Positions 1-64,000 of a stretch of 64,000 nt of DNA are shown one piece after another; the first letter of the stretch is position 1, and every line of letters starts with the position of its first letter. Location of the stretch: the NCBI GenBank assembly GCA_002269645.1, contig NIVC01000835.1, forward strand, positions 1 through 64,000, written 5' to 3'. The notes under the pieces are model-generated. The model did not search any database, was not told where the DNA came from, and worked only from the letters and a program-made list of their open reading frames with translations. The translations under genes were made by a program, and so were the position numbers. Origin of the DNA: Macrostomum lignano. Its lineage: Eukaryota.

Positions 1-901
1 AATTACCAGCAGAACAATTATCGATCTAAAGGCATCAGTTCGGGAAAATACTTCTAGGTAGTAGTACAAGGTGAGAACTTTGTGAAAACACCCCTAATCT
101 ACCTTTAAACAGAGTAGAATTTTTCCTCTGTCTTGCCTTTTCAGGAAAATATAAATCGTTCTATTTTAGGAAACGAAATGCCGGATCCTACATGTATATT
201 GTCTATAGAATTATAATTGCAAAGTTTTACATATACATGTGATCGACAAAGTTGATATAAACTATTTCAGTACCTATGAATTTAAATGGACATATAAACG
301 ACACGTATTTACGCAAGAAATCTACAGAAACTCAATCGTTCGTTATGCCCTATGTAATTAGCAGAAAAAAACATTTGCGCTTAAGTTAATCTTTGAGTGA
401 ATCTGAAAGGCAATGTTATATGTCTCATAAACAAACTAGCGACCTTATCAGCTACTTTTTAAACAGATAGCAGTGGCCAAAAGTAAAATACAATGGGTAG
501 CGTAAGTAACTTTCTGTGGCAAATACACGTGTAAACTGGTAAACCCGTTAGTTTGTAACAATGAGTAAAACAAATCCTACTTGCTTATTTATATCAGAAA
601 AACCTAAAAAGAAATTTAGAAGAGAATTTCAAAATAAGGGTTAAGTATTTCTTTTTGTTGCTTAATAAACACATTCTATTCTTTAGTCACGATTTCCTCT
701 TTAGATTTTAATTTTCACCGCTGATGTAGTCATTAAAAGTTTTGTTCTCCACTTGAGCTTTAATTTTTGGTTGTTTTGTGCCTGCATATTGCAAAACTAG
801 TGCATAGTCAATTGTTGCTTCGCAGGCTAGTTTGTTTTTTATCTTTCGGTTACGTTCAGTCATACGAAAGACCACACCAATGTCGATTCCTTCTGACCTG
901 C

Positions 902-1079
902 CCTCAGCCCAGGCTATGTAATTTAAAAAAATGGCCAACATATGCAGGCTATGGCTTTAATCTGCATGCTGAAAAGGGAAACCTGGTCAGTATATTGGCA
1001 AAGTTGATCCAAATTTCCAGCTGAGACAGGAGGGCTGGTCAAAAATTCTTCCTTATTGAAGTGAATGGTGTCAATGTTG
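902..1079 (+). CDS. NHERF/EBP50-like PDZ scaffold, PDZ exon (frameshifted; 5' boundary approximate)
   Basis: PRLCNLKKWPTYAGYGFNLHAEKG, then after apparent 1-nt indels KPGQYIGKVDPN.PAETGGL...LIEVNGVNV, which is a NHERF-type PDZ. Donor G|GTAAGT at 1079/1080. About 3 indels are needed to keep frame. Confidence 0.8.
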
Positions 1080-1431
1080 GTAAGTGTTGTACTTTTAACA
1101 TTTTACATTTACATTCTACATTTAAGTGAAAACAAGTAACATTATTCAAACTGAAATCAAGTTGAAAGTAAATTATATATATTTGACTTATTATAATAAT
1201 GCTTTTAATTTAAATACATTTTTAGAATAATTAAAGAATTATTGTATTCAATAGGTGATTTGATAGTCACAAAGCATGTTAAATATATATTTAGTGCATA
1301 CAACTGTATATTATTTAAGTTTCTATGAGTACAATGATTTATGAATAGACTGAAATAAATAAATTATTTGCTTTTTACCATTTTAAGTACTACTACAAAT
1401 TACTAATTCATATTTTAACTATCAATTTTAG

Positions 1432-1623
1432 AGGATCTAAGCCATCAAAAGGTTGTGGAAAGAATTAAGGAAACTCCCAACAAAGTGACAATGCTTGTTC
1501 ACCCAGTGAGACTTACAAATACTGTAAAGAGCAAAAATTGTCATCACCATCAATACTCCTAATGTTGAAATATATACAACGCCTGATGAAGAGCCTGGTG
1601 CTTCTGAAACTATCCAGAAAGAG
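1432..1623 (+). CDS. NHERF-like gene, exon completing the PDZ domain (frameshifted)
   Basis: Acceptor TTTTAG at 1431 with phase 1 matching the previous exon; EDLSHQKVVERIKETPNKVTMLV...YKYCKEQK is PDZ alphaB/betaF; donor GAG|GTTTGT; two apparent indels. Confidence 0.75.
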
Positions 1624-1728
1624 GTTTGTATTTTCTTAATTTTGCTCTCTCAACCTTCGTAAGATTACTATTTGAGAAACCAATAAATTTCGAAACTCAG
1701 AAGATTTGAGACCACAAGGAAACTCCTT

Positions 1729-4588
1729 GGGATCAATGGAGTTGGGACCAGAAAACTCGGGATCAGGAAGAGCTGGGACCAGGAAACTCGGGATCAGGGA
1801 CAGTTGGGACAGGAAACTCGGGATCAGGAAGAGCAGGGACCAGAAAACTCGGGATCAGAGAGCTGGGACCAGGAAACTCGGGATCAGGAAGAGTTGGGAC
1901 CAGGAAACTCGGGATCAGGGAGAGTGGGGACCAGAAAACTCGGGATCAGGGAGAGCTGGGACCAGAAAACTCGGATCAGGGAGAGCTGGGACCAGAAAAC
2001 TCGGGATCAGGGAGAGTGGGGACCAGAAAACTCGGGATCAGGAGAGCTGGGACCAGAAAACTCGGGATCAGGGAGAGTGGGGACCAGAAAACTCGGATCA
2101 GGGAGAGTGGGGACAGGAAACTCGGGATCAGGGAGAGTGGGGACCAGGAAACTCGGGATCAGGGAGAGCTGGGACCAGAAAACTCGGGATCAGGGAGAGT
2201 GGGGACAGGAAACTCGGGATCAGGGAGAGTGGGGACCAGAAAACTCGGGATCAGGGAGAGTGGGGACCAGAAAACTCGGGATCAGGGAGAGTGGGGACCA
2301 GAAAACTCGGGATCAGGGAGAGTGGGGACCAGGAAACTCGGGATCAGGGAGAGCTGGGACCAGGAAACTCGGGATCAGGGAGAGTGGGGACCAGAAAACT
2401 CGGGATCAGGGACAGTGGGGACCAGAAAACTCGGGATCAGGGAGAGTGGGGACCAGAAAACTCGGGATCAGGGAGAGTGGGGACCAGGAAACTCGGGATC
2501 AGGGAGAGTGGGGACCAGGAAACTCGGGATCAGGGAGAGTGGGGACCAGAAAACTCGGGATCAGGGAGAGTGGGGACCAGGAAACTCGGGATCAGGGAGA
2601 GTGGGGACCAGAAAACTCGGGATCAGGGAGAGCTGGGACCAGAAAACTCGGGATCAGGGAGAGTGGGGACCAGGAAACTCGGGATCAGGGAGAGCTGGGA
2701 CCAGAAAACTCGGGATCAGGGAGATGGGGACCAGGAAACTCGGGATCAGGGAGAGTGGGGACCAGAAAACTCGGGATCAGGAGAGTGGGGACCAGAAAAC
2801 TCGGGATCAGGGAGAGTGGGACCAGGAAACTCGGGATCAGGAGAGTGGGGACCAGAAAACTCGGGATCAGGGAGAGCTGGGACCAGAAAACTCGGGATCA
2901 GGGAGAGTGGGACCAGGAAACTCGGGATCAGGGAGAGTGGGGACCAGAAAACTCGGGATCAGGGAGAGCTGGGACCAGAAAACTCGGGATCAGGGAGAGT
3001 GGGACCAGGAAACTCGGGATCAGGGAGAGTGGGACCAGAAAACTCGGGATCAGGGAGAGCTGGGACCAGAAAACTCGGGATCAGGGAGAGTGGGGACCAG
3101 GAAACTCGGGATCAGGGAGAGCTGGGACCAGAAAACTCGGGATCAGGGAGAGTGGGGACCAGGAAACTCGGGATCAGGGACAGTGGGGACCAGAAAACTC
3201 GGGATCAGGGAGAGTGGGGACCAGAAAACTCGGGATCAGGGAGAGTGGGGACCAGGAAACTCGGGATCAGGGAGAGTGGGGACCAGGAAACTCGGGATCA
3301 GGGAGAGCTGGGACCAGAAAACTCGGGATCAGGGAGAGTGGGACCAGGAAACTCGGGATCAGGGAGAGTGGGGACCAGAAAACTCGGGATCAGGGAGAGC
3401 TGGGACCAGAAAACTCGGGATCAGGGAGAGTGGGGACCAGGAAACTCGGGATCAGGGAGAGCTGGGACCAGAAAACTCGGGATCAGGGAGAGTGGGACCA
3501 GGAAACTCGGGATCAGGGAGAGTGGGGACCAGGAAAACTCGGGATCAGGGAGAGTGGGGACCAGAAAACTCGGGATCAGGAGAGTGGGGACCAGAAAACT
3601 CGGGATCAGGGAGAGTGGGGACCAGGAAACTCGGGATCAGGGAGAGTGGGGACCAGAAAACTCGGGATCAGGGAGAGCTGGGACCAGAAAACTCGGGATC
3701 AGGGAGAGTGGGGACCAGGAAACTCGGGATCAGGGAGAGTGGGACCAGAAAACTCGGGATCAGGGAGAGCTGGGACCAGAAAACTCGGGATCAGGAGAGT
3801 GGGGACCAGGAAACTCGGATCAGGAGAGTGGGGACCAGAAAACTCGGGATCAGGGAGAGCTGGGACCAGAAAACTCGGGATCAGGAGAGTGGGGACCAGA
3901 AAACTTGGGATCAGGGAGAGCTGGGACCAGAAAACTCGGGATCAGGAGAGTGGGGACCAGGAAACTCGGGATCAGGGAGAGTGGGGACCAGAAAACTCGG
4001 GATCAGGGAGAGCTGGGACCAGAAAACTCGGGATCAGGGAGAGTGGGGACCAGGAAACTCGGGATCAGGGAGAGCTGGGACCAGAAAACTCGGGATCAGG
4101 GAGAGTGGGGACCAGGAAACTCGGGATCAGGGACAGTGGGGACCAGAAAACTCGGGATCAGGGAGAGTGGGGACCAGAAAACTCGGGATCAGGGAGAGTG
4201 GGGACCAGGAAACTCGGGATCAGGGAGAGTGGGGACCAGAAAACTCGGGATCAGGGAGAGCTGGGACCAGAAAACTCGGGATCAGGGAGAGCTGGGACCA
4301 GAAAACTCGGGATCAGGGAGAGTGGGGACCAGAAAACTCGGGATCAGGGAGAGTGGGGACCAGGAAACTCGGGATCAGGGAGAGCTGGACCAGAAAACTC
4401 GGGATCAGGGAGAGTGGGGACCAGAAAACTCGGGATCAGGGAGAGCTGGGACCAGAAAACTCGGGATCAGGGAGAGCTGGGACCAGAAAACTCGGGATCA
4501 GGGAGAGCTGGGACCAGAAAACTCGGGATCAGGGAGAGTGGGACCAGGAAACTCGGGATCAGGGACAGTTGGGAGCAGGAAACTCGGT
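1729..4588. repeat. 31-bp minisatellite, ~90 copies (intronic)
   Basis: Unit GGGGACCAGAAAACTCGGGATCAGGGAGAGT; stop-free, which explains the three ~900-aa ORFs. Confidence 0.97.
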
Positions 4589-4625
4589 TAAACCTTGAGC
4601 TCCACCCCTACTGCTGCACCAACAG

Positions 4626-4796
4626 TCTGGCGCAGTCGAGCAGCTGACGCCTCCACCTTCTCAGCCACCGCCTGAGGAGGCTCAGTCACCTTCGCCGGTG
4701 CCAGATCACGATGAGGCCGACTATTCCGTGCCAGATCACGATGAGGCCGACTATGCTGTTCCAGATTATTCTACTCGACAGCCCGTATTTTCCGAG
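4626..4796 (+). CDS. NHERF-like gene, internal Pro-rich exon with tandem DY(S/A)VP motifs
   Basis: CAACAG acceptor, GAG|GTAACT donor, 171 nt, phase 0-0 compatible with flanking exons; SGAVEQLTPPPSQ...VPDHDEADYSVPDHDEADYAVPDY. Confidence 0.65.
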
Positions 4797-5404
4797 GTAA
4801 CTCTACAGTTATTGATTGTATCACACATACGAGTAACAGCATGACAGCAATACACTTTTCTCGCTCATTTTCATACTACTCAAGAATTCCTTTACGAAGA
4901 AAAAACAAAGTTTTTTAGCTTCAAAAGCAGCGTGGTTGCAAAGGCGAGCCAACGTGTAATAACTAGTTATTATTATCAATGATGTTACAGTCGCTCGCAC
5001 AGCATTTAAGAAGCTTGTGCCCAGTACATACAAATAATCTACATATATGCACATTTTGGACAATGGAGCGTTCAAATGGCCGCGAATGAGCGAAAATTGC
5101 ATAGTTGTTGTGAAGTGTTTTGCGTCAAGTGTTGAGCGCTGGCACACTGTGGGGAAAGAGAGTAGTTAGAGATATCTTTATAGTTTAGGGCATTGCTGCT
5201 TGCAGTGGCAAAGGCTTGCTTAAGGACTGCTAAATTAAGTAATTGGACTGGAAACCAACTCGAAACAACATAGAGCGGATAGGTGGCTAGGATAAACTGA
5301 AGCTGAAGCTGCTGACTGAAAGACGCGCAGATGTGAGTAGACCAATAGTTGACACTAAACTGTATGGACTGATAGTAGGCTCACGGAAAATTGAAAGGCA
5401 CTAA

Positions 5405-7645
5405 GGCACAGACAGGTAGACACGAAAGCGAAGACAGACAGGCACTAAGGCGCAGACGACAGACACAAAGGCACAGACAGACAGACACAAAGGCACAGAC
5501 AGACAGACACTAAGGCGCAGACAGAAAGACACTAAGGCGCAGACAGAAAGACACTAAGACACACAAAGGCGCAGACAGACAGGCACTAAGGCGCAGACAG
5601 ACAGACACTAAGGCGCAGACAGACAGACACTAAGGCGCAGACAGAAAGACACTAAGGCGCAGACAGAAAGACACTAAGACACACAAAGGCGCAGACAGAC
5701 AGGCACTAAGGCGCAGACAGGCAGACACTAAGGCGCAGACAGAAAGACAGACACTAAGGCGCAGACAGACAGACACTAAGACACACAAAGGCGCAGACAG
5801 ACAGGCACTAAGACGCAGACAGACAGGCACTAAGACGCAGACAGACAGACACAAAGGCGCGCAAACAGACAGACACAAAGGCACAGACAGACAGACACTA
5901 AGGCGCAGACAGAAAGACAGACACTAAGGCGCAGACAGACACTACGGCGCAGACAGACAGACAGACACTAAGGCGCAGACAGACAGACACTAAGACACAC
6001 AAAGGCACAGACAGACAGACACTAAGGCGCAGACAGAAAGACAGACACTAAGGCGCAGACAGACACTACGGCGCAGACAGACAGACAGACACTAAGGCGC
6101 AGACAGACAGACACTAAGGCGCAGACAGAAAGACACTAAGGCGCAGACAGAAAGACACTAAGACACACAAAGGCGCAGACAGACAGGCACTAAGGCGCAG
6201 ACAGACAGACACTAAGGCGCAGACAGAAAGACAGACACTAAGGCGCAGACAGACAGACACTAAGACACACAAAGGCGCAGACAGACAGGCACTAAGGCGC
6301 AGACAGACAGACACAAAGGCGCGCAAACAGACAGACACAAAGGCACAGACAGACAGACACTAAGGCGCAGACAGAAAGACAGACACTAAGGCGCAGACAG
6401 ACAGACACTAAGACACACAAAGGCGCAGACAGACACTACGGCGCAGACAGACAGACAGACACTAAGGCGCAGACAGACAGACACTAAGACACACTAAGGC
6501 GCAGACAGAAAGACAGACACTAAGGCGCAGACAGACACTACGGCGCAGACAGACAGACACTAAGACACACAAAGGCGCAGACAGACAGGCACTAAGGCGC
6601 AGACAGACAGACACTAAGACACACAAAGGCGCAGACAGACAGGCACTAAGGCGCAGACAGACAGACACAAAGGCGCGAAAACAGACAGACACAAAGGCAC
6701 AGACAGACAGACACTAAGGCGCAGACAGAAAGACAGACACAAAGGCACAGACAGACAGACACTAAGGCGCAGACAGAAAGACAGACACAAAGGCACAGAC
6801 AGACAGACACTAAGGCGCAGACAGAAAGACAGACACTAAGGCGCAGACAGACACTACGGCGCAGACAGACAGACACTAAGACACACTAAGGCGCAGACAG
6901 AAAGACAGACACTAAGGCGCAGACAGAAAGACAGACACTAAGGCGCAGACAGAAAGACAGACACTAAGGCGCAGACAGACACTACGGCGCAGACAGACAG
7001 ACACTAAGACACACTAAGGCGCAGACAGAAAGACAGACACTAAGGCGCAGACAGACACTACGGCGCAGACAGACAGACACTAAGACACACAAAGGCGCAG
7101 ACAGACAGACACAAAGGCGCAGACAGACAGGCACAAAGGCGCGCAAACAGACAGACACAAAGGCACAGACAGACAGGCACAAAGGCGCGCAGACAGACAG
7201 GCACTAAGGCGCAGACAGACACAAAGGCGCAGACAGACAGGCACTAAGGCGCAGACAGACACAAAGGCGCAGACAGACAGACACTAAGACACACAAAGGC
7301 GCAGACAGACAGACACAAAGGCGCAGACAGACAGGCACAAAGGCGCGCAAACAGACAGACACAAAGGCACAGACAGACAGGCACAAAGGCGCGCAGACAG
7401 ACAGGCACTAAGGCGCAGACAGACACAAAGGCGCAGACAGAGAGGCACTAAGGCGCAGACAGACACAAAGGCGCAGACAGACAGGCACTAAGGCGCAGAC
7501 AGACACAAAGGCGCAGACAGACAGGCACTAAGGCGCAGACAGACACAAAGGCGCAGACAGACAGGCACTAAGGCGCAGACAGACACAAAGGCGCAGACAG
7601 ACAGGCACTAAGGCGCAGACAGACACAAAGGCGCGGAAACAGACA
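5405..7645. repeat. GACA-based complex satellite (intronic)
   Basis: Variants of CAGACAGACAGACACTAAGGCG / CACAAAGGCG. Confidence 0.95.
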
Positions 7646-7828
7646 GATAGGCTGCACAGGCATACAGCTACAATCAAACAGATAGATGCGTTTCTTACAG
7701 TTTTGTTTTAGGTTTTGTTATAGAAAATTTTTTTCGCGATATTTTAGTACAAGCCGGGTGATTATGCATCCAGTCCAGAAGCTTTGCTTTAGTTATCCAT
7801 GGGTAAATACGTTTGTGGAGCTAGAGAA

Positions 7829-7831
<3 letters not shown>

Positions 7832-7891
<60 letters not shown>
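7832..7891. repeat. (GA)n microsatellite
   Basis: Pure GA run. Confidence 0.95.
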
Positions 7892-7895
<4 letters not shown>

Positions 7896-8185
7896 GGAGT
7901 AGGTTCGCTAGTTCGCTATAAGGTTCGCTTTTCAAAGCCTTACCGTATCAGGTGACTAAGTTTGAACTGCTGCGCTACACCGAATGCCGAACAGTGAGGC
8001 CGGTCGGTGGTTAGGCTGGGGTAGGTCTGCAGAGAAATATTTAACAAGGATTTTTGTGATATGTACGTAGATTCTCTATTTTCTTTCGCCAAGTTGCCGC
8101 CCATTCTAGAAAGGGTTTGATATAGTTAGGAATAGAAAATATTAACACTGCTTGAAGACGGAGTTTTACAGCCAAATTTGTTAGG

Positions 8186-8189
<4 letters not shown>

Positions 8190-8269
<80 letters not shown>
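8190..8269. repeat. (GA)n microsatellite
   Basis: Pure GA run. Confidence 0.95.
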
Positions 8270-8271
<2 letters not shown>

Positions 8272-8714
8272 GGTCTCTGCTCTGTACGCGTGTGTTCTCT
8301 CTCAGTAAACTACTGAATATTTCCATATTTCTCTGATTTGCTTCACTGAATATTTTTGGTAAAAGAAGCAAAATTAGCATTGAATTTTTATATCGCTGGT
8401 CAGAGTTTCCCTTGCACCTGTGTGTGCGTGTGTATGACCTTGCAAATAAAATAAAATTTACAATCCAATACGGGGAAACGGGCGACATGTTAAGGCGTGT
8501 TTTAACGTTTGTTCGCTTCAATGGGTTTGCCTGGGGCCTGTTTGCTTTTTGGCTTTGAATTAATTCAGGAGAATTGAGTAGCTAACGTGAGCAAGGGTCA
8601 GTTTAGCCTCAGTTGTCAGTCGAAATTCCGGTGTTGATTCAACTGGCTGAGTTTATAATATAGTCATGTAATATAGTCATGCCATTTTCTATGGCAAAGT
8701 CAATAACTCAATCA

Positions 8715-9110
8715 CTGGCCTTTATAAAGAGAGTCACTGGCTACGCCACCTCACCTGCTGACATCCTCGTCAATAAGAGTCACTGGTTACACCACTGCTG
8801 ACATCCTCATCAATAAGAGTCACTGGTTACACCACTGCTGACATCCTCATCAATAAGAGTCACTGGTTACACCACTGCTGACATCCTCATCAATAAGAGT
8901 CACTGGTTACACCACTGCTGACATCCTCATCAATAAGAGTCACTGGTTACACCACTGCTGACATCCTCGTCAATAAGAGTCACTGGTTACACCACTGCTG
9001 ACATCCTAATCAATAAGAGTCACTGGTTACACCACTGCTGACATCCTCATCAATAAGAGTCACTGGTTACACCACTGCTGACATCCTCATCAATAAGAGT
9101 CACTGGTCAC
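8715..9110. repeat. 40-bp minisatellite, ~9-10 copies (intronic)
   Basis: Unit CAATAAGAGTCACTGGTTACACCACTGCTGACATCCTCAT; ends ~50 bp before the acceptor. Confidence 0.95.
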
Positions 9111-9162
9111 ATAGCATCAGCCTCATCTGCTCACGCCCATGACCTCCACCTCCCTTATTCAG

Positions 9163-9507
9163 CAGCTGAGTGCCGTTTCATCGCAAACTGCATCTCCGGC
9201 TCCGAGTCCGCAGCAGCAGCGCCGCTCGTCCCCGACCCCGCCAGCGCCAGTCGCCGCCGAAGCCCCGTCGCCGACCCCGCCGGCGCCAGTCGCCGAAGCC
9301 CCGTCGCCGACCCCGCCGGCGCCAGTCGCCAAAGCCGCGGCCCCGGCAGCCGCAGCCCAGAACGGCGGCGGCGGCAAAGGCAGCGACCCAGTCGGCAACA
9401 TCAGCCTGGAGGAGATGCGGGCCAAGATAGGCCAGAACAAGCGCACCCAGGTCAAGATGAAGCCGGGAACTTTCTCTGAGAAGAGCAACATGTTCCAATC
9501 GCTTTGA
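9163..9507 (+). CDS. NHERF-like gene, terminal exon with ERM-binding-type C-terminus
   Basis: Polypyrimidine tract plus CAG acceptor (9162 or 9165), phase 0; ends ISLEEMRAKIGQNKRTQVKMKPGTFSEKSNMFQSL*, resembling the EBP50 C-terminal ERM-binding helix. Confidence 0.8.
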   Translation, partial: QLSAVSSQTASPAPSPQQQRRSSPTPPAPVAAEAPSPTPPAPVAEAPSPTPPAPVAKAAAPAAAAQNGGGGKGSDPVGNISLEEMRAKIGQNKRTQVKMKPGTFSEKSNMFQSL

Positions 9508-10315
9508 GCATATCAAAAACACTAACAGACGTATTGTTTTTCCATTTTGTTATACAGGCCAACTAACGATCTCGTTCCAGACTGTAGCGGCAAACCTGCA
9601 AAGTACTTGATGAAAATCATCACTTTTTATCTACTAAAAAGAATAATTGCGCTTTTTCGGCATTAAACTTATTCCAATAACTTTTTTGGCTTAGTGCTTT
9701 TATATCTTATGATGAATATTTCCGTTTTTAGATTCTTGTGTGTATGAACGTGCCGTGCCGTGTGTTCTGTCGTTTCAAATTTGTACTGCACATTTCAGCA
9801 CAGTTTTTGTCATTCCACGTGTCGCCCTCCCACCCCCCGTTATCCGTTGTTTTATCATCAGCTCACTACAGATATCGCTGCTCTTCCACTAGTTAAGACA
9901 GCTGGACTCAATTTTACTGATGCTATCAGGGTACGTACGTGTTGCACGGCGATTATGTTGTGTTAGATTCTCTGCTTTCGAAAAGTACAACTCATTATTG
10001 TAAGCTGATTTCTACAATCGATATATTTAGAAATCCAAATAGCTTTACGATTATCAGATTAGAATGTGCTATAGATCTGTCTTATACACAAATTCATGTT
10101 TATACGGTTCACGATTATTATATACTATTGTGCCCAATACTCACAGCTGATGTCTGTCTGCTCAAAGTTTTTTGTGTTTTTTATCAATTGAAATAATAAA
10201 TTCATAAATATACACTTGGCTCGTGTCTCTTGTGCCATTTTGTTGCTGGGAAATCGATTGTATCTTTTGCGTGGCTCATGTTCTGATTTTTTATCTTGTC
10301 GGATTTGGGTTGCCA

Positions 10316-11312
10316 CCCTTCCAGATCCTCAGTTGCTGGGCCAGCCTTCCAGATCCTCAGTTGCTGGGCCAGCCTCACAGATCTTCAGTTGCTGGGCCAG
10401 CCTCCCAGATCCTCAGTTGCTGGGCCAGCCTCTCAGATCCTCAGTTGCTGGGCCAGCCTCCCAGGTCTTCAGTTGCTGGGCCAGCCTCTCAGATCCTCAG
10501 TTGCTGGGCCAGCCTCCCAGATCTTCAGTTGCTGGGCCAGCCTCCCAGGTCTTCAGTTGCTGGGCCAGCCTCTCAGATCCTCAGTTGCTGGGCCAGCCTC
10601 CCAGGTCTTCAGTTGCTGGGCCAGCCTCTCAGATCCTCAGTTGCTGGGCCAGCCTCCCAGATCTTCAGTTGCTGGGCCAGCCTCCCAGGTCTTCAGTTGC
10701 TGGGCCAGCCTCTCAGATCCTCAGTTGCTGGGCCAGCCTCCCAGGTCTTCAGTTGCTGGGCCAGCCTCTCAGATCCTCAGTTGCTGGGCCAGCCTCCCAG
10801 ATCTTCAGTTGCTGGGCCAGCCTCTCAGATCCTCAGTTGCTGGGCCAGCCTCCCAGATCCTCAGTCCGCCAGTTTCCCAGATCCTCAGTTGCTGGGCCAG
10901 CTTTCCAGATCCTCAGTTGCTGGGTCAGCCTTCCAGATCCTCAGTTGCTGGGCCAGCCTTCCAGATCCTCAGTTGCTGGGCCAGCCTCCCAGATCCTCAG
11001 TTGCTGGGCCAGCCTCTCAGATCCTCAGTTGCTGGGCCAGCCTCCCAGGTCTTCAGTTGCTGGGCCAGCCTCGCAGATCCTCAGTTGCTGGGCCAGCCTC
11101 ACAGATCTTCAGTTGCTGGGCCACCCTCCCAGATCCTCAGTCCGCCAGCTTCCCAGATCCTCAGTTGCTGGGCCAGCCTTCCAGATCCTCAGTTGCTGGG
11201 CCAGCCTTCTAGATCCTCAGTTGCTGGGCCAGCCTCCCAGATCCTCAGCTGCTGGCCAGCCTCCAAGATCCTCTGTTGCTGAGCCAGCCTCTCAGATCCT
11301 CAGTTGCTGAGC
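10316..11312. repeat. 28-bp minisatellite, ~35 copies
   Basis: Unit CCAGATCCTCAGTTGCTGGGCCAGCCTY. Confidence 0.96.
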
Positions 11313-11916
11313 AAGCCCCCCCTCCGATCCTCAAGTTATCTTGTCTAATTAATCAATGAAAGCAGGAATTTACCACAATTATAGCTAGTCGTCAAGCTTC
11401 AAATATTCATAGTTTAATGAAAAATTACATGGCACTTTTATTCTGCTGTTAAGTCATGAGTAAGTCATCGCCATGAAGTGTTACGAGCGTAAAATGTTGA
11501 CAGGCTGATGCGAATTGGACTAATACGCTCAGACACCCACATGAGCAAAGTGCAAAATAGAAAACGCATGCAATAAAGCAAAGTGGGGGACGGGTATTTT
11601 ATATGCAAACATTCAACACAACATAAATTTTCAGATAAGCAAGATTGAAAACTGTGGTTAGTAGTATAGTCGGACATTTTATCTATTATGGAATCGTGCA
11701 TGACATACGCGACTGACTGATTTGAGTGGATAACTGGCGTTACATGTACGAGCTATTTGTGAGAAATTCATTTCTTCTATGATCATTCGTCTGCATGCAG
11801 CTGCCCGTAACAAGTACGTGTAAGGTCATCCATTATCGATCGCTGCCTAAAAAGAGCAGATGGGCACAGGGTACGAGCGTAAATAGTCCTGAGATACTTT
11901 TAGCTACTTCAACTGT

Positions 11917-12350
11917 ACCCACCCACCTCACTCCTTACACCCACCTCACTCCTTACACCCACCTCACTCCTTACACCCACCTCACTCCTTACACCCACCT
12001 CACTCCTTACACTCACCTCACTCCTTACACCCACCTAGTTGCAATTACAGGGACCTCACTCCTCACACCCACCTCACTCCTCACACCCACCTCACTCCTT
12101 ACACCCACCTCACTCCTTACACTCACCTCACTCCTTACACCCACCTAGTTGCAATTACAGGCACCTCACTCCTCACACCCACCTCACTCCTCACACCCAC
12201 CTCACTCCTCACACCCACCTCACTCCTCACACCCACCTCACTCCTCACACCCACCTCACTCCTCACACCCACTTAACTCCCTACACCCACCTAACTGCAA
12301 TTAAAGGCACCTCACTCCTCACATCCACCTTACTCCTTACAACCACCTCA
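11917..12350. repeat. 18-bp minisatellite (left arm of inverted pair)
   Basis: Unit TTACACCCACCTCACTCC. Confidence 0.93.
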
Positions 12351-12398
12351 TGCACGGCACCAGTTACAAGAAGCAAAATTAACTCTCACCGCTACTCC

Positions 12399-12913
12399 TC
12401 AGGCGTCTGAATCTTCCAGCTTTCGTATCATACGGCTGAATCCGTCCTGCTCCAGCAGTTCCTCATTGTTGAGAAGCTCCTGAAAGCTGTCCGACAGTTC
12501 GCCCTCCGACTCCTCCAGCTGGAGAGCGTCACCTTCCTCCACGCCGTTCTCCTCATCGTCGTCCCAGATTCCCTCAGCGCCGGCCTGGATCTCCCGCACC
12601 AGCTCCGGATCCAGCAGCGGCGACTCGGGCCCGCCCGCCTCGTCCTCCGCCTCCTGCAGCGCCTGAAAGTCCAGCTGGACGACCGGAACCGGCGCCTGGG
12701 TCGCTTTGATGTCGGTCTCGTCGATAACTGGTGACGACTCCGCGCCCCCGTGGTTGTCCTCGGCGGCGGCCTGTGCCTCGCTATTTACCAGGTCTACAGT
12801 TGCGGATTCGACGTCCCTGAGAATTGAGCTTAATGAGCGCTGGGGAATTCTGGACGCTTTCTGTTGCGGCTTCGGATGCTGTACGATAGACGCTGCCAGC
12901 TCCGGCTCTTGGA
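12399..12913 (-). CDS. TM-PDZ-acidic repeat protein, terminal exon 5
   Basis: Acceptor TTCTCTCCACAG, phase 1, acidic ORF to TGA; the joined CDS of 5 exons is 3411 nt (1136 aa) with no stop. Confidence 0.85.
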
Positions 12914-13016
12914 CTGTGGAGAGAACCAATTAGTTTTTTAATTTTTATAGTCAGTTCTGTGTACCTATCTCTGATACTGAGCGATGTAGTTGATCAGTTT
13001 GTTGTTGTGGGTTGAA

Positions 13017-13499
13017 GTGGGTGGGTGTAAGGAGTGAAGTGGTTGTAAGGCTTGAGGTGGGTGTAACTGCAGTTAGGTGGGTGTAAGGAGTGAGGTGGGT
13101 GTAAGGAATGAGGTGGGTGTAAGGAGTGAGGTGGGTGCAAGGAGTGAGGTGGATGTAAGAAGTGAGGTGGGTGCAAGGAGTGAGGTGGATGTAAGAAGTG
13201 AGGTGGGTGCAAGGAGTGAGGTGGTTGTAAGAAGTGAGGTGGGTGTAAGGAATGAGGTGGGTGTAAGGAGTGAGGTGCGTGTAAAGAGTGAGGTGGTGTA
13301 AGGAGTGAGCCGGGTGCAAGGAGTGAGGTGGGTGTAAGGAATGAGGTGGGTGTAAGGAATGAAGTGGGTGTAAGGAGTGAGGTGGGTGTAAAGAATGAGG
13401 TGGGTGTAAGGAATGAGGTGGGTGTAAGGAGTGAGGTGCGTGTAAGGAGTGAGGTGGGTGTAAGGAGTGATCCGGGTGCAAGGAGTGAGGTGGGTGTAG
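13017..13499. repeat. 18-bp minisatellite (right arm, reverse complement of 11917-12350)
   Basis: Unit GGAGTGAGGTGGGTGTAA. Confidence 0.93.
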
Positions 13500-13678
13500 A
13501 AGTTAGTTGGCTAGGGGTTGATGTGCTTGTAAAAGCAGATTGAGTAGAGAGTATTAAATTGGAGGTTTCATGTCAAATTTAGAACTTTCCTTTTGTCAGT
13601 TATTATTGTTAATGAACACATGGTAAATAGGTGAATTTGTGTTTTATCGCTTTATAACTTTACAATTATGCAACTTAC

Positions 13679-16042
13679 CTGTATCAACCGGCAGATTGTT
13701 TAAGTTTTCCCACCGGCCTCCAGTCACCGGGCGATTCTCCAGATTCTCCCACCGGCCTCCGGTCACCGGGTGATTCTCCAAACTTTGCCATTCTGCCGCT
13801 TTCTCCCGCGCAGAGTTCGGCGTCTTCCTCGATGCCGCCGCAGCCTCCCCGTCTTCGGCATCTTTCTCAACTGCTCTGGCCGCCTGGCGTATCGCCTTTC
13901 GCAGCCGGCGGTCGCTGCCGGCCTCTCCGTCCGAGTTGTCGTCGATGCTTTCGTTGCTGCTGCAGCTGCCGCTGGACTCGGCCCGGCCTACCCAGCGAGC
14001 CGGCGCTGACGCGTCCAGGCTGCGGACGTCCGGCGTGTCATCATCGATAGAGACCTCCTCGATGTCGTCGTCTCGTTGAAGCTCGTCAATATCTTCTTTA
14101 ATTTCCGGAGCTTCGATTCGAACTTCCGGTTTGGACGCCTTCCGTTCTAGATTGATTGACTGCGCCGACTGCGCCACCGAGCTGACTGCGGCCTCTATGA
14201 TCTCCTCTGCGTCCGAATCCAGCTCCGCCTGTGCATCCAGGTCGACTTCCGCCTCTGCCTGTACATCCAGGTCGACTTCCGCCTCGGCCTGTACATCCAG
14301 GTCGACTTCCGCCTCTGCCTGTACATCCAGGTCGACTTCCGCCTCGGCCTGTACATCCAGGTCGACTTCCGCCTCGGCCTGTACATCCAGGTCGACTTCC
14401 GCCTCGGCCTGTACATCCAGGTCGACTTCCGCCTCGGCCTGTACATCCAGGTCGACTTCCGCCTCGGCCTGTACATCCAGGTCGACTTCAGCGCCCGATT
14501 TGATCCCAATGTCAGATCCGATTTCTTCTTCCGATTCCCTTTCAACTTCTGCATCAGCGTCGATTTCTACTTCCACTTCTGGACCGACATCAACACCGAA
14601 TTCTACTTCCGCTTCCGGTCGGACATCAACACCGAATTCTACTTCCGCTTCCGGTCTGACATCAACACCAAATTCTACTTCCGCTTCCGGTCTGACATCA
14701 ACACCAAATTCTACTTCCGCTTCCGGTTGGACATCAACACCGAATTCTACTTCCGCTCCCGGTCGGACATCAACGCCGAATTCTACTTCCGTTTCCACCT
14801 CTGGTCGGCCATCAACATCGAATTCTACTTCCGCCTCCACCTCTGGTCGGCCATCAACATCGAATTCTACTTCCGCCTCCACCTCTGGTCGGCCATCAAC
14901 ATTGAATTCTACTTCCGCCTCCACCTCTGGTCGGCCATCAACATCGAATTCTACTTCCGCCTCCTGTCGAACGTCAACATCAAGTTCCAATTCTGCATCA
15001 ACTTCCGGTCGGATATCAACACCGAATTCTACTTCCGCTTCAAATTCTGTTCGTAAGTTAGCGTCCAGCTCCACTTCCGCATCAACTTCCGGTCGGACGT
15101 CAACATCGAATTTTACTTCCGCCTCCACCTCTGGTTGGCTCTCAAAATCGAGTTCTAGTTCCACATCAGCTTCCGGTCTGAGGCCCACTTCAACTTCCCC
15201 ATTGAATTCCACTTCGGCATGAGTTGCAAAGTCAACCGCAGCTTCGAATTTTTCTTCAACATCAATCTCCACTTCCGGTTCGACTTCCGCGGATTCCGCA
15301 TTCGACAACGCTTTGTCGGCATTCCTAACAGCCTGAACCACTAGGTCGGCCTCGTCCAGATCGTCATCCCCGGACGCTGACAGGCTGTCGTCGCTGCGCG
15401 GCCGCGGCATCTCCACCAGGGTGTTCGCCGTGCCTGACGAGGTGCCGCCTGACGAGGCGGAGCCGCGCCTGCCTGCGGACTCGGTCAGCGCGTCTTCAAC
15501 GGCGCCACCCAACGAGCGCCAGGTTTTGCCTTCGTCTCCGGGTTCCAGCGACAAGTCGAGGTTCGGGACCGCCACCTCGCCAATGACAGCGTAGGCGTGC
15601 GAGTCGGCCTCCTCTTTCAGCATCAGATCCACCGACAGTGCCACCCATTCATCCTCCTGTGGCTCCGCCTCCGCCCAGTCGGAGTTCAGCAGGGCCCGCT
15701 CGAGTTGGCCACCAGCTGCCGCCTGCGGGACTCCGCCGCCGCGGGCCAGCAGAAGCCGCGGCCCTCCTGTAGGCGCAGGCGCCGGCGCCTCCTCGGAGAC
15801 AACGATCGATGGTAGGGCGACGCTTCGCGAGGCCTCGCGCAACGGTGTTGACGGCGGCAGCGGCGGGGCGGCGGCGGCGGCGGCGGCGGCGGCGGCTGAA
15901 GTCGCTGGCTGCCGGTGCTGGAATTCTACTGTGAGGCCGTAGCAACCGGCCAGGCCGAGCAGGAAGCTCACGTGCTCGGGGTCGACCGCGTCGGCCGCTT
16001 CGCCAGCTGTTAGGTCGACCCGGATCGCCACGATGCGGTCGC
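13679..16042 (-). CDS. TM-PDZ-acidic repeat protein, exon 4 (PDZ C-half + acidic repeats)
   Basis: Acceptor CCTTAG, donor ACAG|GTAAGT, 2364 nt phase 1-1; (G)DRIVAIRVDL...VSFLLGLAGCYGLTVEFQHR, then PEVEAEVEFDVDGR / PEAEVEFGVDVR / AEVDLDVQAE repeats and WENLENRPVTGGR-like x3. Confidence 0.88.
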
Positions 16043-16103
16043 CTAAGGCAGTGGAGAGGCCGGCATTCGTTAGCAAGGGAATTTTTAGGATTTAGGTTAT
16101 GGT

Positions 16104-16261
16104 TAGGGTTGGGGTTGGGGTTGGGTTTGGGGTTGGGTTGGGGTTGGGGTTGGGGTTGGGGTTGGGGTTGGGGTTGGGGTTGGGTTTGGGGTTGGGTTGG
16201 GGTTGGGGTTGGGGTTGGGGTTGGGGTTGGGGTTGGGGTTGGGGTTGGGGTTGGGGTTGGG
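16104..16261. repeat. (GGGGTT)n telomere-like hexamer tract filling most of a 244-bp intron
   Basis: ~25 TTGGGG units preceded by GGTTAGGGTT. Confidence 0.93.
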
Positions 16262-16286
16262 ATTGACATCAGGACAACGAGATTAC

Positions 16287-16446
16287 CTGCTCGAACGCCT
16301 TGCCGACTGCAGAGCGAGCTGTGCGCGGGGTCCTTGGACACCAGCACCATGTTGTTGCTCAGCTTAATCTTTAATTCCAAGTCCTCCAGCTTGGTGGCGC
16401 GAACTGATATCAGATCCTTGACCTCCGACTTTGGCTTGTTGACATG
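16287..16446 (-). CDS. TM-PDZ-acidic repeat protein, exon 3 (PDZ N-half)
   Basis: Acceptor CTTCAG, donor CAG|GTAATC, phase 1; ELKIKLSNNMVLVSKDPAHSSLCSRQGVRAG. Confidence 0.75.
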
Positions 16447-16558
16447 CTGAAGTTGTTGATGAAGACAACGGTTTGATAGTGAACAGGTGAACTCTGGGAA
16501 CCAGGTTAACACACCGGGAATCAGGTGACACACTGGGGTGAAACACAGGTTGGCTCAC

Positions 16559-16725
16559 AGGATATTCTGTGGGCTGGCTCACCACTTTGGCAGAATCCTG
16601 CTCGTTGACCATCCGCACTGAGGCGCCGCCGCCCTGCTCAGCTCGGCGACCGGTGGTTGCGGGCCGGTTCTCCACCCAATCAAAGCCGGTGTTCTCGACG
16701 CCGGACCGGGACCTGTGTGAGCTCG
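16559..16725 (-). CDS. TM-PDZ-acidic repeat protein, exon 2
   Basis: Acceptor GGACAG (phase 1), donor CCT|GTGAGC (phase 0); SSHRSRSGVENTGFDWVENRPATTGRR...TEYP. Confidence 0.65.
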
Positions 16726-16784
16726 CTGTCCAGGGAGCGTGCGACGGCAAAGGGACTAGGTTAACGTGAACTGTATCCTTGTCC

Positions 16785-17129
16785 CTCTACCCTCTCATGC
16801 TCTTCTCCCTCTCCCTCTCATGCTCTCCCTCTCCCCCTCATGCTCTCCATCTCCCCCTCATGCTCTCCCTCTCCCCCTCATGCTCTTCATCTCCCCCTCA
16901 TGCTCTTCATCTCCCCCTCATGCTCTCCATCTCCACCTCATGCTCTCCATCTCCCCCTCATGCTCTCCATCTCCCCCTCATGCTCTCCATCTCCCCCTCA
17001 TGCTCTCCATCTCCCCCTCATGCTCTCCATCTCCACCTCATGCTCTCCATCTCCACCTCATGCTCTCCATCTCCACCTCATGCTCTCCATCTCCCCCTCA
17101 TGCTCTCCATCTCCCCCTCATGCTCTCCA
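16785..17129. repeat. 20-bp minisatellite (left part, interrupted by transposon)
   Basis: Unit TGCTCTCCATCTCCCCCTCA. Confidence 0.95.
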
Positions 17130-20100
17130 CACGGTTAGGCTGGGCACTGATATTGGGGAAAAAATTGCCACAAGATGGCACCTATGTACCATTAAACTAC
17201 TGCCTTTCTGTAGTTCAGAAAGCCCACTCATTAAAATTCATGTGCCTATCTTTGTGTACAATCTGTGTACAATTGCTCTCATTAATTGCTCTCGTTAATA
17301 AGACAAGCAGAAATTTTTAGCAAGTGACAGACTTAATGTATACTTGTACAAAAAAGATTACAAGATTACAAGAAGTTTATTTAGGTTAATGTTTGTGTAG
17401 TATTATTGCTTGTTTTACTTGTTAACTAGCTTGTAAGTTAGTAAGTTAAATAATTTTACGATTTCTAACATTACAAATTGTTTACATTTAAATACTCAGA
17501 AACAGCATGGGTTTTATAGAAAAATTTCGAAATAACTATATTCTTTTTGTGTAGCAAGTTCCTCAAATATTAACCAGAACTACATGCATTTCTGCAATAA
17601 TATTGCAAGGTACGCTCGTATTAGCATATAAAGTAGCAAAAGTATGAAAGCTTTCTACAGTACGGGAGCTTGCAAAAATTTTAGTATTTTAAATTTATAG
17701 GGTCCTTTGAATACTACTTTACTGTAAGACTAACAACCACTGCCATTTCTTTTACCAGTAAAGCAGAAAACCGAGTTACCGGGATTAAATGTGGTGGCTG
17801 TTGTAAGCAACCACGGCGCGCAAAAGATTTTGGCCAAACTCAGCATGGTGCGCTGGCAGGCTGTACCGTGACCACGTTTTGGCAAAATCAGAGTGAACAC
17901 TCTCCACTGCTTGCTCGCTGCAGCTGCCAAGCGCTTGCCCTGTCCGCCGGCAGAACTCTCCAACATGGCAAAAGACAACGTGAACTTTTGGGGTGACAGG
18001 TAAGCTTAAGCTCATGTAGGCCAGTCGAAAATTCTCAATTGCCTCTTCAAAGTCTGCCGCCAATTCGGTTCCAAAGGCGCTGCTGACCAGCCGATCGAAC
18101 GCCATCAGACACGCCCCGTACGGCTGTAATGGTGGAGGCAGATCAGCGTGAAGCTGCGGTGATTTGCGGAGCAGCTGGCGGCAGGCGTTTCCTTCCATCA
18201 TGCCACCTCTGTAATCAGCTCGAATAATGCCATGCTGATGAGCCCACTCGAACGCGCGATTCGCACCCCAAGCTTCGTTGAGCTTGTCCAGCAGTCGGTT
18301 GCTGACTCCAAGGAGCAGGTGCAGCTCAGGTGGCGGCAGAAGCATCAAAACTTCTTTGTCATCATCGCCTGGTAGCAGTGGCATGTTGACACAGTTTTTA
18401 AAGTTCTTTGCCTTTGCACGAACTTGGCCAGCTGCTTGAAACTGCTGAGCAAACTGCCGAATTCTCCCAAGAGTTCTTGGCACACCATTTTCTGTAAAAG
18501 GAGCCAGAGCTTCGCAATAGGGGCACGGATGTGTACAGGAATGAGGTTGCAGTCCGCAGATGATGTTTGCAACTTTCATATCTGCAGTGACTGGGATTTG
18601 AAGTTCGTTGACAGCGATCGCCTCTAGCAGAGCCTGAATATTTCCGTAAGTCTCAGGAACGTCGTTGACGATCGCAAGCAACAGGATCTTCTTGACACCC
18701 GTGTCACAGAATTTCCTGCTGTTGGCTCCTCGAGTTCCGATTTCGGGTTTTGCGTTAGAGCCAATTATCGAAACGCAAACTTTAAAAAATCCGCCGCCAC
18801 CATCGAGACCCAGCAGACAGTGAAAATCATTGAAACTGCGTTGCTGAGCAACATGTGCAATGAGTTTGACCGAGTCGTTGCAGACAACAGTCGGGCGGCA
18901 AATAGTGTCGGCTGTTGCGGCAGTCGAGGTCAGCTCCGAGAACTGGAGATTCTGGATGTCGAAGTAATCCTCTAATGCTCGATTTTGCTGTACCAAAATT
19001 TTCTTCAAGTTTGACTCGACTGCACGAGATGAGCTCGCGCCAGCACGAAGCACTTGAGCAGCCTGTAGCACTTGATTGTTGCTCAGATTCAGAGTTGTTT
19101 TCAAGTGCATCATAGTGTCCGTCCTCGTTGGAGGAAAGCTCGCACTGCTGTTTTGAGCAACATGCACAGCAACTCGAATCGGATGGCCGCCTCGATGTCT
19201 GGCCAGAGTGATCGAATTCGAATCCGCCGTCGACCCACCCGTCTTTTCGGCAATGCAGTTGCTGGCCAGCATCTCCCTTGTCCTTGGGCTGACTGTTTGC
19301 TCGATGTTAGTCACCTTAGCTGTCGAGTTGCATTTGTGCTGTTTGCCACGCCCAACTGGAGAATGACAGTATGAGCAGGAAAGCACAGCCGTTGCTCCTT
19401 CAGCTGGTGCTGGGGATCTTTCGCGTGGTCGACCAGGTGGGGCTCGAGCAGGACCTGTTGTGTAAGGCGTCTTTGGATCGCTGCCTTTGTGGTGATTGCC
19501 ACGAGCCATTTCGCACAGTTGGCAGTTGCAATCCGGTCTGCTTCTGGTGGCTGGAGGCAGACTCTTCATGTCGGCTATTATCTTCTCGTAATCTGGTCGC
19601 GGTGGCAGAGCACGAGGCGTCAGACTTCTTAGTGACGATAAAACGCGCCTGCAGCCCTGGCAAACTCCTTCAGGTAGAAAGTGCCGCACTGCCTCGTAGT
19701 CCTGGAACAAGTCGGCTGCCACGGATTCGAAATTAGAGCAAGAAGAAATCAGCGCAGAAGCTCGTCTCAAGCAGAGCAGGCACAAACTTTGCCTGTTCTC
19801 GTTATGAGTTTTTTTTGTCGTTGGCATTGTAGACAGTACAAGCTATGCAAACAGCTCTTTCAGTTCAGGCACTCGCTTGTTTTAGATCAAATAGAACTAG
19901 ATCAAACCTTTATAAGTAAATTGAGCAGTATGATAACCAAGTTAACGCACCTGGCAGAAATATTACAAAGCAATTATAGATAAGATACTACTGTGTTATT
20001 ACTATTGATAAATTCCTCTTTATGACTGCAATTATAAGGCATAAGCTACCTGTGGTGCAGCGTTTTATTGCTCAAGCAGATATGGGGCAATATTTACTCC

Positions 20101-20335
20101 CAAAGTCCTTTGTGGTCTATTCATAATTATCATCTGATTAGCAAAAATTCTATTAGAGCAATAAAATATTTTGTTTTAAAGTGTACCGAAACATATAGTG
20201 CCATACACAGCAAAGATAGGCACATGAATTTTAATGAGTGGGCTTTCCAAACTACAGAAAGGCAGTAGTTTAATGGCACATAGGTGCCGTCTTGTGGCAA
20301 TTTTTTCCTCAATATCAGTGCCCAGCCTAACCGTG
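17130..20335 (-). mobile_element. Full-length Chapaev-type (CMC superfamily) DNA transposon, 3206 bp
   Basis: 125-bp TIRs (17130-17254 / 20211-20335, 5 mismatches), CACGG...CCGTG termini, 4-bp TSD TCCA (17126-29 / 20336-39), single transposase ORF. Confidence 0.88.
17785..19827 (-). CDS. Chapaev transposase, 680 aa, uninterrupted
   Basis: N-terminal H-x7-CLLC...P-x3-CxxC...CxCxxC (Chapa/RAG1-like zinc finger); DDE candidates LDGGGG, TADMK, SEQAVESVH; CxHPCPYC, ELHLLLG, TPKVH motifs. Confidence 0.9.
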   Translation of the reverse strand: MPTTKKTHNENRQSLCLLCLRRASALISSCSNFESVAADLFQDYEAVRHFLPEGVCQGCRRVLSSLRSLTPRALPPRPDYEKIIADMKSLPPATRSRPDCNCQLCEMARGNHHKGSDPKTPYTTGPARAPPGRPRERSPAPAEGATAVLSCSYCHSPVGRGKQHKCNSTAKVTNIEQTVSPRTREMLASNCIAEKTGGSTADSNSITLARHRGGHPIRVAVHVAQNSSASFPPTRTDTMMHLKTTLNLSNNQVLQAAQVLRAGASSSRAVESNLKKILVQQNRALEDYFDIQNLQFSELTSTAATADTICRPTVVCNDSVKLIAHVAQQRSFNDFHCLLGLDGGGGFFKVCVSIIGSNAKPEIGTRGANSRKFCDTGVKKILLLAIVNDVPETYGNIQALLEAIAVNELQIPVTADMKVANIICGLQPHSCTHPCPYCEALAPFTENGVPRTLGRIRQFAQQFQAAGQVRAKAKNFKNCVNMPLLPGDDDKEVLMLLPPPELHLLLGVSNRLLDKLNEAWGANRAFEWAHQHGIIRADYRGGMMEGNACRQLLRKSPQLHADLPPPLQPYGACLMAFDRLVSSAFGTELAADFEEAIENFRLAYMSLSLPVTPKVHVVFCHVGEFCRRTGQALGSCSEQAVESVHSDFAKTWSRYSLPAHHAEFGQNLLRAVVAYNSHHI

Positions 20336-20440
20336 TCCATCTCCTCCCCCTCATGCTCTCCATCTCCCCCTCATGCTCTCCATCTCCCCCTCATGCTCTC
20401 CATCTCCTCCCCCTCATGCTCTCCATCTCCCCTTCACACT
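20336..20440. repeat. 20-bp minisatellite (right part, continues after transposon)
   Basis: Same unit resumes immediately after the right TIR. Confidence 0.9.
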
Positions 20441-20507
20441 CCATCTCAGCCTCCTGCTCTCCGCTAATGCCACCCCCCCCCCCGAAGCCCTTGCAGCCAG
20501 CTCTCAC

Positions 20508-20712
20508 ATCTCCTCTTCATCAGGCGCATTCGCCGCAGCAGGTAGCAGACGAGGATGACGCAGACGCATACGCAGACGATAAACGTCACGGCGAAGGTCA
20601 CCCCGGCTGCCACTCCTGGCGAGACGTCCTGTGCTCGAGCCTCATAGGGAAGGATTGCGATTATCAGAGCTGTGGTGGCCAAGGCCCTGGCCACCTTGCA
20701 CACCAGTTGCAT
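20508..20712 (-). CDS. TM-PDZ-acidic repeat protein, exon 1 (signal peptide + TM)
   Basis: ATG at 20712; MQLVCKVARALATTALIIAILPYEARA|QDVSPG, TM VAAGVTFAVTFIVCVCVCVILVCYLL, then RRMRLMKRR; donor T|GTGAGA, phase 1. Confidence 0.7.
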
Positions 20713-21238
20713 TGCGTCACGCAAGCTGCTGCTGCTGCTGCAGATCCGGGGACTGACCGACTGAACTTATTAAATGAATTAGTGCTCAGGTGAGCTCAAC
20801 GAGCTGGTCGGGTTTATTCTGACCCTCGCAATTAGAGGGCCCGTGTAAAAGAGATTGTTGCCAGAATATAAGACAAAACTTCAGGGGTAAGTGTATAGGC
20901 ATTTCTATTGTATGGTTAACACCGCCTGGCCCAACTCAGTCTCTCAAACTATTGCCATCTTCTCTTTCCCTGACCCACTGAGGTTTCCTTCTTTCAAAAA
21001 TCTAAGGGAGGGTTTGGTTAGCAGCGCGCACTTCTCTCGCTCGATGCCGCGCTCCGCCTGCTCCATTTCAGCGGCCGCAAATGACACTTCACTCTGACCC
21101 GCCCACCCCTTCCCCAAAGGAGCGGTTTATTGTTTGAGAGGACAGGCCTTTGTGCTAGCCAGCTGTGCCATTCATGCCGCCTTTCGGCATTCCGCTGTGT
21201 TGGCTTTGGTTACTTCTCGCCCTCCACCTGTCCGTGTA

Positions 21239-22985
<1,747 letters not shown>

Positions 22986-24658
22986 CTGAGAACGCTATGT
23001 CAAATTTGCAGCACAAGCGCAACCTGAGTAATATCTTGGACTCAATGAGCTCACTTACGCGCATTCTTCATCTCTGCCGGATCGCTAATTGCTGTAATTT
23101 CCATTTTAGTAGCAGAAACAATGCGCGGCCCGCCCCCATGATGTGCAGGCGAAAACTCAAAAGAAATTTTTGTTAATTCGAAAGCCAGCCGGAGAGGAGG
23201 CTGGGGCACGAGCGCTTCGCCATACTCGTAGTTGAAGCGAGGGTGAGCAGCATGACTCATTACTCAATCTGTCATTCCGCTCAGATAGCAGCATAAACAG
23301 TGCGCACTTACTTCAGCCAGCACTGCTGCTCATCGAAAGGCACTCGGGCTCTGCTTTTATTACTACGAGTAGCGCAATATGAAAGTCTATAAGCTTCATA
23401 AAATTTGCTGTACCTATAATAGAGGCATCTTATTTAATTGCTTACTTCTAGGAAATAAGAGCGTATCGTCTGCAAATCGGATTAAATCTCTGCCAGCACT
23501 GCCTCAGCCAACACTCTCCCTCCATCCATTCAAAAGGGACATTGTTTGGAAAAGTGGCCTTCAAAACATTTTCCATAGATTTCGAGTGTTGCGTCCTTCT
23601 ACTTTAGTAGCCTTTGCATGGCTCAAGGGGGAATTGCTGAGATTTCACTTCTCAAAGGGGTGCTGACATCTTGGGCTAGATCATATGATCTTTGGGGTGG
23701 CTGCCAGCTAGCTGTCAGGGGCCGATAATTTTTTTGCTTTAAAGCATCCTTTTCCGTAAGAAAGTAACAGTAGCAACTATATACAAAAATTTCTACATTT
23801 AGTTCATTCAAAATTTCTCATTCCTTTCTTTGCTACCACCCCGTCAAATGAGTTTTTATGATATCACAAGATTTAGCTGTAATTCTAAGTTCCTTTGAGA
23901 ACGAAAACTTCCGCCCAATTTAACATTGGCTGCGATCAAATATGATTGAAATTGACTTCTGTAAGTCTGTGATTTCCAATCCGTCTATCTACGACAAGCA
24001 ACCCAAAATCTTGTAGGACAAAAATTACATAAAAGATGCTGCAAATTACTTTGGAGCAAAACTGAAGTTCCACATAACATGACGAATGAAAGGCGAACAA
24101 AACAACGAACAAAAGTAGCCTTGTATTGCACGAATGCGTACGTGCAATTAGAGCTAGACAGACTTAGAAACAGTACGCAAGGTAAATGCATAAGTTGTAC
24201 ACTGGAAAACGATTCTAGTATCAGTGGCTAGTGGCTTGTACCTTCTTAGTATATAAGTAGTGTAGTTGATAACATTTTTTTACAAATTTTGAGTCTATAA
24301 TTGCGAGAGAGTTTTATTAGTCAAGACAGGAAATCTGTGGCACAAGCTCCAAACAAAACTTGCATAAACTGTAAGCAGAAGAACTAACTCATCAAAGAGA
24401 CAGGTATACCTTTAGCCATAGGTTAATTGTTTTTAGTTATGATCAACAAAATATTTGTTTAATTCAAGTGTCCGAATACTTTTATCGCGGCATGGGTAAT
24501 CAACCCGCATCCCAGGTATGTGAACTTATGAAATGGATTAATTTAATGCTGGCATAATGCAGCCGGTCAGGTGAATACTTGAGCGTGCATGCATTAAATC
24601 AAATATCCGTATAGCTACCCAAAGCACGCAATAAAAGTACTTTACAGATTTAAAATTA

Positions 24659-24726
24659 GGGGCAGGGCAGCTCAGCGGTAAACGCGTCTGACTCTTGCAT
24701 TGCGACCCCAGGTTCGATTCATTCCG
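24659..24726 (+). other. Degenerate tRNA-derived pol III head (A/B boxes)
   Basis: CAGCTCAGCGG (A-box-like) and GGTTCGATTC (B box); anticodon stem does not pair. Confidence 0.4.
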
Positions 24727-24780
24727 TACATGGCAACATTCATTTAGGGCTTGTGCACCAAAGAGGGGGTTTAGCATAGA

Positions 24781-24905
24781 GGGGTTGTAGCCTAGCGGTT
24801 AGAGCGTCGGGCTCACGACTGAAAGGTCGGGGGTTCGATTCTCGACCCCACGGGAACAATTTGTGTCCTTGAGCAAGACACTTAACTCTCTGCATTGCTT
24901 CAGTT
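24781..24905 (+). mobile_element. tRNA-derived CORE-SINE (MIR-like), 3'-truncated
   Basis: A box TAGCCTAGCGG, B box GGTTCGATTC, followed by TGTGTCCTTGAGCAAGACACTTAACTCTCTGCATTGCTTCAGT resembling the CORE domain. Confidence 0.7.
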
Positions 24906-25404
24906 CTTATCATTAATTTAAACGTTTTTTCCAATAAGACCAATGTAACATAAAAAATCGATTAATGCGTCGTTAGAGCAGCATGTGAGGCACAAAATAG
25001 TGTGATTAGAACTTTCTCTGACACTTTTAAGAGACCCAATCACTGTTTTAGTGTTGAAAATCGTGAAATTTCCTATCTCCGTAGTGCTTTTTTCCGGTGA
25101 AACCTGCCTTTAAAACTATTTCTGAACGAAAAGCTTTATGAATATTGATAGAGCAATAAGAAAGGCACAACATATCAAAAGATCAACACTGGATCTGCCT
25201 CCTATCAAAAGCGCTGGTATAGTGCAACGTGGGACGATGTCGCCAAAGACGTTGCGCCAGGGTGCCTGCTCCTGCGATTATGTGTGAAGTATGAATGTAA
25301 TCAATCGCTCTACAATTGCCTTCAATTGATGGCTGTGTGGAAGAGCTTAAAGTCTCAATCCGAGTCAATTTAATCATAGATCTCTCTTTCATAACACTTT
25401 TTAG

Positions 25405-26529
25405 CCAGATCAGATACAAGGCAGAGTAGTTCGCCGGACACTTCTCACCGAGACCAGTGACGACACAATTCAAGAGTATCTGACAGTTCGGGACAGAGTC
25501 GAGCGGTATGTCAAACCGGAGCATGGAATCCGAATACAGATCCAGTCGATTGAGAGGATCCAAAACTCCGAGTTGGATCGCAAACTGAGAAACTGTCTCA
25601 ATGAACTGCACGCCAGCGACCGCCAGCCGCAGCTGCTTTTTCACGGGACGACGAAACAAAACGCCGAGAAAATTATCGAAGATGGATTCAAGGTCGGTAG
25701 TGGAGGCATGTTCGGTCCGGGAATCTACTTCGCCACCGATAGCACCAAGAGTGCTCAATACTGTCGCGACAATGGAGCCAAGTACCTGCTGTTATGCGAT
25801 GTTGCTATCGGAAAACCGTTGGTTTGCAAAGCAGCCGATCCCAGGCTCAGCATTGTACGGCTGCAAGCTGAGGGCTGCGACTCTGCGTTTGCTAAACGGA
25901 AGACTAAGAGCAGCGGAGGTGTACTCAACGATGAGTACATTGTGTACCGAGCTGAGCAGGCAGCCCCTCGGTACCTGGTGAAGTTTATTTCTGGCGAGAT
26001 GAGTGCGATGGTTCACAAAGAAGTGCAGTGCGATTTGCGGATCAAGTTAAATATGGCTCACAAAAAAGTGCAGTGCAATTTAGAGATCAATTTCAAGACC
26101 TTAGCGGAGCACACACAAGCACTCGCAAAATCGAAAATAGAAAGTTGGTCCTCAAAGCTATTCGGTAAGAAACTTAGTAAAAGTGCTTTTATACTCATTT
26201 CTATCGCCGCGTTTTGCTGTTTGATTTATCCACTTCTATTGACCGTCTACTGCTGTCTGTTAATGCTATCAAAAGTGGGCATCGTCATTCTGAGCGCGTT
26301 GTTTTCATGCCTATGCTTCGCTGCTGTCTGCTGTACCGTGATTTGCACCATTGCCATCTGGATTGCTGCGGTTGACTATGGTGGCTCAAGCCAATTTCAG
26401 AACACCGCTTCATGTGCCTCGGTTTCGGAGTATACAATCAAAGTTTTGTTCGTTATTCTTGTTTTCATTTTCAGATCTTTTTGCCGCCACTTAAAAGAGA
26501 AAATTGTTGTCAATTTTTTCCATGGATGA
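25405..26529 (+). CDS. PARP-family ADP-ribosyltransferase (tankyrase-like H-Y-E catalytic domain) with C-terminal TM helices; 5' exon not identified
   Basis: Frame is open from acceptor TTTTAG at 25404; LFHGT, GGMFGPGIYFATDSTKSAQY, LLLCDVAIGK, NDEYIVYRAEQAAPRYLVKF; hydrophobic Cys-rich C-terminus. Confidence 0.85.
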   Translation, partial: PDQIQGRVVRRTLLTETSDDTIQEYLTVRDRVERYVKPEHGIRIQIQSIERIQNSELDRKLRNCLNELHASDRQPQLLFHGTTKQNAEKIIEDGFKVGSGGMFGPGIYFATDSTKSAQYCRDNGAKYLLLCDVAIGKPLVCKAADPRLSIVRLQAEGCDSAFAKRKTKSSGGVLNDEYIVYRAEQAAPRYLVKFISGEMSAMVHKEVQCDLRIKLNMAHKKVQCNLEINFKTLAEHTQALAKSKIESWSSKLFGKKLSKSAFILISIAAFCCLIYPLLLTVYCCLLMLSKVGIVILSALFSCLCFAAVCCTVICTIAIWIAAVDYGGSSQFQNTASCASVSEYTIKVLFVILVFIFRSFCRHLKEKIVVNFFHG

Positions 26530-28487
26530 AGGAATAAGAAAGGATTGCTAATCCAGATGTCTTAACAACACACAGCTAAATAGCTTCAGACACGGCAGCC
26601 AACCGTGAACTAATTTTTATAAATATTATCTTAGTCTTAATCTTAACAGATAAAAATATATCTAGCTAAGCCTTCAGATTTGCAATCAATGTGTTTCTTC
26701 ATCAATAAAATTCTACTTTTTTTTCTTATAACGGAACATTAACTCAATTCAATAGTAACTCAAATATTCTCCTTCCTTGAGCAAAAATTTTCTAAAATTA
26801 TTCCAATATGCTTTTACTTTTATTTTCAAACTCAATAATAACAGTTTTACACCTTTAAACCTTTTATACTAAGTAAAATACTATTTCGAAAATTAATTTA
26901 CAATACAATGCTCGTTTTAAAATTTTTTATAAATATATATATTGCGGCAGAGCCCCCCCCCCCCAAGGGCTGACCCGCGACCGCCTAGGTCAATGCGTTT
27001 TAACAGCAACTCAAATATTCAGTCATTCAATAATTTTTCTCTCCACGGTAGCGCCGCAGTTGTTTGTATCGGAGTCATGTAATTTTTTAAAGTTTTTAAT
27101 TTTTCGTTTGAGGGTTTTTTATTAAATAAATTAATTTTAATAGATATCCGTAAATAATACGGATTTTAAAAAAATTAATCTGTTATAATTGTATTATGGT
27201 ACTTAAATACTGTATAATAAATAAATATTAAAATAATCATTGTAGATAAAAAAACCGGAAAACTCGTCAAAAAATAAATAATATAAAGGAATCCTGTACA
27301 ATTGTCCCTTCATTTTAAACATTTATTAATTTCGATCAATAATACTAAAAGTATTATTAAGTCTCATTTCTACTGCTATCGATTAAATAAATTGTTATAC
27401 GAGTCGAATGCACTAAAAAATGATTTAAGCCAACACTTTCGAAGCTCCCTGTCATGTGCGAGTATTGACATCTTTTCCGTTAGGAAAACAAGCCTTTCAG
27501 GCATAAATTGTACGAGTATTGTTACTGATAATGCTCAACAGCTATTGTTGGCTGTTCCCATAGCCTTTAAGTCATAGCATAGCAACTACGAGCGTACATG
27601 CAATAGGCCAATATCTATTCGTAATCTGTTGCAGAGTCTCAATGCTTGTACAAGCCCTGATACCCTAGAAAATGAGATGAAATCCTTGAGTCTTAAGATA
27701 TGGCTAACCCACCACCCGCCACCCCCGCCAAAAACAAAGTGCATGCAGCTTTGCTTTGCTTTGCTTTGCATGCAGGGTTGAGGCGGGGAATCCCAATCGA
27801 TTCTCTTGTTGTCAACGGCGGTGGCGCCTCTTTATCCTCCCAGACCGCCATGCCCAGCCTCAGAGCGCGATTCTTAGGGCGATTATCTCCGAAGTCCACT
27901 TATCCGCCTCACTAGCCCTGTATGACATCCCTCGCATCGGCTGATGAAGGAGTTTCGGCCGAAACTCGAGAGGAGAGAGAGAGGGGGGGACAAGAGAAAG
28001 TCGTTTGAGACAATTCTTCAACTGTCTCCGCCATCCTAAGCCACTTTGTCTGCAACGAAAATTAACCGCTTAAGGCTGCGACCATTCCTCCCTTGCCAGT
28101 GGTCTATAGAGTCTAGGCTGGTTGGGAGCGAGTGAGAGAGAGGGGGATTGCATGCAGTGCCTTGTAGAGATGAGACGTGGGATCACTCTCTGCGCTTGAA
28201 ACTGAGAAGATTTCCTTAAATGCTCAGTAAAACTGGGATTCAGAATGGAGGGAGGACACGAATAAATGCATTTTGCTGAGCGGATTTCTTGCATGACCGG
28301 GAAATTGCGATCTTTCTGGGAGTCAGAAAATTCGCAGCGGAAAAAAAAACTATCGTGAAAATCAGGCACGACAGGCGCTATAGTGGATAACATGGTGTCA
28401 TAATTGTCAGTAGAGTGTCTAAGGCATATGCAGTTGGTTTGAAAACAATCGGTAAGCCTTGTTACACCCAGGCAGACAGGAGGCCAG

Positions 28488-29075
28488 GCAATCGATAAGC
28501 CTCACCCACACTACACGCACAGGCAGGCAGAGAGCTGGCTAGAAAACCGATAAGCCTCACCCACCCCATCAGCACAGGCAGGCAGAGAGCAGGCTAGTAA
28601 ATCAATAAGCCTCACCCACCCTACACGCACAGGCAGGCAGAGAGCTGGCTAGAAAACCGATAAGCCTCACCCACCCCATCAGCACAGGCAGGCAGAGAGC
28701 AGGCTAGTAAATCGATAAGCCTCACCCACCCTACACGCACAGGCAGGCAGAGAGCAGGCTAGAAAATCGATAAGCCTCACCCACCCTACACGCACAGGCA
28801 GGCAGAGAGCAGGCTAGAAAACCGATAAGCCTCACCCACCCCATCAGAACAGGCAGGCAGAGAGCAGGCTAGAAAATCGATAAGCCTCACCCAACCCACA
28901 CGCACAGGCAGGCAGAAGGCAGGCTAGAAAATCGATAAGCCTCACCCACCCTACACGCACAGGCAGGCAGAGAGCAGGCTAGAAAATCGATAAGCCTCAC
29001 CCACCCCATCAGAACAGGCAGGCAGAGAGCAGGCTAGAAAATCGATAAGCCTCACCCAACCCACACGCACAGACA
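28488..29075. repeat. 55-bp minisatellite with alternating variants, ~10 copies
   Basis: Unit CGATAAGCCTCACCCACCCTACACGCACAGGCAGGCAGAGAGCAGGCTAGAAAAT. Confidence 0.93.
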
Positions 29076-30393
29076 GGTAGGCAGTCAAACAGAAAGAAGG
29101 CCTTACAATTTATTTTAGAATTCGCACTTTTTGTTATGCTGGATGCACTCTGTTGTAGATTGGCCTCTGAGCCAGGCTTTCAAGTGAAATATTTTTGCAC
29201 AGCCACACTCTAGCTAGCTGAAGTAGTAACTTTACTCAGTGGGGAGAGGCAGATTGACAGGCGGAGTGTTAAAGCTTTCAGTTCGATTCTGGGCTGGGGC
29301 AAAACACCGGAAAATTAACGGACGAAGGAAAGGGAAAAGTGAGGGCGAGTTGGGGGCGGAGGCGGCATAATTCCAAATCCTAGTGGCACTCGAGCCGGGC
29401 GCGGGGTATTAAGAGATGCCAACTGCAGCGTGACAGTAGCTACAGGGTTCAGTAACTTCGCTCTAGTTCGGGAGGATCCCAAAGCCGCGGAGAGAGAGAC
29501 GAGCGGGGGAGGAGAAGTTTGGGCGCCCCTTGCCTGAGCCAAGAAGACCCAGGGCTAGAACTCAGAGTGCCAGCGAACTCTGGCCAGATCCGTTTGATGT
29601 CGCGGAGAAAAAATCGACAATTAGTCAAGGAATGAAAAAAAAATATGGCAACACGAGTTGTCTGTTTTGTACTGTAAGATAAAGCCTTATGGGGAAAGGA
29701 AAATTACAGTACAGATTTAAGATGATTTTTCATTCTAAAAGTGCCACGACAGCCAGCCCCCAAGGCACAGAGAGTGTACATGCCTGACGATTAGACAGTC
29801 AGGGCAGTTGTACACCCTGTGTGAGCGTGTGTATGAGTGTGTGCCTGTATGTGCTCAGGATCGTCAGCTGCCTCAGCGCTGGAGTGTGGTACGATGTCGC
29901 CAGGGTGTTCGCAGCCCTCCTGCAATCGTGCTGATTATGGATTAGAGAAGAGAGTTGCTACTCCAGACTGTGGCTCTGGACCGCCTTGGCTGAGGCTAGG
30001 TGGGGGAGGCCGGGGTGGCGGGGGTGACTAAAGGGTCGAGCAGCAACTCATGCCCACGGCAATAAGATGCCGCGAGGGAGGGACACAAGTGCGCCAGGGG
30101 CGGATTAGATGGCGGACAATTCAATCACAGACGATTTGATCAACGCTGCTCAGCCAGAGAGAGATGGGGCAGAGGGCTGAGCATCCTCGCGATCTTCTTC
30201 TTTTTCAACTTTCCGAACCCCTCGTGGGCCGTTCAACAAGTGTCTGCAGCGCTTGGACATTATCCCAAACTGGCCCGAATCTGCACAATTTGCATGCTGC
30301 ACGGCTGCATGATGACCAATGAAAAAACTGGATTGTTGTTCCGTTTCTAGAGGTCTGAGATAAAAGTCCAAGCGCTTCCACAATAGGTTCTTC

Positions 30394-31812
30394 AAAATGT
30401 CCATTCCCGATAGACTCTCAGAATGTCCATTCCCGATAGACTCTCAGAATGTCCATCCCCGATAGACTCTCAGAATGTCCATTCCCGATAGACTCTCAGA
30501 ATTTCCATTCTCGATAGACTCTCAGAATTTCCATTCTCGATAGACTCTCAGAATTTCCATTCTCGATAGACTCTCAGAATGTCCATCCCCGATAGACTCT
30601 CTTGACTTAGCTGCAGGGCGGTCCGAAGACGCAGCGGGGAGGCGAGCGTCGCCCATTCCGCTAATCCCTGAAAGACCCGCATACCGATAGACTCTCAGAA
30701 TGTCCATCCCCGATAGACTCTCAGAATTTCCATTCTCGATAGATTCTCAGAATGTCCATCCCCGATAGACTCTCAGAATGTTCATCCCCGATAGACTCTC
30801 AGAATGTCCATTCTCGATAGACTCTCAGAATGTCCATCCCCGATAGACTCTCAGAATGTCCATTCTCGATAGACTCTCAGAATGTCCATCCCCGATAGAC
30901 TCTCAGAATTTCCATTCTCGATAGACTCTCAGAATGTCCATCCCCGATAGACTCTCAGAATGTCCATCCCCGATAGACTCTCAGAATTTCCATCCCCGAT
31001 AGACTCTCAGAATGTTCATCCCCGATAGACTCTCAGAATGTCCATTCTCGATAGACTCTCAGAATGTCCATCCCCGATAGACTCTCAGAATTTCCATTCT
31101 CGATAGACTCTCAGAATGTCCATCCCCGATAGACTCTCAGAATTTCCATTCTCGATAGACTCCCAGAATGTCCATCCCCGATAGACTTTCAGAATTTCCA
31201 TTCTCGATAGACCACCCTCAAAATGTCCATCCCCGGTAGATTATCAAACTGTCCAGCCCCGGTAGATTATCAAAATGTCCAGCCCCGGTAGATTATCAAA
31301 CTGTCCAGCCCCGGTAGATTATCAAACTGTCCAGCCCCGGTAGATTATCAAACTGTCCAGCCCCGGTAGATTATCAAACTGTCCAGCCCCGGTAGATTAT
31401 CAAACTGTCCAGCCCCGGTAGATTATCAAACTGTCCAGCCCCGGTAGATTATCAAACTGTCCAGCCCCGGTAGATTATCAAAATGTCCATCCCCGGTAGA
31501 TTATCAAAATGTCCATCCCCGGTAGATTATCAAACTGTCCAGCCCCGGTTGATTATCAAACTGTCCAGCCCCGGTAGATTATCAAAATGTCCATCCCCGG
31601 TAGATTATCAAAATGTCCATCCCCGGTAGATTATCAGAATGTCCAGCCCCGGTAGATTATCAAAATGTCCATCATCGGTAGATTATCAAAATGTCCATCC
31701 CCGGTAGATTATCAGAATGTCCAGCCCCGGTAGATTATCAAAATGTCCAGCCCCGGTAGATTATCAGAATGTCCAGCCCCGATAGATTATCAAAATGTCC
31801 AGCCCCGGTAGA
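30394..31812. repeat. 26-bp minisatellite with two homogenised sub-arrays and an internal unique insert
   Basis: CCCGATAGACTCTCAGAATGTCCATC to ~31215, then CCCGGTAGATTATCAAACTGTCCAGC; ~85-bp insert at 30601-30685. Confidence 0.93.
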
Positions 31813-32331
31813 GTCATCAACCTCCTACCGCATGGCTGTCTGAGGCAGCACCAGGGGATTGAGGGCATGGACGGGACAATTTACTCGAACAGACTGGACG
31901 CTCAACTCATCCCTCACCCCCTTTTCCAAGAGTAGCTGATTGGCAATTTGAACGGGCGAATTTCAATAATTGGCCTTTCTGATCCCCTCCGCCCATCCCC
32001 TCTGTCCCCCTCTCTCCCTCTTCCTCAATTAGTGTAGGGGACAAAATCAGTCAAGTAAAAATCTTAATTAGCATCTGCATTGCACAGATATAACTGACAG
32101 TAGCTCAAGTGCATATGGGTCTTCGCCATAAAGACCCATGGAAATTCGGATACAGGACCACACGTATGGGAGCAGAGCCGATGGGAATTGATACGGGGGA
32201 AGGAGAGTAGGGTAGTAACCTGATTGGGATAGCGATCCTGACGATTCCCTGTCTCCCCTGGGAAGAGACCCACTCCTGATTTTCTCTCAAAGTCTAGCCA
32301 GCACAGATCTTAGCTCGGCAGATTCACAGTA

Positions 32332-32738
32332 ACTGCAGATTGGAGTTAGAATAACTGCAGATTGGAGGTAGAATGACGGCAGATTGTAGGTAGAATGACT
32401 GCAGATTGGAAGTAGAATAACTGCAGATTGGAGGTAGAATAACTGCAGATTGGAGGTAGAATAACTGCAGATTGGAGGTAGAATGACGGCAGATTGTAGG
32501 TAGAATGACTGCAGATTGGAAGTAGAATAACTGCAGATTGGAGGTAGAATGACTGCAGATTGGAAGTAGAATAACTGCAGATTGGAGGTAGAATAACTGC
32601 AGATTGGAGGTAGAATGACGGCAGACAGATTGTAGGTAGAATAACTGCAGATTGGAGGTAGAATGACTTCAGATTGGAGGTAGAATGACGGCAGATTGCA
32701 GGTAGAATAACTGCAGATTGGAGGTAGAATAACGGCAG
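32332..32738. repeat. 22-bp minisatellite
   Basis: Unit TAACTGCAGATTGGAGGTAGAA. Confidence 0.93.
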
Positions 32739-33469
32739 GTTAAGGAAAGAATGATCATACATACATTTGAAGTAGATTTTTTATTCAGGTAAAAGGTAAA
32801 CTAACAACAGATTTAAATAAAATGATGTGGACTTGAAAAGATCTTATTCGTGACACTCTTCAATCAATAAGTTGTTCAACTGTTTTCATAATACATTGCT
32901 TGTACTGTACTTGTAAAATAGTTACTCAAAATGACCGTACATATCGGATACTACCCTCGGGTAATTAGTTTGGCATTATAATTTTGCCAGAGTTGCATTA
33001 ATCAGTTTCGGAAATTCTTTGTTTTCTTGAATTAAATTAGCACTTCTTTTAGATGTTTTATCCCGCGCATGCAATCAAACTGGGCGCTTCTTTGCCAAGC
33101 GGAATCATAGTTGGTTGTGCAAACTAAATTTCTGCAAATTAAATTAGCCAATCAGGCCAGGACAGGGCCCGCGCGATGGTTATTTCCGCCAAATTTATTG
33201 CTTCCAGAATCAGGGATTTCCGCACGGGGGGAGCCGGTCAAATTGAAGCTTTTCGGGCCAATCAAAATGCCAACCGAAAAAAAACTTTTGTCAAGATGAA
33301 ATGCAAATTTGAGAGACTAACTTGGAACTAAAAATGTGTCGGCAATTTTTGGATCGCTCAATTAAGTAGCACTGCTCTAGTGTGCACTGGTTGACCTCAT
33401 CAAACTGTGTGAGCTTGTAAGACGAAGAATTACCTCGTCTTAGGATTAGATTTAGGATTATAGGGATGC

Positions 33470-33973
<504 letters not shown>

Positions 33974-34040
33974 GGCGCCTCCAATCTCAGGCACGGACGC
34001 GGTACATGTAAAAAGGACAAACAAGTCAAGTTGATTTAAG

Positions 34041-34080
34041 TTGCCGATATTTTGAATTAGGTAATTCTTCGTCAGGGCAA
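34041..34080 (-). ncRNA. Minimal type I hammerhead ribozyme (G12->A variant)
   Basis: Minus strand TTGCC CTGACGA A GAATT-ACCT-AATTC AAAA TA TC GGCAA: stem I TTGCC/GGCAA, stem II, palindromic ATAT stem III, AUC cleavage triplet. Confidence 0.72.
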
Positions 34081-34668
34081 GTGAAAAGTAGCGACAAGTG
34101 GTGTTGTAAAAGTTATTAAATAGGCGGGTTAGAGGGGAGAGAGAGTAGACAGGTAGATAGAGAGCGTACGGTATGTACACTTGGTGTGAGTCGATAAAAC
34201 ACTATTAGAGTTGAAAATGCAAAATAAAAAACAGTGCACAAATAAAGTGAACCGCACGTGGGCTGCAGCGATCCTACACACGAAATAAATAATGGAATGG
34301 TGCGACTGCACCGGTGTCTAAAAAGGGTGTCTAAAAAGAAAGAGTGACTCTAAGCACTTTACAAAATTGACCTCAATAAATAAAAAAGGTGAAAATGCCC
34401 TCAAAAACTAAAAAGAGCAATTGTACGATAAGCAAAAGAGTAAAAGTAAAAAGTGTAATAAAAAAGTACAGGGTGTCAAGAAACAATGGAAATGTTGATG
34501 CAGAATAAATGCTGAGAATATACAAAAGCTGTGCTTGGGCTAGCGATGAGAATAAAAAAATTTCTAAGAAAGGAGCAATAAAAGGCTTGGTAGGTATCGG
34601 CACGGTCTGACAAAGGTAAGTAGTAGGGAAAGTGAAGTAAAAAATCAAAAGGAAAAAAATAAAAAAAT

Positions 34669-35205
34669 TCAATCAGTGGTGGACTCCAGTCGACTGGGAC
34701 AGAGCAGCTGCCGGAGGTTCCGCCCTTTGGTGTAGGCGGGCAGCACCGGGGCCTCGCAGCACCGGGCCACGCGGTCCTTCACCGCGGCCACCAGGGCGTC
34801 CGACCTCGCACAATGGGGCAGGATCAGCGGGATGGCCGGGTTGTGCAGCGTGCCGGCAAGCTCGTTGACGCCGTGCGGGGTTCGAGTCTTTAACACCTCG
34901 ATGAGCTTGGCCTCGTGGCGCTGCCGCCGCTCGTTCGCTCTGGGTCCCGTGCCGTCACGAGACCAGATGCCGGTGAAGGCGAAGTCCGCCAGACTGTGGC
35001 CATCACTGTTTAAATGGCGGGCCACCGGAGTGTCACGGGCGTGCCGGATGTCGCCGATGTGCGCCAGCATGCGGCCGCGGATGCTGTTGGCGGTCTCGCC
35101 TACGTAGACCGTGTGGTCGCACCGGCGGCAGAACACGGCATAGACGGCGTTGGTGGCGTTGCAGTCAATCCGCTGACTGATGATGAGCTGGACTGTCGTG
35201 GCTGC
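34669..35205 (-). pseudogene. PLE GIY-YIG endonuclease C-terminal fragment
   Basis: IDCNATNAVYAVFCRRCDHTVYVGETANSIRGRMLAH...LKTRTPHGVN; the RT domain is absent. Confidence 0.85.
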
Positions 35206-35867
35206 TGATCAGAAAGAAAGAAAAGGTGGGAGAGAGAGAGGGTGATGAGGATGCGCGTGAGAAAGATAAAGAGAGAGAGAGATATATATATATAGAGAGA
35301 GAGAGAGAGTGATAGGGATTCCTAAAAAATTGGGATTGAGATGCAAGAAAATGATCGCGAGTTAACAGTAGTTTGTTGCAATGAAAATTAGAATAGTTAA
35401 GGATATGCTAAAATTTCGACATCATAAGATAGTTAAAGGCTGTAGTGGTGAGACAGGTTACGCTACAGTTAGGAGTTTGGAAAAAAGTTAATTATTAGGC
35501 TTGACTTTATAACTGGATATAATTTTTAGATACGCGTATTTTAATAGTAGGATGCTATTTTTAGTAACAGATTCTGATACTGTAATAAATTATCAAATCT
35601 AGTTCAATTTAATCCATGATAAGACTATGATTAATGATGTCGCATCGAAGGCTCGAGAAGAACATTATTGTTGTTATGCAAATTAAGTCACCCAAAATGC
35701 GTTTCTTTCACTGCTATTCATATATTGTTGATAAAATAGATATTGCAACCTAGCAATTAGAGTTATTCTAACTGCGGCAGAGGGGTCGCCACCTGAGGGA
35801 CAGGGGGGACATGCCTGTGACCTGTTGTGGAAATCAATAGTTTTGCTAAAGGGGGTCAAAATATAGC

Positions 35868-36385
35868 GCCTTAGGCACCAAAATGAGTGCCTGCCTGCAG
35901 CGCCAAAATGAGTGCCTGCCTGAAGCGCCAAAATGAGTGCCTGCCTGAAGCGCCAAAATGAGTGCCTGCCTGCAGCGCCAAATTGAGTGCCTGCCTGAAG
36001 CGCCAAAATGAGTGCCTGCCTGCAGCGCCAAAATGAGTGCCTGCCTGAAGCGCCAAAATGAGTGCCTGCCTGCAGCGCCAAAATGAGTGCCTGCCTGAAG
36101 CGCCAAAATGAGTGCCTGCCTGAAGCGCCAAAATGAGTGCCTGCCTGAAGCGCCAAAATGAGTGCCTGCCTGCAGCGCCAAAATGAGTGCCTGCCTGAAG
36201 CGCCAAAATGAGTGCCTGCCTGCAGCGCCAAAATGAGTGCCTGCCTGCGGCGCCAAAATGAGTGCCTGCCTGCGGCGCCAAAATGAGTGCCTGCCTGCGG
36301 CGCCAAAATGAGTGCCTGCCTGCGGCGCCAAAATGAGTGCCTGCCTGCAGCGCCAAAATGAGTGCCTGCCTGCAGCGCCAAAATA
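35868..36385. repeat. 25-bp minisatellite, ~20 copies
   Basis: Unit GCGCCAAAATGAGTGCCTGCCTG(C/A)A. Confidence 0.95.
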
Positions 36386-36827
36386 AGTGCAAGATACACC
36401 GATTATCAAAATAATGTACATGTAGAGTTCTTGGCTTTGTACCCCAATCATAAAATCCACGGTGATGCCTCTGAATCGCGGCGTGAGGTGGGTGTCGCTC
36501 GAGGGGTAGAAATTGAGAGATACGATGAAAACCTGCCCGCAGCGCAGCCAATCAGCGTGGAGTGTGACTATTTCATTATTTTCGAAGAAATAAATTGAGT
36601 CTCAACGATTTCTTGCGCCACGGTTGATTGCCAGCAATCGAAAGAGGGTCTCATTATTTTTTTTACTTTCCAGAAACACTGGATGGCGCACATGTACAGC
36701 TGGAAATAGACACAGGACACAGGATAGATTGTAGTTTCAGAATAATATTAGCAAGCAGAAAAGTTTTATCTATATTCAATACCGCTAGATGTAACTACGC
36801 TCCTTATTCCAGTGATTGAACAGGATC

Positions 36828-37068
36828 CATCACCTCAGGAGGGGATTCCTGACCTGAGGAGAGATTCATGACCTGAGGAGGGATTCATGACCCGAAGAGA
36901 GAATTTATGACCCAAGGAGGGGATTCATGACCTGAGGAGGGATTCACAACCCGAGGAGGGGATTCATAACCCGAGGAGGGAATTCATGACCCGAAGAGGG
37001 AATTTATGACCCAAGGAGGGGATTCGTGACCCGAGGAGGGGGTTAATGACACCCGAAGAAGGGATTCA
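36828..37068. repeat. Degenerate ~21-bp minisatellite just downstream of the GPCR stop
   Basis: CATGACCCGAGGAGGGGATT variants. Confidence 0.8.
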
Positions 37069-37190
37069 TGACACTAGGAAAACACTCTTTTGTTAAAACA
37101 TCAGTCGCAAACAGTTCTTCTTGCATCAAGAGCCCTGTATCCTGTCAAGGCAAACAAAACTGCAAAAGCAACAAAACTACTTCAAGCAAG

Positions 37191-38106
37191 TCAGCCCTGG
37201 TTCAGCTGGTCCCGCCGGGCACCCGCCAGCGCCCCCATGCCGTGCAGGCCGCGCCTCGCCAGCGTCCCGATTGTGTCGTACTGGCGGCGTCGCCTGCGCA
37301 AAATCAGCGTCTTGAATGCGCGCCGATAGTCGGCAGAGAACAGCGCGTAGATGAGCGGGTTCAGCGCGCTGTTCACGTAGCCGAGCCAGAAGCAGATGTC
37401 GAAGGCCAGGGCGGAGATGCAGTCCGGGCACACGGCGCCATACAGGTAGACAGAGAAGAAGGGGGCCCAGCAGCCGACAAAGGTGATGCAGATGATGGCC
37501 AGCATGCGGGCGGCCTTCAGCTCCCGGCCGTACCTGCCGCCAGAGGTGAACTGCGCCGCTCTCCTAGTAGCAGCAGTCGCTGCCAGCGTTGTCCAAGAGG
37601 CCTGGCGCGGTACGGCGCCGCTTCCTGTGGGAGCCGAAAGTAGCGTCTCTCCTCTTCCGCAGCCACTTCCGCTGCCGCCGACTCCGCTAGCGGTCCCTCC
37701 GCCGCCGCCGCCACCTCCTCCTCGATGAATCCTGAGCTGGCCGTTCTCGGCGGCGCCACGACGGCCGGCCTTCAAGGTACGATGCACCGCGGCGAAGATG
37801 TGCGCGTAGAAATAGGTCATGATGAGGAAGGGCAGGAAGAATGAGCCGAGCGCTGAGTAGACAATGTAGCCGGGGGTGCTGTGCGCTATGGTGCAGGTGG
37901 GTCCGAGCTGCAGGCAGTCACCCACGGATTCGTTGGCTGTCCGCTTGTCCTGCTCTAGCCAGGTGGAACGGCGGAGACTGTCGTTCTCATCGGCGTCTGT
38001 CTGGAGCAGCAGTTTGAGCAGAGTCGGCAGGCTGATGGCGCAGGCCAGGGCCCAGACTCCGGCCACTAGTAGCCGGGCTCGCTTGCGGTCCATGAGGTTG
38101 GGATAC
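37191..38106 (-). CDS. Biogenic amine GPCR, exon 2
   Basis: Acceptor TTTCCAG, phase 2; YSALGSFFLP, ELKAARML, CWAPFF, WLGYVNSALNPLIY; joined CDS 439 aa. Confidence 0.92.
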
Positions 38107-38134
38107 CTGGAAATGGGAGTGGTTTGCGAAACTG

Positions 38135-38558
38135 GCGGATTTTATGAAGGGTCGGATTCTGTGAAGGGGCGGATTCTGTAAAGGAGTGGATTCTGTGAAG
38201 GGTCGGATTCTGTGAAGGGGCGGATTCTGTAAAGGAGTGGATTCTGTGAAGGGGCGGATTCTGTGAAGGATCGGATTCAGTGAAGGGGCGGATTCTGTGA
38301 AGGGGCAGATTCTGTGAAGGGTCGGATTCTGTGAAGGGGCGGATTCTGTGAAGGGGCGGATTCTGTGAAGGGGCGGATTCTGTGAAGGGTCGGATTCAGT
38401 GAAGGGGCGGATTCTGTGAAGGGGCGGATTCTGTGAAGGGTCGGATTCTGTGAAGGGTCGGATTCTGTGAAGGGGTGGATTCTGTGAAGGGTCGGATTCT
38501 GTGAAGGGGCGGATTCTGTGAAGGGGTGGATTCAGTGAAGGGGCGGATTCAGTGAATG
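38135..38558. repeat. 17-bp minisatellite in the GPCR intron
   Basis: Unit GGGGCGGATTCTGTGAA. Confidence 0.94.
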
Positions 38559-38654
38559 GCAGGTTATGCATGCTGAAACAAGAGGACAGGGTCTTGTTGC
38601 TGGCCGACACTTAGAGAAGAATTGAATTTATTGAATCGATAAGTGGCGACTCAC

Positions 38655-39058
38655 TTCAGAGGATGCCGCAGGCTAATGTACCGATCCAAGCTGATGATCA
38701 CCAAATTAAGAATCGAGGCTGTGCAAGTCCAGACATCCAGCGCTAGCCAGATCTGGCACCACCACGAGCTGAACACCCAGTGCTTCAGCAGCACCTGGTG
38801 AGTGATGGAGAATGGAAGCACGCCAAGGCCCAACAGCAGGTCGCTGACGGCGAGGCTCACTACGAAGGTGCTGGTGAGGGCGCCCTGCAGCTTAGTGGAA
38901 GTGCAGGCCGCTAGTACGACGAGGATGTTGCCCAGAATGACGGCGGCATTGATGAGCGCCAGGCCGGCTGTCAGCAGGGCGAATCCGGCAGACTGCAGGT
39001 AGGCCAGCGTCACGCAGTGGCCGCTGCTACTGTCGCTGAGGTTGCCGCTGATGCTCAT
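38655..39058 (-). CDS. Biogenic amine GPCR (octopamine alpha/OAMB-like), exon 1
   Basis: MSISGNLS (N-glycosylation sequon), GNILVV, LAVSDLLLG, WLALDVWTCTASILNL...SLDRY; donor AA|GTGAGT, phase 2. Confidence 0.9.
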
Positions 39059-39561
39059 CTGGTGTCTGGCTTTGCGGGTGGTTATGTCTGCGGTCAGGGT
39101 GGGATAATAATCTTCCAATCGATCTCTCGACAGGAAATGCTTAAACTATGCCACTCCAGATTAGATTTCCCATTTCAATGAAAACCCTCTATTACGAGCT
39201 AAAATATCGTTTGAAGGAAGTACTGAGGTTGTAACAGAAATAATTTAGATCATTTAGACCACACTAATTGGAACTAGTTTCTACGCTTATCTTTAAAACT
39301 TAACATTGATTAACTAATTAACTAATTAACTAATTATCTAATTAAAGATAAAGATTTAATTAAAGATTTAAAGATTTTAAAGTAAAAACTCTTGCTTCAG
39401 CTACCCCAAGTCATCATCAGCTTATCTAGGAAAGTACTTAGTTGCTCAAATAGAATGCATCCGTTCAGGCATATCGTAGACAGCCTTCAAGCAAGTGTCG
39501 CCCAAAGGGCATGCTTTTTGACGTAGCGAGCGTAGGGAGCCTCACAACGAATATTCTTCAA

Positions 39562-39640
39562 ACGCTCATTGGCTAACACCACCCAAGCTAGCGTAGAGAG
39601 CCTCAAAACTACTTTCCTCTCTATTGACGCTCATTGGCCA
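39562..39640 (-). promoter_or_regulatory. Two CCAAT (NF-Y-type) boxes in a ~65-bp direct duplication upstream of the GPCR
   Basis: TAGCCAATGAGCGT and TGGCCAATGAGCGT on the minus strand, ~510-580 bp upstream of the ATG. Confidence 0.4.
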
Positions 39641-40964
39641 ACGCGGCAACCCACCTCATACCTTCACTGTCAACCGCCCCATTATCTCATTTTCTCTCTA
39701 AGCAGTTAATTTACTTGAAGAGAGGCCAGAGCGTTTCCTCAGAATAATAAGACTCTAAACAAAGTTGAATGCTCGTCGAATGGAACAGGAAATTGTGGTT
39801 GGCCCAACCGTGCCAAAATATTTATAGCTAGCGGACTCATTAAATGCTCACCCGGACTCATTGTTATATAGTTACTGAAATCAATACTCGTACATTAACA
39901 TAGAAATGCAAACTAAATCGCGCATATCCTACAGAATTTCGACTACTATAGCTTGTATAATTTAAACAATAAATGCGAATCAACGGTGCCAAAATTGGTA
40001 CTGCTTTCGTTATGCCTTTTTTAAATTTTCCTCTTCTTACTTATACTTTGAGGCTTTGAAGTTAAAGCCAAACTGCTAGTGTCACGCAAGACTGACTCTA
40101 CAGACTATTAGTAGAACCATAAGCAAAGTAGAATTAAGATTTAACCAGCTTTGAAGTTTGATTACCTTCCTTAGTCAAAACACGATCTATAGGCCTATTT
40201 TGTGTGACGGGAGACGTTTCTCAACCTCTATTCGAACTTGACCCCATTTATATTCACTAGTATCCATATCCAGGGTGCTCAAAAAACAGCCTCGAGTTTG
40301 AATACTGTTTTCTAAGGAATAATCTTTCCCTGTTACACGTTTTCTTATTTATTCGACAGGAATCTACTTGAAATCACTGGGAGAGCCCCATCTGGTCAGC
40401 GCACCACAAGGGGAACGATTGCGTGCCGACTTCTCGAAGTGGGAAGTCGGGTCTAGCAAGCTATAGAAATTTAGCGGATTTTTCTCCCCCCCCCCCAAAC
40501 TCAAGCGTGCCAATGAACTAACTAGCTATTCAGTATCGAAGGCAGCTAGGAGCTCATGCATAGTCAGGGCTAGAACTCGAACTGTTTAATTAGGGTCGAA
40601 CACTCAGGTTACAGATGAGGCACTTGAGAATACCTAATTCCCCGAATTAATTTGCATGCGATTTTAATTTTCTAGGCAATGAAATGTCTCTTGATAGAAA
40701 TGGTGCTTACCAATATCAGTAGCTGATTCTGTTCACCTGTTGGTCAAAGGAAACACTGCTCTTGAGCATCGTAATCAGTTTGAATGGAGTGGGATGGCTC
40801 TGCACGCACAGTGTGCTGCTTTTTTATATAGATCAACTGCATTAGGCTCTGCAGGCCAATGAGAGACTTCCCAGTCAGCTGTCCAGTGACGGGCCTTCCT
40901 CATGGGAGCGAATCTCACCTCCACCAAAAATCCGTTCAATACAAAAATGCATATCACTTGAATC

Positions 40965-41095
40965 ATTTGTCTGAATCATTCGTCTGAGTCATTTTCTGAG
41001 TCATCTGTCTGAGTCATCTGCCTGAGTCATCTGCCTGAGTCATCTGCCTGAGTCATCTGCCTGAGTCATCTGCCTGAGTCATCTGCCTAAGTCAT
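40965..41095. repeat. 13-bp minisatellite
   Basis: Unit TGAGTCATCTGCC. Confidence 0.9.
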
Positions 41096-41474
41096 CCTGC
41101 ATGGGTAGTCTTTGAGTCGCCCGACTGTCTCAGCTGAATCAAGTTGTACAGCGTACAGTATTTTGAAGTTATAGCTCGTATCACCCATTTTACAACACTT
41201 ACAAACTTACAAAACTTCGAGCTCTAACCAGTACTTTGCATGAGCGATTCTGCATTGCAGTTTGCGGAAACAGCCTCCGCTTTTCAACTTAAAAACCATG
41301 TTGCTACGAGCTGACGCCTCTACTAATAGTAGCAATCGAAGCAAAATCGCATTTAATCAAAAAATATAAATTTATATTTAAGAAAGCGAAAATGGTATCA
41401 CTTTGAAAGTTCAGAAATTTCTTAAAGTTATGAACAGTAAAAATTATAAGTTCTTTTCGAGATCAGACAGACAA

Positions 41475-41992
41475 GCTACTCTCTACTGGATTAGCTAGAC
41501 TATCTACCAGACAAGCTAAACTGTCTACTGGATAAGCTAGACTATCTACCAGATAAGCTAAACTGTCTACTGGATAAACTGTCTACTGGACTATCTACCA
41601 GACAAGCTGAACTATCTATCAGACAAGCTAGACTATCCCCTAGACCAGCTAGACTATCCCCTAGACCAGCTAGACTATCCCCTAGACCAGCTAGACTATC
41701 CCCTAGACCAGCTAGACTATCCCCTAGACCAGCTAGACTATCCCCTAGACCAGCTAGACTATCCCCTAGACCAGCTAGACTATCCCCTAGACCAGCTAGA
41801 CTATCCCCTAGACCAGCTAGACTATCCCCTAGACCAGCTAGACTATCCCCTAGACCAGCTAGACTATCCCCTAGACCAGCTAGACTATCCCCTAGACCAG
41901 CTAAACTATCCCCTAGACCAGCTAGACTATCCCCTAGACCAGCTAAACTATCCCCTAGACCAGCTAGACTATCCCCTAGACCAGCTAGACCA
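41475..41992. repeat. 21-bp minisatellite
   Basis: Unit CCAGCTAGACTATCCCCTAGA; overlaps the stop codon of the glycosyltransferase gene. Confidence 0.94.
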
Positions 41993-42627
41993 GTCCAAGT
42001 TTAACCCGCAGCTGCATATTCGGATCGAAGTAGTTCTCTGCCAGCTGCCTGGACAAGCTGTTGTGCTCGCACGCTCGCTCGCCGTGACCTCTCCTGTACA
42101 GCAGGCGCCGACCAATCAGCGAGCTCATCCGATAGAAGGCCAAGCTTTGGAAGCAGGACCCGACTTTCACTGGCCAGGGCGTCTGGTGCAGCGAAGCTGT
42201 GGCGCTCCGCCGGTCGACGCCAGGATCCCGGAACTGCGATTGCACGGGTCGTAGGCCATCCGTCTGCCCCAGTAGTAGTAATAAACTGCCGGGCACAGAG
42301 AGTCCAGCGCCGGTCTAGCAGAGAAGTAGTACAGCCCCTGCAGCAGGGACCTGTGATCCCAGTCCACCCAGATCAGACCCGGGTCGATGACGGCCAATAA
42401 GCTACGATTTCGAGTCGAGTTGGTTACCAGCTGAGTATAGGCGTAAGCCAGCAGCTGATTTCTCAGGGCGGACATCACCGCGCCTTGTTCGATGTCCTCT
42501 TGAAGGCGTTTCCCACTCGAGTAGGTCACAGCCAGACGGCAGGGCTTGGCGGAGTTGACCTGGCCGCAGCCCAGCAGCTTGACCCGCGAGTCGAACCGGC
42601 TGACCCGGTGCAGAAACCTCCTGGTAT
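41985..42627 (-). CDS. Glycosyltransferase exon 2 (one frameshift near 42244)
   Basis: Acceptor CTGTAG, phase 1, gives ENDSSDDTRRFL; MSALRNQLL, LAVIDPGLIWVDWD, AYDP; after a frame change PVKVGSCFQSLAFYR, ACEHNSL, FDPNM. Confidence 0.72.
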
Positions 42628-42799
42628 CTACAGAAGGTACAATTCAGATATTTTGATCAAATTTCTACATTGCTACTGACAGTAGATAGTTGGGTGCATG
42701 AAAGTCAGATTTACCGGTAAAATTATAAAGGATGCTCACAGACTTAAATTTGAAGCCAGGCATCTAAGAACTCGGAGTGTCTCGGGACCATTGAGACCT

Positions 42800-42947
42800 T
42801 CGAGGACCTTTGGGGACCTTCGGGACCTTCGGGACCTTCGGGACCTTCGGGACCTTCGGGACCTTCGGGACCTTCGGGACCTTCGGGACCTTCGGGACCT
42901 TCGGGACCTTCGGGACCTTCGGGACCTTCGGGACCTTCGGGACCTTT
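42800..42947. repeat. (GGGACCTTC)n 9-bp repeat in the glycosyltransferase intron
   Basis: ~15 near-perfect copies. Confidence 0.95.
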
Positions 42948-42989
42948 TCACAAGTGGTTATACAGCCACTTCAACAGCGTCAGCATTAC

Positions 42990-43554
42990 CATCGCTAGAG
43001 TCGTTCTCCATCAGCGCGATGCTGCACTGAGCAAAGCGGGTGCACAGCTGGCGCAGGTTTTTCAACGAGCTCCGCAAGCCGGGCAAAGCATTCCTGACGG
43101 TGCCCACAGCGATCAGCGTCTGTGTGCGGAGCCAAGCGGCGGCCCGGCTGGCGCGGAAGTCCGCGGACTCCTCCTTGGCTGACAGTCGCAGCAGAGGCAG
43201 CTGCGTGCTGGCCGGGTCAAACCAGTGCATAGCGGCGTCCATGTGCTGACGGGCGAGCCGGTGAAAGTAGCTAAAATTCAGCGCATTGGCCGAGAGTTCG
43301 GACAGGCTAGGCGAAGTTTTCGAGTCTGAGGCGGCCGGCGGGAGAGAGCGGACAAGTTCGCGGACAAGGTTCGATCCGTTATCGACGTCCACTGGGCTGC
43401 TCCCGCTGCCTGAGACAAGCCAAGCCGTGAACTGGACAACCAGAAGCAGCGCGGCCACCAGAATGAAGGCTCGACGCCTCTTCCGACTGCTTGGCAGGCA
43501 GCTGCAGGGACGCCAGCGCTTCTCCATCACCGCCGGGTGAATGGGAGCCCCCAT
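42990..43554 (-). CDS. Type II membrane glycosyltransferase (CAP59-like GT-A), exon 1
   Basis: CAG|ATG start, basic tail + TM AFILVAALLLVVQFTAWLV, stem, IAVGTVRNALPGL...IALMENDSSD; donor G|GTAATG, phase 1. Confidence 0.75.
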
Positions 43555-44542
43555 CTGAGGGAGGGTGTGTCAGTGCTCAGTGTGTGTCAGTGCTCAGTGT
43601 GTGTCAGTGCTCAGTGTGAGTACGAGTTTTATCGCTGTCTCAGCGACTTTTGAAGACGTCTCTGTAAAATCAAATAATAAAATTGATCTCGTAAACCTTT
43701 ACCTGTGAATAGAGTCGCTGCAAAGCAGCAATCCAAAATGCCTCAGGAGTCAGCTTGATCTTTTCTTGTGCTTCTGCCGTTGCGCAGAGGCCAGCAAGGT
43801 GGCTTGGCAAAAGACTTATCTCTCCTTCAATTGAACACCGGCTTTTCCTCTTTAGCCAGCTCAGTGCCTTTTAAGAGAGTGGGATTTTCTACAGCGAAAA
43901 GTTCTCTTCCGCTTATAGGCCAGACTTTACAAGCGCACGCTTCATCTCTGCCCTCCCCTGTCCCTATGATGCTGACAGAGCTAAAGATGAAGCTTGCTTG
44001 GTGGCGTTGCTATGTGCTTAAAAAACGAGGTTGGCAACGATCTTCATTCAATCTATAGCTCTCCCATTCTCTCTCCGTCTCTCTCTTAGACCTTTATATC
44101 AATAAAAAAATGGTTGACGTACGGCTAGCCAGCCAGCCAGTCAGTCAATCTGGTTTTGAGAGTGGATCCATGAGTGCAAACTAAGCACGCGTGCATGACT
44201 ACAGTACAATGAGAAACTAAGGCCTATTCGTTTGGGCTATCAAATTAAAAGTGGGGCAATTTACTATAGTAGTTTGTGGTAGTTTCCGTTCATTAATTAT
44301 ATGCTTCAGGCCATAGACATATATTCCACTACCATAGTGTTGTCCTTGTGCATGGCTCATTGACGCTGAGCTCAGCTCTCAATTCATTTTATTTTTTGTT
44401 CCTTTCTAGTTTGGTCCGTTCGACCTCTTCATATTAACATTAGCGCAGTCACGTAAATAAATGTCTATGGGGAACTTTTGTTTCACCCACAACACATAGA
44501 CTACTTTTGTTTTCTGTAAAAGACTTCAGAAACAAGGACTAC

Positions 44543-44786
44543 TAAAGTAGAAGGACGGGAAAGTACGTTTCTTGGAAAAAAATTAGGAAACAGGTTTTTA
44601 CCGAAAACTACGTTTTCTTCATCATTTTCATAAAGCTTGTTGTTTAGAAAATTAGATTTCTATGTTAATTTTCTGTATCCTATATATAAAAGTACATTGG
44701 GTCTGCCTCCCCGTGATTTATTTATTTCGGCTAAACTTGCCTCCTAAAATTTTCCAAGAACCGTGCTTTCCCGTCCTTCTACTTTA
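44543..44786. mobile_element. MITE-like element, ~245 bp
   Basis: TIR TAAAGTAGAAGGACGGGAAAG(T/C)ACG(T/G)TTCTTGGAA, extending imperfectly to ~75 bp; flanking TA possible. Confidence 0.65.
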
Positions 44787-45352
44787 CTAATAGAGTAAAC
44801 TAATAGACTGCTAATAGACTAATAGAGTTTTGGCCATAGACAGTTCGTTGTCGCATCATTTAATCTCATGAAAATCTCTAACTATAAATCTACAAGAAAT
44901 CTGTAATCCTTACTCGATATTACCTACTGCAAGTAATCGAGACGCAGGCATAATTTTTCAACCAATTTTTATAAATCAGCGGCAGGCATATTCTATAATC
45001 GTGCACTGTGCGCACAGTAGCATGGGAGAAATTCCCTATATAAAACTTATCGATTAAACTGACTGGCTGTCCCTTATTGAGCTCCAATATGTGACACTTT
45101 GCCTGGCCTTAGGCAACTGGGGTAGTAGGGGGGGGGGCACAGGAAGCGCAGCTGTGCTCAGGGCAACAGCAGCTATTAAGACCACGCCATGGCACTCTCC
45201 ACATAAAGCGCACTCCGCCTCCCCCACCGCTGCTGCACACTTGCTCTGCTCTCCCAGCCATAAAATCCATTGAAAACTAGCCTAAACCAACCAAACCCAG
45301 AACAGAAGCTCAGAGCAATTAAGCAATTTTAATTAACTACACACAGGTAGTC

Positions 45353-45802
45353 ATGACGACGGAAGGGACGTCAGCAGTGTCGTCGATGGACGAGCAACAA
45401 CAACAACAACAGAAGCTACCAGAGAATAGACAACAGGAAAAGCAGCAGAGGAAAGAGGAACTGCTCTGCTGCTGTCGGGTGATGTGCGTGACGCCTCGAG
45501 AAGATCCGTTGGAGTTTTCGAGCTGCTTGTCAATCGTTCTGCTCGTTCTGGGCATCGTGCTCATCAGCTTCGGTTATTTGGTGCCGCGCCAGTATACTCA
45601 GGACGACAGATTGACCGCCAGAGAGAATGAAAGAAACGCTATATACTACTATAAGCTAGGCAGGCACATGGACGTCTGCATATTGGTTGGGATTTCAGTG
45701 CTAAGCCTGGGCTCCATCATGCTGTCGGCTGTGCTTAGCTACACCCTGTACCAGCACGAGAAGTTGAAAGCCTCAAAGGCTTCTGGCGAGCTGGCCAAGT
45801 AG
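45353..45802 (+). CDS. TMEM74: TMEM74-like two-pass membrane protein (neurensin family)
   Basis: GYLVPRQY...AREnER...LGRHMDVCILVGISVLSLGSIMLS matches the TMEM74 pattern YIVPRE...AREMER...LGAHLDRCVIAGLCLLTLG; single exon. Confidence 0.8.
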   Translation: MTTEGTSAVSSMDEQQQQQQKLPENRQQEKQQRKEELLCCCRVMCVTPREDPLEFSSCLSIVLLVLGIVLISFGYLVPRQYTQDDRLTARENERNAIYYYKLGRHMDVCILVGISVLSLGSIMLSAVLSYTLYQHEKLKASKASGELAK

Positions 45803-45867
45803 GCTTGCAATTGGACTGAACTTTTTAAACACCAACACAAACCTGCAAAAGGTGGAGGGTCGAAATT

Positions 45868-46075
45868 AGGGGTAGGGAGTGAGGTGGCTGGTTTAATCAG
45901 GGTTGGGGTTAGGGGTAGGGAGTGAGGTGGTAGGTTTAATCAGGGTTGGGGTTAGGGGTAGGGAGTGAGGTGGCTGGTTTAATGAGGGTCGGGGTTGGGG
46001 GTAGGGAGTGAGGTGGCTGGTTTAATGAGGGTCGGGGTTAGGGGTAGGGAGTGAGGTAGCTGGTTTAGCGAGGGT
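45868..46075. repeat. G-rich ~43-bp minisatellite, ~5 copies
   Basis: GGGGTAGGGAGTGAGGTGGCTGGTTTAATCAGGGTTGGGGTTA. Confidence 0.88.
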
Positions 46076-46233
46076 ATGAATTTGGCTCTTTACAGCTCGT
46101 AAGTTAGGTGAGATGAAGGAACACAGTACAGTACAAACTTCTACAAGCAAGAACTTTTCTTTATTTTTAAAAAGTAAAAATAATTTTCAATTTATCGAAT
46201 AATAATTTGTGGCTTTTTCATGTAGTAGACTGC

Positions 46234-46243
<10 letters not shown>

Positions 46244-46272
<29 letters not shown>
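46244..46272. repeat. (CA)n microsatellite
   Basis: Pure CA run. Confidence 0.9.
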
Positions 46273-46274
<2 letters not shown>

Positions 46275-46805
46275 CAAAGCATTTTGTGATTGTTTGTACA
46301 GAGGTACAAGGTTGCACACCCATATCAATATTTTTATTCAATTTGTTGCAACTTTGAATTCAAACTTCTCATAATTATGGTCTCCTCTGGCTTGGGTGCA
46401 ACGCGTATTTATATTTTGCTAATTTTAAATCAGATAAATACACAAAAAGTCTATTAAAAGCGATCAGTTTCGCATTCAAGAATATCTATAAACTGAGTTC
46501 TCTGCTTATAAGCTCTAGTATAAGTAGTTAAGAAGTAGTTGAAATTAATATTGTCAATAAAATAAATTCGGAACGTGCTTGCGCTATTGCGAAAGAGACA
46601 CCCAATCAGATAAGATCATGAATAGCAAAAATAGCCTAAGTGCCGCCAGTATGTACAATGTACATGTACACTTCTTATGTACATTGAGCTTTCAATTTTC
46701 ACGCCCGTAGCTTATAGCGCCCCCTCGAATCAGCCCAAATTCCTTTCTTGATGGTTCAACTCCGCCTGCTCACAACTTCAAAGAATTCGACGATGATAAG
46801 TTTCG

Positions 46806-47146
46806 AGCTCGGGAAGTTTCGAGTTTGGGAAGTTTCGAGTTTGGGAAGTTTCGAGTTTGGGAAGCTTCGAGTTTGGGAAGCTTCAGCTCGGGAAGTTTCG
46901 AGTTTGGGAAGTTTCGAGTTTGGGAAGTTTCGAGTTTGGGAAGTTTCGAGTTTGGGAAGTTTCGAGTTTGGGAAGTTTCGAGTTTGGGAAGTTTCGAGTT
47001 TGGAAAGTTTTGGATTTGGGAAGTTTCGAGTTTGGGAAGTTTTGGATTTGGGAAGTTTTGGATTTGGGAAATTTTGGATTTGGGAAGTTTTGGATTTGGG
47101 AAGTTTTGGATTTGGGAAGTTTTGGATTTGGGAAGTTTCGAGTTTG
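46806..47146. repeat. 16-bp minisatellite
   Basis: Unit GGGAAGTTTCGAGTTT / GGGAAGTTTTGGATTT. Confidence 0.93.
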
Positions 47147-47264
47147 TGAAAACGACTCATTGTGCACACCAGCCGTTCTTCACAGATTTTCATAGATTAC
47201 AGCCTCGACCAATTTCTCATTACAAATAACAAGTCCACCACCAGCAACTGCACAACTTCAGTTG

Positions 47265-47924
47265 CTAGGCAACGCGAACTCCCTGAGTTGCCGGCCTGCC
47301 AGACGAAGCCGCCGCACCATCGGCGCCGCCGCGGAGGTCTCGACTGGCGAACCAGGCGGACACGCTAGCGGTGTGGTTGTGAAACCGAACCTGGTGAACC
47401 CGAGGTCCCCTCTGCCGGCCGCGGCCGCCGCTGGGCTCCTCGTCCTGCCCGTCATCGGCCAGACGGTTCTGCTGACGCGGATCGCCGAAGCCGCGCCGTC
47501 GCAGCAGCTCGCACAGTCGCCAGCCGTCCAGACGAAATCGGCGACGAAGCCGGCCGACGGCGTCCGCCTCAGCCGATGACGAGGTCGACGCGGTGGAGGC
47601 AGCGTCGTCCACCAGTTCGTCATCGACAGACTCGCCGAACTGGCGACGCTGGAGCCGGAGCTTCTGGTGCTGCTGATGATGCCGAGTCCGCTGCTGGCCG
47701 AACGTCGGTCGACGCAGGCTGGTGACGAAACCGGTCGGCCAGAACGCGTCGTCGTCGCCTTCGCCGTCGGCCGTGTCGCCGTCGGCGTTGCCATGGTGAC
47801 TGGCCGTCGCTGCTGCCGGCAGATAACGACGCCGCGGACCGCCGCTGGCTGATACGGCCGACACGACCGATAAAGTCGGGAAACGGGTGCACATGGCCGC
47901 GTAGTCGCGCTGACATCTGGCGCG
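47265..47924 (-). CDS. Terminal exon of an unidentified protein
   Basis: Acceptor ATCCGCAG, phase 0, 660 nt, GC3-rich codons (RARCQRDYAAMCTRFP...GEGDDDAFW...ELVDD). Confidence 0.55.
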   Translation of the reverse strand, partial: RARCQRDYAAMCTRFPTLSVVSAVSASGGPRRRYLPAAATASHHGNADGDTADGEGDDDAFWPTGFVTSLRRPTFGQQRTRHHQQHQKLRLQRRQFGESVDDELVDDAASTASTSSSAEADAVGRLRRRFRLDGWRLCELLRRRGFGDPRQQNRLADDGQDEEPSGGRGRQRGPRVHQVRFHNHTASVSAWFASRDLRGGADGAAASSGRPATQGVRVA

Positions 47925-48077
47925 CTGCGGATTTTATAAATATAATATATATACATATACATATACATAAATATAATATATATATGCAGCATGAGTCAGT
48001 ACCTGCGCCTGTCTCCTAGAAACTGTGCGAAAGTGTGCAAACTTTGAATAAATATTGCCAATAAAGCAAAACGTTTT

Positions 48078-48598
48078 AGTGTCAGGGGTAGGCCAGAATA
48101 GGTGTCAGGGGCAGGCCAGAATAGGTGTCAGGGACAGGCCAGAATAGGTGTCAGGGGCAGGCCAGAATAGGTGTCAGGGGCAGGCCAGAATAGGTGTCAG
48201 GGGTAGGCCAGAATGAGTGTCAGGGGCAGTCCAGAATGCGTGTCAGGAGTGGGACAGAACAAGTGTCAGGAGCAGGCCAGAACAAGTGTCAGGGGCAGGC
48301 CAGAATGAGTGTCAGGAGCAGGCCAGAACAAGTGTCAGGGGTAGGCCAGAATGAGTGTCAGGGGCAGGCCAGAATGAGTGTCAGGGGCAGGCCAGAATAG
48401 GTGTCAGGGGCAGGCCAGAATGAGTGTCAGGGCAGGCCAGAATAGGTGTCAGGGCAGGCCAGAATAGGTGTCAGGGCAGGCCAGAATAGGTGTCAGGGCA
48501 GGCCAGAATAGGTGTCAGGGCAGGCCAGAATAGGTGTCAGGGCCGGCCAGAATAGGTGTCAGGGCAGGCCAGAATAGGTGTCAGGGCAGGCCAGAATA
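48078..48598. repeat. 22-23-bp minisatellite
   Basis: Unit AATAGGTGTCAGGGGCAGGCCAG. Confidence 0.93.
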
Positions 48599-48612
48599 AG
48601 CCCATGGCGTAC

Positions 48613-48792
48613 ATGCGCAGTGTAGGCCGGCAGCAGCAGCGAATGCCGCGCGGCCTCAGATCCGACAGTCAATTCGGGCGGCGGTCTCGCAGCCGACAGC
48701 GTCGCAATCGCGGTGGTTGCAGGCCGGCCTCGAGCTGCGGAATGGCTGGACTGCATTTTGCTGGTGCACAGAGCCGCACTCGAGCTACCAGT
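48613..48792 (-). CDS. Candidate upstream exon of the same unidentified gene
   Basis: Acceptor CCGTAG, donor CAT|GTACGC (weak), 180 nt phase 0-0; joins as RHSLLLPAYTAH|RARCQRDY. Confidence 0.4.
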
Positions 48793-49271
48793 CTACGGTG
48801 GCAGGGGTAAGCCCTGTAGTTAGTTATAAGATCGTACAAAGAAATGATGGCTATTTGATAGCTCGATTCACACGGACAGAGGAGAGAGGGGTATTGAGGT
48901 GAGGTGAGGCTGTTTACAGATGCTCATATACTCGTAGGTAGACAGACAATGCAAGACCAGCATTTTAGCTCTTCAAAGCCCGTTTTTTCGTCTCAGCAGC
49001 AGCAGTCGATCCAATTCAAACAGACTGGCCCTATTTCTCGCCTATATGCATCTTTCTCCGCTTGCTGCGCTCAACGCTCAGCCAACGGAACGCTAAAAAT
49101 GCCCCCGTCAACATTGCAGTGCAGTTTAAATTGTTTAGAACCAAATTTAATTTTGTCTGCTCCTGCTTCATAAATATTCTCTCGCTTAGCATGATGCCCC
49201 TCATTCTGCGGGTGTCGTTTGCAACGGAATTCGGCATTTTCTGCTAGAATTTCTAGACTCCACTGATTGAG

Positions 49272-49718
49272 TGTGTGACCAAAATACAGGGGAAGGGTTG
49301 AAGGTGTGACCAAAATACAGGGCAGGGCTGAAGGTGTGACCAAAATACAGGGAAGGGTTGAAGGTGTGACCAAAATACAGGGAAGGGTTGAAGATGTGAC
49401 CAAAATACAGGGCAGGGCTGAAGGTGTGACCAAAATACAGGGAAGGGTTGAAGGTGTGACCAAAATACAGGGAAGGGTTGAAGATGTGACCAAAATACAG
49501 GGAAGGGTTGAAGGTGTGACCAAAATACAGGGCAGGGCTGAAGGTGTGACCAAAACACCAGGCAAGGGCAGGGCTGAAGGTGTGACCAAAACACCATGCA
49601 AGGGCAGGACTGAAGGTGTGACCAAAATACAGGGGAGGGTTGAAGGTGTGACAAAACACCAGGCAAGGGCAGGGCTGAAGGTGTGACCAAAATACAGGGC
49701 AAGGGTTTAATGTGTGAC
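49272..49718. repeat. 30-bp minisatellite
   Basis: Unit GTGTGACCAAAATACAGGGAAGGGTTGAAG. Confidence 0.93.
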
Positions 49719-50589
49719 AAAAATGCCGCGGAAAGTCAAAAGTTTATGATAATTACCAGGGAATAAAAATACCACTATGCCTGACTGCAGGCCAGACGAT
49801 AGCTTCTACCAGTAAGTTAAGCAGAATTGGCAGCGGTTAGTAGGCAACTGAACCACCAGCTCCCCCGCTGAGCTGCGTTAGAAATGCAGGGTGCCCTGTA
49901 CAAGTCTTATTAATATTAATTATATTAGTAAATATGAAAACTAACGAAGCCATTGAAGCCGTATAATAAAGTATTGATTTTCATAGAACGTACACACTTC
50001 TGAAATAACAATAGCATGCCAACTAATAGTATTTATTATATAAAGCCACAAATGAGATTTGGGACAACAAGAGACACAGTCTAAACATGGTTATTCATTT
50101 GCAAGTGCATGTTTTAATCTGTATTGTATTGAAGGACGCCACTCGCACAGAACTAATACCTGATACACTGATGATGAAGAGCCTACACGAGTACATGTAA
50201 ACAAACAAATGGGCGTACACTGCACACCAAGAAGACTGTTAGAGTACAACGAATAAGTATCGATAGATTATAAATTGCACAAAAACAAAGGTCGCAAGTT
50301 AAATCTGGAAAGTAAAAAATCAATAAAAAATTGCCTTTTCAATTTGAAAGCAGAAGCGCACACAATGACCTGATTTAGGAGAGGGGGGTTGCTGTGGAGC
50401 TAACACACGGGGAGGGGGGTAAAGGTTCTTCTCCTCAGCATAGAAGCATATTTAAATTGCGGCAGGGGGCTGCTTTCAAAAGTATGTACAATACGGGAGG
50501 ATTTGATCGATAGTGTACAGTATGTATGCACTTGCTGGGTAGAGTATGGAGCATATGCACTTCGCATCAGAGGTAGGTGATCCCGAGTG

Positions 50590-50900
50590 ATGTACATTAG
50601 CGGTGAGGGTAGAAGTTGCTCCGGAGTGTATGTACATTAGGGGTAGGAGTTGCTCCGGAGTGTATGTACATTAGGGGTAGGAGTTGCTCCGAGCGTACGT
50701 ACGTTAGGGGTAGGAGTTGTTCCGGAGTGAATGTACATTAGGGGTAGGAGTTTCTCCAGAGCGTATGTACATTAGGGTTAGGAGTTTCTGCGGAGTGCAT
50801 TGGAGGGGGTAGTTGTTCCGAGGTGTATGTACATTAGGGGTAGGAGTTGCTCCGGAGTGTATGTACATAGAGGTAAGGGTAGCTTTTGAGCGAATGTACA
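50590..50900. repeat. 34-bp minisatellite, left arm of inverted pair
   Basis: Unit TATGTACATTAGGGGTAGGAGTTGCTCCGGAGTG. Confidence 0.9.
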
Positions 50901-51621
50901 TTCGGGTTATCGGGCAGATATAATTTCTTCAATAGTACTGGCGGGATGGTGTTGTAATTTTAGTATAGTGATATCTAAAATTTTCACAGACAGAAGAATT
51001 CGATATTGAAATCAAACCAACCTTGCAACCGAACAAAATTCTAGCATGCATGCAGTCCGGCAGAAAAAACAACAAAAAGGACCGATTCTAGAACTGACAC
51101 GGAGTAAAAGTGCGGTTGAAAATAAGCAGGAAACAATAAATAAAAGTGGAGGATTCTGCGAAAAACAGATTTCATTAAACAGATTGCCATAAGTTTCTAT
51201 ATCGATTACGACTATATTATTTTTCTTCTGACTCAAAACTATTGCAAAACATTATGCAAACGCGTGTGCCTATTATTAATACGATTTTTAAACAAAAGAC
51301 TGCAATAATACTAGTAGAGAAACACACCCTGATATTACAAATACAAGACTGTAACGCACACAACAGGTAGTAAAAAGCTACTATAATTAGCTCATTGGTG
51401 CTCAACCAATGGCCTAGCTAGGAGTCTTTGTTAGCATTGGCACTAAGCTGATTGATCCCATCGATTAACTGCATTAACACTGCTTCGGTCATTGACCTTG
51501 ATAATAAAGCTGCCGATTAAGTGGAGAATCGCCATTCGCTGCAGCAGCAGCAGCCGCTTGCCACAGAACTACACTCGGCCATAGACAATGAAGCCAAAGA
51601 TCCCATTAAAAATCTCTAGGC

Positions 51622-51928
51622 CTAATGTACATACACTCCGGAGAAACTCCTACCCCTAATGTACATTCACTCAGGAACAACTTCTATCCCTAATGTACAT
51701 TCGCTCCGGAACAAATCCTACCCCTAATGTACATACGCTCCGGAGCAACTCCTACCCCTAATAAACATACGCTCCGGAGCAACTCCTGCCCCTAATAAAC
51801 ATACACTCCGGAGCAACTCCTACCCCTAATGAACATACGCTCCGGAGCAACTCCTACCCCTAACGTACACTCCGGAGCAACTCCTACCTCTAATGTACAT
51901 ACACTCCGGAGCAACTCCCTAATGTACC
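51622..51928. repeat. 34-bp minisatellite, right arm (reverse complement)
   Basis: Unit CCTAATGTACATACACTCCGGAGCAACTCCTACC. Confidence 0.9.
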
Positions 51929-52359
51929 GGTACAAAGCATTGTTTCGTAATTACATGGGGGAAATAAAGACAATCTCACTGCGCACGATTCGATATCCCT
52001 ATTTATCATAGATGATCAAACTCATAGATTTGCTCTTCAATACAAACATTTCTATACTGAAATGAACATTTAAAAGTCTTCAACCGAAAATGATTTGGAT
52101 GATTTCGATTTAGATGATAGGGTTGAGTCGAGGCCACAGACATTTCGCAGATGAGCAATCAAAGACATTCCTTCATCAATGCTTGATTGTCTTTTAACCA
52201 AGACAGCTGGCTTCGCCTGCAGTCTGTGGGATAGTGCAGCTTGAAATTTCTAGTTTTGCACTATAGTTTTGCATTGACATAATTTGATTTGATTAAATTG
52301 CACGCACAGAACGCGTCATCAGGAAACTTAAAACAAACTGGGACAGTAAAAAGTGATAA

Positions 52360-53109
52360 TCAGACAGTTGGACTGTCCGCTGCAGCAGCGGCTGGAGAGG
52401 AGGCTTCAACATCAGCAGGCGCTGTGCCGCCAGCATGGTCAGCAGCGGCGCCAGCTGGCCTTTCGGCGGCCGCCGCGGCAGAGCGGCAAGAGAAATACGA
52501 CGCGCTGGCGAACAGGAAGCCGAGCAATTTAAGCGCCAGAATGACGCCAATCCACATGTAGGGCAGGCGGCTCAGGTCGTATTCTGTGCAGGCCCCATTG
52601 GCCCTGTCGCACGTCGAGCCGTCGTTCGCCCGCAGCAGGCAGGTGGAATCGAACAGGCTGCCAAAATAGATTGGCGCCGGTATAAATGCTAGCAGGCGGT
52701 GCAGCACATTCTGCATGCCCAGGGCAAAGCTGGAGTCGGACTCGGACACGCAGGACAGAGTGAGAATGTGACAGGGCTCGTAGCCGCAGGCGGTCAGCAG
52801 TACTATAATAAATAATAATATGCAGAATGGCACAAAGGTTGTGCAGGTGTTGTCGCATTTGCCGCTCGACACGATACCGCCGCCGCCGATGCCAGCATGG
52901 CGATTGCGCAATCCGCCTGCCGGCTGCTGCAGCGGAACGCACGAGCAGGCGGTGTAGTTCCACTGGGCCGCGTTGATGCCCGACGCGAATGCGGCAGCAG
53001 CCGCCGCCGCCTCTGCCGCTGTTGTCGGCGAAGTCGACTTTGGCTGCTGACGAAGCGTTCGATTGGTGCAGCCGGCGTGGCAAGGGCTGTAGTAGCTGAC
53101 CCCGGTCGC
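52360..53109 (-). CDS. OATP/SLCO terminal exon
   Basis: Acceptor GCTCAG, phase 0; GVSYYSPCHAGC, FALGMQNVLHRLLAFIPAPIYFGSLFDSTC; joined CDS ~953 aa. Confidence 0.92.
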   Translation of the reverse strand, partial: ATGVSYYSPCHAGCTNRTLRQQPKSTSPTTAAEAAAAAAAFASGINAAQWNYTACSCVPLQQPAGGLRNRHAGIGGGGIVSSGKCDNTCTTFVPFCILLFIIVLLTACGYEPCHILTLSCVSESDSSFALGMQNVLHRLLAFIPAPIYFGSLFDSTCLLRANDGSTCDRANGACTEYDLSRLPYMWIGVILALKLLGFLFASASYFSCRSAAAAAERPAGAAADHAGGTAPADVEASSPAAAAADSPTV

Positions 53110-53199
53110 CTGAGCGTTCGTAGGCAGCGAATTGTCAGCAAGTTATAGCGTAAAACATGCTAGTAACTGTAAGTAACAGCTAGAGTCCCCGGGTCATTA

Positions 53200-53712
53200 A
53201 GTGGCCACTGCTATCCCCAACCTACAGTGGGCAGCCACCGCCATTCCCCATTTCCCCCCAACCTACAGTGGGCAGCCACCGCCATTCCCCATTTCCCCCC
53301 AACCTACAGTGGGCAGCCATCGCCATTCCCCACTTCCTCCCAACCTACAGTGGGCAGCCACCGCCATTCCCCACTTCCCCCCAACCTACAGTGGGCAGCC
53401 ACCGCCATTCCTCATTTCCCCAACCTACAGTGAGCAGCCACCGCCATTCCCCACTTCCCCCCAACCTACAGTGGGCAGCCATCGCCATTCCCCACTTCCT
53501 CCCAACCTACAGTGGGCAGCCACCACCATTCCCCACTTCCCCAACCTACAGTGGGCAGCCACCGCCATTCCCCACTTCCCCACCCTACAGTGGGCAGCCA
53601 CCGCCATTCCCCACTTCCCCAACCTACAGTGGGCAGCCACCGCCATTCCCCACTTCCCCAACCTACAGTGGGCAGCCACCACCATTCCCCACTTCCCCAA
53701 CCTATAGTGGGC
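53200..53712. repeat. 39-41-bp minisatellite (OATP intron)
   Basis: Unit CCTACAGTGGGCAGCCACCGCCATTCCCCACTTCCCCAA. Confidence 0.93.
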
Positions 53713-54399
53713 GGTCACCACCGTATGAAACTTTCAGATTAAATAAGTTGGGATATAAAACGGACTATTTAAACGAAGCCAATTCGTTCTCTTCAAGCAG
53801 TTTAATCTGGAAAATTTCAGAAGAGATGCAGAATCGTAAAATTTGTGCTTTAACAAAACTAAAACTCGAACGTTTATTGCGCTTTTAGTAGCAATATAAG
53901 TGGAAGTAGCACGTACGTCTCTCGTGTGACCTTGAAATATAACCTCCAGCTGTTATTGACCCCGAGGAATTGGGTGCAAGTAGCAACTCTCTCTCTCTCT
54001 TTCCACACTCTTTCTCTCCTATCTCGCAGAAAGTGTCTGCTTGACAGTGAACTGGTGAATTAGTCATCAAGCAATAGACAAGGACCTTCAGGATATTCGC
54101 ATAATATGTAGCAGGTTATGCGCGTTTTACACGATATAATTAAATTTTCGCTACATCTTTTATTCATGTTCTGCTAGTTTAGTTACCAACAGGTCAGGAA
54201 GCACGACAGCATTTTGTGAGGAAGTTAAGAAAGTTAGATAAATTTTCTGTTAACTTTAAGAGTTAGTTGATTTATGGCTTCAGCAGCTGCGCACTAAGTG
54301 GGCGCATATATCCTGCTTTTGATATTCTTTTATCGCTTAGCATTTTTGCTTAGAGAGAGAGAGAGAAAGAGAGAGAGGGGGAGGTACAGCGAGGGATAG

Positions 54400-55510
54400 G
54401 GAGAGAGGGAGAGAGGAAAGAGTCTCCAAACCCCAAAGCACTGACACTGTAGCACAGATTTTTGAACAAAGTGCCGATATTTAGAATATTGCATTTTATT
54501 CGTCGGGGCTATTATGAAGAAGGGAGAGAGAGAGGAAGGGGGAGAGAGGGAGAGAGGAAAGAGTCTTCAAACCCCAAAGCACTGACACTGTAGCACAGAT
54601 TTTTGAACAAAGTGCCGATATTTAGAATATTGCATTTTATTCGTCGGGGCTATTATGAAGAAGGGAGAGAGAGAGGAAGGGGGAGAGAGGGAGAGAGGAA
54701 AGAGTCTTCAAACCCCAAAGCACTGACACTGTAGCACAGATTTTTGAACAAAGTGCCGATATTTAGAATATTGCATTTTATTCGTCGGGGCTATTATGAA
54801 GAAGGGAGAGAGAGAGGAAGGGGGAGAGAGGGAGAGAGGAAAGAGTCTTCAAACCCCAAAGCACTGACACTGTAGCACAGATTTTTGAACAAAGTGCCGA
54901 TATTTAGAATATTGCATTTTATTCGTCGGGGCTATTATGAAGAAGGGAGAGAGAGAGGAAGGGGGAGAGAGGGAGAGAGGAAAGAGTCTTCAAACCCCAA
55001 AGCACTGACACTGTAGCACAGATTTTTGAACAAAGTGCCGATATTTAGAATATTGCATTTTATTCGTCGGGGCTATTATGAAGAAGGGAGAGAGAGAGGA
55101 AGGGGGAGAGAGGGAGAGAGGAAAGAGTCTTCAAACCCCAAAGCACTGACACTGTAGCACAGATTTTTAAACAAAGTGCCGATATTTAGAATATTGCATT
55201 TTATTCGTCGGGGCTATTATGAAGAAGGGAGAGAGAGAGGAAGGGGGAGAGAGGGAGAGAGGAAAGAGTCTTCAAACCCCAAAGCACTGACACTGTAGCA
55301 CAGATTTTTAAACAAAGTGCCGATATTTAGAATATTGCATTTTATTCGTCGGGGCTATTATGAAGAAGGGAGAGAGAGAGGAAGGGGGAGAGAGGGAGAG
55401 AGGAAAGAGTCTTCAACCCCCAAAGCACTGACACTGTAGCACAGATTTCTGAACAAAGTGCCGATATTTAGAATATTGCATTTTATTCGTCGGGGCTATT
55501 ATGAAGAAGA
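54400..55510. repeat. 141-bp tandem repeat, ~8 near-identical copies (OATP intron)
   Basis: CCCCAAAGCACTGACACTG recurs at 54431, 54572, 54713 and onward. Confidence 0.95.
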
Positions 55511-55529
55511 AGGGAGGGAAAGAAAATAG

Positions 55530-56395
55530 GAAAGAAGTGATTCTAAACGACTTTAGAACGACGAGATGTCACGGTACAAGTCGCCAAAAAGTCGTCAAAA
55601 AGTCGTCGCCACAGAATCACTTTGAAGCGTTTTATTGTCTGCGACTCTGAAACTATTCTGGCGCGACTCTAGCGCCTCTGGGGCGACGGTATGACGATTC
55701 TGGGGCTGCACAGTTGTATTTGAGGCGTTCCAGAGTCGCATTAGAGTCACTGAGTTGTGTTTCAGTCACATTTTCGGCCTTTCAGCAGCGTTCTGCAGTC
55801 GCTAAAAAGTCGCAGAAGAAGCGCATTTGCGTCACTGTAGAATGGTTGGTGAGTCACTTCTGAGGCGCTCTGGACGCGCTACAGAGTCGTTACTACCTCC
55901 CTTAAACAGACATAAATCGAAATTTCTGGGCGATGCTCATCGACTCAGAAGTGATGCACTAAAGATTGTACAGTGACGCAAAAGCGCTTCTTCTGCAACT
56001 TTTTAGCGACTGCAGAACGCCGCAGTCGTTTTAGAGTCATTTAGAATCACTTCTTTCATATTTGACCTGCTCTTTAGGGTAATCTCAAAGGAAACGACTT
56101 TAGGGCGACGCAAGTGACTCCGGGACGCTTCTTGGCCTAGACACTGTTTTCATCGGGCAAGGAACACTCAGTTTTAGCCTATTGAAACCTTAATTACACT
56201 TCAACTAGCCTACTGAGTTGTAGGAAGTTAAGCGCCAGCACAACGATTATTCAACGACTTTTTTCGTGACTCTTTAGCGCTTCTATAACTCACGTGACGC
56301 GTTTGAGTTGTTAAAAAGTCACAAGAGTCGCCCCAGACGCACTAGAGTCACTAGAGTTGTTTGCAATGACTCTTAGCGATTCTTGTCATGGTAAC
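55530..56395. mobile_element. Nested inverted-repeat (foldback/MITE-like) element
   Basis: 33-bp IR 55530/56058; 52-bp IR 55788-55840 / 55969-56021; further IR 55651-55688 / ~56327-56362. Confidence 0.55.
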
Positions 56396-56924
56396 GTTTT
56401 CAACGGGAGAGAGGGATAAAGAGAAGAAAGAGGAATAGGGAGAGAGAGGGAGAGGGAGAGGGAGAGAAGGGAGAGCGAGAGGGAGAGGAGAGGGAGAGAG
56501 ACAGCAAGAGAAATCGAGAGGAGAGATTCCACACGCTGCCAGAGTCGTATGAACCTTCTTGGGCATGCGCATAATCCGCAACCTGTTCCTAAGCCAATAC
56601 CATCCGGATTTAAATGCAAAGCGAATCAGCTTGGCCTGGCAGCAGAATCGGCTTCAGAATAAGCCGCTAGGATTAGGGTATTAAGGAGTTATAAGGATAT
56701 AAAAGTGTGCACAGCATTGTGACATTATACAGCTAACGCACTAACTAGCCCTAGGCTGTTTACTTCTTCGGTCGATTTACATAGCGCAGACAGGGGCGTG
56801 AAAACACAAAACGGAGGCTACATAAAAAGCTGCCTAGTATAGGGCTAACATATAAATGATTATACGGCTAGCAGCTTAATATAAGGATAGTGATTGAAGG
56901 CAGGGAGAAAGCGCTCCCAAGAAA

Positions 56925-57925
56925 TTGAACGGGAGAGGGCGATTCTAAGAAATCGAACGGGAGAGGGCGATTCTAAGAAATCGAACGGGAGAGGGCGATT
57001 CTAAGAAATCGAACGGGAGAGGGCGATTCTAAGAAATCGAACGGGAGAGGGCGATTATAAGAAATCGAAGGGAAGAGGGCGATTCTAAGAAATCGAACGG
57101 GAGAGGGAGATTCTAAGAAATCGAAGTGAAGAGGGCGATTCTAAGAAATCGAACGGGAGAGGGCGATTCTAAGAAATCGAAGGAAAGAGGGCGATTCTGA
57201 GAAATCGAACGGGAGAGGGCGATTCTAAGAAATCGAAGGGAAGAGGGCGATTCTGAGAAAACGAAGGGAAGAGGGCGATTCTAAGAAATCGAACGGGAGA
57301 GGGCGATTCTAAGAAATCGAACGGGAGAGGGCGATTCTAAGAAATCGAAGGGAAGAGGGCGATTCTAAGAAATCGAACGGGAGAGGGCGATTCTAAGAAA
57401 TCGAAGGGAAGAGGGCGATTCTGAGAAATCGAAGGGAAGAGGGCGATTCTAAGAAATCGAACGGGAGAGGGCGATTCTAAGAAATCGAAGGGAAGAGGGC
57501 GATTCTAAGAAATCGAAGTGAAGAGGGCGATTCTAAGAAATCCAAGTGAAGAGGGCGATTCTAAGAAATCGAACGGAAGAGGGCGATTCTAAGAAATCGA
57601 AGTGAAGAGGGCGATTCTAAGAAATCGAAGGAAAGAGGGCGATTCTAAGAAATCGAAGGAAAGAGGGCGATTCTGAGAAATCGAACGGGAGAGGGCGATT
57701 CTAAGAAATCGTAGGGGGCGATTCTAAGAAACCGCAAATGAGAGTGCGATTCTAAGAATCGAAAGGGACAAGGAGATTCTAAGAAATCGGGAGGGAGAAA
57801 GGCGATTTTAAAAAAACCGAAGGGAGAGGGAGATTCTAAGAAACCTAAGGGGAGGGCAATTCTAAGAAATCGAAGGAGAGAGGCGTTTCAAAGAAACCGA
57901 AGGGGTAGAGGGCGATTCTAAATTC
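56925..57925. repeat. 28-bp minisatellite (OATP intron)
   Basis: Unit GAGGGCGATTCTAAGAAATCGAACGGGA, degenerating toward the exon 2 donor. Confidence 0.94.
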
Positions 57926-57964
57926 AGACAAAATGGTCAGCAGGCGATGCTGAGGAGTTCTCAC

Positions 57965-58478
57965 CAAGTCGCAGACGGGATCGTAGTTAGCGTCGCTGCA
58001 GGCGCACCTGGCATTGCAGGTGGCGTTCAACTGAGGTGGAACCGGATCGGACAGGCCAGAAGCGCCGGACGAAACTAGCTTGGGCGGATCGACGGCAGCG
58101 GGATATCCGGCAGTGAGGCCGGCTAACTGGATATTGCTGCAGGTGCATAGCACTAGGCCGGTAGTGAGCAGGGTGGTGCTAACGCACAGCCCCATCATGG
58201 TGAGGCTGACCGCGCGACTGCTGGGCCGAAAACGGCGCATAAAAAAAGCGCCAGCGCCGATGCCAATAACGGCGCTAGGTATGACTAGCAGGCCGGTGAC
58301 TATGCTGGATCGGGTCACGGGCAGGCCAAACGATTTCTGCATGTACTTGTTAACGTAGGCGACAAAGGCTTGCACTACGGACTGCTCAGCCACGATAAGC
58401 AGGCTGATAAACAGCCACAGCGGGTTGTTGAACAGGCGGGCCAGACCGGCAGGGATGTCGCGGATGCGCGGCTGCGAT
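57965..58478 (-). CDS. OATP/SLCO exon 2
   Basis: Acceptor TGTGCAG, phase 2; RIRDIPAGLARLFNNP...KYMQKSFGL...CNARCACSDANYDPVCDL (Kazal-like); donor TTG|GTGAGA. Confidence 0.92.
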
Positions 58479-58547
58479 CTGCACAGGATGGGATTGTTGC
58501 CAGGGACAGGTTGAAAATTTATGCTTCAAATTGTATGCATTGTTAAT

Positions 58548-59070
58548 CAGCTTGATGGGATCGGGAATCAGATTGATGGATCGGGGATCAGATTGATGGG
58601 ATCGGGGATCAGATTGATGGATCGGGGATCAGATTGATGGGATCGGGGATCAGATTGATGGATCGGGGATCAGATTGATGGATCGGGGATCAGATCGATG
58701 GGATCGGGGATCAGATTGATGGGATCGGGGATCAGATTGATGGATCGGGGATCAGATTGATGGATCGGGGATCAGATTGATGGGATCGGGGATCAGATTG
58801 ATGGATCGGGGATCAGATTGATGGATCGGGGATCAGATCGATGGGATCGGGGATCAGATTGATGGGATCGGGGATCAGATTGATGGATCGGGGATCAGAT
58901 TGATGGATCGGGGATCAGATTGATGGGATCGGGGATCAGATTGATGGGATCGGGGATCAGATTGATGGGATCGGGGATCAGATTGATGGATCGGGGATCA
59001 GATTGATGGATCGGGGATCAGATTGATGGATCGGGGATCAGATTGATGGGATCGGGGATCAGATTGATGG
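58548..59070. repeat. 20-21-bp minisatellite (OATP intron)
   Basis: Unit GG(G)ATCGGGGATCAGATTGAT. Confidence 0.94.
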
Positions 59071-59091
59071 GGTGATCAAGCGGTGACATGG

Positions 59092-60735
59092 GTAAGAATC
59101 GATCAGGATCTCAGTAGCTTCAGAAGAGGTTCAGGTGAGAATCAGGATCTCAGTAGCTTCAGAAGAGATTCAGGTGAGAATCAGGATCTCAGTAGCTTCA
59201 GAAGAGATTCAGGTGAGAATCAGGATTTCAATGGCTTCAGAAGAGATTCAGGTAAAAATCAGGATCTCAGTAGCTTCAGAAGAGATTCAGGTAAAAATCA
59301 GGATCTCAGTAGCTTCAGAAGAGGTTCAGGTAAGAGTCGATCAGGATCTCAGTAGCTTCAGAAGAGTTTCAGGTGAGAATCAGGATCTCAGTAGCTTCAG
59401 AAGAGATTCAGGTGAGAATCAGGATTTCAATGGCTTCAGAAGAGATTCAGGTGAGAATCAGGATCTCTCAATGTCTTCAGAAGAGATTCAGGTGAGAATC
59501 AGGATCTCAGTAGCTTCAGAAGAGATTCAGGTGAAAATCAAGATTTCTTAACGTCTTCAGAAGAGATTCAGGTGAGAATCAGGATTTCTCAACGTCTTCA
59601 GAAGAGATTCAGGTGAAAATCAGGATCTCAGTTGCTTCAGAAGAGATTCAGGTGAGAATCAGGATTTCAATGTCTTCAGAAGAGATTCAGGTGAGAATCA
59701 GGATCTCAGTAGCTTCAGAAGAGATTCAGGTAAGAATCATGATCTTAATGTCTTCAGAAGAGATTCAGGTGAGAATCAAGATCTCTCAATGTCTTCAGAA
59801 GAGATTTAGGTGAGAATCAGGATCTCAGTAGCTTCAGAAGAGATTCAGGTGAGAATCAAGATTTCTTAACGTCTTCAGAAGAGATTCAGGTGAGAATCAG
59901 GATTTCTCAACGTCTTCAGAAGAGATTCAGGTGAAAATCAGGATCTCAGTTGCTTCAGAAGAGATTCAGGTGAGAATCAGGATTTCAATGTCTTCAGAAG
60001 AGATTCAGGTGAGAATCAGGATCTCAGTAGCTTCAGAAGAGATTCAGGTAAGAATCAGGATCTCAATGTCTTCAGAAGAGATTAAGGTGAGAATCAGGAT
60101 CTCAGTAGCTTCAGAAGAGATTCAGGTGAGAATCAGGATTTCTCAACGTCTTCAGAAGAGATTCAGGTGAGAATCAGGATCTCAGTAGCTTCAGAAGAGA
60201 TTCAGGTGAGAATCAGGATTTCTCAACGTCTTCAGAAGAGATTCAGGTGAGAATCAGGATCTCAGTAGCTTCAGAAGAGATTCAGGTGAGAATCAGGATT
60301 TCTCAACGTCTTCAGAAGAGATTCAGGTGAGAATCAGGATCTCAGTAGCTTCAGAAGAGATTCAGGTGAGAATCAGGATTTCAATGTCTTCAGAAGAGAT
60401 TCAGGTGAGAATCAGGATCTCAGTAGCTTCAGAAGAGATTCAGGTAAGAATCAGGATCTCAATGTCTTCAGAAGAGATTAAGGTGAGAATCAGGATCTCA
60501 GTAGCTTCAGAAGAGATTCAGGTGAGAATCAGGATTTCTCAACGTCTTCAGAAGAGATTCAGGTGAGAATCAGGATCTCAGTAGCTTCAGAAGAGATTCA
60601 GGTGAGAATCAGGATCTCAGTAGCTTCAGAAGAGATTCAGGTGAGAATCAGGATTTCTCAACGTCTTCAGAAGAGATTCAGGTGAGAATCAGGATCTCAG
60701 TAGCTTCAGAAGAGATTCAGGTAAGAATCAGGATC
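59092..60735. repeat. 39-bp minisatellite, ~42 copies (OATP intron)
   Basis: Unit GAATCAGGATCTCAGTAGCTTCAGAAGAGATTCAGGT(G/A)A. Confidence 0.95.
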
Positions 60736-60742
60736 AGCTCAC

Positions 60743-62340
60743 CCGCTTCCACCGTCCCCGCTGCGTCCGCCAGCAGATAAAGCGGAACTCGACGAAGCTG
60801 TGGTGGACAGTGATGCAGTCTTGTCCTGCTTGGTCTCCAGCATCACAATCTCGACTGTGCGAACGGCGCTGCCGTTAGCAGCCGACGGCTCCATCATCAG
60901 GTCCGCCGGCGTTGCTACGGCAGTCACCGCCGTCGCTGGCGTGTCCCCGTCAACAACAGCGGCAGCAGCAGCAGCAGCAGCAGTATCTGGACGGCGATTG
61001 TTCCGCTTGGCCCGCCTAGCCGGCGGCAGAGCAGTTGGGAACGCCAGGAGCGGCACGGCAACCAGAACTGCCAGGCCGGCAAACACTAGGAACCCCATCC
61101 ACCAGGCCCCCGTCCACAGCGGATGGCTGGAGTGCAGGTTCTCCGGCGGCTCCAGCGGGTAGTTCACGTACATCGATAGGAACACGGCTCCGCCTAGGAA
61201 TCCGCAGGCGGGACCAAGAGCGCTAGTGATGTGCAGAGAGGCGGCGTACACGGGATAGCTGTGCTGGGGCACATTGTCCCACAGGTAGGTGGGCGCAAGG
61301 ATGTACACTGGGCTGGCGCCGAGGCCAACTAGTGCAAAGCTGATGCATAAGATGAGCAGGGCAGAGTTTTGCACCTGACAGTCCGGTCGAAGCTCAACCA
61401 CCGGCAGTGCCGCCACCGCTGACGCTGAAGCCGCCGCCGCCGCCGCTGCGGCAGCCGACGCCGGGCAAAGACCATCGGGTCCGCCGTCGGTTAAATTCCG
61501 AACATTATTCGAAATTGAGGTGCCAAGAAAGTGCGGGAAAGCGAACAGCAGATAGCCAATAGCAATGATGAGGCAGCCAGCGCCAAGAAGCTGGGCACGA
61601 TTGCGACCGTGACCGAAATAAGAGATAAGGAATGTAGCCAGAATGCAGGTAACCTCATAAGACGCATAGATGTAGCCAATTTCTCTAGTAGACAGGCCGT
61701 ACCTCAGCTCAATAGTGGTATTGATGCTATTGATATAGCCGCTAACTATAAAGCTTTGGACAAAGTACAAGCCTATAACGGCAATTGCGAATGGCACTGG
61801 CCGGGCCAGGGGCTGCAGACAGGCTGGCCGGTAGCAGAACCAGCCGCACTGGGTGCCGGCTGACCCGGCCGGCCCGGACGAGTCCGCAAACGCATCCTCG
61901 TCGTCGTCTTCTTCTTCTTCGACGGCTGGCGACGACGATTCGTCGACAGGGCCGGACGGCTTGGACGGTTGCGAGGAGCGGCGGGCTGGCTGCAACGAGG
62001 CCAGGTGAGCGTGACTGCCCACGCCGCTGGTGGCCGGCAGGTGAGCAGACGGAAGCCGGCGATGCTTCTGATAGTACTGATGATGCGGATGATGCGGCTG
62101 ATGATGCTGCTTCAGAGACGGAGACCGCGACGCCGCCGTGGGAGTGAGGCTGACTAGACTGAGCGCGCCGAACTGATGAGGCACAGTCGGACAGCTGTGC
62201 ATCCGCCTGTGGCCCCAAGGCCGTCGCGGTGTTGAAGCATGCGCGGATAAGTCAGTCAGGTGTTGTTGCTGCTGCTTCTGGGCCAGGGCGGAGTCCCCAG
62301 CTGACGCCGCCGCCTCATGACCGCCGCCGCCCCCGCTCAT
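60743..62340 (-). CDS. OATP/SLCO organic anion transporter, exon 1 (start ATG tentative)
   Basis: FVQSFIVSGYINSINTTIELRYGLSTREIGYI, SYFGHGRNRAQLLGAG, LWTGAWWMGF; donor GG|GTGAGC, phase 2. The track start at 62421 is GTG; the first in-frame ATG is 62340. Confidence 0.9.
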
Positions 62341-62479
62341 GCTGCGATGGTCGCGTTGTAAGCCTGGTTCATTGGGGCGCTGCTGCTGCTGGCTGTGATG
62401 GTGATGGCGTGACAGAAACACATGTACAAGCAGTGTATCTACTTAGGACATAATTGGTAAAAAATCAATCATAGCTGCT

Positions 62480-64000
62480 AGTCTGCTGAGACTGAGACTC
62501 TCAGTGTCACTGAGCAGACTCTCAGTATTGCCGAGACTGAGACTCTCAGTGTCACTAGCAGACTCCAGTATTGCTGAGACTGAGACTCTCAGTGTCACTG
62601 AGCAGACTCTCAGTGTTGCTGAGTCTGAGACTCTCAGTGTCACTGAGCAGCCTCTCAGTATTGCTGAGACTGAGACTCTCAGTGTCACTGAGCAGACTCT
62701 CAGTATTGCTGAGACGGAGACTCTCAGTGTCACTGAGCAGCCTCTCAGTATTGCTGAGACTGAGACTCTCGGTGTCACTGAGCAGACTCTCAGTGTTGCT
62801 GAGTCTGAGACTCTCAGTGTCACTGAGCAGACTCTCAGTATTGCTGAGACTGAGACTCTCAGTGTCACTGAGCAGCCTCTCAGTATTGCTGAGACTGAGA
62901 CTCTCAGTGTTGCTGAGTCTGAGACTCTCAGTGTCACTGAGCAGACTCTCAGTATTGCTGAGACGGAGACTCTCAGTGTCACTGAGCAGCCTCTCAGTAT
63001 TGCTGAGACTGAGACTCTCGGTGTCACTGAGCAGACTCTCAGTGTTGCTGAGTCTGAGACTCTCAGTGTCACTGAGCAGACTCTCAGTATTGCTGAGACT
63101 GAGACTCTCAGTGTCACTGAGCAGCCTCTCAGTATTGCTGAGACTGAGACTCAGTGTTGCTGAGTCTGAGACTCTCAGTGTCACTGAGCAGCCTCTCAGT
63201 ATTGCTGAGACTGAGACTCTCAGTGTCACTGAGCAGACTCTCAGTATTGCTGAGACGGAGACTCTCAGTGTCACTGAGCAGCCTCTCAGTATTGCTGAGA
63301 CTGAGACTCTCGGTGTCACTGAGCAGACTCTCAGTGTTGCTGAGTCTGAGACTCTCAGTGTCACTGAGCAGACTCTCAGTATTGCTGAGACTGAGACTCT
63401 CAGTGTCACTGAGCAGCCTCTCAGTATTGCTGAGACTGAGACTCTCAGTGTTGCTGAGTCTGAGACTCTCAGTGTCACTGAGCAGACTCTCAGTATTGCT
63501 GAGACGGAGACTCTCAGTGTCACTGAGCAGCCTCTCAGTATTGCTGAGACTGAGACTCTCGGTGTCACTGAGCAGACTCTCAGTGTTGCTGAGTCTGAGA
63601 CTCTCAGTGTCACTGAGCAGACTCTCAGTATTGCTGAGACTGAGACTCTCAGTGTCACTGAGCAGCCTCTCAGTATTGCTGAGACTGAGACTCAGTGTTG
63701 CTGAGTCTGAGACTCTCAGTGTCACTGAGCAGACTCTCAGTATTGCTGAGACTGAGACTTTCAGTGTCACTGAGCAGACTCTCAGTATTGCTGAGACTGA
63801 GACTTTCAGTGTTGCTGAGACTGAGACTCTCAGTGTTGCTGAGTCTGAGACTCTCAGTGTCACTGAGCAGACTCTCAGTGTTGCTGAGTCTGAGACTCTC
63901 AGTGTCACTGAGCAGACTCTCAGTGTTGCTGAGTCTGAGACTCTCAGTGTCACTGAGCAGACTCCAGTATTGCTGAGACTGAGACTCTCAGTGTCACTGA
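62480..64000. repeat. 45-bp quasi-palindromic minisatellite with higher-order structure (runs off the window)
   Basis: Unit GAGACTGAGACTCTCAGTGTCACTGAGCAGACTCTCAGTATTGCT; the GACGGAG variant recurs at ~251/289/251-bp spacings (about 540-bp HOR). Confidence 0.95.

What the first reader, a model, noticed from the sequence alone, without database searches (positions are those of the whole stretch)
12399..20712. Membrane-tethered AHNAK/periaxin-like protein: signal peptide, ~6-aa ectodomain, TM, atypical PDZ and acidic repeat rod
Seen: five exons with canonical splice sites and matching phases give a stop-free 1136-aa protein that the ORF track splits into unrelated pieces. It has SP (EARA|QD), a tiny ectodomain, TM, a basic stop-transfer segment, then NNMVLV..HSSLCSRQGVRAGDRIVAIRVDL..HVSFLL..YGLTVEFQHR, then hundreds of residues of PEVEAEV/VDLDV repeats. 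Knowledge: AHNAK and periaxin have an atypical PDZ in which GDQI(V/L) is followed by a hydrophobic strand instead of VNG and which ends in ..LHR/LKR, followed by P/E/V/D-rich repeats. They are known as soluble, mainly vertebrate scaffolds. Inference: this may be an invertebrate relative, or a convergent protein, anchored by its own TM. The phase-1 intron falls in the Gly of G-D; I recall the same position in AHNAK/PRX, which needs verification.
Basis: partly seen in the sequence, partly recalled or inferred. Interest (0 to 1): 0.72.

Follow-up and report, generated by a model that had tools for sequence, protein, structure and literature searches.

The report
Membrane-anchored acidic repeat protein, flatworm orphan

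Summary
Observation confirmed. On the minus strand, five GT..AG exons (20712-20508, 16755-16583, 16446-16287, 16042-13679, 12913-12399) give a stop-free 1138-aa protein. With the exon-2 acceptor used in the public model (16725) it is 1128 aa. The window comes from Macrostomum lignano or a very close relative. Two paralogous loci in the Mlig_3_7 assembly carry the same five exons. Their transcript-derived model (PAA46243.1 / PAA48277.1; UniProt name "PDZ domain-containing protein") makes the same exon 1 to exon 5 join.

The N-terminus reads as a signal peptide, about 6 outside residues, a TM helix and a basic stop-transfer stretch. The PDZ call is weak: sub-threshold Pfam PDZ_6, PDB hits at E 0.3-1, and an unreliable AlphaFold model.

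The AHNAK/periaxin link is not supported by sequence: hhalign probability 1.8%, family HMM 0.1 bits (shuffle p about 0.06), few invariant residues kept, and acidic K-poor repeats. One recalled detail did check out: PRX and AHNAK2 both have a phase-1 intron in the Gly of EGD, as here.

An exhaustive HMMER search with residues 181-470 found relatives only in M. lignano. Best reading: a lineage-restricted, membrane-tethered polyanionic scaffold. Modest interest.

The parts
20508..20712 (-). Exon 1 (205 nt). It holds Met1; a signal-peptide-like segment aa 1-27 (20632-20712; n-region K6/R9, 12-aa hydrophobic core, A-R-A|Q); outside residues QDVSPG aa 28-33 (20614-20631); a TM helix aa 34-59 with 5 Cys (20536-20613); and RRMRLMKRR aa 60-68 (20509-20535). 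Donor is GTGAGA, phase 1.
   Evidence: It is 100% identical over 205 nt to both paralogous loci, while the other exons are 94-97.7% and the upstream 500 nt 95.8% identical.
16756..20507 (-). Intron 1 (3752 nt): a 20-bp minisatellite interrupted by a 3.2-kb DNA transposon (17130-20335).
   Evidence: The transposon is absent from intron 1 of L001 and L002, where the intron is about 1.0 kb.
16583..16755 (-). Exon 2 (173 nt; 143 nt if the annotated acceptor at 16725 is used). It encodes a Ser/Arg/Gly-rich juxtamembrane linker and ends in phase 0.
   Evidence: The public model P0001 uses the downstream acceptor. The 10 extra codons carry 2 of 11 amino-acid differences between copies.
16287..16446 (-). 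Exon 3 (160 nt, phase 0 to phase 1): first half of the PDZ-like module (K145..G180: KLEDLELKIKLSNNMVLVSKDPAHSSLCSRQGVRAG). It ends on the first base of Gly180.
   Evidence: The corresponding PRX exon is about 53 codons and the AHNAK2 exon about 51, and both end at the same Gly (my count).
16043..16286 (-). Intron 3 (244 nt, phase 1, GTAATC..TTAG), mostly a (GGTTGG)n array. It splits the Gly codon of the G-D motif.
15912..16042 (-). Start of exon 4: second half of the PDZ-like module (G180-R223: GDRIVAIRVDLTAGEAADAVDPEHVSFLLGLAGCYGLTVEFQHR).
13679..16042 (-). Exon 4 (2364 nt). It holds the PDZ second half, poly-Ala/Pro spacer, a unique region (aa about 270-470), the acidic repeat arrays, an acidic Ser-rich region, and WENLENRPVTGGR repeats (13680-13790).
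   Evidence: An exhaustive HMMER search with aa 181-470 finds only M. lignano.
14211..15179 (-). Acidic tandem repeats, aa 468-790: 15 units of 12-14 aa (RPEVEAEVEFDVDG / RPEAEVEFGVDV) and about 9 units of 10 aa (QAEAEVDLDV). Hydrophobic and acidic residues alternate. Net charge is -107 over aa 471-790.
   Evidence: Copy number differs between paralogs. AF2 predicts 27 beta strands.
12399..12913 (-). Exon 5 (515 nt including the stop at 12399-12401): acidic C-terminal tail ending ...RKLEDSDA.
   Evidence: It is 96.2% identical to L001 and L002.

Best explanation
This is one of at least three near-identical copies of a Macrostomum-restricted gene (public models BOX15_Mlig031930g2/g3). Shown: the five-exon structure, transcript-derived support for the same join in the paralogs, and the sequence features.

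Inferred topology: a cleavable signal peptide (A-R-A|Q) leaves about 6 residues outside. A Cys-rich TM helix follows, and the RRMRLMKRR stretch fixes the remaining roughly 1070 residues in the cytoplasm. If the first hydrophobic segment is not cleaved, the result is a hairpin with the same cytoplasmic bulk.

Inferred function: about 85 residues from the membrane sits a highly divergent PDZ-like module. It keeps the helix-A/strand-D 'G-x-x-x-GD-x-I-V' core but has no Gly in the carboxylate-binding loop (KLEDLELKI). It is therefore more likely a dimerisation or internal-motif module than a classical C-terminal-peptide binder.

The rest is a polyanion with net charge about -187. Its core is about 24 short amphipathic acidic beta-strand repeats that gain and lose units quickly. 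The protein most likely acts as a membrane-tethered polyanionic scaffold or spacer, possibly binding cations or basic proteins. Any likeness to AHNAK or periaxin lies in overall layout (PDZ first, then a giant repeat exon and an acidic tail), not in demonstrable ancestry.
For: Gene model. Organism and public models. The annotation is transcript-based: PMC5730564. Same exons in the paralogs. N-terminal features. Exon 1 is invariant between copies. PDZ-like signal: the only Pfam family at E<=10 is PDZ_6; 6 of 7 PDB sequence hits are PDZ domains aligned on the GD motif; UniProt name; the secondary-structure order in the low-confidence AF2 model is PDZ-compatible. Repeats. Moderate-confidence all-beta model (pLDDT 66.6, and 80-90 over the 10-aa units) whose nearest folds are beta-solenoids. 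Restricted distribution: one 50%-identity cluster among 1.84 billion representatives and none in metagenome contigs.
Against: No profile reaches a curated PDZ threshold: PDZ_6 scores 13 bits against a cut-off of 27. The AF2 model of the domain is unreliable (pLDDT 42.7) and its Foldseek hits are not PDZ. Signal-peptide cleavage and topology were read from sequence only; no predictor or experiment was available. AF2 tends to over-predict beta-solenoids for perfect repeats (my knowledge), and a chain this acidic may simply be disordered. dN/dS between copies is 0.48 (aa 1-470) to 1.1 (C-terminal part) on very few substitutions, so constraint is not demonstrated. Function is entirely inferred. 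Expression of this particular copy, which has a 3.2-kb transposon in intron 1, was not shown.
Confidence: 0.6

Rival explanations
1. It is a true but very divergent relative of the AHNAK/periaxin family, so the family would predate vertebrates. Here it has acquired its own signal peptide and TM anchor and an acidified repeat rod.
For: The phase-1 intron falls in the Gly of the G-D motif exactly as in human PRX (c.184|185, Gly62) and in PRX and AHNAK2 genomic ORF fragments. The exon holding the first PDZ half is of similar size (54 versus about 53 and 51 codons) and ends at the same Gly; the phase-0 start I infer for PRX exon 5 would match the window exon. By my reading, the strand D-E turn has the same one-residue-shorter spacing (GDxxxxxRV). 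Pairwise BLASTP to the PRX and AHNAK2 PDZs gives the same alignment at E 0.004 and 0.054, for single comparisons only. The overall order matches: PDZ, giant repeat exon, acidic tail.
Against: hhalign probability is 1.8%. The family HMM scores 0.1 bits with shuffle p about 0.056. PRX and AHNAK2 are absent from the domain's PDB hits while canonical PDZs are present. Family-invariant residues are mostly missing. All named hits of the family profile are vertebrate. The repeats have 2 Lys in 320 residues and no shared unit. The base rate of this intron position among PDZ genes is unknown, and the site here is a CAG|G proto-splice site, so independent gain is plausible.
Confidence: 0.1
2. There is no PDZ fold at all. 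The 13-residue GxxxGDxIV match is chance, and the protein is a TM-anchored, largely disordered orphan.
For: No Pfam PDZ model reaches its threshold. The PDZ_6 match covers only 13 residues. PDB hits are at E 0.3-1. The AF2 model has pLDDT 42.7 and its Foldseek hits are unrelated folds. The GLGF loop has no Gly.
Against: The only families that surface in two independent libraries are PDZ. The PDZD3 alignment spans 48 residues from helix A to the last strand. UniProt's automatic annotation calls it a PDZ domain. The predicted strand/helix order fits a PDZ. The intron position matches two PDZ genes.
Confidence: 0.22
3. This copy is decaying or non-functional: a young, fast-evolving repeat-bearing duplicate with little selective constraint.
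For: dN/dS is about 0.5-1.1 between copies. My reconstruction of the L002 copy breaks frame inside the repeats. This copy carries a transposon in intron 1. The neighbouring NHERF-like PDZ gene in the window needs three frame changes at homopolymer runs.
Against: The full 1138-codon reading frame is intact, with all splice sites. The transposon is intronic. Exon 1 is identical across copies. The paralogs have transcript-derived models. The substitution counts are too small to judge dN/dS.
Confidence: 0.08

Closest known systems
Periaxin (PRX) and AHNAK2 (AHNAK family scaffolds)
   Same: An N-terminal PDZ-type module is followed by a very long repeat region in one giant exon and an acidic C-terminal part. 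A phase-1 intron splits the Gly of the G-D motif. The first-half PDZ exon is of similar size. The strand D-E turn lacks the canonical Asn-Gly, as in GDQLLSARV (my reading).
   Different: No significant sequence or profile similarity. PRX and AHNAK2 PDZs match Pfam PF00595 and hit ZO-1 and DLG4 at 1e-7, and this domain does not. PRX and AHNAK repeats are Lys/Pro-rich and ampholytic or basic (PMC7072810), whereas these are Glu/Asp/Val with almost no Lys. Every named hit of the family profile is vertebrate.
Canonical PDZ domains (e.g. PDZD3/NHERF4 PDB 2v90, Scribble PDZ; Pfam PF00595/PF17820)
   Same: These are the best, though insignificant, sequence hits. The alignment runs from helix A through GDR(I/L)VA(I/V) to the last strand. 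PDZ_6 is the only Pfam family reported.
   Different: All scores fall below every curated threshold. The carboxylate-binding loop has no Gly. Against PDZD3 there is a 5-residue insertion after strand D.
Membrane-anchored PDZ proteins such as SYNJ2BP/OMP25 (tail-anchored) and PDZD8 (N-terminal ER anchor); from my knowledge, not tested here
   Same: A single hydrophobic anchor holds a cytoplasmic PDZ module at a membrane.
   Different: No sequence relationship was found. Here the anchor is a signal peptide plus a type I TM with a tiny ectodomain, and the bulk is a polyanionic repeat array.
Beta-solenoid / amphipathic beta-repeat proteins (e.g. curli CsgA, bactofilin, Pfam DUF7223)
   Same: Short tandem units alternate hydrophobic and polar residues. 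The AF2 model is a stack of about 27 strands whose nearest PDB folds are beta-helices. There are weak Pfam echoes: DUF7223 at 27.6 bits, bactofilin, TamB.
   Different: All matches are insignificant (TM about 0.25). The DUF7223 score drops to 19.7 bits in the paralog with fewer repeats, so it tracks repeat number and composition. The extreme negative charge argues against a stable fold without counter-ions.

Membership tests
PDZ domain (Pfam PF00595 / PF17820) | Profile match at or above the curated threshold | tested here: not met
   The full protein and aa 1-228 give no PDZ hit. The domain alone gives PDZ_6 at E 0.07, 13.2 bits against a cut-off of 27, over 13 residues. UniProt's automatic name is 'PDZ domain-containing protein', but its basis could not be checked here.
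PDZ domain (Pfam PF00595 / PF17820) | Six-strand, two-helix PDZ fold | tested here: inconclusive
   AF2 on the paralog fragment gives pLDDT 42.7. The element order E-E-(h)-E-H-E is compatible, but Foldseek returns no PDZ.
PDZ domain (Pfam PF00595 / PF17820) | Carboxylate-binding loop R/K-xxx-G-phi-G-phi | tested here: not met
   The corresponding stretch is K145-LEDLELKI, with no Gly and two acidic residues.
PDZ domain (Pfam PF00595 / PF17820) | Helix A / strand D core motif (A..G(l)..GD.I(l/v).(v/i)) | tested here: met
   P166-AHSSLCSRQGVRAGDRIVAI aligns to this motif in PDZD3, Scribble, PRX and PDZ_6.
AHNAK / periaxin family | PDZ sequence matching the family profile | tested here: not met
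   hhalign probability 1.8%, E 0.027 for one comparison. hmmsearch --max gives 0.1 bits, and 112 of 2000 shuffles score at least as well.
AHNAK / periaxin family | Family-invariant residues (G19 G25 G29 S39 A41 D51 Q52 S55 F60 E66 D67 A68 L72 Y78 in 42 sequences) | tested here: not met
   In the BLASTP/hhalign register only A41 and D51 among the 14 invariants are kept, with F60 as Leu (the nearly invariant G50 is also kept). The GGG loop, Q52, S55, the EDA motif and Y78 are absent.
AHNAK / periaxin family | Phase-1 intron inside the Gly codon of the E-G-D motif | tested here: met
   Window: GCA G|gtaatc...ttag|GC GAC. PRX: c.184|c.185, with exon-6 skipping giving p.Gly62Glufs, and Tyr77 checks the numbering. 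PRX and AHNAK2 ORF fragments end ...QEG / ...REG, then intron. How specific this position is among PDZ genes is unknown. The neighbouring NHERF-like PDZ gene has no intron there.
AHNAK / periaxin family | Long Lys/Pro-rich repeats (AHNAK 128-aa units; PRX PEVK-type pentamers) | tested here: not met
   Units are 10-14 aa. Over aa 471-790 the composition is E 76, V 62, D 46, A 36, K 2, P 13, with net charge -107. PRX regions are described in PMC7072810.
AHNAK / periaxin family | Intertwined domain-swapped PDZ dimer | not testable with these tools
   This needs an experimental structure or a reliable multimer model. The feature is described in PMC7072810, citing Han and Kursula 2014.
Type I single-pass membrane protein with cleavable signal peptide | n/h/c signal-peptide regions with small residues at -3/-1, a following TM of about 20+ residues, and a positive cytoplasmic flank | tested here: met
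   K6/R9, then a 12-residue hydrophobic core, then A25-R-A27|Q28. The 19-residue Kyte-Doolittle window peaks at 3.0 over aa 40-58. RRMRLMKRR follows. Actual cleavage and topology cannot be tested with these tools.

The most novel reading that the evidence does not exclude
The shared phase-1 intron in the G-D glycine, the similar first-half exon and the PDZ-then-giant-repeat-exon layout could be relics of common ancestry. This flatworm gene would then be a membrane-tethered invertebrate member of the AHNAK/periaxin lineage, and that scaffold family would predate vertebrates and myelin.
Probability: 0.08. Interest if true: 0.6.

Novelty: new variant of a known kind. Interest (0 to 1): 0.3.

Why it matters
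The gene is already in public databases as an uncharacterised, transcript-derived model, so the model itself is not a discovery. What is unusual is the combination: a type I anchor with almost no ectodomain, a degenerate PDZ-like module, and a roughly 1000-residue cytoplasmic polyanion built from fast-evolving amphipathic acidic beta-strand repeats. No detectable relatives exist outside Macrostomum. M. lignano has RNAi and transgenesis, so the function is testable. If the intron-position match with PRX and AHNAK2 turned out to reflect ancestry, it would move the origin of that scaffold family before vertebrates. Present evidence makes that unlikely.

Tried and rejected
1. Word-indexed homologue searches with aa 1-429 and aa 1-228 returned nothing, even though a 95%-identical public protein exists. 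Those negatives are a blind spot of that index and not evidence of absence.
I did not hand it to any other restricted tool. I searched with the contiguous exon-4 translation and folded a fragment of the public paralog P0001, which the tool accepted.
3. AF2 on the PDZ-like fragment gave pLDDT 42.7, and its Foldseek hits (ribosomal proteins, FliF, PaaK) are meaningless.
4. dN/dS between the window copy and L001 rests on too few substitutions.
5. A metagenome scan found no relatives.
6. I tested whether the module is a diverged duplicate of the neighbouring canonical (NHERF-like) PDZ gene. BLASTP finds no alignment and the intron positions differ, so I rejected this.
7. The Pfam echoes do not hold up. 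Amnionless (18 bits) covers only the TM and tail. The DUF7223 score follows repeat number, 27.6 against 19.7 bits. I treat both as compositional.
8. A literature search for the base rate of PDZ intron positions found nothing usable. No paper mentions Mlig031930.

Full report
**What is in the sequence**

Reading the minus strand of 12399-20712 gives five exons with GT..AG introns and consistent phases.
- Exon 1: 20712-20508, ends in phase 1.
- Exon 2: 16755-16583, ends in phase 0.
- Exon 3: 16446-16287, ends in phase 1.
- Exon 4: 16042-13679, ends in phase 1.
- Exon 5: 12913-12399.

Each exon scores best in the predicted frame with a codon table from neighbouring genes. GC3 is 0.60-0.76, while introns are 46-57% GC and mostly minisatellite. 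A second in-frame acceptor 30 nt inside exon 2 (16725) gives 1128 residues.

**Where it comes from, and independent support for the model**

The word-indexed protein searches found nothing. An exhaustive HMMER scan of 1.84 billion cluster representatives with the contiguous exon-4 translation (aa 181-470) found exactly one cluster.
- It is P0001, 1011 aa, recorded as PAA46243.1 / PAA48277.1, BOX15_Mlig031930g2/g3 of Macrostomum lignano. UniProt names it "PDZ domain-containing protein". A second member is A0A1I8HLA4.
- It has the same N-terminus, linker, module, repeats and tail. It is 95% identical in aligned columns and differs mainly in repeat number and in using the 16725-type acceptor.
- Its two loci (NIVC01004192.1, NIVC01004971.1) contain all five exons at 94-100% nucleotide identity, with the same PARP gene upstream.
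- NIVC01 is the annotated Mlig_3_7 assembly. Its GenBank gene set was derived from an RNA-seq-based transcriptome assembly (PMC5730564).

It is not yet answered for this copy. The window is this species or a very close relative.

Exon 1 is 205/205 identical between copies, while the other exons and the promoter region differ by 2-6%.

**N-terminus**

Residues 1-27 have basic K6/R9, a 12-residue hydrophobic core too short for a TM helix, and A-R-A|Q. Six residues (QDVSPG) follow. Then comes a 26-residue, Cys-rich hydrophobic helix whose hydropathy window peaks at 3.0, then RRMRLMKRR. Whether or not the first segment is cleaved, the positive-inside rule puts the remaining roughly 1070 residues in the cytoplasm. 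This is sequence-based inference; no predictor or experiment was available.

**The PDZ question**

The evidence is consistent but weak.
- Pfam reports no PDZ for the protein or for aa 1-228.
- With the module alone, the single family listed at E<=10 is PDZ_6, at E 0.07 and 13 bits over RQGVRAGDRIVAI.
- Against all PDB sequences, six of seven hits at E<=1 are PDZ domains. They are PDZD3 (2v90) at E 0.33, aligned from helix A to the last strand, and Scribble.
- AlphaFold on the equivalent fragment of the public paralog gave pLDDT 42.7. The order strand-strand-(short helix)-strand-helix-strand fits a PDZ, but Foldseek returned unrelated folds.
- The carboxylate-binding loop position reads KLEDLELKI, with no glycine.

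I put the chance of a genuine, degenerate PDZ fold at roughly two in three. If it is one, it is unlikely to bind C-terminal peptides in the classical way.

**The AHNAK/periaxin question**

I recovered the true PRX (4cmz) and AHNAK2 (4cn0) PDZ sequences from the PDB. I then collected 42 family members with a profile search; every named hit is vertebrate, from sharks to mammals.

Evidence against a relationship:
- hhalign against this family gives probability 1.8%.
- An HMM of the family scores the module at 0.1 bits, matched or beaten by 112 of 2000 shuffles.
- Pairwise BLASTP to PRX and AHNAK2 gives the same short alignment at E 0.004 and 0.054. Those values are for single comparisons and vanish at database scale.
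- Of the 14 invariant family residues, only A41 and D51 are kept, with F60 replaced by Leu; the GD glycine is only nearly invariant in the family.
- The closing "HR" is "HQ" in the paralogs.
- The repeats share only Val/Glu/Asp/Pro-rich di- and tripeptides. They have 2 Lys in 320 residues and a net charge of -107. L-periaxin's repeat regions are basic or PEVK-rich (PMC7072810).

- Human PRX exon 5 ends at c.184 and exon 6 starts at c.185. Skipping exon 6 gives p.Gly62Glufs, and Tyr77 confirms the numbering. Intron 5 is therefore phase 1 inside Gly62 of EGDQLL (PMC12617670).
- ORF fragments called on raw vertebrate contigs independently show PRX reading ...SLQEG and AHNAK2 reading ...LREG before running into species-specific intron sequence. 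The second-half fragments begin ..AGDQLLSARVFF.
- The window's intron 3 splits Gly180 of AGDRIV in the same phase.
- The first-half exon is 54 codons here, against about 53 in PRX and 51 in AHNAK2.

This is a real coincidence of position and phase. Its weight is unknown because I could not establish how common that intron is among PDZ genes. The one local control, the neighbouring NHERF-like PDZ gene, has no intron there. The site here is also a CAG|G proto-splice site. I rate true family membership at about 10%.

**The repeats**

There are 15 units of 12-14 residues (RPEVEAEVEFDVDG, RPEAEVEFGVDV) and about nine of 10 residues (QAEAEVDLDV). Hydrophobic and acidic residues alternate in 67% of neighbouring pairs, against 36% in shuffles. 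Unit number differs between the three copies, and the public model lacks 117 residues that the L001 genome encodes.

AlphaFold predicts 27 regular strands. Mean pLDDT is 66.6, rising to 80-90 over the 10-residue units. The closest PDB folds are beta-solenoids, none significant. AlphaFold is known to favour such models for perfect repeats, so "rod" is a hypothesis and not a result.

**Most likely mechanism**

The protein is probably a lineage-restricted, membrane-tethered polyanionic scaffold or spacer. The tiny ectodomain and Cys-rich TM anchor it. The degenerate PDZ-like module provides self-association or partner binding near the membrane. The acidic beta-repeat array and tail form an extended, strongly charged cytoplasmic arm that could bind cations or basic partners.

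The structure of the gene and protein sequence is shown. Topology, fold and function are inferred.

**Verdict**

The gene model is correct but already public. The AHNAK/periaxin reading is an analogy of layout plus one intriguing intron match, and membership is not shown. Interest is modest.

Noticed in passing
window 17130-20335 (TIRs 17129-17254 / 20211-20336; ORF 17785-19827, minus strand): An intact-looking 3.2-kb DNA transposon sits inside the 20-bp minisatellite of intron 1. It has 126-nt terminal inverted repeats (96% complementary) starting CACGG, a 4-bp target duplication TCCA, and a 680-aa ORF with Cys/His clusters and no Pfam match. It is absent from both paralogous loci, so the insertion is recent. 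The CAC.. ends and 4-bp duplication suggest a CMC/Chapaev-type element (my inference).
   Followed up: partly
window 880-1080 (+) and 9139-9507 (+): The downstream, tail-to-tail neighbour is a NHERF-like canonical PDZ gene ([45 protein letters not shown]). After conceptual frame repair it matches PF00595 at 3.9e-6. In this window its PDZ exon needs three frame changes at homopolymer runs, which points to assembly error or a decaying copy. Its donor lies after VNGVNV, not at the GD-equivalent position.
   Followed up: partly
window 11920-12350 and 13016-13498: The same 18-bp minisatellite (CACCCACCTCACTCCTTA) flanks exon 5 on both sides in opposite orientation, so the last exon sits between inverted arrays. 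The arrangement appears to be shared with locus L001.
   Followed up: no
L001 11851-14172 and L002 12072 onward, versus P0001: The public protein model (1011 aa) omits 117 residues of repeats that the L001 genome encodes in frame; my reconstruction is 1128 aa. In L002 my reconstruction breaks frame inside the repeats at about residue 615. The annotated models probably collapse or splice out part of the array.
   Followed up: partly
window 25573-26529 (+): A PARP-catalytic-like ORF with a hydrophobic C-terminal part. It is the conserved upstream neighbour (PF00644 gene in L001 and L002).
   Followed up: no
window 37191-39118 (-) and 52360-62421 (-): Exons of a GPCR-like seven-transmembrane gene (amine-receptor-like by my reading of the ORFs, not tested) and of an organic-anion-transporter (SLCO)-like gene with a 560-aa first coding exon rich in poly-Ala, poly-Gln and poly-His.
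   Followed up: no
window 34669-35136 (-): A 155-aa ORF with a GIY-YIG-like motif (VYVGET..R..H), as found in Penelope-like retroelement endonuclease domains. It is probably a retroelement remnant.
   Followed up: no
window 21237-22984, 1706-4591, 10312-11321, 62443-63953 and others: Very large micro- and minisatellite arrays fill most introns and intergenic DNA. Examples are (TATC)n of about 438 copies just upstream of the gene's promoter and a 28-bp unit repeated 36 times. This fits the 15% simple/tandem-repeat content reported for M. lignano, and it generates many long spurious ORFs.
   Followed up: no
The word-indexed homologue search did not return the 95%-identical public M. lignano protein that the exhaustive search found. 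Its negatives for this window should not be read as absence.
   Followed up: yes
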